The notes below the pieces were generated by a model. It searched no databases, had not been told where the DNA came from, and saw nothing but the letters and a program-made list of their open reading frames with translations. Shown piece after piece: positions 1 to 64,000 of a DNA stretch of 64,000 bases. The translations under genes were made by a program, and so were the position numbers. Positions within the stretch are counted from its first letter, which is position 1. The number at the start of each line of letters is the position of its first letter. The DNA is from Candidatus Micrarchaeota archaeon (GTDB lineage Archaea > Micrarchaeota > Micrarchaeia > Micrarchaeales > Micrarchaeaceae): the NCBI GenBank assembly GCA_027317945.1, contig DAHVQB010000001.1:9348-73347 (forward strand), written 5' to 3'.

Positions 1-1
1 C

Positions 2-2605
2 ACATCTGCAACATCAACAGTAAATTACTGCGCAGTGGGGTGCAGCAACAACCCGAACAGCCAAGCGTACAACGGATTTCCGCCGATAGGCCCACTAATG
101 CCATTGTGCAGTCCGGTTCCATCAGCGCTGCAGAGTGGCGGTTCCTACAGCAGTTGCATAAGCACGAGTAATCTAGGGAATATAGGCATGTCATCGGATT
201 TCAATGGCACGGATTACATAATGGCCAACATCATATTTCCCTACGGATCGCATTGGCCTGCAGAGCTTTTGGCATTCAAGCCATCGATCGAGAACTATAC
301 AAAGCTTTCATTGGGCGCAAGCTCCCCATACACATGCTATACTGGTTCTGCCTCCACCACGGGTCCATGCAATTATAACATTGAGATAGCCAGTTTGCGG
401 CCTCCTGTGATAGGGGTCCCGAGTTCATTCGAGTACGTCGAAAGCCAAGGGACTCCGTCAGTATTTTTGGCTCCAGGCACAAGCATACCTGCTTCTGGGG
501 CTATTGGGTCTGGAGGCGGCGGCTCTAACGAAGCCAATACTACTCTAAAAAACAATGGGGATTTGGTGAATGGCACTGGGCAATCAGTGCCAATAAATAA
601 TTTGCCTGGCTTAGGAAGCACGGGCTATAACTGTAGCAAGGGTACCCCCGGATGCACTGCGGGCACGCCTTATTTCGGCCCTGTAAACCTGACAAGCAGC
701 ATATCCGGATACGTGCTCGTGCCTTATAACGTTACGTATGAGCTGACACAGACTTACACCGATGTGCAATTGGCTCCGGGCAGCGACAACCCCCAGCCAA
801 ATCCACCTGGTAGCGACTGCCAATCCCAGAATGGTGTTATTTCTGGCTCTTTTGGTGTATCGTATCCGCCATACTATCAAACGTATACAATATATCCCTG
901 CGATTACGCATACCCGCAACCACCCCAGAACAGCTGCTCGTTCCCCGCTTCGAATTCGCAAACAACAGTCACCCAGTTCGCTTACGGCCAGGTGGACACC
1001 AAGGCATTCTCTCCTACTTCATCCATCACGGGCGAGATAGAGGGCGGTCCCACTTACCTCGAGCAGTCCGGCTCTGCCGCATTATACAATGCCAACCTGT
1101 CGGATGCCTCAATGATAATACCGCCTTACGTGGATTACGCTCTGTTCACCAACAGGGTATTCGGAGAAATCTATGTAAACCAAACATTCGGCTTCATGCC
1201 CAGCAGCAGGAAGACGATAATATCCCCGCCATACACTCTTGAAGGCTTCCAGAACCAGACATACCGGCTGTATTATGTCACGCAGGGTTCTCACCCAGGG
1301 TATGCTATAGAAGAAAGCTACCCGATGGGCAGTCCAGGCCTCGGCGTAACCGGTTTGCAGAGCTCCAGCCCGTATTATTACCTCAACAACCTGCCGCCGC
1401 TGTCCGGCTTCAAATCAGGCTTCAACTACTCCACCATAGGCAACACAATGGCCCCCAAGCCGCCGGTGGAACTATTCACCGTCTACCACACGTCTACGCA
1501 CCTGAATGACATGATACTGAACCTGACGGGCAGCGATGCTCTGCTTGGCTACAACAGGCTGATATACACATATGTGGACCGCTTCAATAACACGATATAC
1601 ATGCCGCTCAGCGTAGACTTCGCCAATATAACTACGATACAGTTGTCAGTCAATGCCAATCCTAACGTAACGAATCCGAACGAGACGAAGTTGTACATAA
1701 ACGGCACCGCGGGATTCGAGACGCCATGGGCGGTCGCCTCATCAGGCTCAATATTCCATCCCCTCCCGGCAGGCATGCCGATATACCTATATTACGATAA
1801 TAACCTGAATTTCTACAATCCCAACTACAATGACTTCCCCCCGATCGGCCAGCCGCCACGAGGCTTCGTATCGAAATCGCCAGGCGGTCTAGGCGCATAT
1901 CTAGAGTACGGTCTAAGATGTGCATACCCGTACAACGCATTGGCCAGCATCGGGTGCATGCTTGCCAACCCATCGAACAGCACTCCTCCGCCTACTGGTG
2001 AAGGCGGGATAGGCGCTCTAGAAGGCAATCTCACGACCTTTGCTACCCAGTTCAACCAGTCAGGCGCATGCACAGGCCCTCCGACGAGCTTGCTGCAGAC
2101 AACATCGCCAAATTGCAACATATACAATTCAATCACCGCGGTGGAGACGATAGGGAATGGCGAAGTGGCTTACTGCGTGCCTGAATTCAGCAACGGCACC
2201 GGCACACTGTCATCGCAGTTGGGACTGATGAAAATAACGAAGACCAATTCTGCAGGGCAGTTCAGCTTCAACACTACAGTCTGCGGCATAGGCCCGCACT
2301 CGGTAACTGCCAGGTACTACGGTTATCCGTATCCAGAACCTGCCACTTACCAGGAGACCCCGATAGGCGCATCCGGAGGCGCAAGCGAATTCTCCAACCT
2401 ATACCAGGCTCCGACACAGGAGTACAACTACTCGTATTCTGCGAACTATAGCGTCGCAACTTTCCAGATAGGGCTATTCCAGCTGGAGTATGGTGACGTG
2501 AGTGCTGCCATCACAATATTGGTGCTTATCTCTGCTGCGGCAGCTGCTTTCTATATGGGATTCAGGGGCAAAGGCCCGAAGACGAAGAAGCAGAGGCGCA
2601 AGTGA
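2..2605 (+). CDS. Large membrane-anchored surface (S-layer-like) glycoprotein candidate, probably 5'-partial
   Basis: The frame has no stop from nt 2 to the window edge, and the first candidate start is GTG at 35. The protein is rich in S/T/N/P/G/Y with many N-x-S/T sequons. It has one C-terminal hydrophobic helix (AAITILVLISAAAAAFYMGF) followed by the basic tail KGPKTKKQRRK. No family was recognised. Confidence 0.6.
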   Translation, partial: TSATSTVNYCAVGCSNNPNSQAYNGFPPIGPLMPLCSPVPSALQSGGSYSSCISTSNLGNIGMSSDFNGTDYIMANIIFPYGSHWPAELLAFKPSIENYTKLSLGASSPYTCYTGSASTTGPCNYNIEIASLRPPVIGVPSSFEYVESQGTPSVFLAPGTSIPASGAIGSGGGGSNEANTTLKNNGDLVNGTGQSVPINNLPGLGSTGYNCSKGTPGCTAGTPYFGPVNLTSSISGYVLVPYNVTYELTQTYTDVQLAPGSDNPQPNPPGSDCQSQNGVISGSFGVSYPPYYQTYTIYPCDYAYPQPPQNSCSFPASNSQTTVTQFAYGQVDTKAFSPTSSITGEIEGGPTYLEQSGSAALYNANLSDASMIIPPYVDYALFTNRVFGEIYVNQTFGFMPSSRKTIISPPYTLEGFQNQTYRLYYVTQGSHPGYAIEESYPMGSPGLGVTGLQSSSPYYYLNNLPPLSGFKSGFNYSTIGNTMAPKPPVELFTVYHTSTHLNDMILNLTGSDALLGYNRLIYTYVDRFNNTIYMPLSVDFANITTIQLSVNANPNVTNPNETKLYINGTAGFETPWAVASSGSIFHPLPAGMPIYLYYDNNLNFYNPNYNDFPPIGQPPRGFVSKSPGGLGAYLEYGLRCAYPYNALASIGCMLANPSNSTPPPTGEGGIGALEGNLTTFATQFNQSGACTGPPTSLLQTTSPNCNIYNSITAVETIGNGEVAYCVPEFSNGTGTLSSQLGLMKITKTNSAGQFSFNTTVCGIGPHSVTARYYGYPYPEPATYQETPIGASGGASEFSNLYQAPTQEYNYSYSANYSVATFQIGLFQLEYGDVSAAITILVLISAAAAAFYMGFRGKGPKTKKQRRK

Positions 2606-2612
2606 TTATCCA

Positions 2613-5189
2613 TCACTTGTATGTAACCTTGAGTATGGTCGTGTCCTGGTTCTGATATACGGGGGTTAGCGTGACGTTCGGGTTCACGTACGGGCACCTT
2701 CCGTTTATCCTGCACAGCAGCCCTATCTTGAAGAGGTTGCTCTCCGGCAGCGCACTGCCCAGTACGGCTGCGCTGAGCGTCCTCGTCCCATTGTAGGATA
2801 TCATGAGCGTGAGGTTAGCGGCAGCATTAGAAGTCGATGTTATATCGCTGTAGTTGCCGTCAGACGCGTTGTAGAATATAACGTTCTTCATTGGCCTGAA
2901 CGACTGTGAGCCGCCGGAGCACGGAACGTTGCATTTTATGTAAGCGTTGACGCTCTCGCCATGCGATGCGTTGGCCACGCTCACGGTCAGCATAGAAGTA
3001 TATACGCTTGACGTGTACATGAATTGCTTCTCTGTCGCGTTCTGCTGGGCGTTATACCCATTGAAGTTAACATAACCGAACCCCTGCTCGCTAGCATTGC
3101 TAAGGCTGCCTTCAGTGGCTATTCCGCCGAGTTCCTCGAGCCAGAACTCCCTGCCCACTATGTACTGCGGCTTGCCGTACTGGTAGAGGAATTCTGAGCT
3201 GTTGTCCGTGCTGAACAGGAAGTCCGAATAATTGTATATTATCTGCGAGGTCTGCCCCCCTACGCTGTCCATTATGCTGGTCCTGTTGGCCCATCCCTCG
3301 ACCACGCTTCCATCCGGCCACAGAGCCAGCACAGTGGCGTTGGCCGCCGTGTTGTTCTTCATCCAGCCCATCGCCTGCAGGAAGAGCGGGTTTATGCCGT
3401 CGGCTTGTGGCGTGTTTGCCGATTCCATCGCAGTAACATAAATGCCGTAAGCGAGCACAGCCACTATTATGATCGCGACTCCCACTCCTACGAACGGCTT
3501 TATGCTGCCCGCATCGTCGTATAGGAGCTTCCATAACGCGTAAATTCCGTAGGCCGAGAATATCGCCAACGGCACCGATGCCAAAGAGTTGAAGCGCTGT
3601 GCGCCTATGGCAAGGTAGAATGTCACCGCCATGTACCCTATCAATATCATGAACCCTGCCAGCACATCGTGCCTTCCCTGCATAAGGCCGGAGTCCTGCC
3701 TCAAAGCCTTTACCAGCAATACCGCAACAAACGCGACTGCTATCGGGACAAGCTCCACCAATGTGAATACGGAAGCCTGCTCGTTCGCCGTAGGCAGGAA
3801 GGTGATTATCAAGGAGCTGATGAAGAAGGCTGCTATGTAATAAACTACAACTGCCAGGGTCATCACGCTGATCCTGCCGCCGCCTGTCTTTCCTTCCTTG
3901 GTATCGTCAACCGCGCCGTGCAGCAGCATGAACAGCACTATCCCAATCGGTGCCAAGTACAGCTGGAAGCCGAAGCTGCTCCAAAGGAACGCATACGATG
4001 GCGGTTGAAGTTCCTGTATGGTGGCAAGCAGCGGATTCTGGGATGCAAGCTGCCCTCCTGCGCTGGCTACATAGGTAAGCTCGGAGCCGAACGGTATTGC
4101 CAGAAGGGCGATCCCTACTATGAAAGCCACGACAAGAAACCCTGCCCTGCCGGTCGGTGTGCTTACGAATCTTAGGCTATCAACCCTCTTGAGCAATTCA
4201 AGCGCCAGCACCGCGCCGACTACGATCGGCACATAGAAGATAAAGAAGCCCGATCCGGAAAGCACCTCCGGGCTCCTTATCATGTAAAGCAGCATGTACG
4301 CGCGCTCCAATGCGTAGGCGACAAGCAGCGCGGCCGCCATAAGCATGCTGCTCTCTATCATGCTCTTGCTGCCTGCTATGAATGCGTATACGATCAGGAG
4401 CAGCAGTATTACGATGTATATAGCTACCCCGAACGCCGCGCCGCCCCATACAAGTGTAGCCAGGCTGAGAGTGAATCCCGAAAGCAGCCCATACGCGATC
4501 CTGCGCCTGCCTTCGGAGCGGAAGATCATGTAAGCGAAGAGCAGGGCCATTATTATGAATATGGAAACGAAGCCGTCTCCCCTGTATATGAGCGCCGCTG
4601 TCCTAGCTATGTCGCCGCTCGATACCGCGACCATGAGCATTGCGAATAGGGACAATGCCCTGTTCTTGGATAGGAGCTTCACCAGGAAATAGGCGCCCAG
4701 CGCATCGAGCAGGCCGAAAAATACCGGCACAAGCCTCATCACCGTGTAATAACTGACGCCGAAATACTGCAGGACCGCATAAGGCAGCAGCGTGACCATG
4801 TACAGGCCGATGGGCTCGGTTATGCCGTTGTGCGGGAACAGACCGGAAATCCCTAGCCTCAAGGGCACCATGAACCCGTCCGCCAAAGACGCCCTTATAA
4901 CAGAATAATGGAAAAACCCGTCAGGCTCGAAGAATCCGGCATCTGAAATCATGCCAGATCGCAGCCAGATTGCAAGCAGTATTATCGCGATCAATAATAC
5001 TGCCAATACGTACATGTTGCCGGGTACTATGGCAGAGAGCCTCTGTAGCGCGCTTTGACCGTTTTCCGGAGCAGCATCCACGCCAGTTCCCTGCTCGGCA
5101 CCCTCATCCTGTGGCGCCTTGCCAAGTTCCCTCTGTATCCTATCCCATTCCTTATGCATCATACCCGCCGTAATCAAACCTATAAGCAT
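2613..5189 (-). CDS. aglB: AglB/STT3-family oligosaccharyltransferase (dolichyl-phosphooligosaccharide-protein glycotransferase)
   Basis: 858 aa. The N-terminal two thirds is polytopic membrane, with an acidic first loop (FFEPDGFFHY). The soluble C-terminal domain follows a degenerate WWDxG-like motif (VLALWPDGSVVEGWANRTSIMDSVGG). It lies convergent to the sequon-rich surface protein. Confidence 0.7.
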   Translation of the reverse strand: MLIGLITAGMMHKEWDRIQRELGKAPQDEGAEQGTGVDAAPENGQSALQRLSAIVPGNMYVLAVLLIAIILLAIWLRSGMISDAGFFEPDGFFHYSVIRASLADGFMVPLRLGISGLFPHNGITEPIGLYMVTLLPYAVLQYFGVSYYTVMRLVPVFFGLLDALGAYFLVKLLSKNRALSLFAMLMVAVSSGDIARTAALIYRGDGFVSIFIIMALLFAYMIFRSEGRRRIAYGLLSGFTLSLATLVWGGAAFGVAIYIVILLLLIVYAFIAGSKSMIESSMLMAAALLVAYALERAYMLLYMIRSPEVLSGSGFFIFYVPIVVGAVLALELLKRVDSLRFVSTPTGRAGFLVVAFIVGIALLAIPFGSELTYVASAGGQLASQNPLLATIQELQPPSYAFLWSSFGFQLYLAPIGIVLFMLLHGAVDDTKEGKTGGGRISVMTLAVVVYYIAAFFISSLIITFLPTANEQASVFTLVELVPIAVAFVAVLLVKALRQDSGLMQGRHDVLAGFMILIGYMAVTFYLAIGAQRFNSLASVPLAIFSAYGIYALWKLLYDDAGSIKPFVGVGVAIIIVAVLAYGIYVTAMESANTPQADGINPLFLQAMGWMKNNTAANATVLALWPDGSVVEGWANRTSIMDSVGGQTSQIIYNYSDFLFSTDNSSEFLYQYGKPQYIVGREFWLEELGGIATEGSLSNASEQGFGYVNFNGYNAQQNATEKQFMYTSSVYTSMLTVSVANASHGESVNAYIKCNVPCSGGSQSFRPMKNVIFYNASDGNYSDITSTSNAAANLTLMISYNGTRTLSAAVLGSALPESNLFKIGLLCRINGRCPYVNPNVTLTPVYQNQDTTILKVTYK

Positions 5190-5207
5190 GAATGTTTCAA
5201 CGTGAAT

Positions 5208-5837
5208 CTACTTATTCCTGTGTGAATATGACTTTGAATATCTGTATATCAAGTATACTCCAACTACCATGACGCCTGCTATAGTCAGCGCCAGTATGGC
5301 CGCGGATGGGTATGTGGCAGAATCCAAGGTCAGGTAGCCTATGGCCATCAGGGCCATGTCCCAAATCCCTGTGCCTGCTATCGAATACGCGAAAAACGTC
5401 TTCTTGTCCATCCTTGCGAAGCCCGCTGGGAAGCTCATCAGCGTCCTCAGCACGGGCACGAACCTGCTGAGGAACACCACTGCGACCCTGTTCCTGTTGA
5501 ACCATGAATCGAAGTCCTCTAGCGTGGATCTTTTGACCCTGAACAGCTTAATGTGCTTGTACACTATGTCCTTGCCTACGAAGTAGCCTATGTAGTAGTC
5601 GACTGCAAGGCCAAGAATGCTGCCGAGCAGCGCAGCCGCGAATGCCATCCAGAAGTTGAGCAGCCCTGTGGCTGCAAGGCCGCCAGCCAGCGGAAGGACA
5701 GCCTCGCTGGGTACAGGAAGTGAGGACCCCTCAAGGGCCATCAGCCCGAATATAGCTGCATAGCCGTAACTTGAAACCATGCTCGTCGCATAGGCATAGA
5801 GCCCGGATAGGGACGAAGCATAAACGAAATCGTACAT
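5208..5837 (-). CDS. DedA/SNARE-associated family membrane protein
   Basis: 209 aa with DedA-like motifs: LEGSSLPVPSEAVLPLAG and FLSRFVPVLRTLMSFPAGFARMDKKTFFAYSIAGTGIWD. Confidence 0.75.
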   Translation of the reverse strand: MYDFVYASSLSGLYAYATSMVSSYGYAAIFGLMALEGSSLPVPSEAVLPLAGGLAATGLLNFWMAFAAALLGSILGLAVDYYIGYFVGKDIVYKHIKLFRVKRSTLEDFDSWFNRNRVAVVFLSRFVPVLRTLMSFPAGFARMDKKTFFAYSIAGTGIWDMALMAIGYLTLDSATYPSAAILALTIAGVMVVGVYLIYRYSKSYSHRNK

Positions 5838-5897
5838 AAGTCACGCAGATTATTTCGTAAAGGTCTTATAAAATGCTATGCCAAATCCATATATCCT

Positions 5898-6926
5898 ATG
5901 AAAATAATAAAATTCAACGAGGGCGTAGGCTCCATGAGGCTAAGAGTGGATACGCTGGAGGACTTATGGACGCTGCAGAGGGTGCTGTTCCCAAACGACC
6001 TAGTGAAATCGGAGAGCGTCCGTCGCTTCAGGTCCAACGAGAGCGATGTCGGCGAGCTGAAGGATGTCGTAGTAAGGCTGAGGATCGAAAAGACGGAACT
6101 GGACAAGAATGCCGAGCGCCTGAGGATAATGGGCAAGATAGTAGAGGGCAAGCCCCTTGACTACATAAGGCTAAACAGCTACCATACCCTGAACATAGCC
6201 CCGTTCGATGAACTCGAGATCACAAAGGGCAGATGGCACGATTACATAGTCGATGTGCTGCGCAATGCCGTGTCCGACTCCAGGAGGCCAAGGCTGGGCC
6301 TGATAGTCGTAGATGACGAGAAGGCGCTTTCCGCGTACCTGCTCGGCTACGGCGTCCAGTTCGGCAACGAATTGTACAGCAGGCTCAGCAAGAGGATGAG
6401 CCAGAAGGATTTCACGGAAGCAGAGAACAAGTACTTCGCTGCCATAATAAGCCTCGCAGTGGGCATGAGGGCGGATACGGTTGTCATAGCGGGTCCGGGA
6501 TTCACCAAGGACGACGTGAAGAAGCGGATGGAGGAGTCCGGGGAAATGAAGAAGTCCTCAAAGAGGTTCATATTCGAGAACACGAGCAACACGGAGCGGT
6601 CGGGCATATACGAGCTAATAAGGAGCGATAAAGTGAGCAGGATACTGGAACGCGAGCGCATAAGGCAGGAGTTCGCGCTTATGGAGCAGTTCCTGACAGG
6701 ATTGTCCACCGGCCGGTCGAAGTACGGTGCGGATAACGTTTCAAATGCCATTGAGGAATATGAGGCGAAGGCAGTTTTGGTGAACGACAATCTCCTGGGG
6801 GAAATCGCGGTCCAGCAGGTTTTGGAGGGAGCGGAGCGCAACCACATAAAAATAGAGGTGTTCAACTCTGCCGATGAGGTCGGCCAGCAACTTGCCTCTT
6901 TCAAAGGGCTGGCGAGCATATCATAG
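5898..6926 (+). CDS. pelA: Pelota (Dom34) mRNA surveillance / ribosome rescue factor
   Basis: 342 aa. The N-terminus MKIIKF..MRLRVDTLEDLWTLQRVLFPNDLV is typical of archaeal pelota, with eRF1-like central and C-terminal domains. A TATA-like box lies about 30 nt upstream. Confidence 0.85.
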   Translation: MKIIKFNEGVGSMRLRVDTLEDLWTLQRVLFPNDLVKSESVRRFRSNESDVGELKDVVVRLRIEKTELDKNAERLRIMGKIVEGKPLDYIRLNSYHTLNIAPFDELEITKGRWHDYIVDVLRNAVSDSRRPRLGLIVVDDEKALSAYLLGYGVQFGNELYSRLSKRMSQKDFTEAENKYFAAIISLAVGMRADTVVIAGPGFTKDDVKKRMEESGEMKKSSKRFIFENTSNTERSGIYELIRSDKVSRILERERIRQEFALMEQFLTGLSTGRSKYGADNVSNAIEEYEAKAVLVNDNLLGEIAVQQVLEGAERNHIKIEVFNSADEVGQQLASFKGLASIS

Positions 6927-6969
6927 AGGAACCAATGCCGAAATTACTCGCTCATTGGTGCAGCGGCAA

Positions 6970-7113
6970 TCACTGCATAAGCTCGGCAAGGCGCCTGTTG
7001 CCGAACGGGTGCAGCTGGCCTATGGTGTTGCATTCGGCGCAATTCCTGCAGTGGTCGCCCACCTCAAATTTGCCGTCATCCTTTACCATGCATCCGCACC
7101 TCAGCATTATCAT
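6970..7113 (-). CDS. Small Cys-rich (putative zinc-binding) protein, 47 aa
   Basis: I translated this by hand because it is below the ORF-track cutoff: MIMLRCGCMVKDDGKFEVGDHCRNCAECNTIGQLHPFGNRRLAELMQ. It has an ATG start, a TGA stop and CxC...CxxCxxC spacing. The overlapping plus-strand ORFs look spurious. No family was recognised. Confidence 0.35.
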   Translation of the reverse strand: MIMLRCGCMVKDDGKFEVGDHCRNCAECNTIGQLHPFGNRRLAELMQ

Positions 7114-7347
7114 CAAATCAACGATCTAAATATCAAAGCAATATCTATTAATTACTATATACAAAGCTTGTGAGCAAGCCTATCCCGGCCCACAATCCAC
7201 TCCAACCCCTCTTATAAAAGGTATATAGCATTATTGCACCTTATATAAGCGAGATGCGCAACGAAATCCATTCTTTATCTCAGCGCTGCCGTACCTGCAT
7301 TGAACTAAGGGCAGCATACGCATCCTCTAAGATTGCGGCATGGTCCA

Positions 7348-8250
7348 ATGATGAGGATTGACACCAGTTTTGATCTGGACCTATCATATTCAATTAAAAT
7401 GAGCATACACAAGACTGCTGCAAGGCTGAAGTCCTTGGGCACAAAAGAATTCATAAATCCCCAGCTGTCTGCTCCGTCCATGCACCTCGTTTCCGCAGGC
7501 AGCAAGTACATGCGGTCTGCACTTGTTTTCATAGCGGCAACTGCCATAGGCAGGAAGCCGTCCGAATTCGTGGATCTGGCATCTGCAATCGAGTTGCTGC
7601 ATACTGCATCGCTCGTCCATGACGACATAATAGACAGGGACTCCATAAGGAGAGGGAGGCCCGCGGTCCATATAAAATACGGAATGGAGGCAGCCATACT
7701 GGCAGGCGATGCGCTTATCTCAAAGTCAATATCCCTGTCTACCAAGTACGGGCCGGAGGTGATCGGCTCGATATCCCACGCCGCGATGTGCATGTGCGCC
7801 GGCGAGATGCTGGATTTCAAGTTCCAGAAAAGCAAGCGCGTCCCTACGGTCAACGACTATACGAAGATCGCCACGCTCAAGAGCGCATCGCTGATAGGCA
7901 CTGCGGCAAGCATATCTGCCGTCTACGCGAAAAAGCCGGAGCTGGCTTCCAAGCTATACGAGTTCGGCAAGTACGCAGGAATAGCGTTCCAGATGCGCGA
8001 TGACATACTGAACTTCGCCGGCCTTAACGATTCCAGCAGGAAATCGACAGGCAATGACACTGCGAGGTTCAGGCCCAACATAGCAAAGGTCATACTTGAC
8101 TCGGATGGCGGCCGTGAGCATGCACTGCAAAGCGCAATAAAGCTCAACAACCGCTTCATAGACATTGCAAACAGGCAGCTGGAAGGGGAGGATGTGGCGC
8201 CCAGCCTTGCAGGCTACGCGAACTTGATAAGGCTGCGCCAGGAGCAATAG
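7348..8250 (+). CDS. idsA: Polyprenyl (geranylgeranyl) diphosphate synthase
   Basis: Both aspartate-rich motifs are present (LVHDDIIDRDSIRRGRP and FQMRDDILNF). I chose the in-frame ATG at 7348; the ORF track begins at TTG 7333. Confidence 0.85.
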   Translation: MMRIDTSFDLDLSYSIKMSIHKTAARLKSLGTKEFINPQLSAPSMHLVSAGSKYMRSALVFIAATAIGRKPSEFVDLASAIELLHTASLVHDDIIDRDSIRRGRPAVHIKYGMEAAILAGDALISKSISLSTKYGPEVIGSISHAAMCMCAGEMLDFKFQKSKRVPTVNDYTKIATLKSASLIGTAASISAVYAKKPELASKLYEFGKYAGIAFQMRDDILNFAGLNDSSRKSTGNDTARFRPNIAKVILDSDGGREHALQSAIKLNNRFIDIANRQLEGEDVAPSLAGYANLIRLRQEQ

Positions 8251-8288
8251 CTCCCTACCAATAATTTGCCTGACCTGTGGCAGCCCGT

Positions 8289-9818
8289 CTAAAATATGGG
8301 CCCGTATCTTTTGTCATTGTCCGGCCTTATGCCGAAGTACTTGAGCACTGTCGGCTCCATGTTGTAGACATAGAGCTTCTTCCTCTTTATCGCTGCGTAA
8401 TCCACTGCATTAGTATAGCTGAGCGCACCGAATACGCCGTTCCTTATGTGATCGCCGCTCTTGGGCGGCTCGGGATCCATGAACAGCCCCCCGCTTTTCA
8501 GGTAGCCGAACGCGTCTATTATGTAGCCGGGTCTTATCTCGGCCATTATGTCAGGCGCTATGAAAAGCTTCGTGCCCTCATAATATCCATCCGCGTCATA
8601 CGCGCCAACCATAAGCGGCTTCCCGTCCTCATTCTTTATCTTCATCAGCTTCGACATGAGCTCCTTTTTCAGCGCCTTCTTCTCGCTGCTGCTTACTATG
8701 CCGTTTTCGAACCTGCCGTCGTTTATGAATATGGTCGTTACTGGGCAGTTTGCTATGCTCGCGAATGCCCGCGTACCGTCCATGTCGTAGTCGAAGTCGT
8801 GCAGGCGCGTGTAATCCCCTGACGAGGTGCCCGCAAGCGTCCTGCTCAGCGCCCCCTTCACAAGTTTTTTGCCGGAACTGGGCAGCTTGTCATAGACTTT
8901 CTTGCGGAGCCCGCTCCTCATGAGCGACTCCCTGAGCTCATATTTTATGCTGCTCCCCTTCTTCCCGGAGACGTTCATTTCACCCTCAAGCTGCTTTGTC
9001 AGTTTGGCGTATCCGTTGTTTATCAGCCATCCGTTCATGAGGAACTTCCTGCGTATCAGCTGCCCGCCGTGGTCAGATATGAGCATCACGGTCGCATGCT
9101 CTTTCCTTGCCCTCACCAGCACCCATTCAATGAAATCGGAGATCCCCTTGTACATCGGCAAGACGCATCCCTTCCACTGGGGCTTGTTCAGAGAATAATG
9201 CTGCATCCTGTCCTGCTCCGTGAAGCATACGAATATGAAGTCGTAGTCCTTCTTTTCTATGAGCTCCTTGCTCATGGCGCTCCTGGCTTTTATGCCATGC
9301 ATATAGCCCCTGGAGCCCTCCTCGAGCGTTATGTCCCCGTGCTTGAGCTTAGTCTCCACCTCCGGTTCGCCCCTGAACGAGTATTTGTCTGCGATTGCCC
9401 TGAGCCTCTCAGAGCTGAACTTGGCCGGCAATGGGAATCCGGTTATCATGTCTATGTTGGGATCGTTCCCCACCTTCACGAGCATAGCCGGCGTCACGAT
9501 CAGGCTCTTAAGGCCTTTGGCGGAGAGTTTCTCCCAGAATGGCGCCTTTACCGATGGGTCATAATACACTACGCTCTTGGTGTAATTCGGCTCCATCTTG
9601 AAGAATTCGGGCACGCCGTGCACTCCCGGCCTGACTCCCGTGTATATGCTGGGCCATGAAGGGCCGGTCATCGGCGGCATCGTGGACTCCATGTCCATCA
9701 GGACCCCATTTTTGAAGAATTCCCCGAATCCTTTCATGCCGTATTCGGCATAGTTGTCCTTTATTATCCACAGCGGCGCCGAGTCCATGCCTATAACGTA
9801 AAGCTTCCTCTTCTGCAT
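8289..9818 (-). CDS. Alkaline-phosphatase-superfamily enzyme (type I phosphodiesterase/nucleotide pyrophosphatase family)
   Basis: The N-terminal core KLYVIGMDSAP ... PPMTGPSWPSIYTGVRPGVHGV matches the metal/nucleophile motif of the NPP/AP superfamily. I moved the start to ATG 9818 (MQKRKLYVIG) to avoid overlapping the divergent gene at 9880. Confidence 0.7.
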   Translation of the reverse strand: MQKRKLYVIGMDSAPLWIIKDNYAEYGMKGFGEFFKNGVLMDMESTMPPMTGPSWPSIYTGVRPGVHGVPEFFKMEPNYTKSVVYYDPSVKAPFWEKLSAKGLKSLIVTPAMLVKVGNDPNIDMITGFPLPAKFSSERLRAIADKYSFRGEPEVETKLKHGDITLEEGSRGYMHGIKARSAMSKELIEKKDYDFIFVCFTEQDRMQHYSLNKPQWKGCVLPMYKGISDFIEWVLVRARKEHATVMLISDHGGQLIRRKFLMNGWLINNGYAKLTKQLEGEMNVSGKKGSSIKYELRESLMRSGLRKKVYDKLPSSGKKLVKGALSRTLAGTSSGDYTRLHDFDYDMDGTRAFASIANCPVTTIFINDGRFENGIVSSSEKKALKKELMSKLMKIKNEDGKPLMVGAYDADGYYEGTKLFIAPDIMAEIRPGYIIDAFGYLKSGGLFMDPEPPKSGDHIRNGVFGALSYTNAVDYAAIKRKKLYVYNMEPTVLKYFGIRPDNDKRYGPIF

Positions 9819-9879
9819 CGAAATCGCCCTATACAAGCATGCAAAACGCTTTAAGCTTTGGATGCCATAGCCTAGATAT

Positions 9880-10935
9880 ATGCGTGATAACATTAAAGTG
9901 CTTTTAGTATCAAAGGAATTCGATGCCAAGAGCGTTGACGGCATAGGCCGCGCATCATATGAGATATGCCGCCACATGAGCAGCATACGCAAAGTGGAAA
10001 CGCTATCTCTTAAGGATTATGCTGGAAAGCACACCAACCCAATAGCGCAGGGGCTCTCTGCCATATTCAGCGAGAGCAGCGCAATACGGGCCACCGAGCG
10101 TATGAAGCCTGACGTAATACATTCAATGGCGCCCGATCACGCCACGCCACTAAAGGCCCATGCGAGGCTGAAAGTGCTCAAATGGAATGACATGCTTGTG
10201 TACGACAGGCTAAGGCATTCGTCAGGCTTGCACTGGCTGAAGTACAAGTTCAAGATAGCGCTCTGGGAGGAGGCGCATCGCCTGGCCGACGTCTTATTGG
10301 ACGTAAGCACACAGACGCAAAAGGAGCGCGAGGCGTACTTCGGCAATGAGAAGCCCAGCTACGTAGTGGCCGACGGGCTTGATGACATATTCATAAAGTC
10401 CAATATATGGAAAGGCGAGAGGAAGGATTTCGTCTATGTGGGTTCGGTCGAGTACGGCAACAAGAACATCCCTGGGTTGCTAAAATTCCTTTCAATGTTC
10501 CAGGAGGCAGGGCACGAAGATGCTGCCTTGCACATATTTACTTCTACGTATGGTGCGGGCGATTTTGTCGCACGCGCTAACTATTGCGGTGCCAAGAACG
10601 TCATAATCCACAAATCCGCATCCGATAAGGAACTCATGGGCTATCTTACAAAAGCCATAGCGCTGGCCCACATGTCAACAAGCGAAGGTTTCGGCATACC
10701 TATATTGGAGTCCATGGCGGCCGGGACGCCGGTGCTCACGCTGCAATCCGCCCACATACCGCTGGAAGTCACGAAATACGCCTGCAAAGGCACTATGGAC
10801 AAGCTAGTCGGGATAGCAGAACGCCTAATGGAAAGGCAGATGCCATTGGAAGAGCTGAAGATAAGATATGCAAGAACGTTCAACTGGGACAAAAAGGTAA
10901 GGGAAATAAGCAGTATATACGAAAGGGAGTTATAA
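9880..10935 (+). CDS. Glycosyltransferase, GT4 (GT-B fold) family
   Basis: The C-terminal signature STSEGFGIPILESMAAGTPVLT is typical of GT4/glycos_transf_1 enzymes. Confidence 0.8.
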   Translation: MRDNIKVLLVSKEFDAKSVDGIGRASYEICRHMSSIRKVETLSLKDYAGKHTNPIAQGLSAIFSESSAIRATERMKPDVIHSMAPDHATPLKAHARLKVLKWNDMLVYDRLRHSSGLHWLKYKFKIALWEEAHRLADVLLDVSTQTQKEREAYFGNEKPSYVVADGLDDIFIKSNIWKGERKDFVYVGSVEYGNKNIPGLLKFLSMFQEAGHEDAALHIFTSTYGAGDFVARANYCGAKNVIIHKSASDKELMGYLTKAIALAHMSTSEGFGIPILESMAAGTPVLTLQSAHIPLEVTKYACKGTMDKLVGIAERLMERQMPLEELKIRYARTFNWDKKVREISSIYEREL

Positions 10936-11090
10936 GATTTTTTTTCCGAAGTTTGAAAATCGGGAGAAGCCAATCGTAACATTTATAAATGTTTGCTATT
11001 TTTCATACCAAAGTATAAATATAATAATCGCGTTTTACTAATTTGCAAATCCTGGTTTTTGACCGGTTTGCGTGTCAAGTTCAGGTAAAT

Positions 11091-11100
11091 CTATATAAAT
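11091..11100 (+). promoter_or_regulatory. TATA-box-like element upstream of tRNA-Leu
   Basis: CTATATAAAT is centred about 27 nt upstream of the first tRNA nucleotide (11123), which is the standard archaeal promoter spacing. Confidence 0.4.
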
Positions 11101-11122
11101 CATGAATTCAAAATTCAAACGT

Positions 11123-11224
11123 GCAGGGATGGCGGAGCCTGGTCAAACGCGACGGACTCAAGATCCGTTGGCTTAGGCCTACGGGAGTTCAAAATGTCTT
11201 GAACAAATCTCTCTCCCTGCACCA
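11123..11224 (+). tRNA. tRNA-Leu(CAA) with a roughly 14-nt intron in the T-loop; CCA encoded
   Basis: Acceptor GCAGGGA/TCCCTGC; anticodon arm ACGGA-CTCAAGA-TCCGT; long variable arm. The T stem GGGAG/CTCTC encloses 21 nt (TTCAAAATGTCTTGAACAAAT) instead of 7. The 3' end is A-CCA. Confidence 0.85.
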
Positions 11225-11245
11225 TTGCGTTTATAGGTGAACACA

Positions 11246-11965
11246 ATGCCACAGAAAAACAAGAAAACCACGAAAGCAAAGAATGCCGTCAAGGAAGTAG
11301 GCCAGAAGGCAGTAAAGATAAAGGCTAAGGCCAAGAAAGTCAAGCTCAAGGAGTCAAAGATTTTTGATATACCAACCTACGCCCAGACAGAAGAGTTCAC
11401 GAGCGTTGCAGCCTGTGCCATGATGGTACTCAAATACGTAAACAAGAACTTCAAGATGCAGAAAGAGCAGGAGTTCGCGATATGGCAGGAGGCCGTCAAC
11501 GGGAGCGTCTGGCACGGATCGAGGTACGGCTTGGCGTATGCACTTGCAACCAGGGGCACCAACCCTACAATAGTGAGCAACGTAAAAGACGAGGGTTATG
11601 AAAAGAAGCTTGCCGTATACGAAGGCATAAATCTCGATACCCTCAGCGCATCTTTCATAGAGATAAAGGAGAAGATAAAGGGCCTTAACGTTAAGGAGCT
11701 TTATGCGCAGACTACCATAAATACGATAAAGAAGCACATAAACAAAGGCCTCATACCAATAGTCCTTGTAAATGCAAACGTCATAAACCCGTACCTTGAG
11801 ACTTCACCGCACTGGGTTGTAATAAAGGGTTACGACAAGGACACGTTCTACATAAACGATCCGTATTCGGATAGCACCATAGCCATGGAGCCGGATGTTT
11901 TCAAGCAGGCTCTGGGTTATGAGAACGAGTGCCATCTTGTTGCCGTAAGTTCCAGGAGGAAGTAA
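11246..11965 (+). CDS. Peptidase C39-like (papain-fold) domain protein with Lys-rich N-terminal tail
   Basis: The Cys region is EEFTSVAACAMMVLKYV and the His region is SPHWVVIKGYDKDTFYINDPY, as in C39-like peptidases. It is preceded by about 40 aa of K/A-rich sequence. The ATG at 11246 is preferred over GTG at 11237. Confidence 0.55.
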   Translation: MPQKNKKTTKAKNAVKEVGQKAVKIKAKAKKVKLKESKIFDIPTYAQTEEFTSVAACAMMVLKYVNKNFKMQKEQEFAIWQEAVNGSVWHGSRYGLAYALATRGTNPTIVSNVKDEGYEKKLAVYEGINLDTLSASFIEIKEKIKGLNVKELYAQTTINTIKKHINKGLIPIVLVNANVINPYLETSPHWVVIKGYDKDTFYINDPYSDSTIAMEPDVFKQALGYENECHLVAVSSRRK

Positions 11966-12022
11966 TTCCTCCATTTTTAAGTTTTGGCCAGCCTTACAGC
12001 GGCGGCTTTGCGCAATTGCTGG

Positions 12023-13126
12023 TCATTGCGCTTTCTTTATCGCACTTAACACGCAATCGATTTCTGCATTTGTCTTTATGCTGTCTTTGTCGAATTGCGT
12101 CCTGGAAACTTTGTAGCCTTCTTTCTCTATGGTGTCAATCACCGATTTCATGCTGACCGATCCGATGTGCATTTTTCTGGTCATTGCCGGCAATGAGTAA
12201 TGAAACGGGATATCTATCTCGTCCCTGATCAAAGCGGCGAAATTCACCGTCTTTGTTTCGGCCTCTTGGTCGGACAGATTAGCTACAACATCGCCAATAA
12301 GGCTCTTGTTAGATAAGCTTCCTGTCCATAGCTTTCCACCTATCTGCAGCCTGCTGCCGCATGCCTTGCAATCCCGGGTTTTCGGCACGTTGCCCGAATC
12401 GCAGTATACTGCCTTGCAGCTGTTGCAGTAACCAACGTAGCCAAGCGATGAAACCGTTGACATAGCTGCCCCGTTTCCCCTCTTTAGCTCTATGAACGCG
12501 CGCATGTAGTGCATGTAAGAGAGCGCCATGTGCACGCGTATGCCCAGATTAAACTGCGCAGCTATCCTAGCCATGTAGCCTATCATTATGCGCATTCCAG
12601 TTTCATGACATAACTCATTGTGGAGCGGCATTGCATCATAAAGCCTAAGGCAGGCTTTGCTTTCTGCGCCGCATAGCACTGCGGTATCTGTCGCAGTTGC
12701 CATGATATACGAGCTGCCCTGCCCTATAACCTTCATGAGATCATAAATGTAAGGGCTGATGCCACCGAATGGGTCGAGGTCTATTATGCCAAAATTCCTT
12801 TCGGTAGTGTTGGCGAATTCCTGTATACTAGTGTTGATTGCGCATTCGCCCCGAATCGAATTCATGGCAAGGTTCCTGGCGAGGTCCGCATAAGCCCTGT
12901 CATTTATCTCTAAAAAAGAGACGTCATCGATTCCTGCTTCTAGGTGATACCTGATTCCCCTTATTCCAGTCGCGGCAGTTGCGTCCAGCAAGGCAGTCTT
13001 ACCAACGCCAAGAGCCTTTACGAATGCGACACTGATGTCCCTTGAGGCCCTCGCATTGGGATTGAGGAACGACATTCCGGTTTTGTAGACCTTTGCCTTG
13101 CCTTCAGTGTATATGTCGTTGTCCAT
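12023..13126 (-). CDS. trm1: tRNA (guanine26-N2)-dimethyltransferase Trm1
   Basis: SAM-MTase motifs are present (LDATAATGIRGIRY, IIDLDPFGGISPY), plus a C-terminal Cys cluster (CNSCKAVYC...CKACGSRL). I chose the ATG at 13126 (MDNDIYTEGKAKV); the longer ORF would overlap the upstream gene. Confidence 0.85.
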   Translation of the reverse strand: MDNDIYTEGKAKVYKTGMSFLNPNARASRDISVAFVKALGVGKTALLDATAATGIRGIRYHLEAGIDDVSFLEINDRAYADLARNLAMNSIRGECAINTSIQEFANTTERNFGIIDLDPFGGISPYIYDLMKVIGQGSSYIMATATDTAVLCGAESKACLRLYDAMPLHNELCHETGMRIMIGYMARIAAQFNLGIRVHMALSYMHYMRAFIELKRGNGAAMSTVSSLGYVGYCNSCKAVYCDSGNVPKTRDCKACGSRLQIGGKLWTGSLSNKSLIGDVVANLSDQEAETKTVNFAALIRDEIDIPFHYSLPAMTRKMHIGSVSMKSVIDTIEKEGYKVSRTQFDKDSIKTNAEIDCVLSAIKKAQ

Positions 13127-13145
13127 AAAACCACTACCGCCAAAA

Positions 13146-13397
13146 CTAGAGTATCTTGAGTACCGCATCAAGCAGGCCGTGTGCATATGAAATGCACGAA
13201 AATGACGTATAAAGGTCGTTCTTGTTGAGATAGCTCTGCGAATCGCTGGCATACATCTTGGATAGTTCGACAACCTCCCCTATCCTCTTGTCGAGCGGCA
13301 TTTTTGCCTCTATCGACTTTATGTTTTCATGGAACATTGCGATATCCTTGCTTATGCGCTTTACTACGGGATCATCAGTTTTGTTCTCGGTCATCAT
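13146..13397 (-). CDS. DUF357-family small protein
   Basis: 83 aa. The C-terminal pattern YASDSQSYLNKNDLYTSFSCISYAHGLLDA resembles the DUF357 signature (Y..D...f...gD...a.....YahGwLDa). Confidence 0.5.
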   Translation of the reverse strand: MMTENKTDDPVVKRISKDIAMFHENIKSIEAKMPLDKRIGEVVELSKMYASDSQSYLNKNDLYTSFSCISYAHGLLDAVLKIL

Positions 13398-13450
13398 GCC
13401 ACCATGCTATTATTTATAGTTTGATTAGCAAGATTTAAAATTGTGGTTTA

Positions 13451-14047
13451 ATGGCGGATCTATGGAGCGATTATACTGACATGCTAATAACTCAATTTGA
13501 TGCAAACTCAGGCAAGGACCGCAAGATATCTGCAAGAGATTTCTTGAGCGACCCGCTTAAATATGGTTCAGAAGAGGGCATAAATGAGATCGCGGAGTCG
13601 ATGCACAAGGACTTGACCGCATTCATTGATAACAGCATCCAGTCAGTACCGACACTTAAGACAGAATTCGAATCCGCCCTTCAGAGGTGCGACTCCGCTA
13701 CAACACTGATTTCCCAAGCCATAGCTGCGCGTGCAAAGACCAGCAAAATACCTGTCATAAGGCCGGTCTCGGTCGAAAGGAACACACCCGAAGAGATAAT
13801 AAGCGTATTGGAATCTACGCCAGATGTAAACTCTATGATAGATAAGCTCACGTCCGGTTCTTACTTGATTGCCGACTTTACGAGGGATGTAGAAGGCAAG
13901 AAGATCGGCAACTGGCTTTTCAGTGGTGCTAAGAACTATGTGCTGAACATATACATTCCATACAACGAGTACAAGTCATTGAAGGACAGCAAGAATGAAC
14001 TTAACACCCTGTTCGAAGTGGCTTTGCGCCTCATCAAAAAATCCTGA
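13451..14047 (+). CDS. Hypothetical protein
   Basis: 198-aa ORF with plausible composition, filling the gap between flanking genes. No motif was recognised. Confidence 0.45.
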   Translation: MADLWSDYTDMLITQFDANSGKDRKISARDFLSDPLKYGSEEGINEIAESMHKDLTAFIDNSIQSVPTLKTEFESALQRCDSATTLISQAIAARAKTSKIPVIRPVSVERNTPEEIISVLESTPDVNSMIDKLTSGSYLIADFTRDVEGKKIGNWLFSGAKNYVLNIYIPYNEYKSLKDSKNELNTLFEVALRLIKKS

Positions 14048-14062
14048 TTCGACAGTGCTATA

Positions 14063-14632
14063 ATGATGATAGGAATTACGGGCACCGCAGGGGCGGGCAA
14101 GAGCTTTTTTGCGCAGATTGTCAAGGAAACGATCCCTTCATTCTCCATAATGGAACTGAATGACATAGCTGCAGAGCACAATCTCTTCTCCGGCACTGAC
14201 AAGTTCGGAACAAGGATTGTAAAAGTGAGCGCGCTGAACTCGAAGGTAAAAGCGTTACAAAAAAATGGCAAGGATGCCAACATCGCGCTTGTCGGTCACT
14301 TACTGCCGGAACTTAAGACGGATTTAGACATGGTTTTCGTGGTAAGGGCTAACCTTGAAGAATTGATAAAAAGACTCGAGGGCAGAGGCTACCAATTCGA
14401 GAAAATAAAAGATAACATAATAGCGGAAGCGCTTGATTATTGCGGAGTCAACAGCATTCATCTGTCAAAGGACGTATTCGAGATAGAAGGCAGGGCTGAG
14501 ATGGAGAATGCGGCGAAGTTGCTAAAGGCGCATATTGAGCACGGCAAGCCGATTGACATAAAAAATAAGCCCATAGACAAGATGCCCGAGCTTCTCTCAC
14601 TCATAAAGGGCGCTAACAAGTATAAGTTCTGA
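14063..14632 (+). CDS. P-loop NTPase, Fap7/AK6-type adenylate kinase-like
   Basis: It has a Walker A motif (GITGTAGAGKS) and the C-terminal pattern RLEGRGYQFEKIKDNIIAEALDYC, typical of Fap7/AK6 (RL..RGY...K..eN..aE). Confidence 0.6.
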   Translation: MMIGITGTAGAGKSFFAQIVKETIPSFSIMELNDIAAEHNLFSGTDKFGTRIVKVSALNSKVKALQKNGKDANIALVGHLLPELKTDLDMVFVVRANLEELIKRLEGRGYQFEKIKDNIIAEALDYCGVNSIHLSKDVFEIEGRAEMENAAKLLKAHIEHGKPIDIKNKPIDKMPELLSLIKGANKYKF

Positions 14633-16051
14633 CTAAAAATGCTTTATTCTGGCCGATTCGAACGCTTCGTAAAGCATCTTCGCATAGTCTTCCGGTATGT
14701 CATTGTTCGAGTAAAAGAAGCTGCCCGCCGTTTTTATATGCGATGGCATTATAAAGTTAGGATCGCGCTTAAGTCCGCGAAGTAAGCTTTCGGCACTCAC
14801 ATGGCGCGGCTTTTCGATTGAAATGAGCTTATCATCATAAAGGAAGAATCCAAAGCTCGCCTTATGCGCCTTGAAAAATGCATTTGCCGAGCCGCCCATG
14901 AAGGCGGATGGTCCACCGAGAGGCACAGATCCTAAATTCGTTCTATTCATGAAAAACGCTATGATGCAGGAGCTTTTGGAGGCATTCTGCAGCGCCAATA
15001 CCGGAGGAAAGCCGTTTTTGGCTAGCATGGTGCATATCCTGCCCTTAAGTTTCACTAGTTGTTCCCATATTATGTCATCCGCGATGTCGTCCGACTCTAA
15101 TGCAAGCAGGTATACATCAAGGCCCATTGACTTATGCAGTCCGATTACTGCATCCCTTGATATAATGGTAGAGTATTTCGCTCCGGAGAAAGTTTTCATG
15201 TCCGCTTTCTTCATCAGCGCCTTGGCTAGTATTACAAATCTAGCCGCTGAGCTTTTTGAAAGGCTTGCAGCTACATTCCTGTTCACGTCAGTCGGATCTA
15301 TGAATATGAAGTCCGTTTTGAATTGCTTTATGAGTGCAGTACCCTCTGCAGATTTTGGGTCTATCTCGGCCTTGTTGCCCACGTCTATTATCAATGGTAA
15401 CTTAAGGTCGGCGAACCTGCCAATTACACCGTTGAACGATCCGTAATTGGATATCATAAGCTCGCACAAATATCCGGAGAACCCATGCACCTGCGCTTCG
15501 GCCCCATAAATTTGGTGATTCTTGAGGAATGCTTTCAGTATCCTTACATCATCCTTCTGCCTTTCGTTAAGGTGTTTGTTTACGAATTCATTGTGTAATG
15601 GGGTCCTATCAACTGCGCTTCCCATCTCTGCGGCAGTCCTTATCCTGAAAGCCGGCACAATGTCCGCGCTTATCTCGCCGCCATCAAATAAAACCTTGAC
15701 GTACGGATGTTCCGCATATTTTATGATGAACGACTCCCCTTTCTTCTTGTTGACTATCTTTTGGGCTATCTTAAGCCCCATAGCTTCCATCTTCCTCTCA
15801 TCTCTGCTCTTCGGGAACAATAAGAATATGTCAATGTCATAGCTTCCGCGGACCTGGGTTCCCCGGGCAACTGATCCTGCAGTGATTATCTCAACATCTT
15901 TAGGCGCCACTGCCTTTAGCCTGGCTATTATGTCATTAGCCCTGTAAGTGGCTAGCTTGATCTCCTCATCGGTAGGCTTTATGCTGTCAAGTATGCGGGC
16001 CCTAAGGCTGCCAATCACATTCATGTGGTTCCTGCCTGTAGCTTTGGCCAT
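14633..16051 (-). CDS. cca: CCA-adding enzyme (class I tRNA nucleotidyltransferase)
   Basis: The catalytic motif is AGSVARGTQVRGSYDIDIFLLFP, and the length (472 aa) and layout fit the archaeal class I enzyme. An alternative ATG lies at 16024. Confidence 0.85.
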   Translation of the reverse strand: MAKATGRNHMNVIGSLRARILDSIKPTDEEIKLATYRANDIIARLKAVAPKDVEIITAGSVARGTQVRGSYDIDIFLLFPKSRDERKMEAMGLKIAQKIVNKKKGESFIIKYAEHPYVKVLFDGGEISADIVPAFRIRTAAEMGSAVDRTPLHNEFVNKHLNERQKDDVRILKAFLKNHQIYGAEAQVHGFSGYLCELMISNYGSFNGVIGRFADLKLPLIIDVGNKAEIDPKSAEGTALIKQFKTDFIFIDPTDVNRNVAASLSKSSAARFVILAKALMKKADMKTFSGAKYSTIISRDAVIGLHKSMGLDVYLLALESDDIADDIIWEQLVKLKGRICTMLAKNGFPPVLALQNASKSSCIIAFFMNRTNLGSVPLGGPSAFMGGSANAFFKAHKASFGFFLYDDKLISIEKPRHVSAESLLRGLKRDPNFIMPSHIKTAGSFFYSNNDIPEDYAKMLYEAFESARIKHF

Positions 16052-16078
16052 AAACTCAGCTATACATGGCTAAAAAAC

Positions 16079-16092
16079 CTTAAATACTTTTA
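16079..16092 (+). promoter_or_regulatory. TATA-box-like element upstream of tRNA-Ala
   Basis: CTTAAATACTTTTA lies about 25-30 nt upstream of position 16111. Confidence 0.35.
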
Positions 16093-16110
16093 AATCAAAC
16101 AGTTCAGCAT

Positions 16111-16182
16111 GGGCTCGTGGCTCAGTAGTAGAGCGTTCCGTTCGCAACGGAAAGGTCGCGGGTGCGATTCCCGCCGAGTCCA
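16111..16182 (+). tRNA. tRNA-Ala(CGC), no intron, CCA not encoded
   Basis: Acceptor GGGCTCG/CGAGTCC contains the G3:U70 alanine identity pair. Anticodon arm TTCCG-TTCGCAA-CGGAA; T arm GCGGG-TGCGATT-CCCGC. Confidence 0.9.
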
Positions 16183-16225
16183 CATGAGTATTTCATAAAC
16201 AACAAAAGTCGCATTCCTTAGAAAC

Positions 16226-17749
16226 ATGCCGGGAATAACGCCTGATGGGATTTTATCTTTTCTTAGCCAAAATGATAATAGGATTCAAACCCATCCCCTG
16301 CGAATGGCGATTGATACGGTAGATTTGAAAGTTTCACTGTCTGGGTTGCTGCAGTATGCAGCAATGGTAATTATATTTGTGCTTGCCCTGGTTGCAATAC
16401 TCACAATGTACGGAATGGGTGGCGTGCAGTGGGACTTCATCGCCCACTGGCTTAGTGCAAGGTCGTTGGTCACTCCAGCATTCTATTCCACGCTGCTGAA
16501 TGGCAATCTTGCCAATGCCATACTATATTCCAATTCCTTCTATTTCGAAACGCTGAGGGCTCCGCTAACGGGCGTTATGATGATACCATTCGTAGCACTG
16601 GGCGGCAATGGCGCCGTGCCTGTCTACTTTGCCTCGGTGCTATCGTTCCTCCTGCTATCCGCTATCTACATTTCCCGCAAGTTTGAGATTCCCCCGTTGA
16701 TACTGGTACTGCTGATATTTACTCCGTATGTAGCACTTTTCCTGCTGCTGCTCAATGGCACTGAGATTGTATCAATGGGCATCATGCTGGTAGCCGTAGC
16801 ACTTCTTTTGAAGAATGATTGGAAATCAGGAATCGCAATAGGCTTGGCAGGGCTGGCGAAATACCCCAACCTCATATTCATTCCATTGATTTTCCTGCTG
16901 CCGCGCAAGGAAAGGTACAAAGCCTTCCTGGCAGCTTTTCTTGTTAGCTTACCGTGGCTTCTATTCAACACCGCAGTGTATCATATCCCGATATTCAGCT
17001 ACATAATTTCGGTAGGTGCATTTTCAGGGGGAGGCACAAATAATGGGTACTTCCCGATAGCTGTGATGCTACAGTCACTCTGGTTGATACTGCCGGAGCT
17101 TGCGCCAGCGCTCTTGATATTGGTTGTGGCGATGATCACAAATAGCGGTAAAGGTGCCGCTTGGCTCAAGTGTCCTTGGAAGCGGTTGACAACGCTCAAG
17201 CTCGATTATAGATACAAGGTAATCCTATGTTTCTTAGGGTTAGGGGTTCTTGCCTGGTTGCTTACCGCCATAAGGGGCTCTATCAATGATCTGCCAAGGC
17301 TAGGTTACCTCATATATGGGGGCTTGGCATTGTTGTTTGCAGTTTCAATCCATGACCTATTCACTAAATGGCATGTTACCAGGCTCGTCTATGTATCTTA
17401 TGTGTCTGTCTTGTTTGTAATAATGGCAGCGATATTAATCACATGGACACCATATACGGGATACGTGTTTAGAGGGTCATCAAATCCTACTCTGCTAGCA
17501 GCAGAAAGTGCGATAAATGGTTCGGGGATCTCGAAGTGCAACATGGTGTCTAACAACTGGGTCTATCTAATATATGCAGGGTATAAAGCACATTTTCCAT
17601 ACTACTACAACTTTACAGTGCAACATTATCCTATTGTCTACTTTACTGACCTTGGCGCGAACAACACGGCTGTGAACTTTGCCAATATGACTAAGGAACT
17701 GAAATATCCAGGTCTATTAGTCGCCTTCCCTAAGAATTATACGTGCTAA
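16226..17749 (+). CDS. Polytopic integral membrane protein, possibly a GT-C-fold glycosyltransferase
   Basis: 507 aa with more than 10 predicted hydrophobic helices and a short soluble C-terminus carrying sequons (NFT, NNT, NMT, NYT). The functional call is weak. Confidence 0.4.
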   Translation: MPGITPDGILSFLSQNDNRIQTHPLRMAIDTVDLKVSLSGLLQYAAMVIIFVLALVAILTMYGMGGVQWDFIAHWLSARSLVTPAFYSTLLNGNLANAILYSNSFYFETLRAPLTGVMMIPFVALGGNGAVPVYFASVLSFLLLSAIYISRKFEIPPLILVLLIFTPYVALFLLLLNGTEIVSMGIMLVAVALLLKNDWKSGIAIGLAGLAKYPNLIFIPLIFLLPRKERYKAFLAAFLVSLPWLLFNTAVYHIPIFSYIISVGAFSGGGTNNGYFPIAVMLQSLWLILPELAPALLILVVAMITNSGKGAAWLKCPWKRLTTLKLDYRYKVILCFLGLGVLAWLLTAIRGSINDLPRLGYLIYGGLALLFAVSIHDLFTKWHVTRLVYVSYVSVLFVIMAAILITWTPYTGYVFRGSSNPTLLAAESAINGSGISKCNMVSNNWVYLIYAGYKAHFPYYYNFTVQHYPIVYFTDLGANNTAVNFANMTKELKYPGLLVAFPKNYTC

Positions 17750-18407
17750 TTCCCTGCTACTATAAAGCCGTATAAATACTGTCATATCAATACGTTGGGT
17801 ATGCCATATAAATCGCAGCGGTACTGGTAATAATTAGGTATGTTGAGCTGACATACTCTCCTATCTCAAGGATAGGAGGTTCTCGGTGATTCAATGACCA
17901 CTTCATATTTTAGAGAACATTACCAGTTTCAAGGCCGCAGAGCATCCTTGCGTTGCCTTTCTGGGCGTATCAGTGCTGCCCTTGCATGCATCCCTGTCTG
18001 TATTCAATCGGGATATGCCCTTATTCAGCATCTTTGGATGGATGCTGAAACATTCCCTACTGTGGATTTCGTGCCACAGCACATCAACCTGACGCATCCT
18101 GCACTCAATTCTGAATACTCGTTTCGGATGTGCTTCAGACATATGCAGGGGACATTGATGATATTATGACGGCAAACCATAAAAGCACGCATTCATCCCT
18201 TATCTAAAGGACAAGGGCTTTCTGCTATTCATTCTGTAAAGATAGTGCTAAGGAAGAACAGGCAGTACCATTCCCTAGCGATATCATTACTGCAGAGGGG
18301 AACAGTTGTAGCAATGCTTGCAACACTTCTGTATTCAATGGCATTGGAAATGACTATTTCAACAAGATATTCTACATGTCATTCCTTCTGCTGATACTTA
18401 CAAACAT

Positions 18408-18743
18408 GCTTCATGGAACAGGTTTATGCAAATGCTTTCATACAAGGCTGAAAGTGCTGGTTTGAGTGTAGTCAAGGTGGATGCAAGGAACACCTCAAAG
18501 GAATGCAGTAGTTGTGGTAACATTCGGGAGATGCCACTCTCGGAAAGAGCGTACATCTGCCAGAGATGCGGAATGTCAAAGGACAGGGACATAAACGCAT
18601 CAATAAACATACTCAACAGAGCTACCCCCGGACAGAGGGAAAGTCACGCCCAGGGAGAGAACGTAAGACCCCAACAGGAGGCGACTCCCGGCGAACTGGG
18701 AACCGATAAAACACATCCTTTGCGGGATGCAGCGATTGCATGA
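18408..18743 (+). pseudogene. tnpB: 5'-truncated tnpB (IS200/IS605, IS1341-type) remnant
   Basis: Only the C-terminal RuvC-III/Zn-ribbon part is present: ASWNRFMQMLSYKAESAGLSVVKVDARNTSKECSSCGN...CQRCG...DRDINASINILNRA. It is colinear with the second copy at 52119-52565. An in-frame stop lies just upstream at 18351. Confidence 0.75.
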
Positions 18744-18789
18744 ACGCAGAGGAAGCCCACGCCGTTCACGGGTGGGGAATGTCACCACA
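18600..18789 (+). ncRNA. Candidate TnpB omega-RNA (reRNA) scaffold / right end of IS remnant
   Basis: It shares sequence blocks with copy 2 (GTCACGC.CAGGGAGAG...GTAAGACCCCAAC.GGAGGC; GGAAGCC; GGAATGTCACCACAT). The hairpin CCCAC(18755-18759)/GTGGG(18771-18775) is matched in copy 2 by CCAAC/GTTGG, a compensatory change. Boundaries are approximate. Confidence 0.45.
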
Positions 18790-18825
18790 TAAAGTGCCTT
18801 TACCGCGGCTTTTTGGGATGGTTGC

Positions 18826-19920
18826 ATGAATGGTATTGGCAAAACTGGGAAGAAAAGAAGTTTTTGGTTCACTATAACCCATACAAAAAGCATGACGGCT
18901 GAAGAATACAAGAGTACCATAAATAAAGTAATAACTACAGTGGCCCTGGTTTTCATAGTAAGCGCATTCGTTTTCATAGGCATAGCCATATTCGGCGGCA
19001 TAGGGCAAGTCGTAAGCACCATACTGCATTCTAACCTTTACTTATACGCCCTTGCGTTCGCATCGGTATTCTTGGGGTACCTTGTGAGCTTCGGAAAATG
19101 GGCTTACTTTATGAGGAAGCTGCATGTGAAGGTGCCGCTTAAGAAGAATCTCGCAGTATACTTGTCACTTTATTCCATGGACCTGACGCCAGGCAAGATA
19201 GGCAGGGTAGTAACTGCCTACACGATGAGCAGGATAGCAAAGATAAAGGTCTTCAATGTGCTGCCCATAGTTGCCATGGATACGGTGACGGACTTTCTTG
19301 GTGCGGCGATAGTCGCACTTGCTGCTGCCATTTATTTCAATCAATTCTTGTGGATAGTGGTTGTAGCGGACTTGGTGTCCATATTCCCTGCATTTTTCGT
19401 GATAAACGACTGGTTTTTCAGGATACTGCAGAAGGCATTTAAGAAAAGCAGCTACTTGGACATGATAACCATGTATGGCGAGGAATACTTCAGCTCGCAG
19501 AGCAAGCTAAACAAGCCGAGGGTATATCTGGTGTCGCTGATGTTCACCATACCATCTGCTATACTCTATTCGCTGGCGCTCTATTTTGTGATAATGGCGG
19601 TCACGCAAGTGCCGCACATAGGCGCCGTTGCCCCTCCACCCCTGGGCCACACAGTGCTCATATATTATACCGCGCAGGTAGTTGGTTCCATGACTTCGCT
19701 GCCAGGCAACATAGGGGTTACGGATGGGGTGCTCGTAGCTACGCTGAACAGCGTGCTAGGCTTCAACAATTATACCAGCTCGGCGATAACCATCATGACA
19801 AGAATCGCCACGCTGTGGTTTGGGGTGCTTATAGGCGGCGCATTCCTGCTCTATACGTTCCGCTATTGGAACCCTACAAAGCACGAGCTAAGGCGCTTTA
19901 GAAAAAACAGAAACAGATAG
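18826..19920 (+). CDS. UPF0104 / lysyl-phosphatidylglycerol-synthase-TM-like (flippase-like) membrane protein
   Basis: A multi-pass membrane protein. The C-terminal motif MTSLPGNIGVTDGVLVATL resembles the UPF0104 signature (lP.tPGG.Gv.E). The true start may be the internal M at 18892. Confidence 0.55.
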   Translation: MNGIGKTGKKRSFWFTITHTKSMTAEEYKSTINKVITTVALVFIVSAFVFIGIAIFGGIGQVVSTILHSNLYLYALAFASVFLGYLVSFGKWAYFMRKLHVKVPLKKNLAVYLSLYSMDLTPGKIGRVVTAYTMSRIAKIKVFNVLPIVAMDTVTDFLGAAIVALAAAIYFNQFLWIVVVADLVSIFPAFFVINDWFFRILQKAFKKSSYLDMITMYGEEYFSSQSKLNKPRVYLVSLMFTIPSAILYSLALYFVIMAVTQVPHIGAVAPPPLGHTVLIYYTAQVVGSMTSLPGNIGVTDGVLVATLNSVLGFNNYTSSAITIMTRIATLWFGVLIGGAFLLYTFRYWNPTKHELRRFRKNRNR

Positions 19921-19949
19921 GAAAATTAAAAAATCAGGAATAGTGATGA

Positions 19950-20321
19950 TTAGGCCTCCTCAGATTCGTCAGGATCCATGCTCATCTCTTCGTCATCGCC
20001 TTTCGGCTCTTCCGGCGCAGCGCCGTCTCCCTTTTCGATGACCTTTATCTTGCCGAACTTGCCCGTCGAAAGCTGCGGCGTGCCCCTGAATTCGCCAACG
20101 TAACCGTTGGTTATCTCTACGGTATCACCGATGTTGACATCGTTTATGTCGCTGCCCCAAAGGGACATGGCGATCGTTCCTGAATCGTCCTGAAGTGTTA
20201 TATTGGCAACGCTCAGCCTCTTACCATACTTCGACATGACTTCCCTCGGATCGCTCTTCTCAGTGACCTTCGCCTGTATGGTGACGTTGCTAGCTCCTGT
20301 CTTTAATTCGATTATTTTCAT
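19950..20321 (-). CDS. ssb: Single-OB-fold ssDNA-binding protein with acidic C-terminal tail
   Basis: VTIQAKVTEKSDPREV..GKRLSVANITLQDDSGTIAMSLWGSDINDVNIGDTVEITNGYVGEFRGTPQLSTGKFGKI matches the crenarchaeal-type SSB OB fold. The tail is DDEEMSMDPDESEEA. The ATG at 20321 has GGAGAT upstream; the ORF track starts at TTG 20345. Confidence 0.7.
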   Translation of the reverse strand: MKIIELKTGASNVTIQAKVTEKSDPREVMSKYGKRLSVANITLQDDSGTIAMSLWGSDINDVNIGDTVEITNGYVGEFRGTPQLSTGKFGKIKVIEKGDGAAPEEPKGDDEEMSMDPDESEEA

Positions 20322-20493
20322 TTTATACCCCCAATCTCCTTTCAATAAGCAGATTCAAGATTATTTTATAATGGCAAATTATTTTAAGCTTTGGCTTTTT
20401 GAGTGATGGTCATCTCCTAAAAGGTTGATTCCCGTCCATACATGAAATAGCGCAGTGCCTTTTAATCTTTTATGGCAAATATTTAGTGATAAA

Positions 20494-21321
20494 ATGGCTG
20501 ATGAAGGCGAGGGCGGAAAGGTGAAGGAGGAGCCGAAGCTACAGCCAGGAATGCATCCTTCTTTCATGAATGTACTCAAGACAAGGGAGAGGGTAAAGGA
20601 GAGGCTATCCGGCGTGAAGCACAAGATAGGGATATACAGCGCTAAGGGAGGAGTTGGTAAGACCACCGTCTCGGTGAACACTGCGTATGCGCTTAGCGCG
20701 AAAGGGTTCAAGGTCGGCCTGCTTGACGCTGATATAGATTGCCCCAACCTATCGATCTTCCTAGGGATAGAGGGCATGATGGACGTCTCGAGCTTCCCGC
20801 TAAAGCCGATAGAGAAGTATGGGATAAAGGCGGCCAGCACCGCTATGATAGTGGATGATACAAAGAAGCCCATAATCTGGAGAGGCCCCATAATAGTGAA
20901 GATGCTTTACGACTTCTTCGAGAATACGGAATGGGGCGAACTTGATTATCTTATAATAGACCTGCCGCCTGGCACATCCGACGCGCCGCTTACCATAATG
21001 CAGGTGTTGGACCTTGATGGATTCGTGATAGTCACAACGCCGCAGCGCGTGGCAGGCATAAACTCAATAAGGTCCGGGCTCATGGCCAAGAGGCTGAACG
21101 TGTCCATATTAGGAGTCGTAGAGAACATGTCATCAGGCGAGCCTAGCAAGAGCACCGGGATGGTGGTTTCGACCCTCGATACAAGGCTTCTTGGCACGGT
21201 GAAGATGAATCCGCTGTTCAGCATGGCGAGCGACGAGGGCAGGATACCGGCCAGCGAGAACGACAGCATACTGGTTATGTTCAACTCGATAATAGAGTCG
21301 CTCGTCGAGCGCAACAAGTGA
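20494..21321 (+). CDS. Mrp/NBP35 (ApbC) family Fe-S cluster carrier ATPase
   Basis: It has the deviant Walker A IGIYSAKGGVGKTTVSVNTAYAL followed by GLLDADIDCPN. I chose the ATG at 20494 (MADEGEGG). Confidence 0.85.
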   Translation: MADEGEGGKVKEEPKLQPGMHPSFMNVLKTRERVKERLSGVKHKIGIYSAKGGVGKTTVSVNTAYALSAKGFKVGLLDADIDCPNLSIFLGIEGMMDVSSFPLKPIEKYGIKAASTAMIVDDTKKPIIWRGPIIVKMLYDFFENTEWGELDYLIIDLPPGTSDAPLTIMQVLDLDGFVIVTTPQRVAGINSIRSGLMAKRLNVSILGVVENMSSGEPSKSTGMVVSTLDTRLLGTVKMNPLFSMASDEGRIPASENDSILVMFNSIIESLVERNK

Positions 21322-21478
21322 GCGCGCGGATAATTCCGCTACAGGATGGACCACAGCAAAGTATATATATTTTTATGCGGAATCCTCATAACGTATGCAT
21401 ATATGTATATAGAAAATACATGAAACTGTTTATCGGAATTCGTGGTTCTCAATAATTACTGCTTAAAAGGTGGAATAT

Positions 21479-23146
21479 ATGGCTGAAAATCAACTAGGTG
21501 GACAACAGGTACTGCTGCTTCCGGAAGGATCCGCGAGGGTTCTTGGAAGGGATGCGCAGAGGACTAACATAGCGGTTGCAGTTGCTGTATCGAACGCAGT
21601 CAAGACTACGCTCGGGCCGAAGGGCATGGACAAGATGCTGGTCAGCGAGCTTGGGGACATCGTCATAACAAACGATGGAGCCACGATATTGGAAGAGATG
21701 AACGTGGAGCACCCGATAGCTAAGATAATGGTAGACATAGCGAAGACGCAGGACAAGCAGGTAGGAGACGGAACGACCAGCGTTGTGATACTCGCAGGAG
21801 AACTGCTCAAGAACGCAGGGGAGCTGCTGGAGCAGGGCATACACGCGACGACAGTGGTCAGGGGCTACAAGATGGCTGCGGAGAAGGTATCTGAAGTCCT
21901 GAATGAGAAGTCCAAGCCGCTAGACCCGCAGGATGAAGCGACCCTACAGAAGATTGCGCTCGTCTCGCTCGGATCCAAGAACGTGGGCAACGAAGCGACC
22001 AAGGTGCAGATAGCAAAGCTTGCAATAAGGGCGGTAAAACAGGTAATGGATAAGGATTCGACGGGCAAGAAGTATACCATAGACCATGACTTCATCAAGG
22101 TGGAGAAGAAGGTTGGCAGCAGCATAGAAGAGACGCAGTTCATAAACGGCGTGCTCATAGACAAGGAAGCCGCACATCCAGGCATGCCGAAGTCGATACC
22201 GAATGCCAAGATAGCACTGCTTGACGTGGCGCTCGAGATAGAGAAGACAGAGACGGACGCCAGGATAGAGATAACGTCTCCGGAACAGATGCAGGCCTTC
22301 CTACAGCAGGAGGAAACAATGCTGAAGGATATGGTCAACAAGGTAAAGAAGAGCGGCGCGAACGCGGTGTTCACGCAGAAGGGCATCGATGACGTAGCAC
22401 AGCACTACTTTGCAAAGGAGGGCATAATGGCGGTAAGGCGCGTCAAGAAGAGCGACATAGAGAAGCTCGCTAGGGCGACCGGAGCCAAAATGATCACGAG
22501 CCTTGATGACTTGACACCTGCGGACCTCGGTCATGCCGGCATAGTCGAGGAGAGAAAGATAAGCGGTGAACAGATGGTCTTTGTGGAAAAGTGCAAGGAC
22601 CCGAAGAGCGTAACAGTCTTCCTCAGGGCGGGATCCACACAGGTGCTTGACGAGCTCGAGAGGGCGCTGACTGACGTCATAGGTGCGATATCGAGCGTAA
22701 TAGAAAACTCGAAATATGTCATAGGCGGAGGCAGCATAGAGATAGACCTGGCAAACGCACTCAGGTCGTATGCGGGAGACGTTGGCGGAAGGGAGCAACT
22801 TGCAATCCAGAAGTTCGCGGACGCAATTGAGATAATACCGAAGACCCTGTCGGAGAGCGCAGGCATGGACGCGATAGACACCTTGGTGCAGCTCAGGAGC
22901 AGGCACAAGAACAAGGAAGGCAGCGTATATGGCGTTGACCTGTCAAGGAATGCGATTGGCGACATGAGCAGGCAGGGCATATTCGAGCCTACCGTGGTCA
23001 AGCAGCAGGCAGTATTCAGCGCAAGCGAAGCCGCTGAGATAATACTGCGCATAGATGACATGATCAGCTCAAGGGGCAGGGGTCCGGCAGGAGGACCTGG
23101 CGGCATGCCAGGCGGACCGGGAGGCATGGGCGGAGGGATGGATTAA
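21479..23146 (+). CDS. ths: Thermosome subunit (group II chaperonin)
   Basis: Motifs [24 protein letters not shown] and [16 protein letters not shown] are present, with a C-terminal GGM-type tail [18 protein letters not shown]. The ATG at 21479 follows AAAGGTGG. Confidence 0.95.
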
Positions 23147-23164
23147 ACTTAGCTTAGTCCATCT

Positions 23165-23215
23165 TTATTTGATTTTTAATGTCCGGGCTTTGCCCGGATC
23201 TTCTTGCTTTTTACC
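23165..23215 (+). terminator. Putative terminator downstream of thermosome gene
   Basis: Oligo-T tracts (CTTTATTTGATTTTT) precede a 7-bp hairpin TCCGGGC-TTT-GCCCGGA (23182-23198), followed by TCTTCTTGCTTTTT. Confidence 0.4.
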
Positions 23216-23290
23216 AGGCCGATCTACATTGGCTAATTCTTTGGGAGGCTTTTTAGCTTTAATTTGCGTTTAGTTCGAAATGGTAGTTTG

Positions 23291-23890
23291 ATGCTTATAG
23301 CATTCGAAGGAATCGATGGCTCTGGCAAGTCTACCCAGGCCAAGCTTTTGGCTGATCATCTCAGCAAGCTTGGGGCCAAGGTAGAACTCACAAGGGAACC
23401 GACCCAAGATGGCAGCGCAGGCATACTGCTTAAGAAAGAGCTTGGAAGCGTGGGGAACACCCCTGATCCGAGATACTTGCAGCTCCTCTTCGTTGCGGAC
23501 AGAGCATGGCACGTTTCCAACTTCATACGCCCTAAGACCGGCGACGGCGCCGTGGTCATAACCGATAGGTACATAGATTCCACGCGGGCCTACGGATTGG
23601 CGTCCGGATTGGAGATGAGATGGCTGACCCAGATAAACAGCAAGTTCCCGGCTGCAGACATTACGTTCATACTGGACATAACTCCGGAAGAGGCGGCAAA
23701 AAGGCTGGCGTCAAGAAGCGGCAAGAAGGAGCTGTTTGATGACGTTAAGACGTTCAGGAAACTGCGCAGCGCTTATCTCAGGATAAGCAAGAGGGGGGGC
23801 GGTTACCATATAATCGATTCAAGCAGGGGTATGGAAGAGATACGTAATGATATAGCAGCGATAGCAGACGCCGCGCTGCGGAAGCAGTAA
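23291..23890 (+). CDS. tmk: Thymidylate kinase
   Basis: MLIAFEGIDGSGKSTQAKLLADHL P-loop, a DRY motif (VITDRYIDSTRAY) and a LID-like region. Confidence 0.85.
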   Translation: MLIAFEGIDGSGKSTQAKLLADHLSKLGAKVELTREPTQDGSAGILLKKELGSVGNTPDPRYLQLLFVADRAWHVSNFIRPKTGDGAVVITDRYIDSTRAYGLASGLEMRWLTQINSKFPAADITFILDITPEEAAKRLASRSGKKELFDDVKTFRKLRSAYLRISKRGGGYHIIDSSRGMEEIRNDIAAIADAALRKQ

Positions 23891-23972
23891 GCGTTGGTGC
23901 ATGGACGGGCCGGTATATAGGATTAAATATTTTTATTAAAGTTTATACTGTGTATTGATTTTTGGTGGCCGG

Positions 23973-24557
23973 ATGGCAAACAGGATAATAATAGTCACAG
24001 GGACGCCCGGGGCAGGCAAGACGACAGCCATAACCAATAGCGAGGGCATCACAAAAGTGAAGTACAAGGACGTCACAATAGGCACGCTGATGGAGGAAAT
24101 AGTCAAGCAGAAGGGATGGGCAAAGGACAGGGATGAGATAAGGTATCTGCCAAATGACAAGATAACCGAGCTCAGGAAACTGGCCTTCGCTGCTATAGCC
24201 GCCATGAATGACAATGTTGTGGTTGACACCCACGCTTCGATAGAGCAGAGGGGCAGGTACGTGCCAGGCTTACCTACGGCAGAGACCATGCTGCTAAAGG
24301 ACGGATTAAGGGCTATAGTTTGCATAGATGCAAGCACCGAGGACATACTTATCAGGAGAGCAAGCGACAAGAACAGGAAGCGCGAGGTCGAAGATGCAAG
24401 GCTGGTCGACATGCAGAGGGTAATAAACCTGTCCTCGCTATCCTATTACTCGCAAAAGCTGAACATACCTCTATACGTAATAGACAACAAGCAGGACATG
24501 CTGGACGCCACCGTAAAGAGATTCGCAGAGATACTGGAAGAGGTATTCAAAGAATAG
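23973..24557 (+). CDS. adkA: Archaeal-type adenylate kinase
   Basis: IIIVTGTPGAGKTT followed by KDRDEIRYLP...VVVDTHASIEQRGRYVPGLP matches the AdkA family. It sits in the conserved adk-DUF106-L34e-cmk-L14e order. Confidence 0.85.
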   Translation: MANRIIIVTGTPGAGKTTAITNSEGITKVKYKDVTIGTLMEEIVKQKGWAKDRDEIRYLPNDKITELRKLAFAAIAAMNDNVVVDTHASIEQRGRYVPGLPTAETMLLKDGLRAIVCIDASTEDILIRRASDKNRKREVEDARLVDMQRVINLSSLSYYSQKLNIPLYVIDNKQDMLDATVKRFAEILEEVFKE

Positions 24558-24564
24558 TGATTAT

Positions 24565-25641
24565 ATGCTGCAGTTTCCTCTAACACCGATGTCGCCTTCA
24601 ACAGAGGCAATCATACTTATCATAGGAGTGCTTTATCTGGGGCTTTCGCTGGCAATGCAGAGGAAGCTTGTCAATGTGCACAGGATGAGAGAGCTCAGGA
24701 TGAAGATGGGCGACCTGCAGAAGGAGCTTAATGCCATGATAAAGAGCAAGGCTCCCCAGGAAGCGATAACGGCCAAAAACAAGGAATTGATGCCTATAGC
24801 GGGGGAGCAGATGCGCAGTTCCCTGAAACCAATGCTGATAATACCAATCTTCCTCATACTCTACTACTACGCCCTGCCTCTGGAATTCGGTAGTGTTGCA
24901 GTCGTGGTCAATGGAGCCACGTACCAGGCGCCGTATGCGATCGCCGTGAACAGCTCGGCAGTCTACAGCTATTCGTTCCAGTCGTCGGCAGCAGGCTATA
25001 CTTTTGTAAACTCGACCAACGGCTGCACGGGCATATCTGGGGTAGGGGCGTCTGGGACCATCAATGGCAGCAAAATCACTGGCAACTGCACGATCGAGGG
25101 CTTTTACAACGTAAACGGCGTTGGATTTGGCACCAGCATAAACGACAATCAGGTGTCAAAGGACATCGCCTTGAACGTATCCTATTCAGGCACAAATTAC
25201 TCGTACCTAAACAATCAGCTCCCAATTTCGTTCGGCTCCGCTTCCGGATCCATAAGGTACTCATACGCCAGATCCATCAATACAAGTGGGGGGAGCTACA
25301 ATTTCTCACACGTGGAGGGGTGCGGCTACAATTCCAGCAATAGCGCAGGGGTGCTGAACTTTACCGATACAAAAACACCTTGCTTGGTTACCGGTTACTA
25401 TACCGCAGAACCTGCCGCCGGAGCGCAGCAGGCCGGCTCGTCTACGCATTACGTGACATTCATAGGCAATTTGGGCAAGACCACAGGAACCGCGTTGATA
25501 TTAATGCCGCTCAATTACCAGAGCCTGTTCTTTTACCCAGTGCTTGTACTGGGGCTGATCGCATCGTTAGTGATAATGAAATATGACAGCAACAAGATAA
25601 AGCAGATGAGGATAGCCAAGGAGATAGGGCAGGATAAGTGA
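24565..25641 (+). CDS. DUF106/EMC3-like (archaeal YidC/Oxa1-like insertase candidate) with a large extracytoplasmic insertion
   Basis: TM1, then a coiled coil (QRKLVNVHRMRELRMKMGDLQKELNAMIK), then TM2, as in DUF106, and at the conserved position after adkA. About 200 aa of S/G/N/Y-rich, sequon-rich sequence is inserted before the last TM. Confidence 0.6.
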   Translation: MLQFPLTPMSPSTEAIILIIGVLYLGLSLAMQRKLVNVHRMRELRMKMGDLQKELNAMIKSKAPQEAITAKNKELMPIAGEQMRSSLKPMLIIPIFLILYYYALPLEFGSVAVVVNGATYQAPYAIAVNSSAVYSYSFQSSAAGYTFVNSTNGCTGISGVGASGTINGSKITGNCTIEGFYNVNGVGFGTSINDNQVSKDIALNVSYSGTNYSYLNNQLPISFGSASGSIRYSYARSINTSGGSYNFSHVEGCGYNSSNSAGVLNFTDTKTPCLVTGYYTAEPAAGAQQAGSSTHYVTFIGNLGKTTGTALILMPLNYQSLFFYPVLVLGLIASLVIMKYDSNKIKQMRIAKEIGQDK

Positions 25642-25763
25642 TATGGCTGCGGACTGGCGTATCCACACACTGCAAGCATTAATTTTGTAGGCAGGAATTT
25701 TGCTAATGTCTAAATACGTTTCTCTTGTAATATAAGTACGCATTTTTGAATTTGGTGTTTAAC

Positions 25764-26081
25764 TTGCCGAAACCTATGTATAGATCACGCAGCGTAAAGA
25801 AAGTCAACAGGATAACAGCTAAGAAGAGGAATGTAGTACATTACAGGGCAGCCAAAACTTCGCAGCCGCATTGCGCAATATGCAGCGCAGAACTCAATGG
25901 CATAAGCACAAAGGGCGGGAAATCTCGCAGAAGCAACAGCAGACTTTTTGGCGGGGTGCTTTGCGCAAGATGCACTGCAGACGTAATAACGCTTGGAAGC
26001 AGGGTAGAGCAGGGCGACATGAAACTTAATGATATAGGAATGAGGCAGCGTAAGTATGTGCTGCAGCTAGTCGCCCACTGA
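25764..26081 (+). CDS. rpl34e: 50S ribosomal protein L34e
   Basis: (M)PKPMYRSRSVKKVNRITAKKRNVVHY...CAICSAELNG matches the L34e N-terminus and Zn-knuckle remnant. The start is assigned to TTG 25764; ATG 25776 is an alternative. Confidence 0.8.
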   Translation: MPKPMYRSRSVKKVNRITAKKRNVVHYRAAKTSQPHCAICSAELNGISTKGGKSRRSNSRLFGGVLCARCTADVITLGSRVEQGDMKLNDIGMRQRKYVLQLVAH

Positions 26082-26094
26082 GCGGGGGATTTTG

Positions 26095-26619
26095 ATGATA
26101 CGGATCTGTCTGGCTGGTTTGAGCGGTAGCGGTAAGACGACACTAGGGGAGATGCTGGCCGAAGAGCTCAACATAGAGCACATACAGAAATCCTACAAGG
26201 ACGTCACAAAGGACGAGAAGGACCTGCTGCACATGCAGAAAGTAGTGACCAAGACCTACGAGAAGGATTTTGACAAGCAGGTCATAAGCATGGCCAGGGG
26301 CAAGAACTGCGTGATAAGCACGTGGCTGTGCGCCTGGTTCATAAAGGACGCCACGCTAAGGGTGTGGCTGAACGCAAGCAGGAAAGAGAGGGCAATAAGG
26401 CTTATGAAGCTAAAACAGAAGGGCAGGACATTCATACAGACATATCTGAACGAGAAGGACGTGGGCAACGTGAAAAGATGGCAGAAGGTCTATGGCATGG
26501 ATTTGAAGGATCACTCCATATTTGACATAGAGCTCAACACCGAGAATTTCACGCCGCAGGAGATGGTGGAGATAATATCCATGATCGCGCTTGCCAGGGA
26601 TAAGAAGAAGTTTGCTTAG
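26095..26619 (+). CDS. cmk: Cytidylate kinase (archaeal type)
   Basis: P-loop MIRICLAGLSGSGKTTLGEMLAEEL, about 175 aa, at the conserved position between L34e and L14e. Confidence 0.75.
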   Translation: MIRICLAGLSGSGKTTLGEMLAEELNIEHIQKSYKDVTKDEKDLLHMQKVVTKTYEKDFDKQVISMARGKNCVISTWLCAWFIKDATLRVWLNASRKERAIRLMKLKQKGRTFIQTYLNEKDVGNVKRWQKVYGMDLKDHSIFDIELNTENFTPQEMVEIISMIALARDKKKFA

Positions 26620-26627
26620 GTGTTAAT

Positions 26628-26891
26628 ATGTTGTTAGAAGTAGGCAGGGTTTGCATAAAGAAGTATGGAAGGGATGCGGGCAAGCGTGCAGTGATAACAA
26701 AGCTGCGCGAGGACGGCTTCGTTGACGTTGTTACGGCCGCAAGGCCAAAGGACAGGCGCTGCAATCCGAGGCATCTGGAATTCCTGAATGAAAAAGTGGA
26801 CGCCAAGGACAAGGCAATGGTAAACAAGGCGCTCGAACTGGAGGAGAAGGAGCCGCATCCAGCGCCAAAGCAGAAGCCCGCAAAGAAGTGA
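26628..26891 (+). CDS. rpl14e: 50S ribosomal protein L14e
   Basis: KOW-like N-terminus LEVGRVCIKKYGRDAGKRAVITK, 87 aa, with a basic C-terminus. Confidence 0.8.
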   Translation: MLLEVGRVCIKKYGRDAGKRAVITKLREDGFVDVVTAARPKDRRCNPRHLEFLNEKVDAKDKAMVNKALELEEKEPHPAPKQKPAKK

Positions 26892-26971
26892 AAGTGCAAC
26901 GGCTGGTCTGCTTAGATTTATTTGACCTTATTCTGAATGCTTGTGGAGCGGCCAGCTTGAGCTTTTTGCCA

Positions 26972-28081
26972 TCAGATGGTGCCTGTACTCTTCTCCTTGT
27001 CAGGTTTCTTGCTTACTTCCACGGCGTGCTCCTTCACCGCATTGCGCTGGGCCAGGTAAACTGACAGCTTCTGCTCCTCTGTGGAAAGCTGATTCTGCGC
27101 CATTCTGAGCTGTTTTCTGGCCTTGGCAACGTAGTCATGCATTTCCGTTACGGACTTTTCAAGCGTTTGCATATCATCCTTGCTAAGCGATATGGCGCCC
27201 TTTCTTGCCTCTTCTAGCTTCTTAGACCTGGACTGCTCCTCATTGCCTGCCATCTTTACCTGTATGCTAAGAGTTGCAACCTCAAAGGCAGCATACGACG
27301 TAGGCAGCAATGCGCTGACATAATCGCTCAGTGCCTTGCTCATGTCTGTAGGCCTTATTGACTTGTGCAGCATCGTAGGCGTCTTGTCTGCCTTGTTGAC
27401 GTCCCATTCGTATACGGGCCATCCCACGCCCTTGTTCTTATCTATAAACGTTTGTATGAGCGTGTAATTTATTGCTGCGGCATCCTCCCTGCTCCTGCCA
27501 TTGTAGTCAGGGTAGTTGGCTAATATCTCGTCCAGAACCATCTGGGAACGCGGATCCGGCCCGACTGCCACGCTCTCATCATACCTTAGCCTTGTGAAAC
27601 TAGCTACGGGCGCTGCTACAAGCTCTACCGATTCCTCCATGTGGTCTGCGTCCTTTACCTTCAAGGTAGGCTTTGGCGTGTAATCTATCCCAAGTTCGGT
27701 CTCGAAAGACTTAACCTGCCCTCCTGAATTCACCGATACAAGAAGCATGGCGTGGCGTCCTTCAGGGGGCTGGCCAAATATGGATGCTTCCTTGTTCGCT
27801 TCGCTTTTAAGCTCGTTTGATACGGCATGCAGACCTGCGTTTACATCCGATATGTGATCCTCCAAATCGTCATTCGGGTACTTTGCAAGCACTTCCTGCA
27901 GCACCTTTATGCCCTCCGTGGCGACATACAAGTCACCGGCCATCTGGACTATCACGTTAGTGTTGCCTATCTGGACTATCTTCTTGAAATCCTCTTGGTA
28001 ATCGTCTAGCCATATGGATACTTTGCTGTCAGCAGCTATGACTCTGCCATCTTTGTAAGCAACATTCGAAATAGTAGTCAT
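26972..28081 (-). CDS. Proteasome-beta/HslV-type Ntn hydrolase domain fused to a C-terminal coiled-coil region
   Basis: M-TTISNVAYKDGRVIAADSKVS...FKKIVQIGNTNVIVQMAGD. Counting from Thr after Met, Thr1, Asp17 and Lys33 are all present. VAVGPDPRS replaces the GSGS loop. The last 80 aa or so are heptad-like and K/E/Q-rich. Confidence 0.65.
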   Translation of the reverse strand: MTTISNVAYKDGRVIAADSKVSIWLDDYQEDFKKIVQIGNTNVIVQMAGDLYVATEGIKVLQEVLAKYPNDDLEDHISDVNAGLHAVSNELKSEANKEASIFGQPPEGRHAMLLVSVNSGGQVKSFETELGIDYTPKPTLKVKDADHMEESVELVAAPVASFTRLRYDESVAVGPDPRSQMVLDEILANYPDYNGRSREDAAAINYTLIQTFIDKNKGVGWPVYEWDVNKADKTPTMLHKSIRPTDMSKALSDYVSALLPTSYAAFEVATLSIQVKMAGNEEQSRSKKLEEARKGAISLSKDDMQTLEKSVTEMHDYVAKARKQLRMAQNQLSTEEQKLSVYLAQRNAVKEHAVEVSKKPDKEKSTGTI

Positions 28082-28156
28082 GCAATTCTACCTCAAATTA
28101 TCTATCCTGCTTAAGGTATTTAAATTGCTCGTATTAGCGGATTTGGCGCAAATCTG

Positions 28157-29341
28157 TCATTTCTTCGGCTTGGAAAGGCCTGAAAGCATACGCATAGCCT
28201 CAGGAAAGCTGCGCTTTCCGTTTAGGCCCTCATACGCGAAGTTCAAATCCGCACCTTTTTGGATCAGCAGCTCGGCAATTTTGGGGTGGCCCATGAATGC
28301 AGCCCACATCAGGGCGCTTTGGCCCGTCTTGTCCTTGCAGTTAACGTCAGCGCCCATATCTATCAACAATCTTGCGCTTTCGAGATTCCCGTAAGCAACG
28401 GACGAAATGAATGCGGTGTTCAGCAGGTTGGCTATGTGCCAGCGTATGCCTATTCTCGGGCCGATTTTGGCTGAGACGCTGAAGCCATCTTTCGTCCTGG
28501 TGAACTTGCCTGAAAGCCCGTAGTTTTCCTCATGCTTCAGCTTTGCATCCCCCAATCTTAGATTGCAGGAGAATTTTATCTCGCCGAACTTGACAAGCAT
28601 TTGCTCCGCCTTTGCGTACGGCACGGCTTCGATGTCCGAATAGTCCGATGGGAAGAACGGCTGCGATGTCAATACACCGGACGATTGGCTGCCGTTGAAT
28701 GAGAGATCGCTGCAGATTACCTTCCACTCAACCATCCTAGTCACGCAGGAATTTACGAAAACGTTGAATATGCGCTCCATTGCTGATTCTATGTCGGCGC
28801 CATTACTGAACGATATGGAGCTTATCCAATACGAGCCGAAATCCTCGTATGTTTCCATCGGCTTGAAAACTGCACCATTGTCTATTAACATGCGGGCGAA
28901 TTCGAGGTGGCCGTTTGATGTTGCTATACAGAGCGCGGTCCATCCCTTCCGATCCCTTGCGTTGACGTCAGCCTTAGCGCCGATGATGAGCTTGCCTATG
29001 TCCATGCTGCCTTCGTACGCTGCCCGCATTAGCGCGGTGCCGCCGCCTATGTCATCGGAGTCGGGATCCGCACCCTTTTTAAGAAGCAGTTTCACCAGCG
29101 CGGCATGCCCGCCTTTTGATGCCTTCATCAATGGAGTTTCTCCAATCGCATTGGCATAATTCACATTTGCGCCTTGGGTGATCTCCTTGTTGGCCTCTGC
29201 GATATCTCCATTTATTATGGCGCTTATCAGCGGCGTGCTGCGGTCTGAATTCCTTGAACCTGGCTTCAATCCGTCCCTCTTCATATACGGAAAACCCTCG
29301 CTGGCTTTGCCATCGCTTGATTGTGCAGACATGCTATCCAA
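28157..29341 (-). CDS. Ankyrin-repeat protein (4 + 2 repeats) interrupted by a non-ankyrin domain
   Basis: ANK consensus segments are GETPLMKASKGGHAALVKLLLKKGADPD, GGTALMRAAYEGSMDIGKLIIGAKADVNARD, KGWTALCIATSNGHLEFARMLIDNGA and, at the C-terminus, GQSALMWAAFMGHPKIAELLIQKGADLN. The central 150 aa or so have no ANK pattern. Confidence 0.8.
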   Translation of the reverse strand: MDSMSAQSSDGKASEGFPYMKRDGLKPGSRNSDRSTPLISAIINGDIAEANKEITQGANVNYANAIGETPLMKASKGGHAALVKLLLKKGADPDSDDIGGGTALMRAAYEGSMDIGKLIIGAKADVNARDRKGWTALCIATSNGHLEFARMLIDNGAVFKPMETYEDFGSYWISSISFSNGADIESAMERIFNVFVNSCVTRMVEWKVICSDLSFNGSQSSGVLTSQPFFPSDYSDIEAVPYAKAEQMLVKFGEIKFSCNLRLGDAKLKHEENYGLSGKFTRTKDGFSVSAKIGPRIGIRWHIANLLNTAFISSVAYGNLESARLLIDMGADVNCKDKTGQSALMWAAFMGHPKIAELLIQKGADLNFAYEGLNGKRSFPEAMRMLSGLSKPKK

Positions 29342-29359
29342 GACCTAACAATCGGGCCG

Positions 29360-29536
29360 TCAGGCCATGATCGTCGCTGCTTCAGGCGCTTTTAATGAGT
29401 ACTGCGGTTTGCTGCATAGGCATCCCTCCTGCTGGCACAGATCCGAATAATGAGTCGGGCCTTCATCGAAGTGCCATAGCGCATTTTCGTATTCTGTGAC
29501 ATGATGCCCGCATTTCTGGCAGGCGTGTAGATCCAT
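29360..29536 (-). CDS. Small Cys/His-rich (Zn-ribbon-like) protein
   Basis: MDLHACQKCGHHVTEYENALWHFDEGPTHYSDLCQQEGCLCSKP. It starts 18 nt upstream of the ankyrin gene on the same strand. GTG 29545 is an alternative start. Confidence 0.45.
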   Translation of the reverse strand: MDLHACQKCGHHVTEYENALWHFDEGPTHYSDLCQQEGCLCSKPQYSLKAPEAATIMA

Positions 29537-29640
29537 CTTGGTCACCTATATTATTTGAATCTCAATAAAGGTTTTTATCGCTATCTATTTGGCGCATCCA
29601 TTGGAAAATCAGCGAGGCGGTAAAGGCCGTTCTAGTAAGG

Positions 29641-30861
29641 CTATCGGGACTTTTGAGACAGGTATTCCAGCGCATTTCTTAGCACCTTTTCCTTGCTTAT
29701 CGGCTCGGACAGTATGTTGAACAATTCGTGGAAATCGACCTTTTTCTCAAATTTGGCCTCCTTCAACCTTGCACCCAAGATGCTTATGCCAAGTTCTTTT
29801 ATGGGAAGTTCGCCCATCCTACCCTCCCTGAGCTCTTCTATCTCCCTTTCGACCTCGGGATTCTTCATGCCGGACGAGTCTATGTCTAGGAATGCGCTCT
29901 GGGCGTACTTCATGCTAAGCGTCCTGAATGGCATGTCGCCTGTGGAGAAACCTTCGCGCATCGAACCTTCGAAGTAGATTTTTATTATGGGCTTCTCTTG
30001 CGACGAACCTAGTATTGAATCTATTTCTGCCTCTGCAGCAGCGACAACGTCTTTTGGCGTCGCATCCTCTGTTTTTATGTGCTTGACCACGAATGGCCTG
30101 GAATGTATGTGCTCAAATGAGTATGCACCGGTATTCGTGTCGAATATTATGAATCCCTTGCTCTCCTGCTCTCCTTCCTTGAGCTGTGTCAGCACAGTGC
30201 TGCCCGGTATCAGCAGCTTCTTTGAATGCACCTCCGCCTCCACCCTGCTGTGGATGTGGCCGTTGACGTACAAATCGAAACCCCCAGGCAGGTCATCGTA
30301 GTGTATGAAATCCTTGCTGAATGGGAGAAGCTCGTATGTGGACTGGTGGAACATGAATATGTTGAAGGCGCCTTGGACCGGGGCAGGATTCAGCTGTGTG
30401 AGGCGCTCTTTTACCCTATCCTCTGAAAGGCCGCCGAGGCCGAACACAGCGACGCTCTCATCGCCTTTCCTGATAGTCGTGGTTGCCTCACTGCTATCAA
30501 CCAGAAGCCCTGCCAAGCTAAGCAGCTCAAGGGCATTTTCCTTTCCCTCAGCAGTCCTTTCGTGTGTGCCAGGTATCGCCACTATTGGGGCATTTGTGTA
30601 GGCCTTGCTTTCCCGTGATGGACCGCTTGCGAATCCTTCTACCGCAGCGCCCCATTTTTTGTGGGATATGTCCCTGAATATGTTTATCGCTTGTGCTATC
30701 GTCTCTGGTTTTGGCGCTCGCTTGTCGAACACGTCGCCCGGTATCAGCAATGCATCCGCCATGGCTGATGCCCTCTCCAGAGCTTCCCTTGCCTGCGCGT
30801 ATGCGTCTTCCGAAAACCTGTCGTAACCCAGGTGGAGATCCGATACTATGGCTATCTTCAT
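29641..30861 (-). CDS. Mre11/SbcD-family calcineurin-like metallophosphoesterase (atypical motif III)
   Basis: Motifs are IAIVSDLHLG (I), IPGDVFD (II), AIPGTHE (III, Thr in place of the usual Asn), FMFHQS, and NGHIHS (GHxH). No rad50 is adjacent. Confidence 0.6.
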   Translation of the reverse strand: MKIAIVSDLHLGYDRFSEDAYAQAREALERASAMADALLIPGDVFDKRAPKPETIAQAINIFRDISHKKWGAAVEGFASGPSRESKAYTNAPIVAIPGTHERTAEGKENALELLSLAGLLVDSSEATTTIRKGDESVAVFGLGGLSEDRVKERLTQLNPAPVQGAFNIFMFHQSTYELLPFSKDFIHYDDLPGGFDLYVNGHIHSRVEAEVHSKKLLIPGSTVLTQLKEGEQESKGFIIFDTNTGAYSFEHIHSRPFVVKHIKTEDATPKDVVAAAEAEIDSILGSSQEKPIIKIYFEGSMREGFSTGDMPFRTLSMKYAQSAFLDIDSSGMKNPEVEREIEELREGRMGELPIKELGISILGARLKEAKFEKKVDFHELFNILSEPISKEKVLRNALEYLSQKSR

Positions 30862-30867
30862 CGTGCT

Positions 30868-31866
30868 TCACTTTCTTCCTTTGGCCTTCCGTATTATGCT
30901 CTCGTTGAACTGGTCAACGAATTCTTGGGCATTTTCTATGTTGCTGCCATAAGCCCCGGCCGCGCATGGATGCCCGCCGCCGGATCCGGATATAATCGGC
31001 GCAAGTTCCTGGAGCAAGCGCCCGAGATGTATGCCGTACATCCTGTCCAGGGTGGGGCGAAGCCTTGCCGAGAATGATACCTCCTTGCCGCCGCCGGATT
31101 GGAAAAGCGCGACATCGGCGCCTATCCTTATCGCATTATCCGCCACTACGTTGGCCTTGCCATGCGCCACTCCGAAAACGAAAAGAAGCCCGGAACGCAC
31201 CACGACTGTGCCGCCCATCAGGTCTTCTATTATATCGGCCCTCGTTTCTGGGTCAGCTATGTGCCGGATGCTATCGAGCAGGTCTTGGTAATCCGTCCGG
31301 GCAAGGCGCAGTAGCTCCCCTATCTGTATGAAAGTCTGTGCAGTGGCGTTCTTCAGTTCGGCAGAGTCCGATATTATGCCTGCCAGTAGCAGCTTGGCGA
31401 TGCGCGGGTCGGTCTTTGTGTTGAGCCTCTTCAGCAGCTCGTACATTATGCTCGCCGTGGAGTTGTAGCCCTCGTCATTGAATACGGTTACGTTATCAGC
31501 GTTTATTTCGGACAGGGCGTGGTGGTCTATTACTATTATCTGGCCTTTGAACTCCTCCAGCCTTTGCTTGAAACCGCTGCATTCCGAGAAGTTGTTCGCA
31601 TCCAGAAGTATTACGACCTCGGCATCCTGAGGGAATTTGTTTTCTATTGCTACTGAGCCATAACCGAAACGCTTCATTACGCGCAATGCAGTGGAAGACG
31701 GCTGATCCGGTGTAGCCAGGATAGGATATTCAAAGAATCGGGATAGTGCTATTACAGACGACATAGAGTCTATGTCTGCCCTTGAATGGCATGTAAGCAT
31801 CACCATGTTGCGCTTGTACCTCCAGAGGAGCGCGGCGAGCTCTTCTATGCTATTTATCGTTATCAT
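30868..31866 (-). CDS. DHH/DHHA1-family phosphoesterase (NrnA/RecJ-like)
   Basis: Motifs are CHSRADIDSMSS, LLDANN, VIDHH and, at the C-terminus, GGGHPCAAGA. I chose the ATG at 31866 (MITINSIEEL). Confidence 0.75.
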   Translation of the reverse strand: MITINSIEELAALLWRYKRNMVMLTCHSRADIDSMSSVIALSRFFEYPILATPDQPSSTALRVMKRFGYGSVAIENKFPQDAEVVILLDANNFSECSGFKQRLEEFKGQIIVIDHHALSEINADNVTVFNDEGYNSTASIMYELLKRLNTKTDPRIAKLLLAGIISDSAELKNATAQTFIQIGELLRLARTDYQDLLDSIRHIADPETRADIIEDLMGGTVVVRSGLLFVFGVAHGKANVVADNAIRIGADVALFQSGGGKEVSFSARLRPTLDRMYGIHLGRLLQELAPIISGSGGGHPCAAGAYGSNIENAQEFVDQFNESIIRKAKGRK

Positions 31867-31873
31867 CAGAACA

Positions 31874-32221
31874 TCAGAACGGCTGCTTTCCTGCCATCTT
31901 AAGCTCATTTGTTATCTCCGTCCTAAGCGATTGTTCCTTCTTTGAAAGCTCGTCGTACTGCTTGTTGAGTATGGTTAAGCGCATCTCTGTGGATTCGTGC
32001 TTCTCCTTTATGTCCTTAAGCGCTGCCTCCTTGGTAGACTCCACTATGGCACCCCCTATTGCGTAGAACACCTTGCCGGTTGATTTCTCTATGGAATCCA
32101 TCGCTTCCTTGAGCTCGAGCTTCTGGCCCGAGAACTGCTCCCTCTGCACCGTAATTGCCTGCAATTGCTCCTGTATCATCTGATAGTCCCTGGTAATCTT
32201 CTCCAGCTGCTCTTTTTCCAT
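31874..32221 (-). CDS. pfdB: Prefoldin beta subunit
   Basis: About 115 aa with coiled coil, beta hairpin (GKVFYAIGGAIVE), then coiled coil. ATG at 32221. Confidence 0.8.
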   Translation of the reverse strand: MEKEQLEKITRDYQMIQEQLQAITVQREQFSGQKLELKEAMDSIEKSTGKVFYAIGGAIVESTKEAALKDIKEKHESTEMRLTILNKQYDELSKKEQSLRTEITNELKMAGKQPF

Positions 32222-32246
32222 AGAAATCACTCTAAAGCGTAACTGC

Positions 32247-33344
32247 TCATCTATCTATCTCAGCGAGTACCAGGTCAAGGCTGCCCATTATCGAGAATAT
32301 GTCTGCAAACTTTACCCCGTCGCACAGCTTGGAAAGCACTGAAAGGTTTACGAAAGTAGGGGACCTCAGGGATATCCTGTATGGCTTCTGCTTGTCAGGT
32401 ATCATGTATATCAGGCCCTCGCCCCTGGGCAGCTCCCTCCTCGTTATTATCGTATCGGGCTTTGCAGCGGGCCCTATCAGCTTTATCGGGGCCCCGACAA
32501 CATCCGCATCGTCCGGCATCATAGAAAGGCACTGGCGTATTATCTTCGTGCTTTGCAGTATCTCTTCGAACCTGACCTTGTACCTGTCGAACGAATCGCC
32601 GTTGTACTTGACGGGTACGTCGAATTTGAGCTTATCGTAAACATAGTATGGTTGGGACCTCCTTACGTCTTCCTTTACCCCTGATGCCCTGAGCACAGGG
32701 CCGGACACGCCGTAGTTTATGGCATCCTCCTTGCTCAGGACGCCTATTCCCTTCGTCCTCTCTAGGAAGATCTCGTTCTTATCCAGTATCTCTATGTATT
32801 CCGGCATTGTCTTTTCTATGTAGTCTATCAATGCGAGTGAGCGCTCCTTGAAGTCTTTTGGCAGCGGCTGGTAAAGGCCGCCCAGCCTCATGTTTACATA
32901 GAACATCCTGCTTCCGGCGACATCCTCAAGGAGCTTTATCACCTTTGATCTGTCCCTGAACGCCCACATGAACGTAGTGAACATCTGCCCAAGGTCGCTT
33001 GCCAATGTGCCCATCCAGAGCAGGTGGCTTGCGATTCTTTGAAATTCTAGCAGTATGACGCGGGCGTATTGCGCGCCTTCCTTCACCGGTATGCCCATAG
33101 CCTGTTCAACTGCTGCAACGTATAGCTCGTCCCACGATAGGGGCGCTATATAATCAAGCTTTTCCATGTATGACGGATTCTGCATATACATCCTGGTCTC
33201 GCAAAGCTTCTCTACGCCCCTGTGGAGGAAGCCTATGTGCGGTTCAACCAATTTTACCGTATCGCCGTCGACGTCGACTACGAGGCGCAGCACTCCGTGA
33301 GTGCTCGGGTGCACAGGTCCAACATTTATTCGAACTACAGCCAT
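32247..33344 (-). CDS. nuoD: NADH-quinone oxidoreductase subunit D (49 kDa)
   Basis: MAVVRINVGPVHPSTHGVLRLVVDVDGDTV... ends in LVLAEIDR. The ATG overlaps the nuoC stop (TAATG). Confidence 0.9.
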   Translation of the reverse strand: MAVVRINVGPVHPSTHGVLRLVVDVDGDTVKLVEPHIGFLHRGVEKLCETRMYMQNPSYMEKLDYIAPLSWDELYVAAVEQAMGIPVKEGAQYARVILLEFQRIASHLLWMGTLASDLGQMFTTFMWAFRDRSKVIKLLEDVAGSRMFYVNMRLGGLYQPLPKDFKERSLALIDYIEKTMPEYIEILDKNEIFLERTKGIGVLSKEDAINYGVSGPVLRASGVKEDVRRSQPYYVYDKLKFDVPVKYNGDSFDRYKVRFEEILQSTKIIRQCLSMMPDDADVVGAPIKLIGPAAKPDTIITRRELPRGEGLIYMIPDKQKPYRISLRSPTFVNLSVLSKLCDGVKFADIFSIMGSLDLVLAEIDR

Positions 33345-33724
33345 TAAACAGCCTTCTTGTATTCCTTGCCCCATACGAAGCTCTTCCGAAGCGGGAACTC
33401 AACGCCATTCCACTCCTCAAGCAGAAGGCGCTTTATCTTCCTGCCGTTGATCTTTATGCCGAACATCTCGCACAGTTCGCGCTCGTACCAGTCTGCGGCA
33501 TTGTATAAGTGTATGATTGTGTCTATTTCGGGCTCGTTTGGATCAAGTTTGACTTTTAGCACCTCCATCTGCTTCGTTGAGGTGTTGTAAAGAACGTACA
33601 CTACCTCCAAGTGCGTGACATAGTCGACGGCGGTTATCTTGTTTAGATAATCAAACCCTCGCTCCTTCATGTCTTTGCATGTTTTCACTAACGCTTCTTT
33701 CGTTATTTCCTGCAACCTTACCAC
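33344..33724 (-). CDS. nuoC: NADH-quinone oxidoreductase subunit C (30 kDa), short form
   Basis: ADWYERELCEMFGIKING...PLRK is the NuoC signature. At 126 aa it is short, and it overlaps the nuoB 3' end by 74 nt. Confidence 0.75.
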   Translation of the reverse strand: MVRLQEITKEALVKTCKDMKERGFDYLNKITAVDYVTHLEVVYVLYNTSTKQMEVLKVKLDPNEPEIDTIIHLYNAADWYERELCEMFGIKINGRKIKRLLLEEWNGVEFPLRKSFVWGKEYKKAV

Positions 33725-34337
33725 TTATTTTATCTTGCAACTTCATGAGCGCCCCGAATAGGTTTTCCGGTTTCGGAGGACAGCCGCATGCGTACACATC
33801 AACCGGCAGCACCTGGTCTATGCCCTGTATTATGTTGTAGCTCTCCCACCACGGGCCGCCTGCAGTAGCGCACTCCCCGTATGCCACCACATATTTTGGG
33901 GAGGCCATCTGCTCATAAAGGCGCTTTATCCTGGGGACCATTGACTTTGTGACCCAGCCTGCCACTATCATGACATCGCACTGCCTTGGGGTGCCCCTGA
34001 ACAACAGGTATCCCTTGCGCTCCGCGTCTATCCTTTCCGCGCCGAAGTCCATCAATTCTATGGCACAGCAGGCAAGCCCGAACTGCAGAGGCCAAAGGGA
34101 GTTTGTGCGGCCCCACGTTATAACGTCCTTTACCAGCGGAGCCATCTTTGACAGGTCGCTCAGCTTTGCGAACACAGCGTTCACGGGCGTCTTGGGCTCG
34201 CCTTCCTTCTCCGACTCTGTCAGCAGTTTTGTCATCTCCTTTTCGGCATTCATGAACTGCTCGACAGTGTATGGGGCGTTTGGCACTTTGCGCGATAGAT
34301 ACTCGGCGGGCACTTCATCTTCAGACATTTGGATCAC
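33651..34337 (-). CDS. nuoB: NADH-quinone oxidoreductase subunit B (PSST, N2 cluster)
   Basis: SLWPLQFGLACCAIE, GECATAGGPW and CGCPPKPE are cluster ligand motifs. There is an N-terminal extension of about 60 aa. Confidence 0.9.
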   Translation of the reverse strand: MIQMSEDEVPAEYLSRKVPNAPYTVEQFMNAEKEMTKLLTESEKEGEPKTPVNAVFAKLSDLSKMAPLVKDVITWGRTNSLWPLQFGLACCAIELMDFGAERIDAERKGYLLFRGTPRQCDVMIVAGWVTKSMVPRIKRLYEQMASPKYVVAYGECATAGGPWWESYNIIQGIDQVLPVDVYACGCPPKPENLFGALMKLQDKISGKVAGNNERSVSENMQRHEGARV

Positions 34338-34677
34338 TTATGAATTTATATGAGATAAGTCCAAAAAGCATCGCAACTACCACCATGCCCACCATTTCAA
34401 GGCCGGAGTAGTAGCTGACGGACCTGGCAACGGACGCCCATAGGAGCACGACCACTGAGATTATCTCGAATGGCAGGAACATGGCGAAGATAGGCAGGTA
34501 TTCCACCTGGACCACCAACCCCTCGCCTATGGTCTCTTCTGCACTTTCGTAGGGTGCGTTCTTTACCTTGTTCTTCGGGACCCTGCGCCTTAGCGATATT
34601 GATGTCAGCAGGAGAGAGTACGGGATGAAAAGCGCCATGCCTATGAATATTAGTAATGCCAGATAATTGTAAAACAT
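34321..34677 (-). CDS. nuoA: NADH-quinone oxidoreductase subunit A
   Basis: A 118-aa three-helix membrane protein with the motif KNAPYESAEE (YECG-like region), at the first position of the ABCD block. Confidence 0.8.
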   Translation of the reverse strand: MFYNYLALLIFIGMALFIPYSLLLTSISLRRRVPKNKVKNAPYESAEETIGEGLVVQVEYLPIFAMFLPFEIISVVVLLWASVARSVSYYSGLEMVGMVVVAMLFGLISYKFISDPNV

Positions 34678-34696
34678 CCTTGCACCACCTAAATAT

Positions 34697-34720
34697 GTCG
34701 TTGAATCTTTATATTAATTG
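34697..34720. repeat. Copy 1 of a 24-nt direct repeat containing a TATA-like core (nuoA side)
   Basis: GTCGTTGAATCTTTATATTAATTG, compared with copy 2 GGCGTTGAATCTTTATAATAATTG at 34804-34827. 22 of 24 positions are identical. Confidence 0.6.
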
Positions 34721-34803
34721 CCGTTCGCGGTTGGTCGTCGACTTCGTTATTTGGGAATGTGTACATATAGGGCGCTATGCCCCTCAAATGCGCTGATTTA
34801 TAC

Positions 34804-34827
34804 GGCGTTGAATCTTTATAATAATTG
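34804..34827. repeat. Copy 2 of the 24-nt direct repeat containing a TATA-like core (dtdA side)
   Basis: See copy 1. The TATA-like core CTTTATAATAA lies 24-33 nt upstream of ATG 34848. Confidence 0.6.
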
Positions 34828-34895
34828 TTGCACTAACTTAAACTGATATGCCAAGAGTTGTTTGGAGCATATACTTTGGCTATTGCGGTTTTCGG

Positions 34896-35705
34896 ATGCT
34901 TTTTGTCTACTCGAGCGAGGACGCAGTGTCCATTGGGGCAGCCGATGAGCTCAAGAGCATGCTCAACATGGAGCATGATATGGAGATAGATGGGAATATG
35001 CACTTTAGGCAGGGCGATGGCCTGGAGATGCTCGGGGTAGGGACAAGGCTCGTTGATGCGGATTACGTAGAGAGGCTGGTAAAGACCGATTTCATAGTAT
35101 TCCTGAGCAAACACAGCAGCGCGGCAGGGGTGCCTGCCTTCACGGTGCATTCCGAAGGCAACTGGAGCGATGCTGCGGCATTGGGCGGGGCCGCTAAAGA
35201 GCTAAGCGTTGCCGCGCCGGTGCAGATGAAGGGATTTTTGGCCGCCTTGCATGCGGCTGCCTCTGAAGCGAAGGTGGATGTGCAGGTCGTGTATGAAGCC
35301 ACACACCATGGGCCCCTGCTGAAAACGCCGTCCTTCTTCGCGGAGCTTGGCGGCAATGTTGAAACAACGCAGGACACGCGCTTAATCGGGGTACTCGCCG
35401 AAGCCGCGGAAAGATTCACGCACCCGGAAGGCGATACCATGGATTATGACAAAATCGCAGTGTACATTGGCGGCATGCATTATGCGAGGCGCGCAACGGA
35501 ACTCGCATTGAATAAAGACTATGCCTCGGCGCACATAATGCCAAAACATTACGTTGATAACGTTGAGTTATTGGAACAGGCGTTTTCCAGATCGTCAGTT
35601 AAGCCCGAAATCGCCCTCATAGAGTGGAAAAGCATAAATGCTGATAAGAGGAATAAGGTACTACGAAAGCTCGAGGATATGGGTCTTGACCATGAGAGGG
35701 TATAA
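34896..35705 (+). CDS. dtdA: D-aminoacyl-tRNA deacylase, archaeal type
   Basis: MLFVYSSEDAVS..., FLSKHSSAAGVPAFTVHSEGNW and YEATHHGP match the DtdA family. An upstream in-frame ATG at 34848 is an alternative start. Confidence 0.75.
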   Translation: MLFVYSSEDAVSIGAADELKSMLNMEHDMEIDGNMHFRQGDGLEMLGVGTRLVDADYVERLVKTDFIVFLSKHSSAAGVPAFTVHSEGNWSDAAALGGAAKELSVAAPVQMKGFLAALHAAASEAKVDVQVVYEATHHGPLLKTPSFFAELGGNVETTQDTRLIGVLAEAAERFTHPEGDTMDYDKIAVYIGGMHYARRATELALNKDYASAHIMPKHYVDNVELLEQAFSRSSVKPEIALIEWKSINADKRNKVLRKLEDMGLDHERV

Positions 35706-37725
35706 TCCCGCTTACTTACTCATCGCGATTATAGCAATAACAGCCCTGTCGGCCCAAGCAGGTGCAGCATACTGGTTCCAGAGCGGCGCCAGAGGCTCTG
35801 ACAAAGCGTATTATAACACCGGCGCCAGCGCACAGATAGAGACCATTGCCCCACAGAACCTGACTATAGGGTCATTTGGATTCTGGGTGGGGGAAACCAT
35901 ATCCAACAATGCGTTCATACAGGTTGGATATGTGATACCTAACCAGAGCGGCTATTATCCGACAAACTGCACTGTAGGCCCTAATGATACGGCTACCTGC
36001 GCCAAAGGCATTTACTTGTCCGAGGGAACGCCGTCGTGGTTTTGGGAGTACTTCCCAAGCAGCGGCAATAGGACCGCTTTCTACGGCGGTTATGGTCCTG
36101 CCGGTTCGGCAGGGAAGAATGGCACATTCAACACATACTCGTTCCAAGCCGACGGCAACACATGGAATGTTTACTTCAACCAGCAGCTCATAGGCAGCGT
36201 CGACCTCGGCGTGCCTGGGTCCGGGGGGAATGCGCCGGAAGCGATAGCGGAGTACGCGGACACCAACACAAACGCCACATTCATGAAGGAGGTGCAGTTC
36301 AAGAATGTGCAATTTAGGTCAGGCGGACAGTTCTTGCCCATGTCTGCGGGATACGCTTACATAAGTTACGGAAAGGGCAGCCAGACAGAACTGAAGAATC
36401 TTTATGGCGTGGCGGAGGTTGGGCAGTACGTCAACAACTTTAAGGTAGGATCAAACATCAACGTGCCTCCTGACTCAATGCAGCTATGGGGACTCGGATA
36501 TTATTTAAACGTCTCTTCCAGCGTGGCCAACACGAGCAGTTCGGGCAAATACGATGCATACTCAAACGTGCAGCTACGAATGCCGCGCATCGCCAATGTA
36601 TCGCCCGGGGTTAGGGAGGTCTTTGAAGGATGGAGAGGCAGTGGCTCCGGTTCATACACTGGCAATTCCACATCGATAACGGTAAGCATGTACAGCAACA
36701 TAAGTGAGACGGTGATATGGCAGAAGCAGTATATGCTCAACATCATCTCAGAATACGGGAGCGTGCTGAACGTGCCAGGCGGGACTTGGTACAACGCAGG
36801 GTCGGTTGCAAGATTCTCTGTGAACCAGACGGTCCTGCCCATAAGTTATGGTTCGCGCGCAATGTTTGAGGGATGGAGCACGAACGAGAGCTCTGCTAAT
36901 GGGATGACAGCGATTAATGGACCGACCAATGTTACCGCTTATTGGGTGACCCAGTACCTGGTTAATGCGACAAGCGTTTATGGTAATACGTTAGGATCTG
37001 GATGGTACAACGCCAACAGCCTGGCGGCCGTAAGCGTGGACACGCTGACAATACCGATAAACAACGAAAGCAGGATGGAATTCATAGGTTGGAGCAATGG
37101 AGACGGCGGTGCACTCTTGAATGTACTGGTAAGCGGCCCGGTGTTCATACACGCTAATTATGCGGAGCAATATCTTGTCAACTTCACTGCAACAGACGCC
37201 TATGGGAATGCCATAACGCCGGACTATGTGGTGGTATCGAACCAAGTGATATATGGCCCCTCATTCCTTTATGGAAATACGCAGTATGAGCTGCAGTATG
37301 CAGGGTTTGATGGCGCGCGGATGGGCGTAAACAGGACATTTAGCATAAGCGGGCCGATGTCCATAAACTCACAGTTGCCTGTTTACAAAGTCAATATAAC
37401 AACGGAGAGCTGGCTCGGGCAGCCCGTGAATGCCAGCATAAATCTGACGTTCTCAAATGGCACGGTGCTGAGATCGTACTTGGGCCCCACAGGCAACCGC
37501 CAGTTCGGCGAGGTGCCGTATGGCTCGATAAGCGGCAGCATGGAATACTTTTTTGTAACGGAGAAGGTTGATCTAAGGAACGGGGAGAACCTGAAGCTTA
37601 ATTTCATAACGCCCGGCGCCATAGGTGCAATAGTGGTAGCGCTCTTTGCGATAGGGCTCTCCATTAGGGCGTTGATCAAGATAGAGAAGGAGCATGAAAA
37701 TGAGGCGAGCACCAAGAAGAAGTGA
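35692..37725 (+). CDS. Secreted, C-terminally anchored surface protein with divergent InlB-B-repeat-like modules
   Basis: The signal-like N-terminus is MRGYNPAYLLIAIIAITALSAQAGA. F/W-G-W modules repeat (VFEGWRGSGSGSYTG, MFEGWSTNESSANG, MEFIGWSNGDGG). There are many sequons, and a C-terminal TM (GAIGAIVVALFAIGLSI) with a basic tail. Confidence 0.6.
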   Translation: MRGYNPAYLLIAIIAITALSAQAGAAYWFQSGARGSDKAYYNTGASAQIETIAPQNLTIGSFGFWVGETISNNAFIQVGYVIPNQSGYYPTNCTVGPNDTATCAKGIYLSEGTPSWFWEYFPSSGNRTAFYGGYGPAGSAGKNGTFNTYSFQADGNTWNVYFNQQLIGSVDLGVPGSGGNAPEAIAEYADTNTNATFMKEVQFKNVQFRSGGQFLPMSAGYAYISYGKGSQTELKNLYGVAEVGQYVNNFKVGSNINVPPDSMQLWGLGYYLNVSSSVANTSSSGKYDAYSNVQLRMPRIANVSPGVREVFEGWRGSGSGSYTGNSTSITVSMYSNISETVIWQKQYMLNIISEYGSVLNVPGGTWYNAGSVARFSVNQTVLPISYGSRAMFEGWSTNESSANGMTAINGPTNVTAYWVTQYLVNATSVYGNTLGSGWYNANSLAAVSVDTLTIPINNESRMEFIGWSNGDGGALLNVLVSGPVFIHANYAEQYLVNFTATDAYGNAITPDYVVVSNQVIYGPSFLYGNTQYELQYAGFDGARMGVNRTFSISGPMSINSQLPVYKVNITTESWLGQPVNASINLTFSNGTVLRSYLGPTGNRQFGEVPYGSISGSMEYFFVTEKVDLRNGENLKLNFITPGAIGAIVVALFAIGLSIRALIKIEKEHENEASTKKK

Positions 37726-40516
37726 TAACATAGATGCGTACAGTCTTTTCCTCGAAAAGTACAGGGAGTTCACCGAGATACAGAAAAAGGCCATCCCGAT
37801 AATAGAAGCAGGGAGCAATGCGATTATTATAGCCCCGACAGGGGCCGGCAAGACGGAGGCGGCGGTCCTGCCATTGCTTAAGCATATCTGCCAATCAGCC
37901 GATAAGGGGGACAGGCCAGCAGGCATATGCGTACTGTACATAACGCCGTTGAGGGCGCTCAACAGGGATATGATAGGCAGGCTTGAGAGTATGTGCAGGG
38001 CATTGGACATAAGCATAGCCGTAAGGCACGGAGACACAACGCAAAGCGAAAGAAGCAGGCAGGCCAGGAATGCGCCGCAGCTCCTGATAACCACGCCCGA
38101 AACGCTGCAGAGCATACTGCCGACAAAGTACTTGGGCATGGCATTGAAGAACCTGGGGGCGGTGGTGATCGACGAGATACATGAGCTTTATCATAACAAA
38201 AGGGGTGCCCAGCTCTCGCTTGCACTGGAAAGGCTGGAGCGCTTCTCTCCTGGCTTCCAGAGGATAGGTATAAGCGCAACCGTAAGCGACAGCGAAGTTA
38301 TAGGTCGTTTCCTATGCGGCAAACGCAGATGCGAAGCTGCAATCTCAGGTGCGCAGAAGAGCATGAGGATAATGGTCACTTTGCCGAAGCACCATGAGAT
38401 GAAGCTTGACTCGGTTGCTGACCGATTCGGTCTTGACAATGAAGCCCTAGCCAGGCTTGGAACCATTGCGGATTGCGTATCCAAATACAATTCCGTGCTC
38501 ATCTTCGCAAATACGAGGCAGATAGTAGAGGCCCTGGGCAGCAGGCTGCTTTACATCAATTCAGTGAGGGGCTTTGGAGGCATTGGGGTGCACCACAGCT
38601 CGCTCGACAGGGATGGCAGGATAGAAATAGAAGACTCGTTCAAGCGTGGCGAACTCAAGAGCATAATAGCAACCAGTTCGCTAGAGCTGGGCATAGACAT
38701 AGGCAAGATAGACATGGTGATCCAGTATGGATCCCCGAGGCAGGCTCTCAGGCTGGTGCAGAGGGTCGGGAGGAGTGGGCACTCCGAACGCAGGACGGCC
38801 GAAGGCATCGTAGTAAGCACCAGCATAATTGACGCGATAGAGGCGGTTTCAGTTTCCGCTAATGCGGTCTCCGGGAAACTTGAGGGATTCAATATACAGA
38901 AGAACGCACTTGATGTACTAGCGAACCAGATATGCGGAATCGCCCTTGATTGCGGATCTTTGGGCCTAGAATGCACGATGGACTCTGTTGCCAAATCGGT
39001 AAGGATGTCAAATGCCTATGAGACACTGGGCGATGAGGACCTGGAATCGCTGTTCAAGTTCATGGCGCAGCAGCACATGGTCAGGATTGACGGCAATATT
39101 ATAATTGGCAGTCCCAGGACCAGAATGTTTTATTACGACCATCTTAGCGTTATACAGGACACAAAGAGGTACATTGTCAGGAACATGCTGGACAACAGGA
39201 TAATATCGTCGCTGGACGACAAGTTCGTATCCGGATCAATAGATGAAGGCAGCGTATTCATAACGAAGGGTTTGCCATGGCGTGTTATCAGTATAGAAGA
39301 GGATACTGTCATGGTAGAACCGAGTGGCGATTTTGAGGCCGCGATACCGGACTGGAGCGGCGAGGACATACCAGTAAGCGGACTTGTCGCAGGCGGGGTG
39401 GCGAGCATAATAGACAGGCCTTCTGCCACCGCAGTGGCGGGAATCGCGGATCCGCAAACCGGGGCTGCAATTTCGGAGTTCGTCCACAAGCAGCAAAAGT
39501 ACTGGAGACCTGACGGCAATGTAGTGATAGAGCGCAGCGGAGATTACACCGCCATATATACGTGGCTGGGCACCTTGGCCAACGATGCGCTGTCAAAACT
39601 CATATCGCATCACGTGACCCTTAGGCTCGGGCACAGCATAAACATCAAGACGTCGCCGTACGTAATATTCATTGAACTTGGAGCAGAATCCAAAATCGAT
39701 TTGGAGCACATGCTTTCATCGCTCACGCCTGGGAACATAGAGCATGTACTGGCTACAGTAGCACAGGAGACGGAACTCTTCAGGTACAAATTTATTGCAG
39801 TGGCCAAGCTTTTCGGCGTAATCGACAGGGAAGCCATGGTCTCGAAGTCTTTGGTAAAAAGGATGATGAAGCTGCTCAAGGATTCCCCGATATATAAGGA
39901 GACAGAGAGAGAACTCATGAAGAATTACTTTGATATAGACGGACTCAGGGCGTTTCTTACCTCAATGGCGAGCGGAAAAATAGGTATCCGGCTGCTTGAC
40001 CTGCCGCGCATGTCAAACCTGACAGAAGCGATAATAAGCTCAGCGTATTACACGAAGGAGTTGGTACTGCCACTAACGCCTGACAGCGAGATAATAAAAT
40101 CTTTTGCCGGATCCATACTCTCCAAGAGCATAAAACTGCAGTGCACATATTGCGGTTTCTCCTTTAGCAGGAATGTTGCGGACATAAAGGATTACACGAA
40201 GATTGCCTGCCCTTCATGCAAAAGCCCTATGATAACAGGGTACGACGAGGCTTATGATGCGATCATAAAGAAGCGGGCTGCTGGGAAGAGGCTCACTGCA
40301 GGGGAAAGCGCTGTGCTCCGCGATGCGCTGAAGGAGGCGAGCTTATTTGAATCGTATGGAGGCAAGGCAGCGGTTGCACTGTCTACATACGGTGTCGGGG
40401 TGAAGGGGGCCGCACGCGCGCTTATGATGCTGAGGAGGGATGAAAGGCTCTTTTACATAGACCTTCTTGAACTGCAACGCAATTTCATACGCACAAAGAA
40501 ATATTGGGCAGTGTGA
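37694..40516 (+). CDS. lhr: Lhr-family DEAD/DEAH-box helicase (large helicase-related)
   Basis: Motifs are APTGAGKTEAA, DEIHEL, SATV and HHSSLDRDGRIEIEDSFKRGELKSIIATSSLELGIDIG. There is a long Lhr-type C-terminal region with a Zn ribbon (CTYCG...CPSCKSP). Confidence 0.85.
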   Translation: MKMRRAPRRSDNIDAYSLFLEKYREFTEIQKKAIPIIEAGSNAIIIAPTGAGKTEAAVLPLLKHICQSADKGDRPAGICVLYITPLRALNRDMIGRLESMCRALDISIAVRHGDTTQSERSRQARNAPQLLITTPETLQSILPTKYLGMALKNLGAVVIDEIHELYHNKRGAQLSLALERLERFSPGFQRIGISATVSDSEVIGRFLCGKRRCEAAISGAQKSMRIMVTLPKHHEMKLDSVADRFGLDNEALARLGTIADCVSKYNSVLIFANTRQIVEALGSRLLYINSVRGFGGIGVHHSSLDRDGRIEIEDSFKRGELKSIIATSSLELGIDIGKIDMVIQYGSPRQALRLVQRVGRSGHSERRTAEGIVVSTSIIDAIEAVSVSANAVSGKLEGFNIQKNALDVLANQICGIALDCGSLGLECTMDSVAKSVRMSNAYETLGDEDLESLFKFMAQQHMVRIDGNIIIGSPRTRMFYYDHLSVIQDTKRYIVRNMLDNRIISSLDDKFVSGSIDEGSVFITKGLPWRVISIEEDTVMVEPSGDFEAAIPDWSGEDIPVSGLVAGGVASIIDRPSATAVAGIADPQTGAAISEFVHKQQKYWRPDGNVVIERSGDYTAIYTWLGTLANDALSKLISHHVTLRLGHSINIKTSPYVIFIELGAESKIDLEHMLSSLTPGNIEHVLATVAQETELFRYKFIAVAKLFGVIDREAMVSKSLVKRMMKLLKDSPIYKETERELMKNYFDIDGLRAFLTSMASGKIGIRLLDLPRMSNLTEAIISSAYYTKELVLPLTPDSEIIKSFAGSILSKSIKLQCTYCGFSFSRNVADIKDYTKIACPSCKSPMITGYDEAYDAIIKKRAAGKRLTAGESAVLRDALKEASLFESYGGKAAVALSTYGVGVKGAARALMMLRRDERLFYIDLLELQRNFIRTKKYWAV

Positions 40517-40605
40517 TCGATTCGGGATAAACTTTTGGCATGCGTCGTAAACTATTTATATCTACTTCACCATCTATCTGCAACTCAATTTTTATCAGTG
40601 TTTTG

Positions 40606-40806
40606 ATGTATGTATCTAGCGCAGTCGTAAGGAAGATTCTCAAGGAAGCCGGTGCAGAGCGGATAAGCAACGAAGCAGTTGCGGAGCTGCAGAAGTATAC
40701 GAATAAACTGGCTTTTGAGACTGCCGCCAAGGCCGTGAAGCTTTCAAAACACGCCAAAAGGAAGACTGTGGGAGCATCTGATGTCAAACTGGCCATGCGG
40801 GAATGA
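40606..40806 (+). CDS. Archaeal histone (HMf-like histone fold)
   Basis: 66 aa: MYVSSAVVRKILKEAGAERISNEAVAELQKYTNKLAFETAAKAVKLSKHAKRKTVGASDVKLAMRE. This is a canonical histone-fold pattern. Confidence 0.85.
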   Translation: MYVSSAVVRKILKEAGAERISNEAVAELQKYTNKLAFETAAKAVKLSKHAKRKTVGASDVKLAMRE

Positions 40807-40822
40807 GATCCCGGTTGGTCGG

Positions 40823-41107
40823 CTATACTGGCACTCCGAGTAGCTTCAATATTATTATGGTGCCGACTCCTGGCAAGCCAAATATTGCAGTAGGTATTAG
40901 CGTTGTAACTCCTACGTTTATTCCCATGTTGAATAGGTAGTTAAGCAGCAACATCGCGATTACGCCTGCTATGCTGTTTACTATTATGCCGACAACTAGC
41001 TTGAGTACCATGCTGCTAAGCTTGAATACTATGAAAAGAACGGCAGCTATGAGCGCTACCACTATAACTTCGCCTAAAATCCCGCCGGCCAGAATATCCA
41101 ACATCAT
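40823..41107 (-). CDS. BofA-like small membrane protein
   Basis: 94 aa with three hydrophobic helices. The pattern NSIAGVIAMLLLNYLFN...IFGLPGVGTIIILKLLG resembles the BofA family. Confidence 0.5.
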   Translation of the reverse strand: MMLDILAGGILGEVIVVALIAAVLFIVFKLSSMVLKLVVGIIVNSIAGVIAMLLLNYLFNMGINVGVTTLIPTAIFGLPGVGTIIILKLLGVPV

Positions 41108-41131
41108 GAAATCACTCTTAATCTTAAGCTC

Positions 41132-41143
41132 TAAATATTTAAT
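41132..41143 (+). promoter_or_regulatory. TATA-box-like element upstream of RNase P RNA
   Basis: TAAATATTTAAT is centred about 23 nt upstream of 41160. Confidence 0.35.
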
Positions 41144-41159
41144 AGCCTTATGAATAAGA

Positions 41160-41389
41160 GGTGGCAGGTGGGCAGCCTACCGAAAGGAGGAAGCTCCCCT
41201 CATACAGAGTGCGAAGGGTTCAAGGCCCTATTCGGAACAGAAACGACACCAGAACGGCACATGTGCGATGACGCGACGAGCGTGCCGCAATGGATTAAAC
41301 GCGCCGATGCAAGCACGATGAGTATGCAAGGCTTTAAGCCGCTCAGTCTAATGCTGCCTAAAACAGAAAGGGGGCTACGGCCTGCCACT
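41160..41389 (+). ncRNA. rnpB: RNase P RNA (reduced, about 230 nt)
   Basis: The closing helix is GGUGGCAGG (41160-41168) / CCUGCCACU (41381-41389). It has a CR-I-like GGAGGAAGCUCCCC and a CR-V-like AAAACAGAAAGGGGGCUA. P4 pairs AGC-U-CCCC with GGGGGCU, leaving the universally conserved bulged U. The overlapping ORFs on both strands look non-coding. Confidence 0.8.
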
Positions 41390-41390
41390 A

Positions 41391-42020
41391 TTATTGCTTA
41401 ACGTAGGCCATGGCCTTTGTGAGGACTTGCTGCGGCACCTTTGGCAGTCCGGTTGCAAGAACCCTATATGATTTGGATTCATAACCAAAGAAGTTCATAG
41501 ATGCGAATGGAGCCACCAGTGCGTATACGCTAAGCTCGTCCGCATTTATCCCGAACGACTCGACCGCTAGGGCAGCTATAGGATCCACATGGCTCACGCC
41601 AACTATGACACCATTCTCTTTTGAAACGTCGGAAGCGAAAGAAGCGACACGCTTCTTTATTGATTCCCAATTTTCGACGCTCTTCGCCTCCTCTTCCGAC
41701 ATGTTGAAGCGCCAGGCTCCGAGAAGGGCGGGCTTCCCCTCAATCAGGCCCCATCCGCGCTCCTTCAGCCGCTTGTCGAGCACTATGTCCATCCCTAACT
41801 CTTTGGCAAGTATGCCTGCCGTTTGCTTTGCCCTGTACGTAGTGCTTGAGTATATCTTGGATACCTTGAAATTGCGCTTCAACTCCTTTGCAGTGGCTTC
41901 GGCCTGGGAGACGCCCAGCTCGGTCAGCGGATATTTGTCCTCCGAATCGCTGAGGAAGCTTTCCTTATTTGTCATGCTCTGGCCATGCCTTATCAGTATT
42001 AGTAACGTCACATACATCAT
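41391..42020 (-). CDS. Histidine phosphatase superfamily (phosphoglycerate-mutase-like) protein
   Basis: LILIRHGQSMTNKE is the RHG motif, and the second catalytic His is in VGVSHVDPI. Confidence 0.75.
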   Translation of the reverse strand: MMYVTLLILIRHGQSMTNKESFLSDSEDKYPLTELGVSQAEATAKELKRNFKVSKIYSSTTYRAKQTAGILAKELGMDIVLDKRLKERGWGLIEGKPALLGAWRFNMSEEEAKSVENWESIKKRVASFASDVSKENGVIVGVSHVDPIAALAVESFGINADELSVYALVAPFASMNFFGYESKSYRVLATGLPKVPQQVLTKAMAYVKQ

Positions 42021-42025
42021 CTCGT

Positions 42026-43720
42026 TTATTCTAGCAGTGAAGCGCTCCTGCTTGCTATCTGGCTGTTCACCAGCGTCAGGAAGTCGTCCAGTTTGACATC
42101 GTGCTTCTGCTTACCGGACCTATCCCTTATGGTGAGAGTGTTCGCCTCAACCTCCTTCTTGCCTATTACGACCATGTACGGCGCTTTCTGCAGCTGTGCA
42201 TCCCGTATCTTGTACTCCAGGGTGCGATCGCTGATATCCAGGTCAACGCGAAGCTTCATTGCCTTTAGTTTGCTGTAGACGCTCTTCGCATAATCATTCG
42301 CCTGCTCTGATATTGATATTATTACTGCATGGGTTGGCGACAGCCATATTGGAAGCTTGCCCTGATAGTGCTCTATCATCACTCCTATGAAACGCTCAAG
42401 GCTGCCAAGTACGGCCCTGTGTATTATCACAGGCATGTGCTCCCTCCCGTCCTCACCTATGTATGAGAGCCCGAACTTTAGCGGCATCTGATAGTCCAAT
42501 TGTATCGTGGCGCATTGCCATGACCTGCCCTGCGAGTCGAATATGTCGAAGTCTATTTTGGGGGCGTAGAAGGACCCCTCCTTCTCCTTGATGTCATACT
42601 TCATGCCGTGTGATTCCAGCGCGTTCCTCAATTGCAGCGTGGCCTTCTCCCAGATCGCGTCTTCGCCCGCGTGATCGTCGGGCATCGTGGAGAGCTTAGC
42701 TGCGAAGCTAAGGCCGAAAGTGCCATACACTTCCTTTATCATGCGAAGAATTGAATCCAACTCCTGGCTTATCTGGTCCTCCCTCAAGAATATGTGGCCG
42801 TCGTCTTGGGTAAGCTCCTTCACCCTGAAAAGGCCGGTGGCGACACCACTGAGCTCGCTCCTGTATACCTTATCGAATATCGCAGTGCGGAATGGAAGCT
42901 CCCTGTAGCTCCACTTTCTGGACTTGTATACCAGTATCGTAGAGGGGCAGTTCATGGGCTTCAATCCTACCTCGCCGAACTGGGACTCGAATGCGAACAT
43001 GTTGTCTTTGTAATGCTCGTCATGACCGCTCATGTGCCAGAGCGCGACGTTGGCCAAGCTAGGCGTGCTTATCTCTTCGAAATCATACTGCGCCTCCTTT
43101 TCCCTGATGAACTCCACCAGTTGCTTATAGATTGTATAGCCTCTGGGGTGCCAGTACACCATGGCTGGGGAGACGGCTTGGAAACTGAAGAGATTCAGTT
43201 TCTCGCCTATGGTCCTATGATCACTTTCCGGCAGCCCCGACCAGTCGCTCTTTGTGACTATGGAAGTGTCGACCTTTTGGTGCGCGGGCTTGCTTTGCGA
43301 TTTGGATGCCGGAGCGGCACCGTATGACCGTGACAGCTCTGCAAGCGGATGGCCCTTTATGTTTACGCTTAGCTTCTTGTTCCACCCGAACGGAGCCTTT
43401 GTGGAAGAAACCTTGGCTGCGGCCTTCTCCTGCATTAGGGCGATAATTCGCATGGCCTCCTTTGGTTCGCAGAGGTTGTTGCTTAAGTGCGCGAAAGGAT
43501 ACACGACAAGCCTCTCTTTCTTGTTCTTCTCCATGAATGCCATGACATCCTTTATCGCCTGCTCCGCGGTGGAATCCGTATCCCCGCTCTCAACGCTGAC
43601 CAGAAGCGCGACGGCATCATCAACTGAAATCTTCTTTTCATCGCTCTGCTCGTAGACCTTTGCTTCTGGCTTTATGAGTTCGTACGTTATATTATCAACG
43701 TCAAGCTGCAAAATCTTCAT
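42026..43720 (-). CDS. thrS: Threonyl-tRNA synthetase with archaeal-type N-terminal editing domain
   Basis: The class II core is YWHPRGYTIYKQLVEFIRE...ISTPSLANVALWHMSGHDEHYKDNMF, with FRVKELTQDDGHIF and a C-terminal anticodon-binding domain. The N-terminal 140 aa or so resemble the archaeal editing module. Confidence 0.9.
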   Translation of the reverse strand: MKILQLDVDNITYELIKPEAKVYEQSDEKKISVDDAVALLVSVESGDTDSTAEQAIKDVMAFMEKNKKERLVVYPFAHLSNNLCEPKEAMRIIALMQEKAAAKVSSTKAPFGWNKKLSVNIKGHPLAELSRSYGAAPASKSQSKPAHQKVDTSIVTKSDWSGLPESDHRTIGEKLNLFSFQAVSPAMVYWHPRGYTIYKQLVEFIREKEAQYDFEEISTPSLANVALWHMSGHDEHYKDNMFAFESQFGEVGLKPMNCPSTILVYKSRKWSYRELPFRTAIFDKVYRSELSGVATGLFRVKELTQDDGHIFLREDQISQELDSILRMIKEVYGTFGLSFAAKLSTMPDDHAGEDAIWEKATLQLRNALESHGMKYDIKEKEGSFYAPKIDFDIFDSQGRSWQCATIQLDYQMPLKFGLSYIGEDGREHMPVIIHRAVLGSLERFIGVMIEHYQGKLPIWLSPTHAVIISISEQANDYAKSVYSKLKAMKLRVDLDISDRTLEYKIRDAQLQKAPYMVVIGKKEVEANTLTIRDRSGKQKHDVKLDDFLTLVNSQIASRSASLLE

Positions 43721-43918
43721 TACATCAACTACGAGAATAAATGGGCATAATCAAGGATTTATAGGTTGTGTCTGCTTTGCGTGGAATTAGGATGTATACA
43801 TAATAGTAGAGGCATAAACCTGCAAACGCTTATATAGATTGGTGTGAAAAACTTTCTTGGATATTCTGAAGGTGTATTTTTGGGAAGCATCCCACGAAAG
43901 TGGAAGAAAAACGGAAGA

Positions 43919-43993
43919 ATGCGCTGGAAATGGAAGAAAAAGCGGCGCAAAAGGCTAAAGAGGGCGCAGAAGAGGAGAGTCGGAGAACTCTGA
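43919..43993 (+). CDS. rpl41e: 50S ribosomal protein L41e (24 aa)
   Basis: I translated this by hand: MRWKWKKKRRKRLKRAQKRRVGEL. It matches the eL41 pattern (KWKKKR.RRLKRKRRK). A TATA-like CTTATATAGA lies upstream. The annotated-size ORF on the minus strand is its antisense artefact. Confidence 0.6.
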   Translation: MRWKWKKKRRKRLKRAQKRRVGEL

Positions 43994-44102
43994 TTTTGCC
44001 TATCTGCTCTTTTGCTTGAATGATATTCTAGGTCAGTGGTAGCGGCTGCGCTAAATCTTTCCTTGAGTTTATAGGAAGTATCTTGAGCGCCGAATACTGC
44101 AG

Positions 44103-45578
44103 CTACTTTGCTATCTTGTTCAGTATCGGATATGCATCGTATATGCGTTCCTGCTCCAGTTGCTGGTATACCATGTAGATTATACCGACTGTAAGCAGTA
44201 TGCCCATACCAGAGCCAACTGCGCCTGTCAGCGTGGCCAATGCGGCCAGAAGTCCGACGAATATGCTGCCAAGAACGGTTATGGTGGGAATGTATTTGTT
44301 AAGAACGCTTTCCACTATTCTTGGATCGCGCCTGAATCCGGGTATCTGCCATCCCATTTCAGCAAGTTGCTGTGCCATATTCTTAGGGCTCTGGCCTGTC
44401 ATCTCTATCCAGAACTTGCCGAATATCACGCAAAGGACGACCAGTACCAGCGTGTATATTATTACGTGGATCCATTCTGGCACTAAAACAAAGCCGCCCC
44501 ACGGCAACACCAACTTTGCAGTGTTGGTTGTCAGGAGATAGTTGAAGTAAGCGGCATAACCTCCAACGCCGCCGTAATTTGACGAATACGGCAGCGGAAA
44601 AGACGGTGATATTAAGTACGCCAAACCGCCCGTGAGCTGAAGCGAGGTGCCGCCACCAGCGGTGCTGCTGACTGGACTGTATAGCGCTATGAACTTCGCT
44701 ATATTGCCGAAGGAACCGCTAATACCGTTCAGGAACCTCAGCCACACCGTAAGGCTCAGCTCTAGCGAGGACGCCAATATGACAGGAAGCACGCTAACGT
44801 AAAGGAATGGTATCGGAAGCCTTCCGCCTATGCCCCTGAGCTGCTCAAATGCGAGCGGAAGCTCCACCTTGGTTTCATAAGCGTAGATGCTGATCAGGAA
44901 CACGAGTACGGCGAAGAACAGCGGGCCGAATGCCAACAAGGCATTGGAAAATGAAGCTGTAGTACCTGCAGCTATCGCAGCCGCAGCTTCGGGCAGTATT
45001 ATGCCTGCCGTGCCTGCTACTATAGCGTATGATACGCCGCTCGCGATGAATAGGTTTATTCCGGACGTTATCCCGTACTTCGTCATCATTTCGTCCATTA
45101 TTATTATTATCAACGCACCGGCTATCAATTGCAGCATCACCACTATGGCGTACGAGGGCGAAGTGACGGCTACGTACTGCGTAGAGACGTATATCACGGC
45201 TTCTATTACCGCTATCACTATGGCCGCAAGCTTCTGCAGCGTCTGGAAGCGGGCCTTCTGCGCCGGGTCGTTCATGTCTACCTTTATTAGGTCGGAACCT
45301 GCAAGCAACTGGAGCACTATGCTGGACAGCACTATGGGACTTATGCCCACTGTTATTAGACTGCCGATCCTCGCTGCGAATATTATGCTTATGAGCTGTT
45401 CAAGCGGCTGCGTTATCTGGGCCGGGCTCACCCCTATTGCATATGTGTTGTAAAGCAGGAAATATACGGCCAGTATGCTTACGGTCCATACCATCTTCTC
45501 CCTTAGCGACAGCGGCTTCGCTGGAGACCTTATCGATGGGAGGAATTTGGACACAGTGTCCATTATTTCTAGTACCAT
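44103..45578 (-). CDS. secY: Preprotein translocase subunit SecY
   Basis: 491 aa with a 10-TM layout. The N-terminus FLPSIRSPAKPLSLREKMVWT is typical of archaeal SecY/Sec61alpha. Confidence 0.9.
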   Translation of the reverse strand: MVLEIMDTVSKFLPSIRSPAKPLSLREKMVWTVSILAVYFLLYNTYAIGVSPAQITQPLEQLISIIFAARIGSLITVGISPIVLSSIVLQLLAGSDLIKVDMNDPAQKARFQTLQKLAAIVIAVIEAVIYVSTQYVAVTSPSYAIVVMLQLIAGALIIIIMDEMMTKYGITSGINLFIASGVSYAIVAGTAGIILPEAAAAIAAGTTASFSNALLAFGPLFFAVLVFLISIYAYETKVELPLAFEQLRGIGGRLPIPFLYVSVLPVILASSLELSLTVWLRFLNGISGSFGNIAKFIALYSPVSSTAGGGTSLQLTGGLAYLISPSFPLPYSSNYGGVGGYAAYFNYLLTTNTAKLVLPWGGFVLVPEWIHVIIYTLVLVVLCVIFGKFWIEMTGQSPKNMAQQLAEMGWQIPGFRRDPRIVESVLNKYIPTITVLGSIFVGLLAALATLTGAVGSGMGILLTVGIIYMVYQQLEQERIYDAYPILNKIAK

Positions 45579-45660
45579 CTAAGCAGCACCCGAATAGACA
45601 GAGATACGTTTTGAAGTTAACATTAATATCTTTTGTGGAAGGATAGCGGAATAATGCGCG

Positions 45661-46197
45661 TTATTTTGCCTTGCGGGACTTTGCAGGGGCTGTACGCAAT
45701 TTGCACTTCTTGGTGGAAAACCTCAGCAAATAGTATGATATCACCATTACATTCATGAGCACCATTGCTGCGAATATCTGCGTTGAGTAGTTTACAAAGA
45801 AGGCGTATATTGGTACGGCTTCGGCAGTAGCTCCAAAAACCGAAAATATGGAAAAAATTAGCGGGGCGGTGCAACCGCATCCCTCTACCAAACTTCCGAC
45901 AAAAGTAGTTAGTACGCTCACGCCAGATGCAGTGACTTTCGCGTAGTTACGCCTGGTATTGTTGATCGAATATATTGATAACGTTAGCGCTATTGAAGCA
46001 GTGAGCAATAGCAAGTAGATGGCGTATTGGGGAATTGATAATATTAGAGCAGGGCCTTCCTGCAAATCAATAAGTGTGATGAATACCAAGTAATAGATCA
46101 GGAATACGATTATGTTAATGGCAGTGTATTTTATGCTGTACACCTGCCTGAAGGCAGAATACAATGTATGCACCATATGCATCGAGACCCATAGCAT
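45661..46197 (-). CDS. Hypothetical membrane protein with CGC motif
   Basis: 178 aa with about 5 hydrophobic helices. It has an intramembrane GSLVEGCGCTAPLIF motif and a basic C-terminal tail. No family was recognised. Confidence 0.45.
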   Translation of the reverse strand: MLWVSMHMVHTLYSAFRQVYSIKYTAINIIVFLIYYLVFITLIDLQEGPALILSIPQYAIYLLLLTASIALTLSIYSINNTRRNYAKVTASGVSVLTTFVGSLVEGCGCTAPLIFSIFSVFGATAEAVPIYAFFVNYSTQIFAAMVLMNVMVISYYLLRFSTKKCKLRTAPAKSRKAK

Positions 46198-46282
46198 GCT
46201 AGTATTTTATATTACAATTGATTGATTGTTTTAATCTCAACTAAATATTTATAGATACGATTCAGTAAGTACGGGTGCTTCA

Positions 46283-47080
46283 ATGCAGACAACAATGGTA
46301 AAGGAGCTTGGGATGCTGCAAAAAACCAAAGTCGAGCTAGCTGATGCGCACTCCCACCTCGATTTGATTGAGGGTATGCATCAGATAAACGAAGCGATCG
46401 AATACGGCGTTTCCACCATAATAACTGATGGAGTGGACACCAAATCCAATTTAAAGTCGCTAGAATTGAGCGATTATAAGAATATCTTCCCTGCATTGGG
46501 CATTGACCCGCACAATATAATCACCATTGGAGATGATGAGCTCGAGTTCAATTTCAAACTTATCAAGGACAACGCGGAGCGCATAGTAGCTATAGGCGAG
46601 ATAGGCTTGGATTATATGGTAGCCACAGATGCAAAGAAGAGATCCAGGCAGAAAACCGCGTTTGGCCGCTTCCTTGATTTGGCAGAGCAGTTGGATCTTC
46701 CCGTAAGCGTGCATGCCAGGAAGGCGATAAGTGATGTGCTTGAGATCCTTGGGAAGAGGGACGGGCTGCGCGTACAGATGCACTATTTTGATGGGGATGT
46801 AGAGGAGGCTAAAACCGCGGTAGAGCGTGGTTACATGATATCAATCCCCCCTGTAGAATCAGGGAGGAGGAAACGCGTGATAAAGGAGATTGGCATAGAC
46901 ATGATGCTTACCGAATCAGATGCTCCGGTCGTGGGTGCTAGCCCTAGCGATGTAGAGCGATCCGTAAGGATGATAGGCGGGATAAAGGGCATAGATTATG
47001 AGAGGGCCGCCCAGGCACTTACTGCCAATGCAAAGAAGTTCTTTAATATTAACAAGGAAAAAGGGTTTATGCGTTATTAG
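46283..47080 (+). CDS. tatD: TatD-family metal-dependent hydrolase
   Basis: Motifs are ADAHSHLD, GEIGLDY, VSVHARKA, MHYFDG and LTESDAP. An alternative ATG lies at 46313. Confidence 0.8.
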   Translation: MQTTMVKELGMLQKTKVELADAHSHLDLIEGMHQINEAIEYGVSTIITDGVDTKSNLKSLELSDYKNIFPALGIDPHNIITIGDDELEFNFKLIKDNAERIVAIGEIGLDYMVATDAKKRSRQKTAFGRFLDLAEQLDLPVSVHARKAISDVLEILGKRDGLRVQMHYFDGDVEEAKTAVERGYMISIPPVESGRRKRVIKEIGIDMMLTESDAPVVGASPSDVERSVRMIGGIKGIDYERAAQALTANAKKFFNINKEKGFMRY

Positions 47081-47181
47081 GGCCCGTAGCTCAGGTTGGA
47101 TAGAGCGGCAGACTTCTAATCTGATGGTCGCGGGTTCAAAATGGGTTTCTTCATAGAAGCATGAAAATCCCGCCGGGCCCG
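47080..47181 (+). tRNA. tRNA-Arg(TCT) with a roughly 27-nt intron in the T-loop
   Basis: Acceptor GGGCCCG/CGGGCCC; D arm GCTC...GAGC; anticodon loop CTTCTAA. The T stem GCGGG/CCCGC encloses 34 nt (TTCAAAATGGGTTTCTTCATAGAAGCATGAAAAT) instead of 7. The first base is the last base of the tatD stop codon. Confidence 0.8.
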
Positions 47182-47205
47182 ATTATCGCGCAGTAATTTA
47201 CACTA

Positions 47206-47730
47206 TTATGATACAGGCTGCTGCATGTCAGGAGCCGGCTGCGACGCAGTAGCTGTGGTGTCCAGATTTTTAGGTATCTGTTTTCCACCTCTTTTTTGCT
47301 GCTTGTCAGTCCTCGCGTTGGGGAATTCTATGGCCAAATCCTCCTCTGAAGCGCTTTCCATCCATGCTTTTATGTAAATTGCTATGTTCTTGAAAGGCTT
47401 TGAGAATCTATCAGTGAGCGAATACGCATTATCTTCGTGTTTAAGCAATCCCACCTGCACCGCGAAATCCAAGTATCTTTTGGCAGTTGCGATTGGTATC
47501 GATCCTGGAACATCCTTTAACCTCATTTGCCCGTCTTTTTTCACCTGAAGCAAAAGGGCGGCGAGTCTGTACGCTTCGGTTTCATTGTCAAAGAATACCT
47601 TGGCGACTTCCCTTGCCGTTACGTTTTTGAGCTTCTCCTTTAGTGGTGCGTCTTCGAATTCCCAATATTTAATCGCCATGAGTCCAATATCCCCGACAAA
47701 GCATTTATTACTTTCTCCGGTTTCAGGCAT
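47206..47730 (-). CDS. Hypothetical protein, possible winged-helix domain
   Basis: 174 aa. The segment GSIPIATAKRYLDFAVQVGLLKHEDNAYSLTDRF looks wHTH-like, and the C-terminal tail is disordered and Q/P/T-rich. The call is weak. Confidence 0.4.
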   Translation of the reverse strand: MPETGESNKCFVGDIGLMAIKYWEFEDAPLKEKLKNVTAREVAKVFFDNETEAYRLAALLLQVKKDGQMRLKDVPGSIPIATAKRYLDFAVQVGLLKHEDNAYSLTDRFSKPFKNIAIYIKAWMESASEEDLAIEFPNARTDKQQKRGGKQIPKNLDTTATASQPAPDMQQPVS

Positions 47731-47743
47731 TAGAGAGCAGGAA

Positions 47744-48847
47744 TCATTTTATGAACGTTATTGTGTCCCCTCCCTGCAAGATGTGATCCGCACCGACTTT
47801 CTGATTAGAGAACTTGACGCTTGGGCCGGTAACGTATGCCACTTTTATAGACTCCGCAATTTCCGTATGTATCTTGCTCGCAGCGTCCCTCACAGTGGAA
47901 TTGCTATGCAGTATCATTGGGGTTATTGGTTCATGGGGCGCTTTTGGCTTTAAATACACTGTCATTATGCTGAGGTTTCTGTATATTGCGGCACGCACCT
48001 CTTCCAGATTTGTCATGTTTGTGGCGCTTATCGATATTATTTTTGTACCGTACTTGGAATTGATATATCTTGCCACATCTGCGTACTTCGGGTTCAGATC
48101 TATCTTGTTTAGCAACACTATAGCGTTCATATAAAATGAACGGCCGGCAACAAGCGATATTAACTCATCCTCGCCTAGGTCGCTCTCTATTTTAACGTGC
48201 GCCTGGTATATCCCAAATCCATTGCATATTGTTTCTATATCCCTGCTGCTAATCTTAGACTTGTTTATCTCGACGACAACTTTGGGATATGACGCGGATT
48301 GCCTTATGTAGACGCTTGGTTTTTTCTTGTTGACAAAAACATTCAGGGCGCGAAGCTCGTTGAGTAGTATGCCCAATTGATCAGGGTATCTGACGTCTAT
48401 TACGAAGACGATTAAATCTGTTGACTTCATTGCAGAAATGACTGTACGACCGCCGCCAAGACCTTTATGGGCGTTCTCTATAATCCCGGGAAGGTCAAAT
48501 ATCTGTATGTGCGCGTCATTGTAGAGCATCATGCCCGGTATCACAGTGAGCGTGGTGAACGCATAGTTTGACGTCTTCGATTTTGCGTTTGATATGGCAT
48601 TCAGGAGTGAAGATTTGCCGACATTTGGAAAACCCATGAGTGCAACAGTAGCATCGCCGCTTTTTCTTACAAAGAATCCGGATCCTGCCGCCCGTTTTCC
48701 GGACTCTATTATTTCATGCTTTACCTTGGCTATCTTAGCCCGCAAAGCACCTACGTGTTTGTTCGTTGCCTTGTTTATCTTTGTCTTCGAATATTCCCCC
48801 TCGAGCTCCTGCAGCTTGTTTGATAGAGCTTCACTTTTTGTTTCCAT
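47744..48847 (-). CDS. DRG-type OBG-family GTPase with TGS domain
   Basis: G1 is GFPNVGKSSLLN, G2 FTTL and G3 DLPG. The C-terminal TGS-like segment ends in GDTITFIK. Confidence 0.85.
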   Translation of the reverse strand: METKSEALSNKLQELEGEYSKTKINKATNKHVGALRAKIAKVKHEIIESGKRAAGSGFFVRKSGDATVALMGFPNVGKSSLLNAISNAKSKTSNYAFTTLTVIPGMMLYNDAHIQIFDLPGIIENAHKGLGGGRTVISAMKSTDLIVFVIDVRYPDQLGILLNELRALNVFVNKKKPSVYIRQSASYPKVVVEINKSKISSRDIETICNGFGIYQAHVKIESDLGEDELISLVAGRSFYMNAIVLLNKIDLNPKYADVARYINSKYGTKIISISATNMTNLEEVRAAIYRNLSIMTVYLKPKAPHEPITPMILHSNSTVRDAASKIHTEIAESIKVAYVTGPSVKFSNQKVGADHILQGGDTITFIK

Positions 48848-49078
48848 AAAAATCGAGATTATTTGTATTCGACCGCAAAATCCACCATGTCATGATGTAA
48901 ACCAGCGTGTAGGACATTACCAACCATATTTAAATATATGGTATGACAAATTAAAAATGTTTAGAGACGTATTGCGGTGATAAAATGCCAAAAAAAACAG
49001 TGAAGAAAAAGACAAAGAAGGCGAAACCTCGAAAGCGCTAGGTCTTTTTTATTTTAAATATTTTATTTTTTATACTTG

Positions 49079-50374
49079 TTACATCATATTGGAGAATCTC
49101 TTCTTAAAGTTGCGGTCGTTTTTAAGCGTGCCGAACATTTTCTTCATCTTGCTGAAATCAGATATCAATTCATGGACATCCTTTTCAGTTGTTCCACTTC
49201 CCATGGCTATGCGCTTTATCCTGCCGGAATCTCTAAGCTCTTTCTCGTTCACCCGTTCTTCTTTTGTCATGGACGCGATTATGACCTTGTATTTCTTCAG
49301 CTTCTCTTCGCCTTTCTCGGCTATTTCCTTGGGCACATCAGGCGCACCCATCATGCCGAACAGATTTTTAAGCGGCCCCATCTTGTTCATCGCCTTCAAT
49401 TGCGTATAGAATGTTTCGAAATTCAGTTCTTCGGTCTGCATATCTTCGGGACTCAGGCCTGCTTCCTTAACTGCGCTCTGCACATGATCGATAAGGGATT
49501 CTATATCGGGTATGCCAAGCAAGCCCCCGATGAACTTGTTCGCATCGTAGGGCTGTAGGTTGCTTAGCTTCTCGCCTACACCTATGAACATTATTTTTGT
49601 ATTGGCGGCATTTGCTGCGCTGAGCGCGCCGCCGCCTTTGCCAGAGCCATCCATTTTCGTTACGATGACTCCGGATATCCTGACTGCGCTGTCGAATTCG
49701 CGCGCCTGCTTACCGGCTACCTGCCCAGTATCCGCGCTAATTACTAATACCTTCTCGTCTGGTTTGAAAGCATCTGCTACTCTCTTCAGTTCACCTATCA
49801 AGTTCTCATCGAGCGCATTCCTTCCGCTAGTATCACATATTATTATCTGCTTGTCATGGAACAACGCATATCCTTCCTTTGCAATCTTTGCTGCGTTGGT
49901 CTCCCCTTTTATGCCGAAGAAGCCCACGTTAGCTTGCTTGGCCAATGTCTCTAGCTGTTCATATGCCGCAGGCCTAGTTACATCGCAGCATATCACAGCT
50001 GCGCTAAGGCCCCTGTCCTGATAGAATTTCGCCAGCTTTGCAGTAGATGTCGTTTTTCCGGATCCGTAAAGACCCATCATTAGTATTCTCTGCTTCTTAA
50101 GCTGCGGCTGGTACGTGGGGCCCATTAGGCTTACGAGCTCGTCATAGACTATGTTAGTTATGTAATCAGTAGGCGCCACGCCAGAAGGGGGTTTAACCTT
50201 AAGCGCCTTTTCCTCTATATCCTTGGTAAATTTCAGTACAAGCTCTACCTCTACATCTGCACCCAGAAGTGTCTTCTGAAGCTCCTTGTTGAATTCTTTT
50301 ATTGTTTTGGCGTCTATTATCGCGGAGCGCGTGAGCTTTGCGATTGCCTGCCTCAATCCTTCTCCCAAATCCAT
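49079..50374 (-). CDS. srp54: Signal recognition particle protein SRP54
   Basis: An N domain, a G domain (GLYGSGKTTSTAKLA, DTSGR, TKMDG) and a Met-rich M domain (MGPLKNLFGMMG...). Confidence 0.95.
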   Translation of the reverse strand: MDLGEGLRQAIAKLTRSAIIDAKTIKEFNKELQKTLLGADVEVELVLKFTKDIEEKALKVKPPSGVAPTDYITNIVYDELVSLMGPTYQPQLKKQRILMMGLYGSGKTTSTAKLAKFYQDRGLSAAVICCDVTRPAAYEQLETLAKQANVGFFGIKGETNAAKIAKEGYALFHDKQIIICDTSGRNALDENLIGELKRVADAFKPDEKVLVISADTGQVAGKQAREFDSAVRISGVIVTKMDGSGKGGGALSAANAANTKIMFIGVGEKLSNLQPYDANKFIGGLLGIPDIESLIDHVQSAVKEAGLSPEDMQTEELNFETFYTQLKAMNKMGPLKNLFGMMGAPDVPKEIAEKGEEKLKKYKVIIASMTKEERVNEKELRDSGRIKRIAMGSGTTEKDVHELISDFSKMKKMFGTLKNDRNFKKRFSNMM

Positions 50375-50468
50375 GCAAACCAGTCAGTAGTTTATATTGA
50401 CGAGCAAGCTTTATATTTGATGTTTCACCAAATTAGCTTGTACGTGTTTTTGCAGCTGGTAGAATTTT

Positions 50469-51602
50469 ATGAATATTGTGATGGCGCAGTCAAATCTTAC
50501 GCTCAAGGGCGGTGCCGAACGTGTGGTACTCAAGATAGCGCAGCATTACAAGGCCAAAATTTATACTGCTGAATATAACAAGAAAACCACTTTCAGCGAA
50601 TTCTCGGACATTGACATTGAAGTAATAGGCAATGGCAGATTACAGAGGATCATGCCGTACGGCAGGGTTTCGCAAGGATTGAGCTATGGCCTCGGGTTCT
50701 ATAATTTCGTGATGAAAGGTGATTACGACGTTATAAACGCACATATAGCACCTAGCCATTGGATACGAAACAAGAACGAGCGCGTGCTGTGGTATTGTCA
50801 CACTCCGCTCAGGGACGTGTACGACCTTTACAATTACAGACTTAGCATAAAAAAGCGTTATCAGAGGCCTGTATACAGGATAGGAGCTGCAGCAGTCAGG
50901 CGCATGGATCGGAAGATAGTCAAGAATATAGAGATGATAGTAGCCAACAGCAGCAACACGCAATCTAGGATAGCTAAATACCTAGGCAGAGACGATGCGA
51001 GGGTATTGGGCGGGGGAGTGGAGTACGAGAAGTACAAGGACAAAGGCGACGGAAAGTATTTCCTTTATCCGTCCAGGATGTCACCGAACAAGAGGCAAGA
51101 CTATGCCATCAGGGCTTTTGAACTTTTTAAAAGGAGGGTAAAGGGCTACAAGCTTGTTCTTGTAGGGCCGGTATCCAAGGATGGTTTCTACCTGGATTTC
51201 TATATGAAGGTGCTTGAACTGTCAAAGAGGGTGGGCGATGTAGAGATAGTCGAGGCGGTAAACGAGGAAAGGTTAAGGGATTACTACTCCAAAGCCACTG
51301 CTGTGCTCTACGCCCCAATAGATGAAGATTACGGCCTTGTGCCATTGGAATCTATGGCAAGTGGCAAGCCAATAATATCGGTAAATGAGGGTGGCCCGAG
51401 GATGACCGTACGGAACGGCGATACCGGCTTCCTTGTAAACAATGAGGCGGAGATGGCATCAAAGATGGTGGAGGTAGCAGAAAATCCCGCCACGGCAGAG
51501 CAAATCGGAAAGAATGGGGTAGCATGCGTAAAGAAAGAGTACTCATGGGGCAGATTCTTCAATGAATTTGATAGGTACCTAAAGGAAGTATCTAAGAAGT
51601 GA
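50469..51602 (+). CDS. Glycosyltransferase, GT4 family
   Basis: EDYGLVPLESMASGKPIISVNEGGPRMTVRNGDTGFLV is the GT4 C-terminal signature. Confidence 0.8.
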   Translation: MNIVMAQSNLTLKGGAERVVLKIAQHYKAKIYTAEYNKKTTFSEFSDIDIEVIGNGRLQRIMPYGRVSQGLSYGLGFYNFVMKGDYDVINAHIAPSHWIRNKNERVLWYCHTPLRDVYDLYNYRLSIKKRYQRPVYRIGAAAVRRMDRKIVKNIEMIVANSSNTQSRIAKYLGRDDARVLGGGVEYEKYKDKGDGKYFLYPSRMSPNKRQDYAIRAFELFKRRVKGYKLVLVGPVSKDGFYLDFYMKVLELSKRVGDVEIVEAVNEERLRDYYSKATAVLYAPIDEDYGLVPLESMASGKPIISVNEGGPRMTVRNGDTGFLVNNEAEMASKMVEVAENPATAEQIGKNGVACVKKEYSWGRFFNEFDRYLKEVSKK

Positions 51603-51607
51603 CATCC

Positions 51608-51988
51608 TTATTCAGGCGCCTTCTTTGAATCAGGCTTCTTTGCATCGCCGGGCTTAGTGGCAGGCATTACTTCTATCACGTACTTGGATATTATCTTTGA
51701 TGCGTAGTCCAGCACTTTCTTTATATTAGACTCAGTGTTGGCACCGGTGCATATCATTTTGCCATTCTTGAAAAGTATTATTACGGCCTTTGGCTCGGCT
51801 ATCTTGAAAATTGCACCTGGAAACTGTTCCGGCTCATAATCAACGGCCTTGACGTCTCTTGACAGAGAATAAAGATCTATTATGGCATGCAGGTCTGCAC
51901 TGACAACGATATTCTGTATCTTTATTGTTGGTTTTATTATGTCATTGCTTTGACGTGCCTGCGTGCTCTTTGATGGCGTTTCAATCAC
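51608..51988 (-). CDS. Single-repeat TATA-box-binding-protein (TBP-fold) protein, half the normal size
   Basis: 126 aa with one complete TBP repeat: IKIQNIVVSADLHAIIDLYSL..VDYEPEQFPGAIFKIAEPKAVIILFKNGKMICTGANTESNIKKVLDYASKI. GTG start, with an in-frame TAA 12 nt upstream. A TATA-like TTATTTAAAC lies 24-32 nt upstream. Confidence 0.7.
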   Translation of the reverse strand: MIETPSKSTQARQSNDIIKPTIKIQNIVVSADLHAIIDLYSLSRDVKAVDYEPEQFPGAIFKIAEPKAVIILFKNGKMICTGANTESNIKKVLDYASKIISKYVIEVMPATKPGDAKKPDSKKAPE

Positions 51989-52094
51989 CTTTATGAATTA
52001 GGATGAAAAGGTTTAAATAAGTGGGATAGGAAGATAGGCGATTTGCGGACATTTGCGATGTCTGGTGATTTCCCGCTGTCTTGTTGCGGATCCC

Positions 52095-52260
52095 ATGTGG
52101 TGTGACATCCTCCAACGACTAAAGGTAGTTGGCTTCCCCTGCGTTTGCAGGGTATGTTATCAGTTCTCCGAGGGCTGCCTCCCGTTGGGGTCTTACATCC
52201 TCTCCCTGAGCGTGACTTCGAGAGTGTCCCTCCCTAGCTCTGTTGAGTATATTTATGGAT
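52095..52260 (-). ncRNA. Candidate TnpB omega-RNA (reRNA) scaffold of copy 2
   Basis: Sequence blocks are conserved with 18600-18789. The hairpin is CCAAC...GTTGG (plus-strand 52112-52132). Boundaries are approximate. Confidence 0.45.
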
Positions 52261-53425
52261 GCGTTTACGTCCCTGTCCAACCGTAGGCCGCATAGCCCGC
52301 AGTTGTACTCCCTCACGGATAATGGCATTTCCAGCATATTGCCACAATTACTGCATTCCTTTGTCGTGTTCCTTGCGTCCACCTTAATTACCTTCATGCC
52401 GGCACTTTCGGCCTTGTATGAAAGGAAGTTTATGAACCTGTTCCATGAAGCGTTATGGATTGATTGCGCAAGACGATGGTTCTTTTCCATGTTTTGGATG
52501 TGAAGGTTTTCCACTGCGAATGAGGTGTATCCTGCCTTGGCGAGTTCGGTTGAAAGTTTGTGCATGAAGTCGTTTGACTGGTTTTTTACCCTCTTCCATT
52601 CCTATTGAAGGTGGAATTTTGCCTTTTCCCTTCTTTTCGAGCCTTTGTCTCTCCTTGCAATTATGCGTTGCCAATGTGCAATCCTCTTTTCCTTCTTCCT
52701 GAAGAATTTTGGCTTCTGGATTGTCTTTCCGTCCGAAAGGGCTATGAAATTGTTGGGTCCCATGTCGATGCCGACTGGGTTTGTGTCCTCGGTCTTCTTT
52801 GGATTGGTCACCTGCTCCGCGGTGAAGATTGCATAATAGTCTCTTCCCTCCCTTTTTATCGTCAGTGTCTTCACGTTTCCGATAATGTTCCTGTGCTGTT
52901 CTATCTTCATCGTGCCTATTTTTGATATTCTTAGCCTGCCTTTATCTATCCTAAATGAACCGTTATTTTCTATGTGGGTTATTGAGTTGAACCTGTCCTT
53001 TGACTTGAAGCGTGGGAATCCTGCATTTATCCTTGCTCCTGATTTCTTCTGATGACATCTTCGAAGAAGTTTTGGTAAGTTTGAAGGAGTTTGTTGCGTA
53101 TGTCGACTCTGATATGGGCGTAGAGTTGCAAGTATGTCTTGTCCTCTTTTATTATCTCATTAAGGAGTTGGTTTATTATTCTCTGTGATATTTTTGAGTC
53201 GGGATTGCTCCTATGTGCATTTATCGTCTTCTCCAGCAGTTTGTTGTACAGTCTCTGTGAAATGTAAATGGCATCGTCTATCTCCTTCTGCCTCTTTGCG
53301 TCAGGATATATCCTGAACTTGTAGGCACGGATTGTTCCAATGTTCCCTGTTTTATTTTGTATTTTTATATACCTTCTTACGCCCTTAACCCACCATTGAA
53401 ATGATGGGTTTGCGGGGCGAGTCAT
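52119..53425 (-). pseudogene. tnpB: tnpB (RNA-guided nuclease family) disrupted by one frameshift and one in-frame TAG
   Basis: ORFs 53027-53425 (RAYKFRIYP...), 52602-52910 (GIDMGPNNF, RuvC-I) and 52119-52565 (ENLHIQNM..., CSNCGN...CGLCG, DRDVNASINIL). The first two are in different frames, with the shift near 53030-53050. The last two are in the same frame, separated by TAG 52602-52604. Confidence 0.8.
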
Positions 53426-53497
53426 TTATCATGAGATTGGCTGACAAAGTAATAAAAGCTTAGGAACTCATACTCTTTGGATTTGGCCGGTGCGGTG

Positions 53498-54607
53498 ATG
53501 AAAAAGGTGGTTATCGTAGGAGCCGGAGTAGTCGGCTTAGTGCTTGCAAAGGAACTGTGCAGGCTGGGACATTATGTCACCGTATACGACGCCAAAAATG
53601 ATATTAAGGAAGGATCCGCCAAGGCCTCGGGCATACTCTCGAAAGAAGGGCTTGCGACAATAGGCGTGAATTATAAGAGCGCAGTAGTGAACACCCTTGA
53701 TGGAGCTGTGCTGCATGCAGGGAAGGAACTCCTCAAGATAAAGGCCGCGGACACCAAGGCTTACATACTGGACAGAGGGAAGCTAGTCGAGGAGTGCCTG
53801 TCAGAAGCGAGGAGCGCAGGTGCGGATGTGGTGCTTGGAAAGAGCGTACAAAGAGAAGATATAAGACTGATGAAAAACGACAGCGATACGGTGCTTGTTG
53901 GCGCCGACGGCTCTGTCTCGAATGTGGCAAGCACATGCGGATTCCCACAGATAAAGGAGTACATACTCACATACAAAGCTGAATACAATGGCGCACGGCT
54001 GGACGATCCTCATTCGGTGGACCTGTTTTTCTCGAACAAAGTGTCCAACCGCTTTTTCGGATGGACGGCGCCTTACTCTAAAAGCCTTGTAGAGGCAGGT
54101 ATAGGGATAAGCAGCTTCGCAAGGAGCAGCAGCTCCAGCGCATTTAAGCAGTTCCTTAAGAATGAGACCCTACATCGCATGCTTGATGGGGCCAATCCCG
54201 TTTCTGGGCATGCCAGCATGATACCTGTATCTACACGAAAGCGCACAGTGAAGGACAATGTTCTGCTCGTAGGTGATGCGGCGGGCCAGGTGAAGGCGAC
54301 AACTGGAGGCGGGATAATATTCGGCGCGTCGTGCGCCAGGATAGCTGCCGGGGCCATTGATGACCATATAAGGAATGGAAAGCCTTTGGAGCGCTATGAG
54401 AAAGCATGGAGGAAGGCGTATGGGCTGGACTTAACGATGCACAAGATGATCCATGGATACTACGCCTCGTTAGGCAGCAGGAGCCTGGACATGCTTTTCA
54501 TGTTTTCCAAGCTGTTTGGAGCGGAAAGCTTCTTCAGCAAGTATGGCGATATGGACAGGCCGACCATCATGATAAAGAGGTTCTTCCTGCGCGGCATCTC
54601 CGGATAA
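53498..54607 (+). CDS. Geranylgeranyl reductase family FAD-dependent oxidoreductase
   Basis: The Rossmann motif is KKVVIVGAGVVGLVLAKEL, and LLVGDAAGQVKATTGGGI is typical of digeranylgeranylglycerophospholipid reductases. ATG at 53498. Confidence 0.8.
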   Translation: MKKVVIVGAGVVGLVLAKELCRLGHYVTVYDAKNDIKEGSAKASGILSKEGLATIGVNYKSAVVNTLDGAVLHAGKELLKIKAADTKAYILDRGKLVEECLSEARSAGADVVLGKSVQREDIRLMKNDSDTVLVGADGSVSNVASTCGFPQIKEYILTYKAEYNGARLDDPHSVDLFFSNKVSNRFFGWTAPYSKSLVEAGIGISSFARSSSSSAFKQFLKNETLHRMLDGANPVSGHASMIPVSTRKRTVKDNVLLVGDAAGQVKATTGGGIIFGASCARIAAGAIDDHIRNGKPLERYEKAWRKAYGLDLTMHKMIHGYYASLGSRSLDMLFMFSKLFGAESFFSKYGDMDRPTIMIKRFFLRGISG

Positions 54608-54623
54608 TCGGATTATTGCTTAC

Positions 54624-56048
54624 TCATATCGCAAGCAAGGCCTTGCTTGCGACAGTGGCTGCGCTTATCAGCGGGCCGGGGTATAAGCCAAGCAGTATTG
54701 TAGCCGCGAGCGCTATTACGACAACTGCATAGGTGTACTTGCCCATCGCAAGCATGTCGTGGGACTTGCCGCTGTACATGCGGTCTATGACTTTCGCATA
54801 ATAGTATATCGATATGAAGCTGTTTATTATGCCGAAGACCGCCAGATAAAGCAGCGTTTGCGAGTCTATCGCGCTAGAGAACACAAGGAACTTCCCTATG
54901 AAACCTATCAGCGGAGGCACGCCGGCCATCGAAAGCATGAGTATTGCTAGGGATATGGCGGCAAACCTGTTTCTGGAGCCTAGGGCGTTATAATCGTCCA
55001 GCGTCCTTAGGTTATTGGACTCCAGCCATAGCACTATGGCGAATGCACCTATTACCATGAAAAGGTGCGCTACGATCTGCAGTATGCTCGCCTCTATGCC
55101 GAACTGCGTGGCAACGGCAAGCCCTATGAGTATGTAGCCGGCCTGGGATATTGATGAATAGGCGAGCAGCCTCTTCACGTTAGTCTGCACAAGAGCAAGT
55201 ATGTTACCGTAGAACATAGTCGCTATCGAGAGCAGAACAAGTATTGGGGAGAATATCGGTTTGAACTGTATGAAAACGACGAAAAATATCTCCATTAGTG
55301 CTACGAACGCCACCTTCTTGTTTATTCCTGCCAGAAGCGCGGTAACGTTGCCCGGCGCGCCCTGATAGACGTCCGGCACCCACAGGTTGAACGGGAATGC
55401 CGCGACCTCGAATCCCATCGCAGCTGCGACGAGTATTATTGACAGTATGAGCAAGTAGTTGCCTGAAGCCGCGGTTGCGCCCGTGAACAGCGAAATCGCG
55501 GACACAGGGGAAAGAGTCAGCTGCAGGTCGTATGGGAACAGCAGCGCTATGGCGAACGAAAGCGCACCGATTGCTATGGCGCTTAGTATGAAGAGCTTCA
55601 CTGCCGCCTCTATGTGATGCCTGCCGCTCGTCATTATCATGAATGCGGTAGGCAGCGTCATCAGCTCCAATCCGAGGAGTATGGTCACCAATGAGTTGGC
55701 CATAGCCACTACGAACATGCCCACTATGGCGAAGCTGAAGAACAGCAGGAACCTGGTGAAGTTAGGATAGTGCTCGTATGACAGCGCGTTTATCAGCAGA
55801 AGTGCAAATGCGAACAGCCCTAGGAAGAATTCCGAGAAGCTGTACAGATGGAATATCGTGAATACGGTGACGTCGACGCCGGCTAGGAATGCATAAATTG
55901 ACAGTAGCAGTATGAGCGCGAGCAGCGCGCTGCTTGCGAGGAATGCCGCATACGAAAGCTTTCGCGGTATTGTTGCTAGCGGAACGATTATCAGTGCCAG
56001 CATAAGAACGATGATCGCATGCGCAACGTAGAACGGACCTATCAACAT
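54624..56048 (-). CDS. nuoN: NADH-quinone oxidoreductase subunit N
   Basis: 474-aa antiporter-like polytopic protein, last in the H-I-J-K-L-M-N order. Confidence 0.8.
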   Translation of the reverse strand: MLIGPFYVAHAIIVLMLALIIVPLATIPRKLSYAAFLASSALLALILLLSIYAFLAGVDVTVFTIFHLYSFSEFFLGLFAFALLLINALSYEHYPNFTRFLLFFSFAIVGMFVVAMANSLVTILLGLELMTLPTAFMIMTSGRHHIEAAVKLFILSAIAIGALSFAIALLFPYDLQLTLSPVSAISLFTGATAASGNYLLILSIILVAAAMGFEVAAFPFNLWVPDVYQGAPGNVTALLAGINKKVAFVALMEIFFVVFIQFKPIFSPILVLLSIATMFYGNILALVQTNVKRLLAYSSISQAGYILIGLAVATQFGIEASILQIVAHLFMVIGAFAIVLWLESNNLRTLDDYNALGSRNRFAAISLAILMLSMAGVPPLIGFIGKFLVFSSAIDSQTLLYLAVFGIINSFISIYYYAKVIDRMYSGKSHDMLAMGKYTYAVVVIALAATILLGLYPGPLISAATVASKALLAI

Positions 56049-56057
56049 TCATAACAC

Positions 56058-57470
56058 CTACAAATTGGAGAAACCAAGCAGAAGGAACGGGAATATACCG
56101 AAAAGCAGCATCGAGCCCATGAGTATCGCATAGCCGGCCTTCTCTTCCATGCCTATGTATTCGATGGGCTGCGATGGGTCTTTGGTCATCATGAAGGAGC
56201 GGTTTACCACAAGATAGAAGAACGCGCCTATCATGAGCAATCCCACAAGCGGCAGAGCCCCGGCTAGGCCGAATGCCTGTATCGCGCCTATGAATATAAG
56301 GACGTCGGCTATGAAGCCAGCAGTGAGCGGCACTCCAGTTATTCCGAAGACCCCCATTATGAACGAATAACCGGTGGACGCAGCCTTGCTCACCACGCCC
56401 TTCACCACCTTCATGTCCCTAGAACCGAATATGTGGTGCAGGCAACCGACAGACAGGAACATTAACGCTATGGTGACTCCGTGGGCGAACATGGCGTATA
56501 CGGCACCATACGTCCCGAAGGCGTTCATTGCGGCTATGGCCACCAATATTATCCCCATGTCTATTATTGTAGTGTAAGCTATGACGCGCTTTATGTCGTG
56601 CTGCATCATAGTTACGAATGCCGCGTATATCGTGGAGAATCCAGCGAGCACCGCTATGGGCACCGCGAGCTTGTTCGCTATCGGGAGCATTGTGAATATC
56701 AGCAGCATGCCATACGCACCGAACTTTGTCAGCACCCCGGAAAGCAGCATCGAGCCCTGGGTGGACGCTTCCGTATGGGCATCGGGCAGCCAGAAGTGCA
56801 CAGGGAACAACGGCATGTTGACCGCGAATGCAGCGAACAGCAGTATGAATATCAGCTCCTGCGTGGACTGCGGTATGCTAGACGCCGCTGCAGTTATTGA
56901 ACTTATATTGAACGAATGGACCGGCGTATAGAAGTATATCATCATTATGCCAAGCAGAAGGAGGGAGCTGGCGAATATCTCGTATATTATGAACTTTATA
57001 GATGCATATCGCCTGTTTGCGGAGCCCAGGACATTTATCATGAAGAACAACGCGATTACCCCTATGTCCCAGAATATGAAGAATATGAACAGGTTTGCCG
57101 ACGTGAAAAGGCCTATGGCGGAGAACTCGAATAGCATGATAAGCGTGTTTGCCGTCTTCACTCCAGCGCGCTCCGGATTGCCCGAGAGTATGGCTGCGAA
57201 GGCCACTATCGCGGTCATCAGGACCAGTATGAAGTTTATCGGCGTCATCTGCAACTGCAGGCTGATGTTGAACGCATTGATGTATGGGTATGATTCATTC
57301 ATGCTTAGGCTGCCCTGCAGCAGCGATGAGACAAGTATCAATATCGCTATGGCCAGCACTATTCCGGAGCCTGCGATAGCTAGGCGCTTGCTCAGTTTGC
57401 TGTCCAGGGCCAGTATGAACACTGACGCTAGGGCGGAGACGAGCAACATCAACCCTATCAATATAGTCAT
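56058..57470 (-). CDS. nuoM: NADH-quinone oxidoreductase subunit M
   Basis: 470-aa antiporter-like subunit (PLFPVHFWLPDAHTEAS motif) between L and N. Confidence 0.85.
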   Translation of the reverse strand: MTILIGLMLLVSALASVFILALDSKLSKRLAIAGSGIVLAIAILILVSSLLQGSLSMNESYPYINAFNISLQLQMTPINFILVLMTAIVAFAAILSGNPERAGVKTANTLIMLFEFSAIGLFTSANLFIFFIFWDIGVIALFFMINVLGSANRRYASIKFIIYEIFASSLLLLGIMMIYFYTPVHSFNISSITAAASSIPQSTQELIFILLFAAFAVNMPLFPVHFWLPDAHTEASTQGSMLLSGVLTKFGAYGMLLIFTMLPIANKLAVPIAVLAGFSTIYAAFVTMMQHDIKRVIAYTTIIDMGIILVAIAAMNAFGTYGAVYAMFAHGVTIALMFLSVGCLHHIFGSRDMKVVKGVVSKAASTGYSFIMGVFGITGVPLTAGFIADVLIFIGAIQAFGLAGALPLVGLLMIGAFFYLVVNRSFMMTKDPSQPIEYIGMEEKAGYAILMGSMLLFGIFPFLLLGFSNL

Positions 57471-57474
57471 AGTA

Positions 57475-59268
57475 TCACAATGCGAAAAGCAGTATCAGGG
57501 CAAGGAGCCCCATCATGAAAGCTGCTACGTAGAGGCTTGTCTGGCCGTTCTGCAGCTTCCTGAGGATAGTGCCTATCTTAACCAACCCCTTGCTGGAATA
57601 GTATAGCGCCATGTCGCAGTAATGGTCGAAGTGCCACACTATGTTGGCTATAAGCCCCACGAATGCCGTGAAGTGATTGTAGAAGCCGTTGATTTCTGCG
57701 CCGCTATTGGCGACACCGTGCAGTATCTCGTGCTTCTCTGTGAAGCCGCTGAGCTTCAGCTTTACATAAAGCATGTAAGCGATGGCGAATCCGATCACCA
57801 CGAGTATCGTCTCTATGATTGTATCTAGCAATGTTACAGATGCAGGCGCGCCGGGCAGAGGCAGGAGGTTTGTAAGAGTCACATAGAACACTGACCCTAT
57901 TATCACAAATGCAGCCAGTATTGTCGGCGGTATGAGCATGGACTTAGGCAGCGTCCTGTAGTTTATGTTGAGCGTGAATGCCTTTTCAAGGGGCGCTTTC
58001 CTCATCGGAACGAACAGCCACCTGAATATGTAGATGCTGCTCAGCAGGTCAACGATGGATAGCAGGATGTACAGAAGTATGTGTGGCAGCGATGAGAAAT
58101 TAGCAGCTGCGGAGTCGATGGCCACCTTACCGAAGAAGCCGCTGAGCGGGAACACCCCGGCCAGCGAGAGCGTGCCTATCACAGTAGTTATGAAAAGCCC
58201 TCTGTTCTTAGTCGAATTGAAGCTCTCGAAAAGGTCCTCTTCGTGGTCGCCGGCTGTCATGATGGAGCCTGCGCTCATGAACAGGAGCGCCTTGTAGAAT
58301 GCCTGCACGATGAATAGGAGCACTGCGGCGTAGAGCGCATTGAAGCCTATTGCTATGAACATCAGCGCGAGATCCTCTATCGTGGAATATGCAAGTATCC
58401 TCTTTATGTGGTGCTCGGACAGCGCGTTCAGGGCCCCCACCAGGGCGCTGACTATGCCGAAGATTATGAATATGCCAAGCATGTGGAGTTCAGCGTATAT
58501 GGGCGCCAGAACCAATATTAGGAACACTCCTGCCTTTACCATGGTAGATGAGTGAAGGAATGCGGACACCGGGGTAGGACCTTCCATGGCGTCTGCAAGC
58601 CACTCGGTGAACGGGAACTGCGCGGACTTGGTGAATGCTGCTACGGCGATCAGAAGCATAGCGGCGTAGAGCGCCGGTGTGACCGCAACGAAAGAGAGCG
58701 CGGAGAATTCGAACGTGTGGTAGGTGCTCCATATGAGCAGCATGCCGATGAGCATCGACACGTCGCCTATTATTATCGTGGTTATGGCCTTGCGCGCGGC
58801 TAGCTGTGCTTTTGGCTTGTGCTGCCAGAACCCTATGAGCAGGTAGCTTGTTATGCCCAGCATCTCCCATGCTATGAAAAGCGATATGAAGTTTGCGGAT
58901 ATTGAGAACAGCATCATCGAAGCCGCGAATATGCATATCTCGAAGTAATACCTGCCCTGCTCGGACGGGGTCTTTAGGTAGCCGAATGAATACGCGAAGA
59001 TGAGCGGGGCTATGAACGCCACTATGAGCAGCAGCATCATGTTCAGAGGCGCCGTTGTGGTCGTTATATGGAGGGCATACTGGCCCGCGGTGAACCATGT
59101 GAACGATTGAACGGCATTGGATGTCGTGAAAAACAGCAACGCTGCGATAAGAAGTGAGAGTAGGCTGCCCGCAAGCGCTATGTACTTCACGATGTCGGTC
59201 CTGGACCTGAGTATCAATGCTAGGAACGCGGCAATGATGAGCGGCACTATGACCAAAAGGGCTAGCAT
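57475..59268 (-). CDS. nuoL: NADH-quinone oxidoreductase subunit L
   Basis: 597 aa with the motifs WEMLGITSYLLIGFW and TEWLADAMEGPTPVSAFLHSSTMV. Confidence 0.9.
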   Translation of the reverse strand: MLALLVIVPLIIAAFLALILRSRTDIVKYIALAGSLLSLLIAALLFFTTSNAVQSFTWFTAGQYALHITTTTAPLNMMLLLIVAFIAPLIFAYSFGYLKTPSEQGRYYFEICIFAASMMLFSISANFISLFIAWEMLGITSYLLIGFWQHKPKAQLAARKAITTIIIGDVSMLIGMLLIWSTYHTFEFSALSFVAVTPALYAAMLLIAVAAFTKSAQFPFTEWLADAMEGPTPVSAFLHSSTMVKAGVFLILVLAPIYAELHMLGIFIIFGIVSALVGALNALSEHHIKRILAYSTIEDLALMFIAIGFNALYAAVLLFIVQAFYKALLFMSAGSIMTAGDHEEDLFESFNSTKNRGLFITTVIGTLSLAGVFPLSGFFGKVAIDSAAANFSSLPHILLYILLSIVDLLSSIYIFRWLFVPMRKAPLEKAFTLNINYRTLPKSMLIPPTILAAFVIIGSVFYVTLTNLLPLPGAPASVTLLDTIIETILVVIGFAIAYMLYVKLKLSGFTEKHEILHGVANSGAEINGFYNHFTAFVGLIANIVWHFDHYCDMALYYSSKGLVKIGTILRKLQNGQTSLYVAAFMMGLLALILLFAL

Positions 59269-59269
59269 A

Positions 59270-59569
59270 TCAGTCCCTCAACCCGGAAAGGTTAGTTATA
59301 TCCATCGTTGATTCCTCCTTAAGCATGTATTGATAGAAAGCTATGAGTGCTATCACCTCAACAGCGGCTATCGCCCATATGGCGAAGAGCAGCAGGACTA
59401 TCTGTCCGTTTGCATAGTAGTAGAAGAAGCCCACGGCCAGGAGCGTGGCTGCAACAAGCATCACCTCCATCGAAAGTATTATCATAACGAAGTGCTTGCT
59501 GGATACCACTCCTGCGGCTCCTATGGCGAACACGAGCATCGCAAGCAATATTACTAATATAGGGATCAT
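59270..59569 (-). CDS. nuoK: NADH-quinone oxidoreductase subunit K
   Basis: 99-aa three-helix protein at the conserved position. It overlaps the nuoJ stop. Confidence 0.8.
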   Translation of the reverse strand: MIPILVILLAMLVFAIGAAGVVSSKHFVMIILSMEVMLVAATLLAVGFFYYYANGQIVLLLFAIWAIAAVEVIALIAFYQYMLKEESTMDITNLSGLRD

Positions 59570-60063
59570 TTATCAGCACCATGATGATGGACTTTGGCCA
59601 TCTTTATGAGGAGTATCGCACCTAGCGAAACCGCGAAAAGCAGCAGCATGATTATATAGAACACAGGCAGCCATGAAGAGAAGGTGCCGGCTATTCCGCT
59701 GGACTGCAGCACGTTGCTTGCAGGAGATGCAAACATGATTGAGATGAGCGGATATGAGAGCACGGCGAACATGACTATCGATAATGGTATTAGTATATTG
59801 ATTCTTGCGTGCTTGAAGCGAGCTAGACCTGGCGCTGCCACCCCTACGAATATGTAGACGGATATGCCCCCTATCATTATGAATATCTGGAAGGCGGCAA
59901 GCAGAGGCTGCGACAGGAATGCGAACATTAGCGAATTTATCGCAAAAACGGATGTCAGCGCTATGGCGGAATGCATGAGGTTCTTGAAGAAGAATATTGA
60001 ATAAGCAGCGAATACCTCAAGGACCGCTATTATTCCAAAAACCAATGTGTCTGGGCTGACCAT
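59566..60063 (-). CDS. nuoJ: NADH-quinone oxidoreductase subunit J
   Basis: 165-aa hydrophobic protein between nuoI and nuoK. Confidence 0.75.
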   Translation of the reverse strand: MVSPDTLVFGIIAVLEVFAAYSIFFFKNLMHSAIALTSVFAINSLMFAFLSQPLLAAFQIFIMIGGISVYIFVGVAAPGLARFKHARINILIPLSIVMFAVLSYPLISIMFASPASNVLQSSGIAGTFSSWLPVFYIIMLLLFAVSLGAILLIKMAKVHHHGADK

Positions 60064-60075
60064 TTAGACCACAAT

Positions 60076-60447
60076 TCATTCCAGATCCTCGGGCCTCTTT
60101 ACGTACTCCCTCCTGTCGTACTTGACAAAATCATAATCCTTTGTAAGGGAGAGGCATTTTGTTGGGCACACCTCTTCGCACAGGGCGCAATACAGGCATC
60201 GCTCCAGGTTTATCTCCGGCATCTTCTTCACACCCTTCTCCGTGTCAACATCTACCATAGTTATCGTCTGGTTCGGGCATATCCTTGCGCAGGCTGCGCA
60301 GCTTATGCATGTCTTCATGTCGAGTTTGTGCACGCCGCGGTAGTTGTCGGTAAGCTCCTCCTTCTCGTCGGGGTACTCGAGGGTGGCCGGCTTCTTGACC
60401 ATCTCCTTCATAACAGTCTCAATCGATTTGACTATCATTGTAATCAC
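60076..60447 (-). CDS. nuoI: NADH-quinone oxidoreductase subunit I (2x[4Fe-4S] ferredoxin)
   Basis: Two CxxCxxCxxxCP motifs: CISCAACARICP and CLYCALCEEVCP. Confidence 0.9.
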   Translation of the reverse strand: MITMIVKSIETVMKEMVKKPATLEYPDEKEELTDNYRGVHKLDMKTCISCAACARICPNQTITMVDVDTEKGVKKMPEINLERCLYCALCEEVCPTKCLSLTKDYDFVKYDRREYVKRPEDLE

Positions 60448-60448
60448 T

Positions 60449-61498
60449 TCATTTTATGAACAATATGAACGTCACAAGAAGGTTCAACACGGCGAGCGGC
60501 ATCATGTACACCCACCCTATCCTTATGAGCCTGTCCAGGCGCATCCTGACCGTAGTTGCCCTTATCACTATTATGAACAGCGTAAATATAACAACCTTTA
60601 TCATGAGCCACACGAACGGCGGCAGGAAGCTCGGCCCAAGCCATCCGCCGAAGAATAGCACCACTATGAGCACGACGCCCGCGAGCATCCTTATGTAGTC
60701 GAGCAGCAGCACCAGGCTGTAGTATGGTGCGCTCACGTCAGTAAGCCAGCCGGCTATAAGCTCGCTGTCGGCCTCCCTTATGTCAAAAGGCGGCCTCTCT
60801 GTCTCCGCCAGCATCACTATGAAGAAGAGCACCGCCCCTATCGGCATGAGCACGAAGTACCATGTGCTGCTCTGCTGCGCCAACACGATGTTGGTTATGC
60901 TGAATCCACCGGCCAGGAGAGCCACAGTGGCGACCACGAGTATTAGCGGTATTTCGTAGCTGAGGAGCATTATGACTGACCTGGACGCAGCTATGGAGCC
61001 GAACTTGTTTCCGCTGGTCCATCCTGCCAGGAACACCAGTATCGGCACGACCGACACCAGAAGGAATACGACAACCAGGCTCAAGCTAGAGTTTATGGCC
61101 ACGAAGTTGGCCGTGAAAGGTATGAATGCAAGCATGACTACGAACGTAGCCACCATCATTGGTATCATCATCTGGAACAGGGGGTTGTCCGCCTCCTTCG
61201 GTATTATGTGCTCCTTTGTCACCAGCTTTATCAGATCGGCCAGGTTTTGCAGTATGCCGTATTTGCCCACGTAAGTCGGGCCGTGCCTCCTCTGCGCCCT
61301 TGCTATGAGCTTTCTCTCAAGCCATCCGAATATGTATGAGAAAAGGCTGAAGAATATTGAGAGGGCTATGGCGAATATGATTATGCCTATTATCATGGAT
61401 ATTATTGATGATAGCGTGGCGTTTGCCACAAGGTTTGAGACCAGAGGCTGTATCAAGTTGTATAGCTGATTTACAGTGCCAGAGCTTATTTGCACCAT
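60449..61498 (-). CDS. nuoH: NADH-quinone oxidoreductase subunit H
   Basis: ERKLIARAQRRHGPTYVGKYGILQNLADLIKLVTKE is the NuoH/ND1 signature. 349 aa, polytopic. Confidence 0.9.
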   Translation of the reverse strand: MVQISSGTVNQLYNLIQPLVSNLVANATLSSIISMIIGIIIFAIALSIFFSLFSYIFGWLERKLIARAQRRHGPTYVGKYGILQNLADLIKLVTKEHIIPKEADNPLFQMMIPMMVATFVVMLAFIPFTANFVAINSSLSLVVVFLLVSVVPILVFLAGWTSGNKFGSIAASRSVIMLLSYEIPLILVVATVALLAGGFSITNIVLAQQSSTWYFVLMPIGAVLFFIVMLAETERPPFDIREADSELIAGWLTDVSAPYYSLVLLLDYIRMLAGVVLIVVLFFGGWLGPSFLPPFVWLMIKVVIFTLFIIVIRATTVRMRLDRLIRIGWVYMMPLAVLNLLVTFILFIK

Positions 61499-61883
61499 TT
61501 GACTGCGCCTTGTTCCTATCTTATTACATTCATCTTTTTATTGTTTTGTTATATTGGTTGTACTTCTGCTTCGTGCCTGCGAATCAGTTGAGATACGACA
61601 AAATGCGGATTATGCCGTGCGATTACAGTTGCGCTGCGGCATGGTCTATGGCGCCTCGGGCCGTCCTGCTATGGATTAAGCGGTTTGCGCCGTTTTATGC
61701 ACGGCTTTTGCCAAAGGCAGCGAACCTGCATCTGGATGTTTTGGCGATGCATTGGCTGGGCGCACAATGAGGAGGTATCCGTTAGTCCCAAGGCTCTGTT
61801 TTTTATATATGCTCGGAAAAACAGTTATTTAGGCGATTATCGATGCGACCTTTGGTGCATTCGGGGACGCCGCAGTGTTAATT

Positions 61884-63140
61884 ATGTTGTTGGAATTCTT
61901 AGGGGGAGCCCAGGAAGTAGGCAGATCCGCCATATTCCTCAAGGACCAGAAATCCTTTATGCTGGACTATGGGGTAAAGCTTGACGAGAAGACGGAATAT
62001 CCGATAGGGCTGCCCAACGTTGATGCGTGCGTGGTAAGCCATGCACATTTGGACCATAGCGGATTCCTCCCAGGGGTGTACAATGAGCAGCTCGTGCCGA
62101 CATTCGGCACGCATCCTACACTGGAGCTTTCCAAGCTGCTGCTGGAAGACTCTCTGAGCATCGCCAAGAAGGAGCATCTGCAGCCCAAATTCCACAAGAG
62201 GCAGATAAGGACGTTCGAGAACAAGTTCGTGGGGCTCAACTACAACGCCACGCAGTCATTCGGCAACTATGATATAACCCTGCATGATGCTGGTCACATA
62301 GCCGGCAGCGCAATAACGCTGATAGAGAGACGGGATGCGCATGAGAACAAGAGGATAGTCTATACGGGAGACTTCAAGCTGCATGAGCAGCTGCTGCACA
62401 ATGGTGCGGATGTGGTTGAGTCGGATGTGCTCATAATGGAATCCACTTATGCCACCAGGCATCATCCCGATAGGGATGAACTGACGAGGAATTTCATCGA
62501 GGAGATAAACGGCGTATTGGAGGCAGGAGGCACTGCACTTGTCCCGGTGTTCGCGGTAGGCAGAAGCCAGGAGATATTGGCCATACTGCAGAAAAACGGG
62601 CTCGCAAGCGCCACATACGTAGACGGCATGGCAAGGACCGCGACCAAGATAGTCACGCGGCACCCCAAGTTCATCAGGAACCATAACCTGCTGAGCGGCG
62701 GCCTCAGGGAATCGACGCTCATAGAGGATGCCGGCACCAGGAAGGAGGCGCTTAGCGGACCGTCCATAATACTCACTACAGCAGGCATGCTTAACGGCGG
62801 GCCGGTGCTTCACTACATCAACAGGCTGAACGAGAACTCGAAGATAATACTGACAGGCTATCAGGTTGAGGGGACGAACGGCAGGAGGCTCCTCGAGGGT
62901 AAGAGCATATTTATAGACGAGATGGAGGTAAATATACGCACACCGGTAAGTTTTTATGATTTCTCAGCTCATGCAGGGATGAACGAGCTCTATGAGTACG
63001 TGAATAAAAGCTCGCCGAACGTCGTTGTGTGCGTGCATGGCGACAAGGGCAACGCGGAGGCGCTCGCGGATACGCTTAGGGGCGAGGGCTTTGAGGCGCA
63101 TGCGCCAAAGGTCGGCGACACAATAAAGCTTGGTGATTGA
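61884..63140 (+). CDS. Metallo-beta-lactamase / beta-CASP ribonuclease (aCPSF2-like, no KH domains)
   Basis: The motifs are VSHAHLDHSG and YTGDFK, followed by ESTYA. The beta-CASP region and C-terminal His (VCVHGD) are present. ATG at 61884; the ORF track starts at GTG 61875. Confidence 0.8.
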   Translation: MLLEFLGGAQEVGRSAIFLKDQKSFMLDYGVKLDEKTEYPIGLPNVDACVVSHAHLDHSGFLPGVYNEQLVPTFGTHPTLELSKLLLEDSLSIAKKEHLQPKFHKRQIRTFENKFVGLNYNATQSFGNYDITLHDAGHIAGSAITLIERRDAHENKRIVYTGDFKLHEQLLHNGADVVESDVLIMESTYATRHHPDRDELTRNFIEEINGVLEAGGTALVPVFAVGRSQEILAILQKNGLASATYVDGMARTATKIVTRHPKFIRNHNLLSGGLRESTLIEDAGTRKEALSGPSIILTTAGMLNGGPVLHYINRLNENSKIILTGYQVEGTNGRRLLEGKSIFIDEMEVNIRTPVSFYDFSAHAGMNELYEYVNKSSPNVVVCVHGDKGNAEALADTLRGEGFEAHAPKVGDTIKLGD

Positions 63141-63152
63141 ATAGGCATAATC

Positions 63153-63806
63153 GTGATATCGCTCGGGGGCAGCGTGGTAAGCCAGGAAAAACTGCTGAAC
63201 ACCGCTTTCCTGCGCAACTTCTCCAAGCTGATAAAATCAGAGACCAAGAACAACAGGTTCATAATAACGTGCGGAGGCGGCTATGTAAGCAAGCAGTATG
63301 TGAATGCGGCGAGCGAGTTCACGAAATCCAACTACACCAAGGACCGGATAGCCATAGCAACCACCAGGATGAACGCGCTGCTCGTATGCGCTTCCTTCGG
63401 GGAGGATGCGGTAGTGGCGAATGGCATCGATTCGGCTGCAGAGCTTATCAAGCACAACAATGTAGTGGTGCTTGGCGGCATAATGCCTGGTATAACTACC
63501 GACTCAGTTGCAGCCCTTTCCGCAGAAGCCGCTGATGCCAAGCTCCTTATCAACGTAAGCAGAGTGGGCGGCATATACGAAGAGCACCACAAGAACAAGG
63601 TAATGCCAAAGATGACTTATAACACCCTGATAGAATACGGCACCAGGCATGACCAGAGGGTCGCACGCTCCAATTTCATATTCGACATAGTCGCGTGCAA
63701 GCTGGCCAAGAGAGCCGGAATAAAACTGCATTTCATAGGCATGGGAATCTCTGACCTTAAGAAGGCAATAGCGGACACATCGCACAGCGGCACCGTCGTA
63801 TCTTGA
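63153..63806 (+). CDS. pyrH: Uridylate (UMP) kinase, archaeal type
   Basis: Amino-acid-kinase fold motifs are ISLGGSVV, ITCGGG and VVLGGIMPGITTDSVAALSAEAADAKLLINVSRVGGIY. GTG start. Confidence 0.8.
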   Translation: MISLGGSVVSQEKLLNTAFLRNFSKLIKSETKNNRFIITCGGGYVSKQYVNAASEFTKSNYTKDRIAIATTRMNALLVCASFGEDAVVANGIDSAAELIKHNNVVVLGGIMPGITTDSVAALSAEAADAKLLINVSRVGGIYEEHHKNKVMPKMTYNTLIEYGTRHDQRVARSNFIFDIVACKLAKRAGIKLHFIGMGISDLKKAIADTSHSGTVVS

Positions 63807-63848
63807 TTTTACATTGTTGACTACCATGCAAAAGAAGGGCGCTATCAA

Positions 63849-64000
63849 TTGTCGGCCAACGCCAAGGCGCTGATAGTAATATCACTTTTGATAGACGCAG
63901 CGGTGTTCCTGACGTTTGCTCATTATTATCCGATGCTGCCGAACACTGTAGCAACGCATTATGGAGCAAGCGGCGCGCCCGCTTCGTATGGACCCAAGAC
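63849..64000 (+). CDS. 3'-partial membrane protein, DUF1648-like N-terminus
   Basis: I translated this by hand: (TTG)SANAKALIVISLLIDAAVFLTFAHYYPMLPNTVATHYGASGAPASYGPK. The pattern lP..v.tHy...G.P..yG.K is DUF1648-like. It runs off the window end and the start is uncertain. Confidence 0.35.
   Translation, partial: MSANAKALIVISLLIDAAVFLTFAHYYPMLPNTVATHYGASGAPASYGPK

What the first reader, a model, noticed from the sequence alone, without database searches (positions are those of the whole stretch)
26972..28081. Orphan proteasome-beta-type Ntn hydrolase with intact catalytic residues, no propeptide and a coiled-coil tail
The protein starts M-TTISNVAYKDGRVIAADSK. After Met removal it has Thr1, Asp17 (AAD) and Lys33 (FKK) at exactly the spacing of 20S beta subunits and HslV, followed by the QMAGD (AG oxyanion) segment.

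It differs from canonical subunits in three ways:
- The GSGS loop is replaced by GPDP.
- The domain is followed by about 150 extra residues ending in a K/E/Q-rich heptad-like region.
- It is not next to any proteasome alpha, PAN or HslU gene.

The architecture fits none of the proteasome homologue classes I know (20S beta, HslV, Anbu, BPH, connectase).
Basis: partly seen in the sequence, partly recalled or inferred. Interest (0 to 1): 0.75.

Follow-up and report, generated by a model that had tools for sequence, protein, structure and literature searches.

The report
Divergent proteasome-like threonine hydrolase, coiled-coil tail
A real, conserved gene of a tiny symbiotic archaeon (Micrarchaeota) encodes a very divergent relative of the proteasome's catalytic subunit with a long coiled-coil tail; it is an interesting but uncharacterised extra member of a protein family already known to have many such offshoots.

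Summary
The ORF is at 26972-28081 on the minus strand and encodes 369 aa starting MTTISNVAYKDGRVIAADSK. An in-frame stop 9 nt upstream of the ATG excludes a propeptide.

A family profile matches proteasome beta subunits over the whole mature domain (hhalign 97%, E 3e-11). Thr2, Asp18, Lys34 and Gly49 align to Thr1, Asp17, Lys33 and Gly47. An AlphaFold model built from family sequences only (pLDDT 88) hits 20S beta subunits and Anbu (Foldseek E ~6e-9, prob 1.00).

The tail is about 125 residues, not 150. It is a predicted helical hairpin with a significant heptad repeat.

The interpretation "fits no known class" is only partly right. Fuchs, Alva and Lupas (2021) described 22 further proteasome-like families. 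[quoted passage not shown] In these families, absence of a propeptide and of an AAA+ partner is normal. I could not test ACC membership.

New details:
- The family is tiny and found only in Micrarchaeota-type genomes assembled from metagenomes (MAGs).
- It has long (369-391 aa) and short (288-296 aa) paralogs, adjacent in one genome.
- The Ser129/Asp166/Ser169 shell appears to be replaced by Pro/Asn/Val.
- An ankyrin gene is linked in 4 of 5 lineages.

The most likely function is an ATP-independent Thr1 hydrolase that oligomerises through its tail. Interest is moderate.

The parts
26972..28081 (-). Complete CDS, 369 aa plus stop: the 'long' proteasome-like (T1) homolog
   Evidence: ORF list. 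Full-length orthologs at 89, 70, 41, 33 and 31% identity. dN/dS 0.14.
28076..28081 (-). ATG-ACT: initiator Met plus Thr2, the predicted N-terminal nucleophile after Met removal
   Evidence: Sequence. Thr2 aligns to mature residue 1 of active beta subunits. Invariant in the family.
28088..28090 (-). In-frame TAG stop 9 nt upstream of the ATG, which excludes a propeptide
   Evidence: Read directly from the sequence.
28117..28124 (-). TTTAAATA, an archaeal TATA-box-like element 35 nt upstream of the ATG. A GAGGT Shine-Dalgarno-like motif lies at 28090-28094. Possible own promoter (inference only).
   Evidence: Sequence read. No experimental or statistical test was made.
27347..28081 (-). T1 / proteasome-beta-like Ntn domain, residues 1 to about 245
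   Evidence: hhalign query 1-251 against beta profile 29-225, Prob 97.2%, E 3e-11. AF2 domain model pLDDT 88.3, pTM 0.84. Foldseek top hits are 20S beta and Anbu, E ~6e-9, TM 0.55-0.70.
28028..28030 (-). Asp18 codon, equivalent to Asp17
   Evidence: Alignments. Invariant.
27980..27982 (-). Lys34 codon, equivalent to Lys33
   Evidence: Alignments. Invariant.
27935..27940 (-). Ala48-Gly49 codons. Gly49 is equivalent to the oxyanion-hole Gly47, with a one-residue insertion in the preceding turn.
   Evidence: Alignments. Invariant.
27590..27718 (-). Residues 122-164: predicted long two-stranded beta-hairpin, which overlaps the ~38 query residues (about 122-159) with no counterpart in beta subunits
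   Evidence: AF2 secondary structure, strands 122-144 and 147-164, pLDDT 78-94. No aligned template residues over roughly 122-159 in hhalign.
27545..27562 (-). Gly174-Pro-Asp-Pro-Arg-Ser179. Family signature A-x-G-[PV]-D, the probable replacement of the G128-S129-G130 loop.
   Evidence: A172, G174 and D176 are invariant in long and short forms. The segment sits between the last strand and H3. The hhalign register is ambiguous by 3 residues.
27416..27436 (-). Asn216-Lys-Gly-Val219-Gly-Trp-Pro222 loop, aligned to the Asp166...Ser169-Gly170 loop of beta subunits
   Evidence: hhalign columns. N216, V219 and P222 are invariant.
27014..27337 (-). Residues 249-356: two long helices (249-293 and 301-356) joined at Gly295. 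Predicted helical hairpin or coiled coil.
   Evidence: AF2 full-length model, pLDDT 80-92 in this part. Heptad test: 301-356 gives 0/2000 shuffles, 249-293 gives p~0.03. dN/dS of the tail is 0.21.
26975..27013 (-). Residues 357-369: Lys/Ser-rich tail, low confidence, variable between orthologs
   Evidence: pLDDT <50. Alignment.
28157..29341 (-). Ankyrin-repeat protein (394 aa) immediately upstream on the same strand, 75-nt gap. Candidate partner.
   Evidence: Pfam Ank, E 2.5e-38. It is the only ankyrin gene in the window, and an ankyrin gene lies within about 1.1 kb of the long homolog in 4 of 5 lineages in three different arrangements.

Best explanation
The gene encodes a highly divergent member of the proteasome-like (MEROPS T1, PF00227-type) branch of the Ntn hydrolases. 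It belongs to a very small family seen so far only in Micrarchaeota-type (DPANN) genomes assembled from metagenomes.

Shown:
- It is a real gene under purifying selection.
- It has the beta-subunit fold.
- Thr2, Asp18, Lys34 and Gly49 are in register with Thr1, Asp17, Lys33 and Gly47 and are invariant down to about 25% identity.
- No propeptide can be encoded.
- The C-terminal ~125 residues form a heptad-patterned helical hairpin.

Inferred:
- Methionine aminopeptidase removes Met1, as in Anbu, exposing Thr as the nucleophile.
- The enzyme works as an ATP-independent threonine peptidase, or possibly a transpeptidase.
- The coiled-coil hairpin drives dimerisation or higher assembly, as Anbu's H5 helix does. 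Assembly may include the short paralog, which is encoded next to the long form in a related genome.
- Substrate choice may involve the linked ankyrin-repeat protein.
- The beta-subunit proton-shuttle shell (Ser129, Asp166, Ser169) appears to be replaced by Pro175, Asn216 and Val219. The invariant Asp176 of the A-x-G-[PV]-D loop is a candidate substitute. The chemistry at the Thr1 amine probably differs from that of the 20S proteasome.
For: Gene reality.

Homology:
- Pfam PF00227 is the best hit for all nine family members tested, and is above the gathering score for P0004, P0005 and P0006.
- PHROG 'peptidase HslV family', E 1.7e-5.
- The family profile against PDB gives beta subunits at E 4.9e-6, with query residue 2 aligned to mature residue 1.
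- A search of 1.84e9 proteins retrieves a bona fide PF00227 protein, P0010, at E 1.4e-5.
- hhalign gives Prob 96-97%, E 4e-9 to 3e-11, over the full domain.

Fold: an AF2 model made from family-only sequences has pLDDT 88. Foldseek against PDB gives 20S beta and Anbu, prob 1.00.

No propeptide: in-frame stop.

Met removal precedent and assembly dependent on a C-terminal helix: Anbu (PMC5666114).

Coiled coil.

Paralogs.

Ankyrin linkage.

Role of Ser129/Asp166: PMC4792962.
Against: - No biochemical data exist for this family or any close relative.
- The second-shell substitutions resemble mutations that cripple the yeast proteasome: beta5-D166N drastically reduces activity and archaeal D166A abolishes it. 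Activity could therefore be low or different.
- The register of the GSG-equivalent loop is uncertain by 3 residues.
- The oligomeric state could not be modelled. The long beta-hairpin insertion might be incompatible with closed rings.
- The window protein alone scores below Pfam's cut-off (19 against 22.4 bits).
- Ankyrin and paralog linkage rest on five lineages only. Ankyrin is absent in the P0005 lineage, and long-short adjacency is seen in one lineage.
Confidence: 0.7

Rival explanations
1. [quoted passage not shown] The finding would then add a lineage (Micrarchaeota) but no new family. This rival concerns classification only and is compatible with the mechanism above.
For: ACC is archaeal (Euryarchaeota, Crenarchaeota, 'other archaea') and very small (17 sequences at nr90). 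It has the catalytic triad, no propeptide and a predicted C-terminal coiled coil. On paper that is the same architecture. This family's profile also hits both beta and alpha subunits, as the paper describes for group II, which contains ACC.
Against: The exhaustive profile search returned only 7 proteins at E<=1e-3. The five that I looked up carried no RefSeq accession and were seen only in metagenome or MAG assemblies, whereas the ACC representative is RefSeq WP_161937350.1. This test is weak. E<=1e-3 in 1.84e9 sequences needs about 41 bits, and even the true paralog L001 9323-10186 was missed. No NCBIfam or Pfam model other than generic beta/HslV matched.
Confidence: 0.4
2. It is a substrate-specific transpeptidase or ligase, like connectase, rather than a degradative protease. 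Without the Ser129/Asp166 proton shuttle, the Thr1 amine would be a poorer general acid. The acyl-enzyme could then be resolved by an incoming amine, with the ankyrin protein or coiled coil presenting one specific substrate.
For: Connectase shows that proteasome-like domains can be specific ligases (PMC7980362). Pro175, Asn216 and Val219 replace the second triad. Huber et al. argue that D166N lowers the pKa of Thr1N, impairing turnover while favouring nucleophilicity. The protein is an orphan without an unfoldase.
Against: Connectase's defining features are absent. H1 and H2 are present (51-67 and 73-102), and there is no two-helix lid between S3 and S4. No conserved candidate substrate gene was identified. 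The coiled coil argues for an oligomer, whereas connectase is monomeric.
Confidence: 0.12
3. It is a catalytically dead scaffold, a pseudo-enzyme like proteasome alpha subunits, which keeps the fold for assembly with the short paralog or other partners.
For: Loss of Ser129, Asp166 and Ser169 equivalents. D166A abolishes autolysis and catalysis in the archaeal 20S. Two paralogous subunit types recall the alpha/beta pair.
Against: Thr2, Asp18, Lys34 and Gly49 are invariant in both long and short forms down to about 25% identity, whereas the catalytically inactive alpha subunits carry an N-terminal helical extension instead of an exposed N-terminal threonine. The start of the ORF is kept exactly at Met-Thr in the four other long-form sequences and the three short-form sequences aligned. 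The one exception, P0006, has a 12-residue extension that would need autocatalytic removal. dN/dS of the domain is 0.10.
Confidence: 0.1

Closest known systems
[quoted passage not shown]
   Same: Archaeal. Proteasome-beta-like domain with the Thr1/Asp17/Lys33/Gly47 residues. No propeptide, a predicted C-terminal coiled coil, no AAA+ partner, and a very small family.
   Different: The published ACC representative is a RefSeq protein and ACC occurs in Euryarchaeota and Crenarchaeota. This family was found only in Micrarchaeota-type MAGs. I do not know whether ACC has the long/short paralogs, the beta-hairpin insertion or the A-x-G-P-D loop.
Anbu (bacterial 'ancestral beta subunit'; PDB 5NYW, 5LOX)
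   Same: Among the top structural matches (TM 0.58-0.63, prob 1.00). No propeptide: Thr1 is exposed by Met removal. A C-terminal helix forms a coiled-coil contact that is essential for assembly. No AAA+ partner.
   Different: [quoted passage not shown] None of these is present here. Anbu has a single extended H5, whereas this protein has a ~110-residue two-helix hairpin. Anbu keeps essentially all conserved catalytic residues of beta subunits.
20S proteasome beta subunits (PF00227, MEROPS T1A)
   Same: Best sequence-profile and structural matches. Catalytic Thr, Asp, Lys and Gly are in register. Same order of strands and of helices H1-H4.
   Different: No propeptide. The GSG loop and the Asp166/Ser169 loop are changed. 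There is a ~40-residue beta-hairpin insertion, a longer H2 and a ~125-residue coiled-coil tail. No alpha-subunit gene is nearby, and the score is below Pfam's gathering threshold.
HslV
   Same: Weak profile similarity.
   Different: HslV is a compact bacterial protein of about 175 aa encoded next to hslU, and from my own knowledge it starts Met-Thr-Thr without a long propeptide in many bacteria. Here there is no HslU or other AAA+ gene, and the protein has large insertions and a tail.
Connectase (methanogen protein ligase)
   Same: Orphan archaeal proteasome-like protein without a propeptide. It shows that such domains can have non-degradative chemistry.
   Different: Connectase lacks H1/H2 and has a two-helix insertion between S3 and S4. 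It is monomeric and restricted to methanogens. This protein has H1/H2, no such insertion, and a coiled coil.

Membership tests
Proteasome-like family (MEROPS T1 / Pfam PF00227 sensu lato) | alpha-beta-beta-alpha Ntn sandwich with the beta-subunit order of strands and helices H1-H4 | tested here: met
   AF2 domain model, pLDDT 88.3. Foldseek against PDB gives 20S beta and Anbu, E ~6e-9, prob 1.00, TM up to 0.70.
Proteasome-like family (MEROPS T1 / Pfam PF00227 sensu lato) | N-terminal Thr (or Ser) nucleophile at mature position 1 | tested here: met
   The ORF starts Met-Thr with an in-frame stop upstream. Thr2 aligns to mature residue 1. Actual Met removal was not testable.
Proteasome-like family (MEROPS T1 / Pfam PF00227 sensu lato) | Asp/Glu17, Lys33 and oxyanion-hole Gly47 in register | tested here: met
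   D18, K34 and G49 align in hhalign and are invariant in the family.
Proteasome-like family (MEROPS T1 / Pfam PF00227 sensu lato) | Score above Pfam PF00227 gathering threshold (22.4 bits) | tested here: inconclusive
   The window protein scores 19.0 bits. Orthologs P0006, P0004 and P0005 score 29.6, 27.1 and 26.2 bits and pass.
20S proteasome beta subunit proper | Second-shell residues Ser129, Asp166 and Ser169 (G-S-G loop and D-x-x-S-G loop) | tested here: not met
   The aligned positions are Pro175 (probable), Asn216 and Val219. The register of the first is uncertain by 3 residues.
20S proteasome beta subunit proper | N-terminal propeptide removed by autolysis | tested here: not met
   In-frame TAG 9 nt upstream of the ATG. 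Only the P0006 lineage has a 12-residue extension.
20S proteasome beta subunit proper | Co-assembly with alpha subunits into a four-ring particle | not testable with these tools
   No alpha or beta gene in the window or in the fetched loci. The rest of the genome was not examined.
HslV | Compact ~175-aa subunit encoded with the AAA+ partner hslU | tested here: not met
   369 aa with insertions. No true AAA+ ATPase among the neighbours or the 30 window ORFs scanned.
Anbu | Bacterial; operon with transglutaminase, ATP-grasp and Alpha-E proteins | tested here: not met
   Archaeal MAGs. The neighbours are ankyrin, L14e, cmk, L34e and a Mre11-like protein. The operon definition comes from PMC5666114.
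Anbu | Extended C-terminal helix forming an inter-subunit coiled coil | tested here: inconclusive
   A heptad-patterned helical hairpin is present. Its role in assembly could not be modelled.
[quoted passage not shown] | Archaeal, T1 domain with catalytic triad, no propeptide, predicted C-terminal coiled coil | tested here: met
   against the description in PMC8665760.
[quoted passage not shown] | Clusters by sequence with the ACC representative WP_161937350.1 (KEGG OC.1179207) | not testable with these tools
   The sequence could not be fetched. The exhaustive search returned 7 hits, and the five I looked up carried no RefSeq accession, but its threshold (~41 bits) is too strict to exclude a CLANS-level link.
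Connectase | H1/H2 absent; two-helix lid inserted between S3 and S4 | tested here: not met
   H1 (51-67) and H2 (73-102) are predicted, with no insertion between residues 22 and 43. The definition comes from PMC8665760.

The most novel reading that the evidence does not exclude
Micrarchaeota carry their own two-paralog proteasome-like system, distinct from ACC and the other catalogued families. It consists of a long subunit with a coiled-coil hairpin and a short subunit. Both keep Thr1/Asp17/Lys33, but both have swapped the Ser129/Asp166 proton shuttle for an A-x-G-[PV]-D loop. They assemble into a new quaternary form and use a linked ankyrin-repeat protein as adaptor, possibly with non-hydrolytic (ligase-type) chemistry.
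Probability: 0.15. Interest if true: 0.65.

Novelty: new member of a known kind. Interest (0 to 1): 0.4.

Why it matters
Proteasome-like Ntn hydrolases are a model for how self-compartmentalising proteases evolved, and one offshoot, connectase, has become a useful protein ligase. None of the 22 families catalogued in 2021 appears to have been characterised in the literature I could search.

This Micrarchaeota family has several features that make it a tractable case:
- A natural variant of the active site that lacks the Ser129/Asp166 shuttle.
- A much longer coiled-coil element than Anbu's.
- A long/short paralog pair.
- A candidate ankyrin partner.

It could show how coiled coils and subunit duplication shape assembly in this family, and how protein turnover works in genome-reduced DPANN archaea. 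It does not overturn current views. The 2021 survey explicitly predicted that more such homologs would be found.

Tried and rejected
1. Full-length AF2 with 5 sequences gave a poor domain model (pLDDT 68, N-terminus <50). Its Foldseek hits were dominated by unrelated coiled-coil proteins, with Anbu only at E 3e-3. A domain-only model replaced it.

2. Two metagenome-contig scans, one with the short-form alignment and one with the long-form alignment, found no relatives.

3. tblastn against the plasmid collection found no match.

4. PADLOC gave no hit for the T1 proteins. The ankyrin neighbour's PDC-M72A hit (E 1e-34) covers only ankyrin repeats, and I do not read it as evidence for a defence system.

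5. Attempts to obtain an ACC sequence failed. I tried the paper text, its supplement and an accession search.

6. The short paralog P0009 is not in the window. It shares the value 'longest contig 150275' with the window protein, so it is probably on the same NCBI contig outside the window. The look-ups did not return that contig.

7. I considered the conserved position next to the L14e-cmk-L34e cluster as a functional clue and rejected it. The genes are convergent, the clade is narrow, and in L015 the adjacent 84-aa gene is not L14e.

8. I considered and rejected a chance ORF or a plus-strand gene.

9. A literature search for proteasome content of Micrarchaeota gave nothing usable.
Full report
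**1. The observation**

The interval 26972-28081 holds a single long ORF on the minus strand: 369 aa starting with ATG, sequence MTTISNVAYKDGRVIAADSKVSIWLDDYQEDFKKIVQIGNTNVIVQMAGD.... The plus-strand translation is broken by many stops.

An in-frame TAG lies 9 nt upstream of the ATG (28090-28088), so no propeptide can be encoded. A TATA-like TTTAAATA (28124-28117) and a GAGGT (28094-28090) precede the start. This suggests an own promoter and ribosome-binding site, but that is inference only.

The gene is real. Full-length orthologs exist at 89, 70, 41, 33 and 31% identity. dN/dS against the 70% ortholog is 0.14: 0.10 for the domain and 0.21 for the tail. dS is close to saturation.

**2. The organism and the neighbourhood**

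Three related loci come from MAGs titled Candidatus Micrarchaeota. One cluster member is labelled Marsarchaeota in GenBank.

The window is archaeal housekeeping DNA:
- On one side: thermosome, thymidylate kinase, adenylate kinase, an EMC3/YidC-like protein, L34e, cytidylate kinase and L14e.
- On the other side: an ankyrin protein, a small Zn-ribbon protein, a Mre11-like phosphoesterase, a DHH phosphoesterase, prefoldin beta and nuoD.
- Further out: SecY, SRP54, ThrRS and the CCA-adding enzyme.

No PF00227 protein and no true AAA+ ATPase was found near the gene or among the 30 window ORFs scanned, and tblastn with a beta subunit hits nothing else in the window (precomputed Pfam hits). The 'orphan' statement is therefore correct.

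**3. What the protein is**

Single-sequence searches are weak but consistent:
- PF00227, E 1.2e-3, 19 bits, residues 2-59.
- HslV and archaeal beta NCBIfam models at E ~0.1.
- PHROG 'peptidase HslV family', E 1.7e-5.

Orthologs P0006, P0004 and P0005 pass Pfam's gathering score for PF00227.

An exhaustive profile search of 1.84 billion representative proteins returned only seven proteins. One of them, P0010 at E 1.4e-5, is a bona fide PF00227 beta-type subunit with propeptide and GSG loop.

An eight-sequence family profile against PDB sequences gives 171 hits at E<=10. The best 60 listed are all proteasome beta or alpha subunits or HslV, with the best at E 4.9e-6. In mature active beta chains, query residue 2 aligns to residue 1.

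Profile-profile comparison with a 16-sequence beta-subunit alignment gives two results:
- Prob 96%, E 4e-9, over query 2-228.
- With nine family sequences, Prob 97.2%, E 3e-11, 196 columns, query 1-251 against the whole mature subunit.

An AlphaFold2 model of residues 1-250 used only family sequences, so it is not biased by proteasome alignments. It reached pLDDT 88.3 and pTM 0.84. Its secondary-structure order matches the beta-subunit pattern: strands, H1 51-67, H2 73-102, a three-strand sheet, H3 179-187, H4 198-215, then two strands.

Foldseek against the PDB returned 772 hits at E<=1e-3. The 50 best-ranked are all 20S subunits or Anbu, E ~6e-9, prob 1.00, TM up to 0.70. The refutation criterion stated in the finding (placement outside the Ntn/T1 fold) is therefore not met.

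**4. Active site**

Thr2, Asp18, Lys34 and Gly49 align to Thr1, Asp17, Lys33 and Gly47. They are invariant in all eight aligned long and short family members. There is one extra residue in the turn before the A-G.

The second shell differs. Huber et al. (PMC4792962) describe Ser129 and Asp166, with Ser169, as a proton shuttle for the Thr1 amine. Yeast beta5-D166N is drastically impaired, and archaeal D166A is inactive.

Here the aligned residues are Asn216 and Val219, both invariant. The G-S-G loop is replaced by the invariant signature A172-x-G174-[P/V]-D176.

hhalign places GSG three residues earlier, in a gapped low-confidence stretch.
- The short paralog's 'ATGVDGS' lines up with beta 'ATGSGGK'.
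- The predicted start of H3 fits that register.

I regard the equivalence as probable, not proven. The invariant Asp176 is a candidate substitute for Asp166 (inference). By alignment, the S1-pocket positions 20, 31, 35, 45 and 49 would be Val, Phe, Val, Met and Leu. This hints at a hydrophobic P1 preference (inference, low confidence).

**5. Extra elements**

Two elements lie inside the domain:
- H2 is long, at 30 residues.
- Residues 122-164 are predicted as a long two-stranded hairpin; about 38 of the query residues in this region (roughly 122-159) have no beta-subunit counterpart.

After the domain, which ends at about residue 245, come two helices, 249-293 and 301-356, joined at the invariant Gly295 (pLDDT 80-92 in the full-length model).

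Helix 301-356 carries an unbroken heptad register. Hydrophobic residues fill 88% of a/d positions against 20% elsewhere, and 0 of 2000 shuffles reach this. Helix 249-293 is weaker, p~0.03.

The tail is therefore about 125 residues, not 150.

**6. The family**

Across 5.8 billion clustered proteins and 1.84 billion representatives, I found only these members:
- Long forms, 369-391 aa: the window protein, P0001, P0003, P0004, P0005 and P0006.
- Short forms, 288-296 aa: P0009, P0011, and an unlisted gene at L001 9323-10186.

Short forms keep Thr2, Asp18, the Lys, the A-G and the A-x-G-V-D loop, but lack the long hairpin tail.

In the P0004 genome, the short gene follows the long gene on the same strand after 164 nt. 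P0009 probably lies on the same 150,275-nt NCBI contig as the window protein but outside the window.

An ankyrin-repeat gene lies within about 1.1 kb of the long gene in four of five lineages, in three different arrangements. It is the only ankyrin gene in each locus, including the 64-kb window. The ankyrin proteins are alike only in their repeats, except in the closest pair.

One long form, P0006, has 12 extra N-terminal codons, and the codon before Thr is AGG. That lineage probably needs autocatalytic processing, which argues for a working active site.

**7. Comparison with what is known**

Fuchs, Alva and Lupas (2021, PMC8665760) described 22 more. Relevant points from that paper:
[quoted passage not shown] It has 17 sequences at nr90 and occurs in Euryarchaeota, Crenarchaeota and other archaea.
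- C-terminal coiled coils are also predicted for WPH and some PHI members.
- Propeptides occur only in beta subunits and HslV.
- No genomic context or AAA+ partner was found for any new family.
- More families were expected to exist.

In Anbu, Thr1 is exposed by methionine aminopeptidase, and the extended C-terminal helix is required for assembly (PMC5666114).

I could not obtain an ACC sequence. My indirect test was the exhaustive search, which returned only 7 hits; the five I looked up carried no RefSeq accession. That test is weak, because the E threshold corresponds to about 41 bits and even a true paralog was missed. I put ACC membership at about 40%. Either way, the protein is a new member, or a new small subfamily, of a known kind.

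The papers I found that cite the 2021 survey report no characterisation of ACC or its sister families.

**8. Most likely mechanism**

Shown: the fold, the residues in register, the absence of a propeptide, the heptad tail, and purifying selection.

Inferred:
- Met1 is removed.
- Thr acts as nucleophile, with Lys34/Asp18 as the base pair and Gly49 as the oxyanion hole.
- The enzyme is an ATP-independent peptidase.
- It assembles through the helical hairpin, possibly with the short paralog.
- The ankyrin protein is a possible adaptor.

Because the proton shuttle is replaced, a slower or different reaction such as transpeptidation remains possible (about 12%). A dead scaffold is unlikely (about 10%), given the invariance of the triad in both paralogs.

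**9. Verdict**

[quoted passage not shown] Interest is 0.4.

Noticed in passing
window 47080-47182 (+): A tRNA-Arg(TCT)-like gene whose T-loop seems interrupted by about 28 nt: GCGGGTTCAAAA[TGGGTTTCTTCATAGAAGCATGAAAA]TCCCGC, followed by the 3' acceptor strand CGGGCCC. Rfam matched only 47080-47138 (31 bits) and ARAGORN missed it. Probably a non-canonical intron.
   Followed up: partly
L015 6001-6042 (P0006 gene start): One long-form ortholog has 12 extra N-terminal codons (MKGKVGVAKEKR) before Thr-Thr-Ile. The codon before Thr is AGG, so no alternative start is available. This is a probable short propeptide in a family that otherwise starts Met-Thr.
   Followed up: partly
L001 9323-10189 (+), also L011 11323-12186: A 288-aa short paralog (MTVIAEIPYKDGVLIVADSR...) is encoded 164 nt downstream of the long form on the same strand. 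It had no precomputed Pfam hit. An ankyrin gene follows on the opposite strand at L001 10247-10930.
   Followed up: yes
window 28157-29341 (-): Ankyrin-repeat protein with repeats at both ends and an unassigned middle part (residues ~160-310). It hits the PADLOC candidate family PDC-M72A (E 1e-34) through its repeats only.
   Followed up: partly
window 29360-29545 (-) and L001 7672-7911: A small Cys-rich (Zn-ribbon-like) protein conserved between two lineages (40% identity, E 1e-15). It lies between the Mre11-like gene and the ankyrin/T1 genes and has no Pfam family.
   Followed up: partly
window 24565-25641 (+): The EMC3/YidC-like membrane insertase homolog carries an insert of about 200 residues rich in N, S, G, T and Y. 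Only residues 15-112 match PF01956.
   Followed up: no
window 35-2605 (+), 16226-17749 (+), 35638-37725 (+): Three large ORFs (856, 507 and 695 aa) have no Pfam family at E<=1e-5. The 695-aa one is syntenic with a ~677-aa gene, also without Pfam hits, in related MAGs.
   Followed up: no
window 32247-34677 (-): By synteny with related MAGs, complex-I-like nuoA, B, C and D genes are followed directly by prefoldin beta, DHH and Mre11-like genes rather than by further nuo genes. Only nuoD was scanned by Pfam in the window itself.
   Followed up: no
window 10001-20000 and 46001-54000: G+C is lower (0.44-0.47) than in the rest of the window (0.49-0.54). These stretches hold glycosyltransferases, a C39-like peptidase, a tRNA methyltransferase, SRP54 and a GTPase.
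   Followed up: no

Follow-up and report, generated by a model that had tools for sequence, protein, structure and literature searches.

We identified a gene in the genome of a Candidatus Micrarchaeota archaeon that encodes a single TBP repeat as a stand-alone protein, and this gene is genuine and complete and is not a truncation. It represents a family, here called type A, which codon comparison of its orthologues has shown to be under strong purifying selection and conserved across many Micrarchaeota species. The most likely function of type A would be to rebuild the TBP saddle as a dimer. Throughout the text, "the window" denotes the whole 64-kb stretch of DNA that was analysed. The gene and its parts lie in it as follows:

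51608..51988, minus strand: type-A single-repeat TBP gene with a GTG start, encoding 126 aa (123 aa if the start is the conserved ACG)
51680..51925, minus strand: the sole TBP repeat (residues 22-103; S1-H1-S2-S3-S4-S5-H2), delimited by the Pfam envelope and the AlphaFold2 model
51668..51685, minus strand: SKYVIEV segment behind helix H2, matching the inter-repeat linker of two-repeat TBPs (aligned to 1mp9)

Domain content and fold of the type-A protein

The initial annotation of this DNA had described a 126-aa open reading frame containing exactly one full TBP repeat. The reading frame is present with the quoted translation at 51608..51988 on the minus strand, starting with GTG, and it gave one match to the Pfam TBP profile PF00352 (E=1.3e-24; 86.3 bits against a cut-off of 22.9). 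This match spans residues 22-103, corresponding to profile positions 2-85 of 85, so that the repeat is complete and the protein is a member of the TBP family. All ten NCBIfam models of full-length TBPs returned approximately 66-86 bits against cut-offs of 181-347, and each of them was matched through one half only. The canonical architecture of two tandem repeats is thus not found in the window protein, which has a single domain flanked by stop codons at both ends. As had been argued before, there is no room for a second repeat: an in-frame TAA (52000-51998) precedes the GTG by 12 nt, and the convergent gene ends at 51602, leaving a gap of 5 nt. A six-frame phmmer search found no second TBP domain in the 64-kb window (next match E=4), and an independent Logan assembly (DRR872538) encodes an identical protein within the same gene neighbourhood. 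We also considered a second repeat masked by a frameshift or misassembly, and this was rejected, since no such repeat turned up in the six frames of either the window or 80 orthologous loci and the independent assembly was concordant.

Among proteins of solved structure, the top relative of the window protein is 1mp9, the TBP of S. acidocaldarius (E=1.5e-38), whose two repeats scored 67.9 and 66.9 bits and were therefore matched equally well. An AlphaFold2 model based on the family alignment has a core with pLDDT of 82-90 and disordered basic tails. Its predicted strands (27-32, 35-37, 49-51, 58-63, 68-73 and 77-83) and helices (39-45 and 86-103) form the helix-grip fold. Foldseek placed the model on one half of 1cdw with an rmsd of 0.9 A over 83 columns, and its 44 best matches were all TBPs (rmsd 0.9-2.7 A). 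An artificial A-A tandem, folded without an alignment, had a pLDDT of 39.

Functional positions are strictly conserved. Across 48 type-A sequences, no variation occurs in N26, I27 and V28 of strand S1, in YEPEQFPGAI, in LFKNGK or in ICTG. The residues N26, V28, F56, F73 and T81 are invariant in all 48 members, as expected of a canonical TBP; these are the S1 Asn and Val, two intercalating Phe and the S5 Thr, which we take to be DNA contacts in keeping with established TBP structures. The putative TFB/TFIIB-binding stirrup, consisting of Y51, E52, P53, E54, Q55, F56, P57 and G58, is likewise invariant. Of the 15 columns that 80% or more of all TBP repeats have in common, the window protein retains 14. 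Behind helix H2, S101, K102, Y103 and V104 are invariant or nearly so in the 48 sequences, and the model predicts a strand at 104-107. The SKYVIEV segment is a candidate for contact with a partner subunit.

Conservation, locus and 5' end of the type-A family

One genome per GTDB species was scanned, giving 430 tblastn-positive stretches of which the best 80 were examined. These best 80 came from 80 distinct MAGs, mostly labelled Micrarchaeota, with a few labelled Marsarchaeota and one labelled as a bacterium; the labels other than Micrarchaeota probably belong to mislabelled or mis-binned MAGs, and the bacterial one is probably a mis-binned contig. The carriers among the best 80 include chromosomes of 0.78-1.21 Mb. 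Type A has exactly one TBP domain in 80/80 loci, and no second TBP domain was found within 10 kb of it in any of these loci (1.3 Mb in total). A neighbouring gene carrying the other half of a split TBP was rejected as an explanation on the same count. A protein search returned dozens of relatives of 94-144 aa that are 63-95% identical among the matches listed, and those named are annotated as hypothetical proteins of Micrarchaeota or "Marsarchaeota" MAGs.

The identity of the 88-aa core of type A has a median of 81% and a minimum of 64%. Synonymous sites are saturated (pS ~0.75) and pN is ~0.12, with omega of 0.006-0.09 overall, 0.006-0.03 in the closest unsaturated pairs of the window gene and a median of 0.09. 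Homologues in related genomes and purifying selection, both of which had been proposed as checks on the gene, were therefore found in the form of 80 orthologues and these omega values. The option that the gene is a relic, also raised at the outset, did not survive, as it is conserved in 80 species with synonymous saturation and low pN. The conserved single-repeat TBP is apparently essential.

The surroundings of the gene contain the following features, of which the innermost concern its transcription and translation start:

50469..51602, plus strand: GT4 glycosyltransferase, conserved convergent neighbour (Pfam Glycos_transf_1, Glyco_transf_4)
51977..51979, minus strand: conserved in-frame ACG, candidate non-canonical start codon (motif in 54/80 loci)
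51984..51989, minus strand: GGTGAT, Shine-Dalgarno-like, containing the GTG of the window gene (GGTG(A/G)TT-NN-ACG in 54/80 loci)
51989..52054, minus strand: native upstream region retained after IS insertion (by local alignment with relative L002, beginning at the gene's 5' end)
52011..52020, minus strand: TATA-like promoter element TTATTTAAAC, 23-32 nt upstream of the GTG (from the sequence)
52119..53425, minus strand: decayed tnpB (IS605/IS200-type) in three ORF fragments (Pfam Cas12f1-like_TNB, OrfB_IS605, HTH_OrfB_IS605)
53477..54607, plus strand: FAD-dependent oxidoreductase related to geranylgeranyl reductases, conserved divergent neighbour (Pfam FAD_binding_3, Lycopene_cycl; GGR_cat in orthologues)

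The FAD oxidoreductase gene is upstream of and divergent to type A in 61/80 loci, and the GT4 glycosyltransferase gene is downstream and convergent in 57/80. Just 164-190 nt separate type A from the upstream oxidoreductase gene in the relatives L002 and L003. In the window, the tnpB remnant is an insertion that separates the divergent oxidoreductase gene from the type-A promoter; it belongs to the context and not to the TBP system. The decayed tnpB that had been noted ~107 nt upstream is real and consists of three fragments; homology to the uninterrupted relative L002 stops at ~52054, ~66 nt upstream of the GTG, which is roughly consistent with that distance. The TATA element falls within this homologous stretch and is therefore native. 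The proposal that the gene has its own promoter was also upheld, as the TATA-like element upstream of the GTG was confirmed and its counterpart is conserved across orthologues, where a similar TATTTAAA(C/T)CTTTC element is found 29-36 nt upstream of the GTG within the GGTGAT motif. The promoter element of the window gene itself reads TATTTAAAC.

The 5' end of type A has the form GGTG(A/G)TT-NN-ACG-GCN-AAR in 54/80 loci. The ACG is in the TBP frame in 54/54 of these motif loci, with no stop between it and the core, and in 15 loci it directly follows a stop codon. In 48/54 motif loci the GTG of GGTGAT does not share the TBP frame, and the in-frame GTG of the window gene is thus atypical of the family. 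Type-A orthologues often have a canonical in-frame start far downstream or none at all. Type B, a second single-repeat TBP described below, has ATG at the position homologous to the ACG. Elsewhere in type-A genes, ACG makes up 19% of the Thr codons. Other genes of the window have GGTGATT followed by ATG or TTG 2-3 nt later, and Shine-Dalgarno use was only modestly supported when the GGTGA sites of the window were surveyed. The ACG at 51977-51979 may be a real, non-canonical initiation codon behind a Shine-Dalgarno motif. The apparent lack of a canonical start in many orthologues suggests weak or regulated translation, which would be in keeping with a regulator no less than with a general factor.

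Type B, the rpl21e locus and the origin of the single repeat

It had been suggested that the genome be searched for further single-repeat copies, and an exhaustive profile search did find one, in the related MAG REEA75, so that type A is no lone curiosity. This second single-repeat TBP, type B (P0248, KGH98_02665), has 117 aa and is 51% identical to the window protein. Its gene is divergent to rpl21e and lies beside rpoF and a DUF655 gene. Co-residence of the two types was traced by matching the listed TBP matches to type-A contigs via their WGS prefixes. In the MAG REEA75, type B (P0248) is on contig 8 and type A on contig 4, and on OY969114.1, a chromosome of 776,853 bp, the two types are ~115 kb apart. 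The abundant type-A protein P0038 had no accessions in common with MAGs carrying type B. When the same two genomes were compared, type A was 76%, type B 73% and the ribosomal protein L21e 68% identical. Within one genome, types A and B are ~50% identical, with strand S1 reading IVVSADLHA in type A and IVA(S/N/K)A in type B. A neighbour-joining tree of individual repeats recovers each type as a monophyletic group (100% bootstrap).

We surveyed the rpl21e locus in relatives of REEA75 that were reached through L21e, covering eight close lineages. Five of the eight have a single-repeat type B at this locus (104-117 aa, ATG start, 69-91% mutually identical), three of the eight have no TBP gene there, and none of the eight has a two-repeat TBP there. 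In CAVXKI01 and REEA50 the rpl21e locus is empty and type A is present, with its S1, H2 and tail unchanged; a type B missing from the locus may sit elsewhere in the genome. Two more distant Micrarchaeota, being the two such loci examined, have a two-repeat TBP at the rpl21e locus. The closest relatives of type B among the matches listed are two-repeat TBPs (50-66% identical), and those that are named are labelled Micrarchaeota, Anstonellales or Diapherotrites. Since the gene also sits at the rpl21e locus in the two of these two-repeat relatives whose loci were examined, we consider it the ancestral TBP locus of the phylum. A conserved element adjoining rpl21e matched no Rfam family. No two-repeat TBP of the large type-A chromosomes was present in the best 120 matches of either search, in which only close relatives of type B would have appeared, and type-A genomes may lack any two-repeat TBP. 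The complete Micrarchaeota genome Mia14 has two TBP-arCOG members compared with one in each of 13 other DPANN genomes, according to the table counts in PMC5498576 (Suppl. Data 4).

The initial annotation had derived the repeat from the C-terminal repeat of full-length TBPs, and this was not supported. The window protein aligns equally to both repeats of a solved TBP, the tree gives no resolved affinity to either repeat, and the profile is slightly N-like. In N-versus-C profile log-odds, type A scored +16 bits, where general N repeats score +32 and C repeats -33; type B scored +26 to +29, and Micrarchaeota two-repeat TBPs scored +8 and +7 for their repeats. In the repeat tree, neither type A nor type B joins the N-repeat or the C-repeat clade. 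The two types are also not the pieces of a split gene, as each of them aligns to either repeat and not to consecutive parts. They have a common 5' end, consisting of a Shine-Dalgarno-like GGTG followed by ACG/ATG-GCA-AAG. Because its 5' region matches that of type B, type A appears to be a duplicate of a whole single-repeat gene, and the N-terminal head (M/T-A-K) and 5' region kept by both mark A and B as whole-gene duplicates. Type A is nested among Micrarchaeota TBPs, and is therefore secondarily single-repeat and not a surviving ancestral form.

The two-repeat TBPs of this group are themselves unusual. The identity of one repeat to the other has a median of 39% in ordinary TBPs and of 69% in the Micrarchaeota-like two-repeat set, reaching 93% in P0299. 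P0297 and P0299 are two-repeat TBPs located at the rpl21e locus, with repeats that are 89-93% identical, and in the repeat tree, N and C repeats from one and the same lineage tend to cluster together. On account of these abnormally similar repeats, single-repeat and double-repeat forms appear to interconvert. The simplest reading would be that the gene at the rpl21e locus repeatedly lost one repeat and regained it by duplication, or that its repeats were homogenised; unequal recombination between similar repeats would account for both. Natural B-B fusions, whose repeats are ~90% identical, show a nearly symmetric saddle to be viable.

Proposed function of type A and comparison with known systems

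One TBP repeat makes up half of the ten-stranded saddle, with two of the four intercalating phenylalanines and one stirrup, and for this reason type A must dimerise. We propose that two copies would pair via their central S1 strands (S1-S1') into a ten-stranded saddle, possibly aided by the family-invariant SKYVI segment at the place of the inter-repeat linker. Such an A2 saddle would insert four conserved phenylalanines into the TATA box and would offer the YEPEQFPG stirrup to TFB. The polarity of archaeal promoters is set by the contact of TFB with the BRE and not by the asymmetry of TBP; this contact reportedly orients the archaeal pre-initiation complex (Bell et al. 1999, PNAS). The direction of transcription from promoters bound by A2 would likewise be set by TFB and BRE. 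Dimerisation, DNA binding and recruitment of TFB by type A are thus predicted properties. With evenly balanced confidence, we regard type A as a functional TBP subunit that acts mainly as a homodimer, A2, and serves as a second TBP beside a type-B dimer. Two points favour the homodimer: B-like repeats evidently self-associate, and type A persists without change in lineages whose type-B locus is empty.

The presence of both genes in REEA75 and on chromosome OY969114.1, and of exactly two TBP-arCOG members in Mia14 (PMC5498576), is also what would be expected if A and B were an obligate heterodimer, i.e. a two-gene TBP with an asymmetric saddle in which neither half works alone. The similarly strong constraint on the two proteins (76% and 73% against 68% for L21e) is in keeping with this, as is their remaining distinct at ~50% identity within a genome with family-specific S1 and H2 residues. 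We consider such a heterodimer, the main alternative to A2, unlikely, although it deserves serious weight, since type B is absent from its locus in three of the eight close lineages, two of which carry type A with unchanged interface residues, and since B-B fusions with repeats 89-93% identical indicate that B pairs with itself. Furthermore, A and B are duplicates of a whole gene with a common head and 5' region, not N and C halves, and neither maps to the N or the C repeat. As a regulator or decoy, type A could cap type B or a full TBP, or unproductively occupy TFB or TATA boxes, and in this way tune transcription. It is an extra paralogue outside the ancestral TBP locus, the conserved ACG in place of ATG and the upstream in-frame stops in 15 loci suggest deliberately low or controlled translation, and an A-specific change of A to V in strand S1 is invariant. 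However, a decoy would be expected to shed its DNA-contact and TFB-contact residues, and all of these are invariant in type A, whose conservation at least equals that of type B and exceeds that of the ribosomal protein L21e and which persists where type B has gone from its locus. Given these invariant contacts and this constraint, a decoy or regulator is the less likely reading, and we regard it as improbable.

The neighbouring genes (glycosyltransferase, oxidoreductase and SRP54) offer no link to transcription, and single TBP-fold domains are known to perform other roles (PMC3597702), so that the fold might have been co-opted outside initiation, for example for nucleic-acid binding as in the N-terminal domain of RNase HIII or in DNA glycosylases. 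This appears more improbable still: unlike those divergent domains, the protein has a canonical TBP sequence (E=1.5e-38 against solved TBPs), its Foldseek matches to glycosylase and adaptin domains (E ~0.04-0.09) fall short of even the weakest TBP match by a factor of >1,000, and the putative TFB-binding stirrup is invariant. Finally, that the gene is a pseudogene, a relic, or an assembly or frameshift artefact concealing a second repeat is scarcely conceivable. The one point in favour is the decayed IS element that adjoins the gene, and against it stand the identical protein in an independent assembly, 80 single-domain orthologues with intact frames and saturated synonymous change, and a neighbourhood free of TBP-like sequence in any frame.

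Compared with the canonical archaeal TBP (PF00352 twice; NCBIfam PRK00394), type A has the same repeat fold with 38% identity to solved archaeal TBPs, the same DNA-contact residues (S1 Asn/Val, two Phe per repeat and S5 Thr) and the same YEPEQFPG stirrup. It differs in having one repeat (~95-145 aa) instead of two (~180-200 aa) and in falling below every full-length NCBIfam cut-off, and any saddle would have to be built from two chains and could thus be perfectly symmetric. Type B of the Micrarchaeales resembles type A in being a single repeat (104-117 aa) from the same lineage, sometimes on the same chromosome, with a homologous 5' region. It is set apart by the ~50% identity, its ancestral locus, its canonical ATG and its proximity to two-repeat Micrarchaeota TBPs. 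In Nanoarchaeum equitans, another member of DPANN, several proteins are encoded as two separate genes. The likeness to these split genes lies in the replacement of a single polypeptide by two smaller products in a lineage with reduced genomes; however, A and B are whole single-repeat genes with the same head and not N and C pieces.

Proteins with one TBP domain have been described in other archaea. The monopartite TBP-domain proteins of Thermococcales have 82-136 aa and one domain, with truncation excluded by genomic context; they are distant from TBP, form their own sequence cluster and are accompanied in the listed Euryarchaeota by a normal TBP (Brindefalk et al. 2013, PMC3597702). Type A likewise stands alone with one TBP-fold domain, but going by the published description it is set apart by its canonical sequence and its occurrence in Micrarchaeota (DPANN). 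The halobacterial TbpA, as far as its description is cited in PMC3597702, has a single TBP domain that clusters with true TBP repeats, closely resembles the full-length TBPs of its own species, is non-essential and occurs beside a normal TBP. Type A is likewise a single repeat of true-TBP sequence. It differs in being 46-59% identical to the nearest two-repeat TBPs among the matches listed, and in being deeply conserved in at least 80 species at its own fixed locus. What is new with respect to Halobacteria and Thermococcales is the canonical sequence, the presence in many DPANN species, the fixed locus and a single-repeat TBP at the ancestral TBP locus. In the literature searched, we found no description of single-repeat TBPs in Micrarchaeota.

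Somewhat more tentatively than for the A2 homodimer itself, we suggest that an order-level clade of Micrarchaeota may have given up the two-repeat TBP and may initiate transcription with dimers of single-repeat proteins, namely A homodimers, either by themselves or alongside type B. Such a system would be a living counterpart, derived secondarily, of the symmetric TBP postulated to predate the internal duplication, and single and double forms would still be interconverting. Near-identical repeats and the conserved ACG together suggest ongoing gain and loss of repeats and an unusual translational control of a core factor. There are also consequences for annotation: the NCBI pipeline names these single-repeat proteins "hypothetical", and surveys of TBP presence in DPANN therefore miss that the factor comes in halves. 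TBP is the textbook protein built by internal gene duplication, and to our knowledge its symmetric homodimeric ancestor has so far been a hypothesis only. A natural, strongly conserved half-TBP of canonical sequence makes the question of this ancestor experimentally approachable. Type A raises the testable questions of whether a symmetric saddle is able to bind TATA DNA and how promoter direction is set without asymmetry of TBP, and also the question of why the fused TBP became fixed almost everywhere else.

Start codon and surroundings of the type-A gene

The window gene belongs to the single-repeat TBP family that we call type A, and its 5' end carries a conserved motif, GGTG(A/G)TT-NN-ACG (window 51977-51989, minus strand), which is kept at homologous sites among the 80 type-A loci from relatives (L002-L081). 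The ACG lies in the TBP frame in all 54 of 54 motif-bearing loci and is immediately preceded by an in-frame stop codon in 15 of them, while the GTG of the motif is out of frame in 48 of the 54. The homologous position is ATG in the second single-repeat paralogue, type B. Taken together, these patterns suggest that the conserved ACG is a non-canonical start codon of a core transcription-factor gene.

The divergent intergenic region upstream of the window gene is the insertion point of a broken tnpB:

52119-53425, minus strand, tnpB in three ORF fragments with TNB, OrfB_IS605 and HTH domains

This element is not present in the closest relatives, L002 and L003, in which 164-190 nt separate the oxidoreductase gene from the type-A gene. 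Elsewhere in the window, a weak 59-nt tRNA match (47080-47138, plus strand; 31.2 bits, barely over the gathering score) covers the entire 71-position model and may represent a tRNA that is either truncated or unusual.

Type B and a hairpin element beside rpl21e

Type B forms a distinct second family of single-repeat TBPs (104-117 aa) divergent to rpl21e, and this is where the Micrarchaeota TBP gene ancestrally lay. In L090, L094 and L100 the rpl21e locus is without any TBP gene.

Type-B genes at rpl21e loci
L082, 3622-3975, plus strand
L088, 5599-5925, minus strand
L092, 3597-3917, minus strand
L098, 2618-2932, minus strand
L112, 2072-2407, minus strand

In 13 loci, the gap that separates the methyltransferase gene from rpl21e (or from type B) contains a hairpin with a 9-bp stem (GGCGTATGC...GCATACGCC) followed by GGTGGATGAGAATAGGG, which is exactly conserved across loci whose L21e proteins are only 63-69% identical. 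No Rfam family matches this element, which may be an undescribed small RNA.

Hairpin elements
L082, 4078-4094, minus strand
L088, 5477-5493
L090, 5742-5758
L092, 3483-3499
L096-L101, also present

Repeat number and composite sequences

Five two-repeat Micrarchaeota TBPs (P0299, encoded at L083 10001-10591, P0297, P0300, P0346 and P0382) have 89-93% identity between their own repeats; in ordinary TBPs the median is 39%. Such similarity implies that the repeats were duplicated in tandem, or converted to one another's sequence, very recently.

Over its N-terminal two thirds, P0157 (127 aa) matches type A in a P0070-like form; downstream of YEPEQFPGAI the sequence changes to resemble P0297, a B-B fusion. 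P0157 is probably an assembly chimera across this conserved motif, and hints that type-A and P0297-like genes co-occur in one sample or genome. Some contigs assigned to bacterial MAGs carry a type-A TBP gene or a Micrarchaeota L21e gene, and these contigs are probably mis-binned:

L041, filed as Candidatus Acidiferrales bacterium
P0082, filed under Baltobacteraceae
P0506, filed under Acidoferrum

P0148 (272 aa) is a three-repeat TBP in which repeats one and two are near-identical. This shows that TBP genes outside the Micrarchaeota-like set also change in repeat number.
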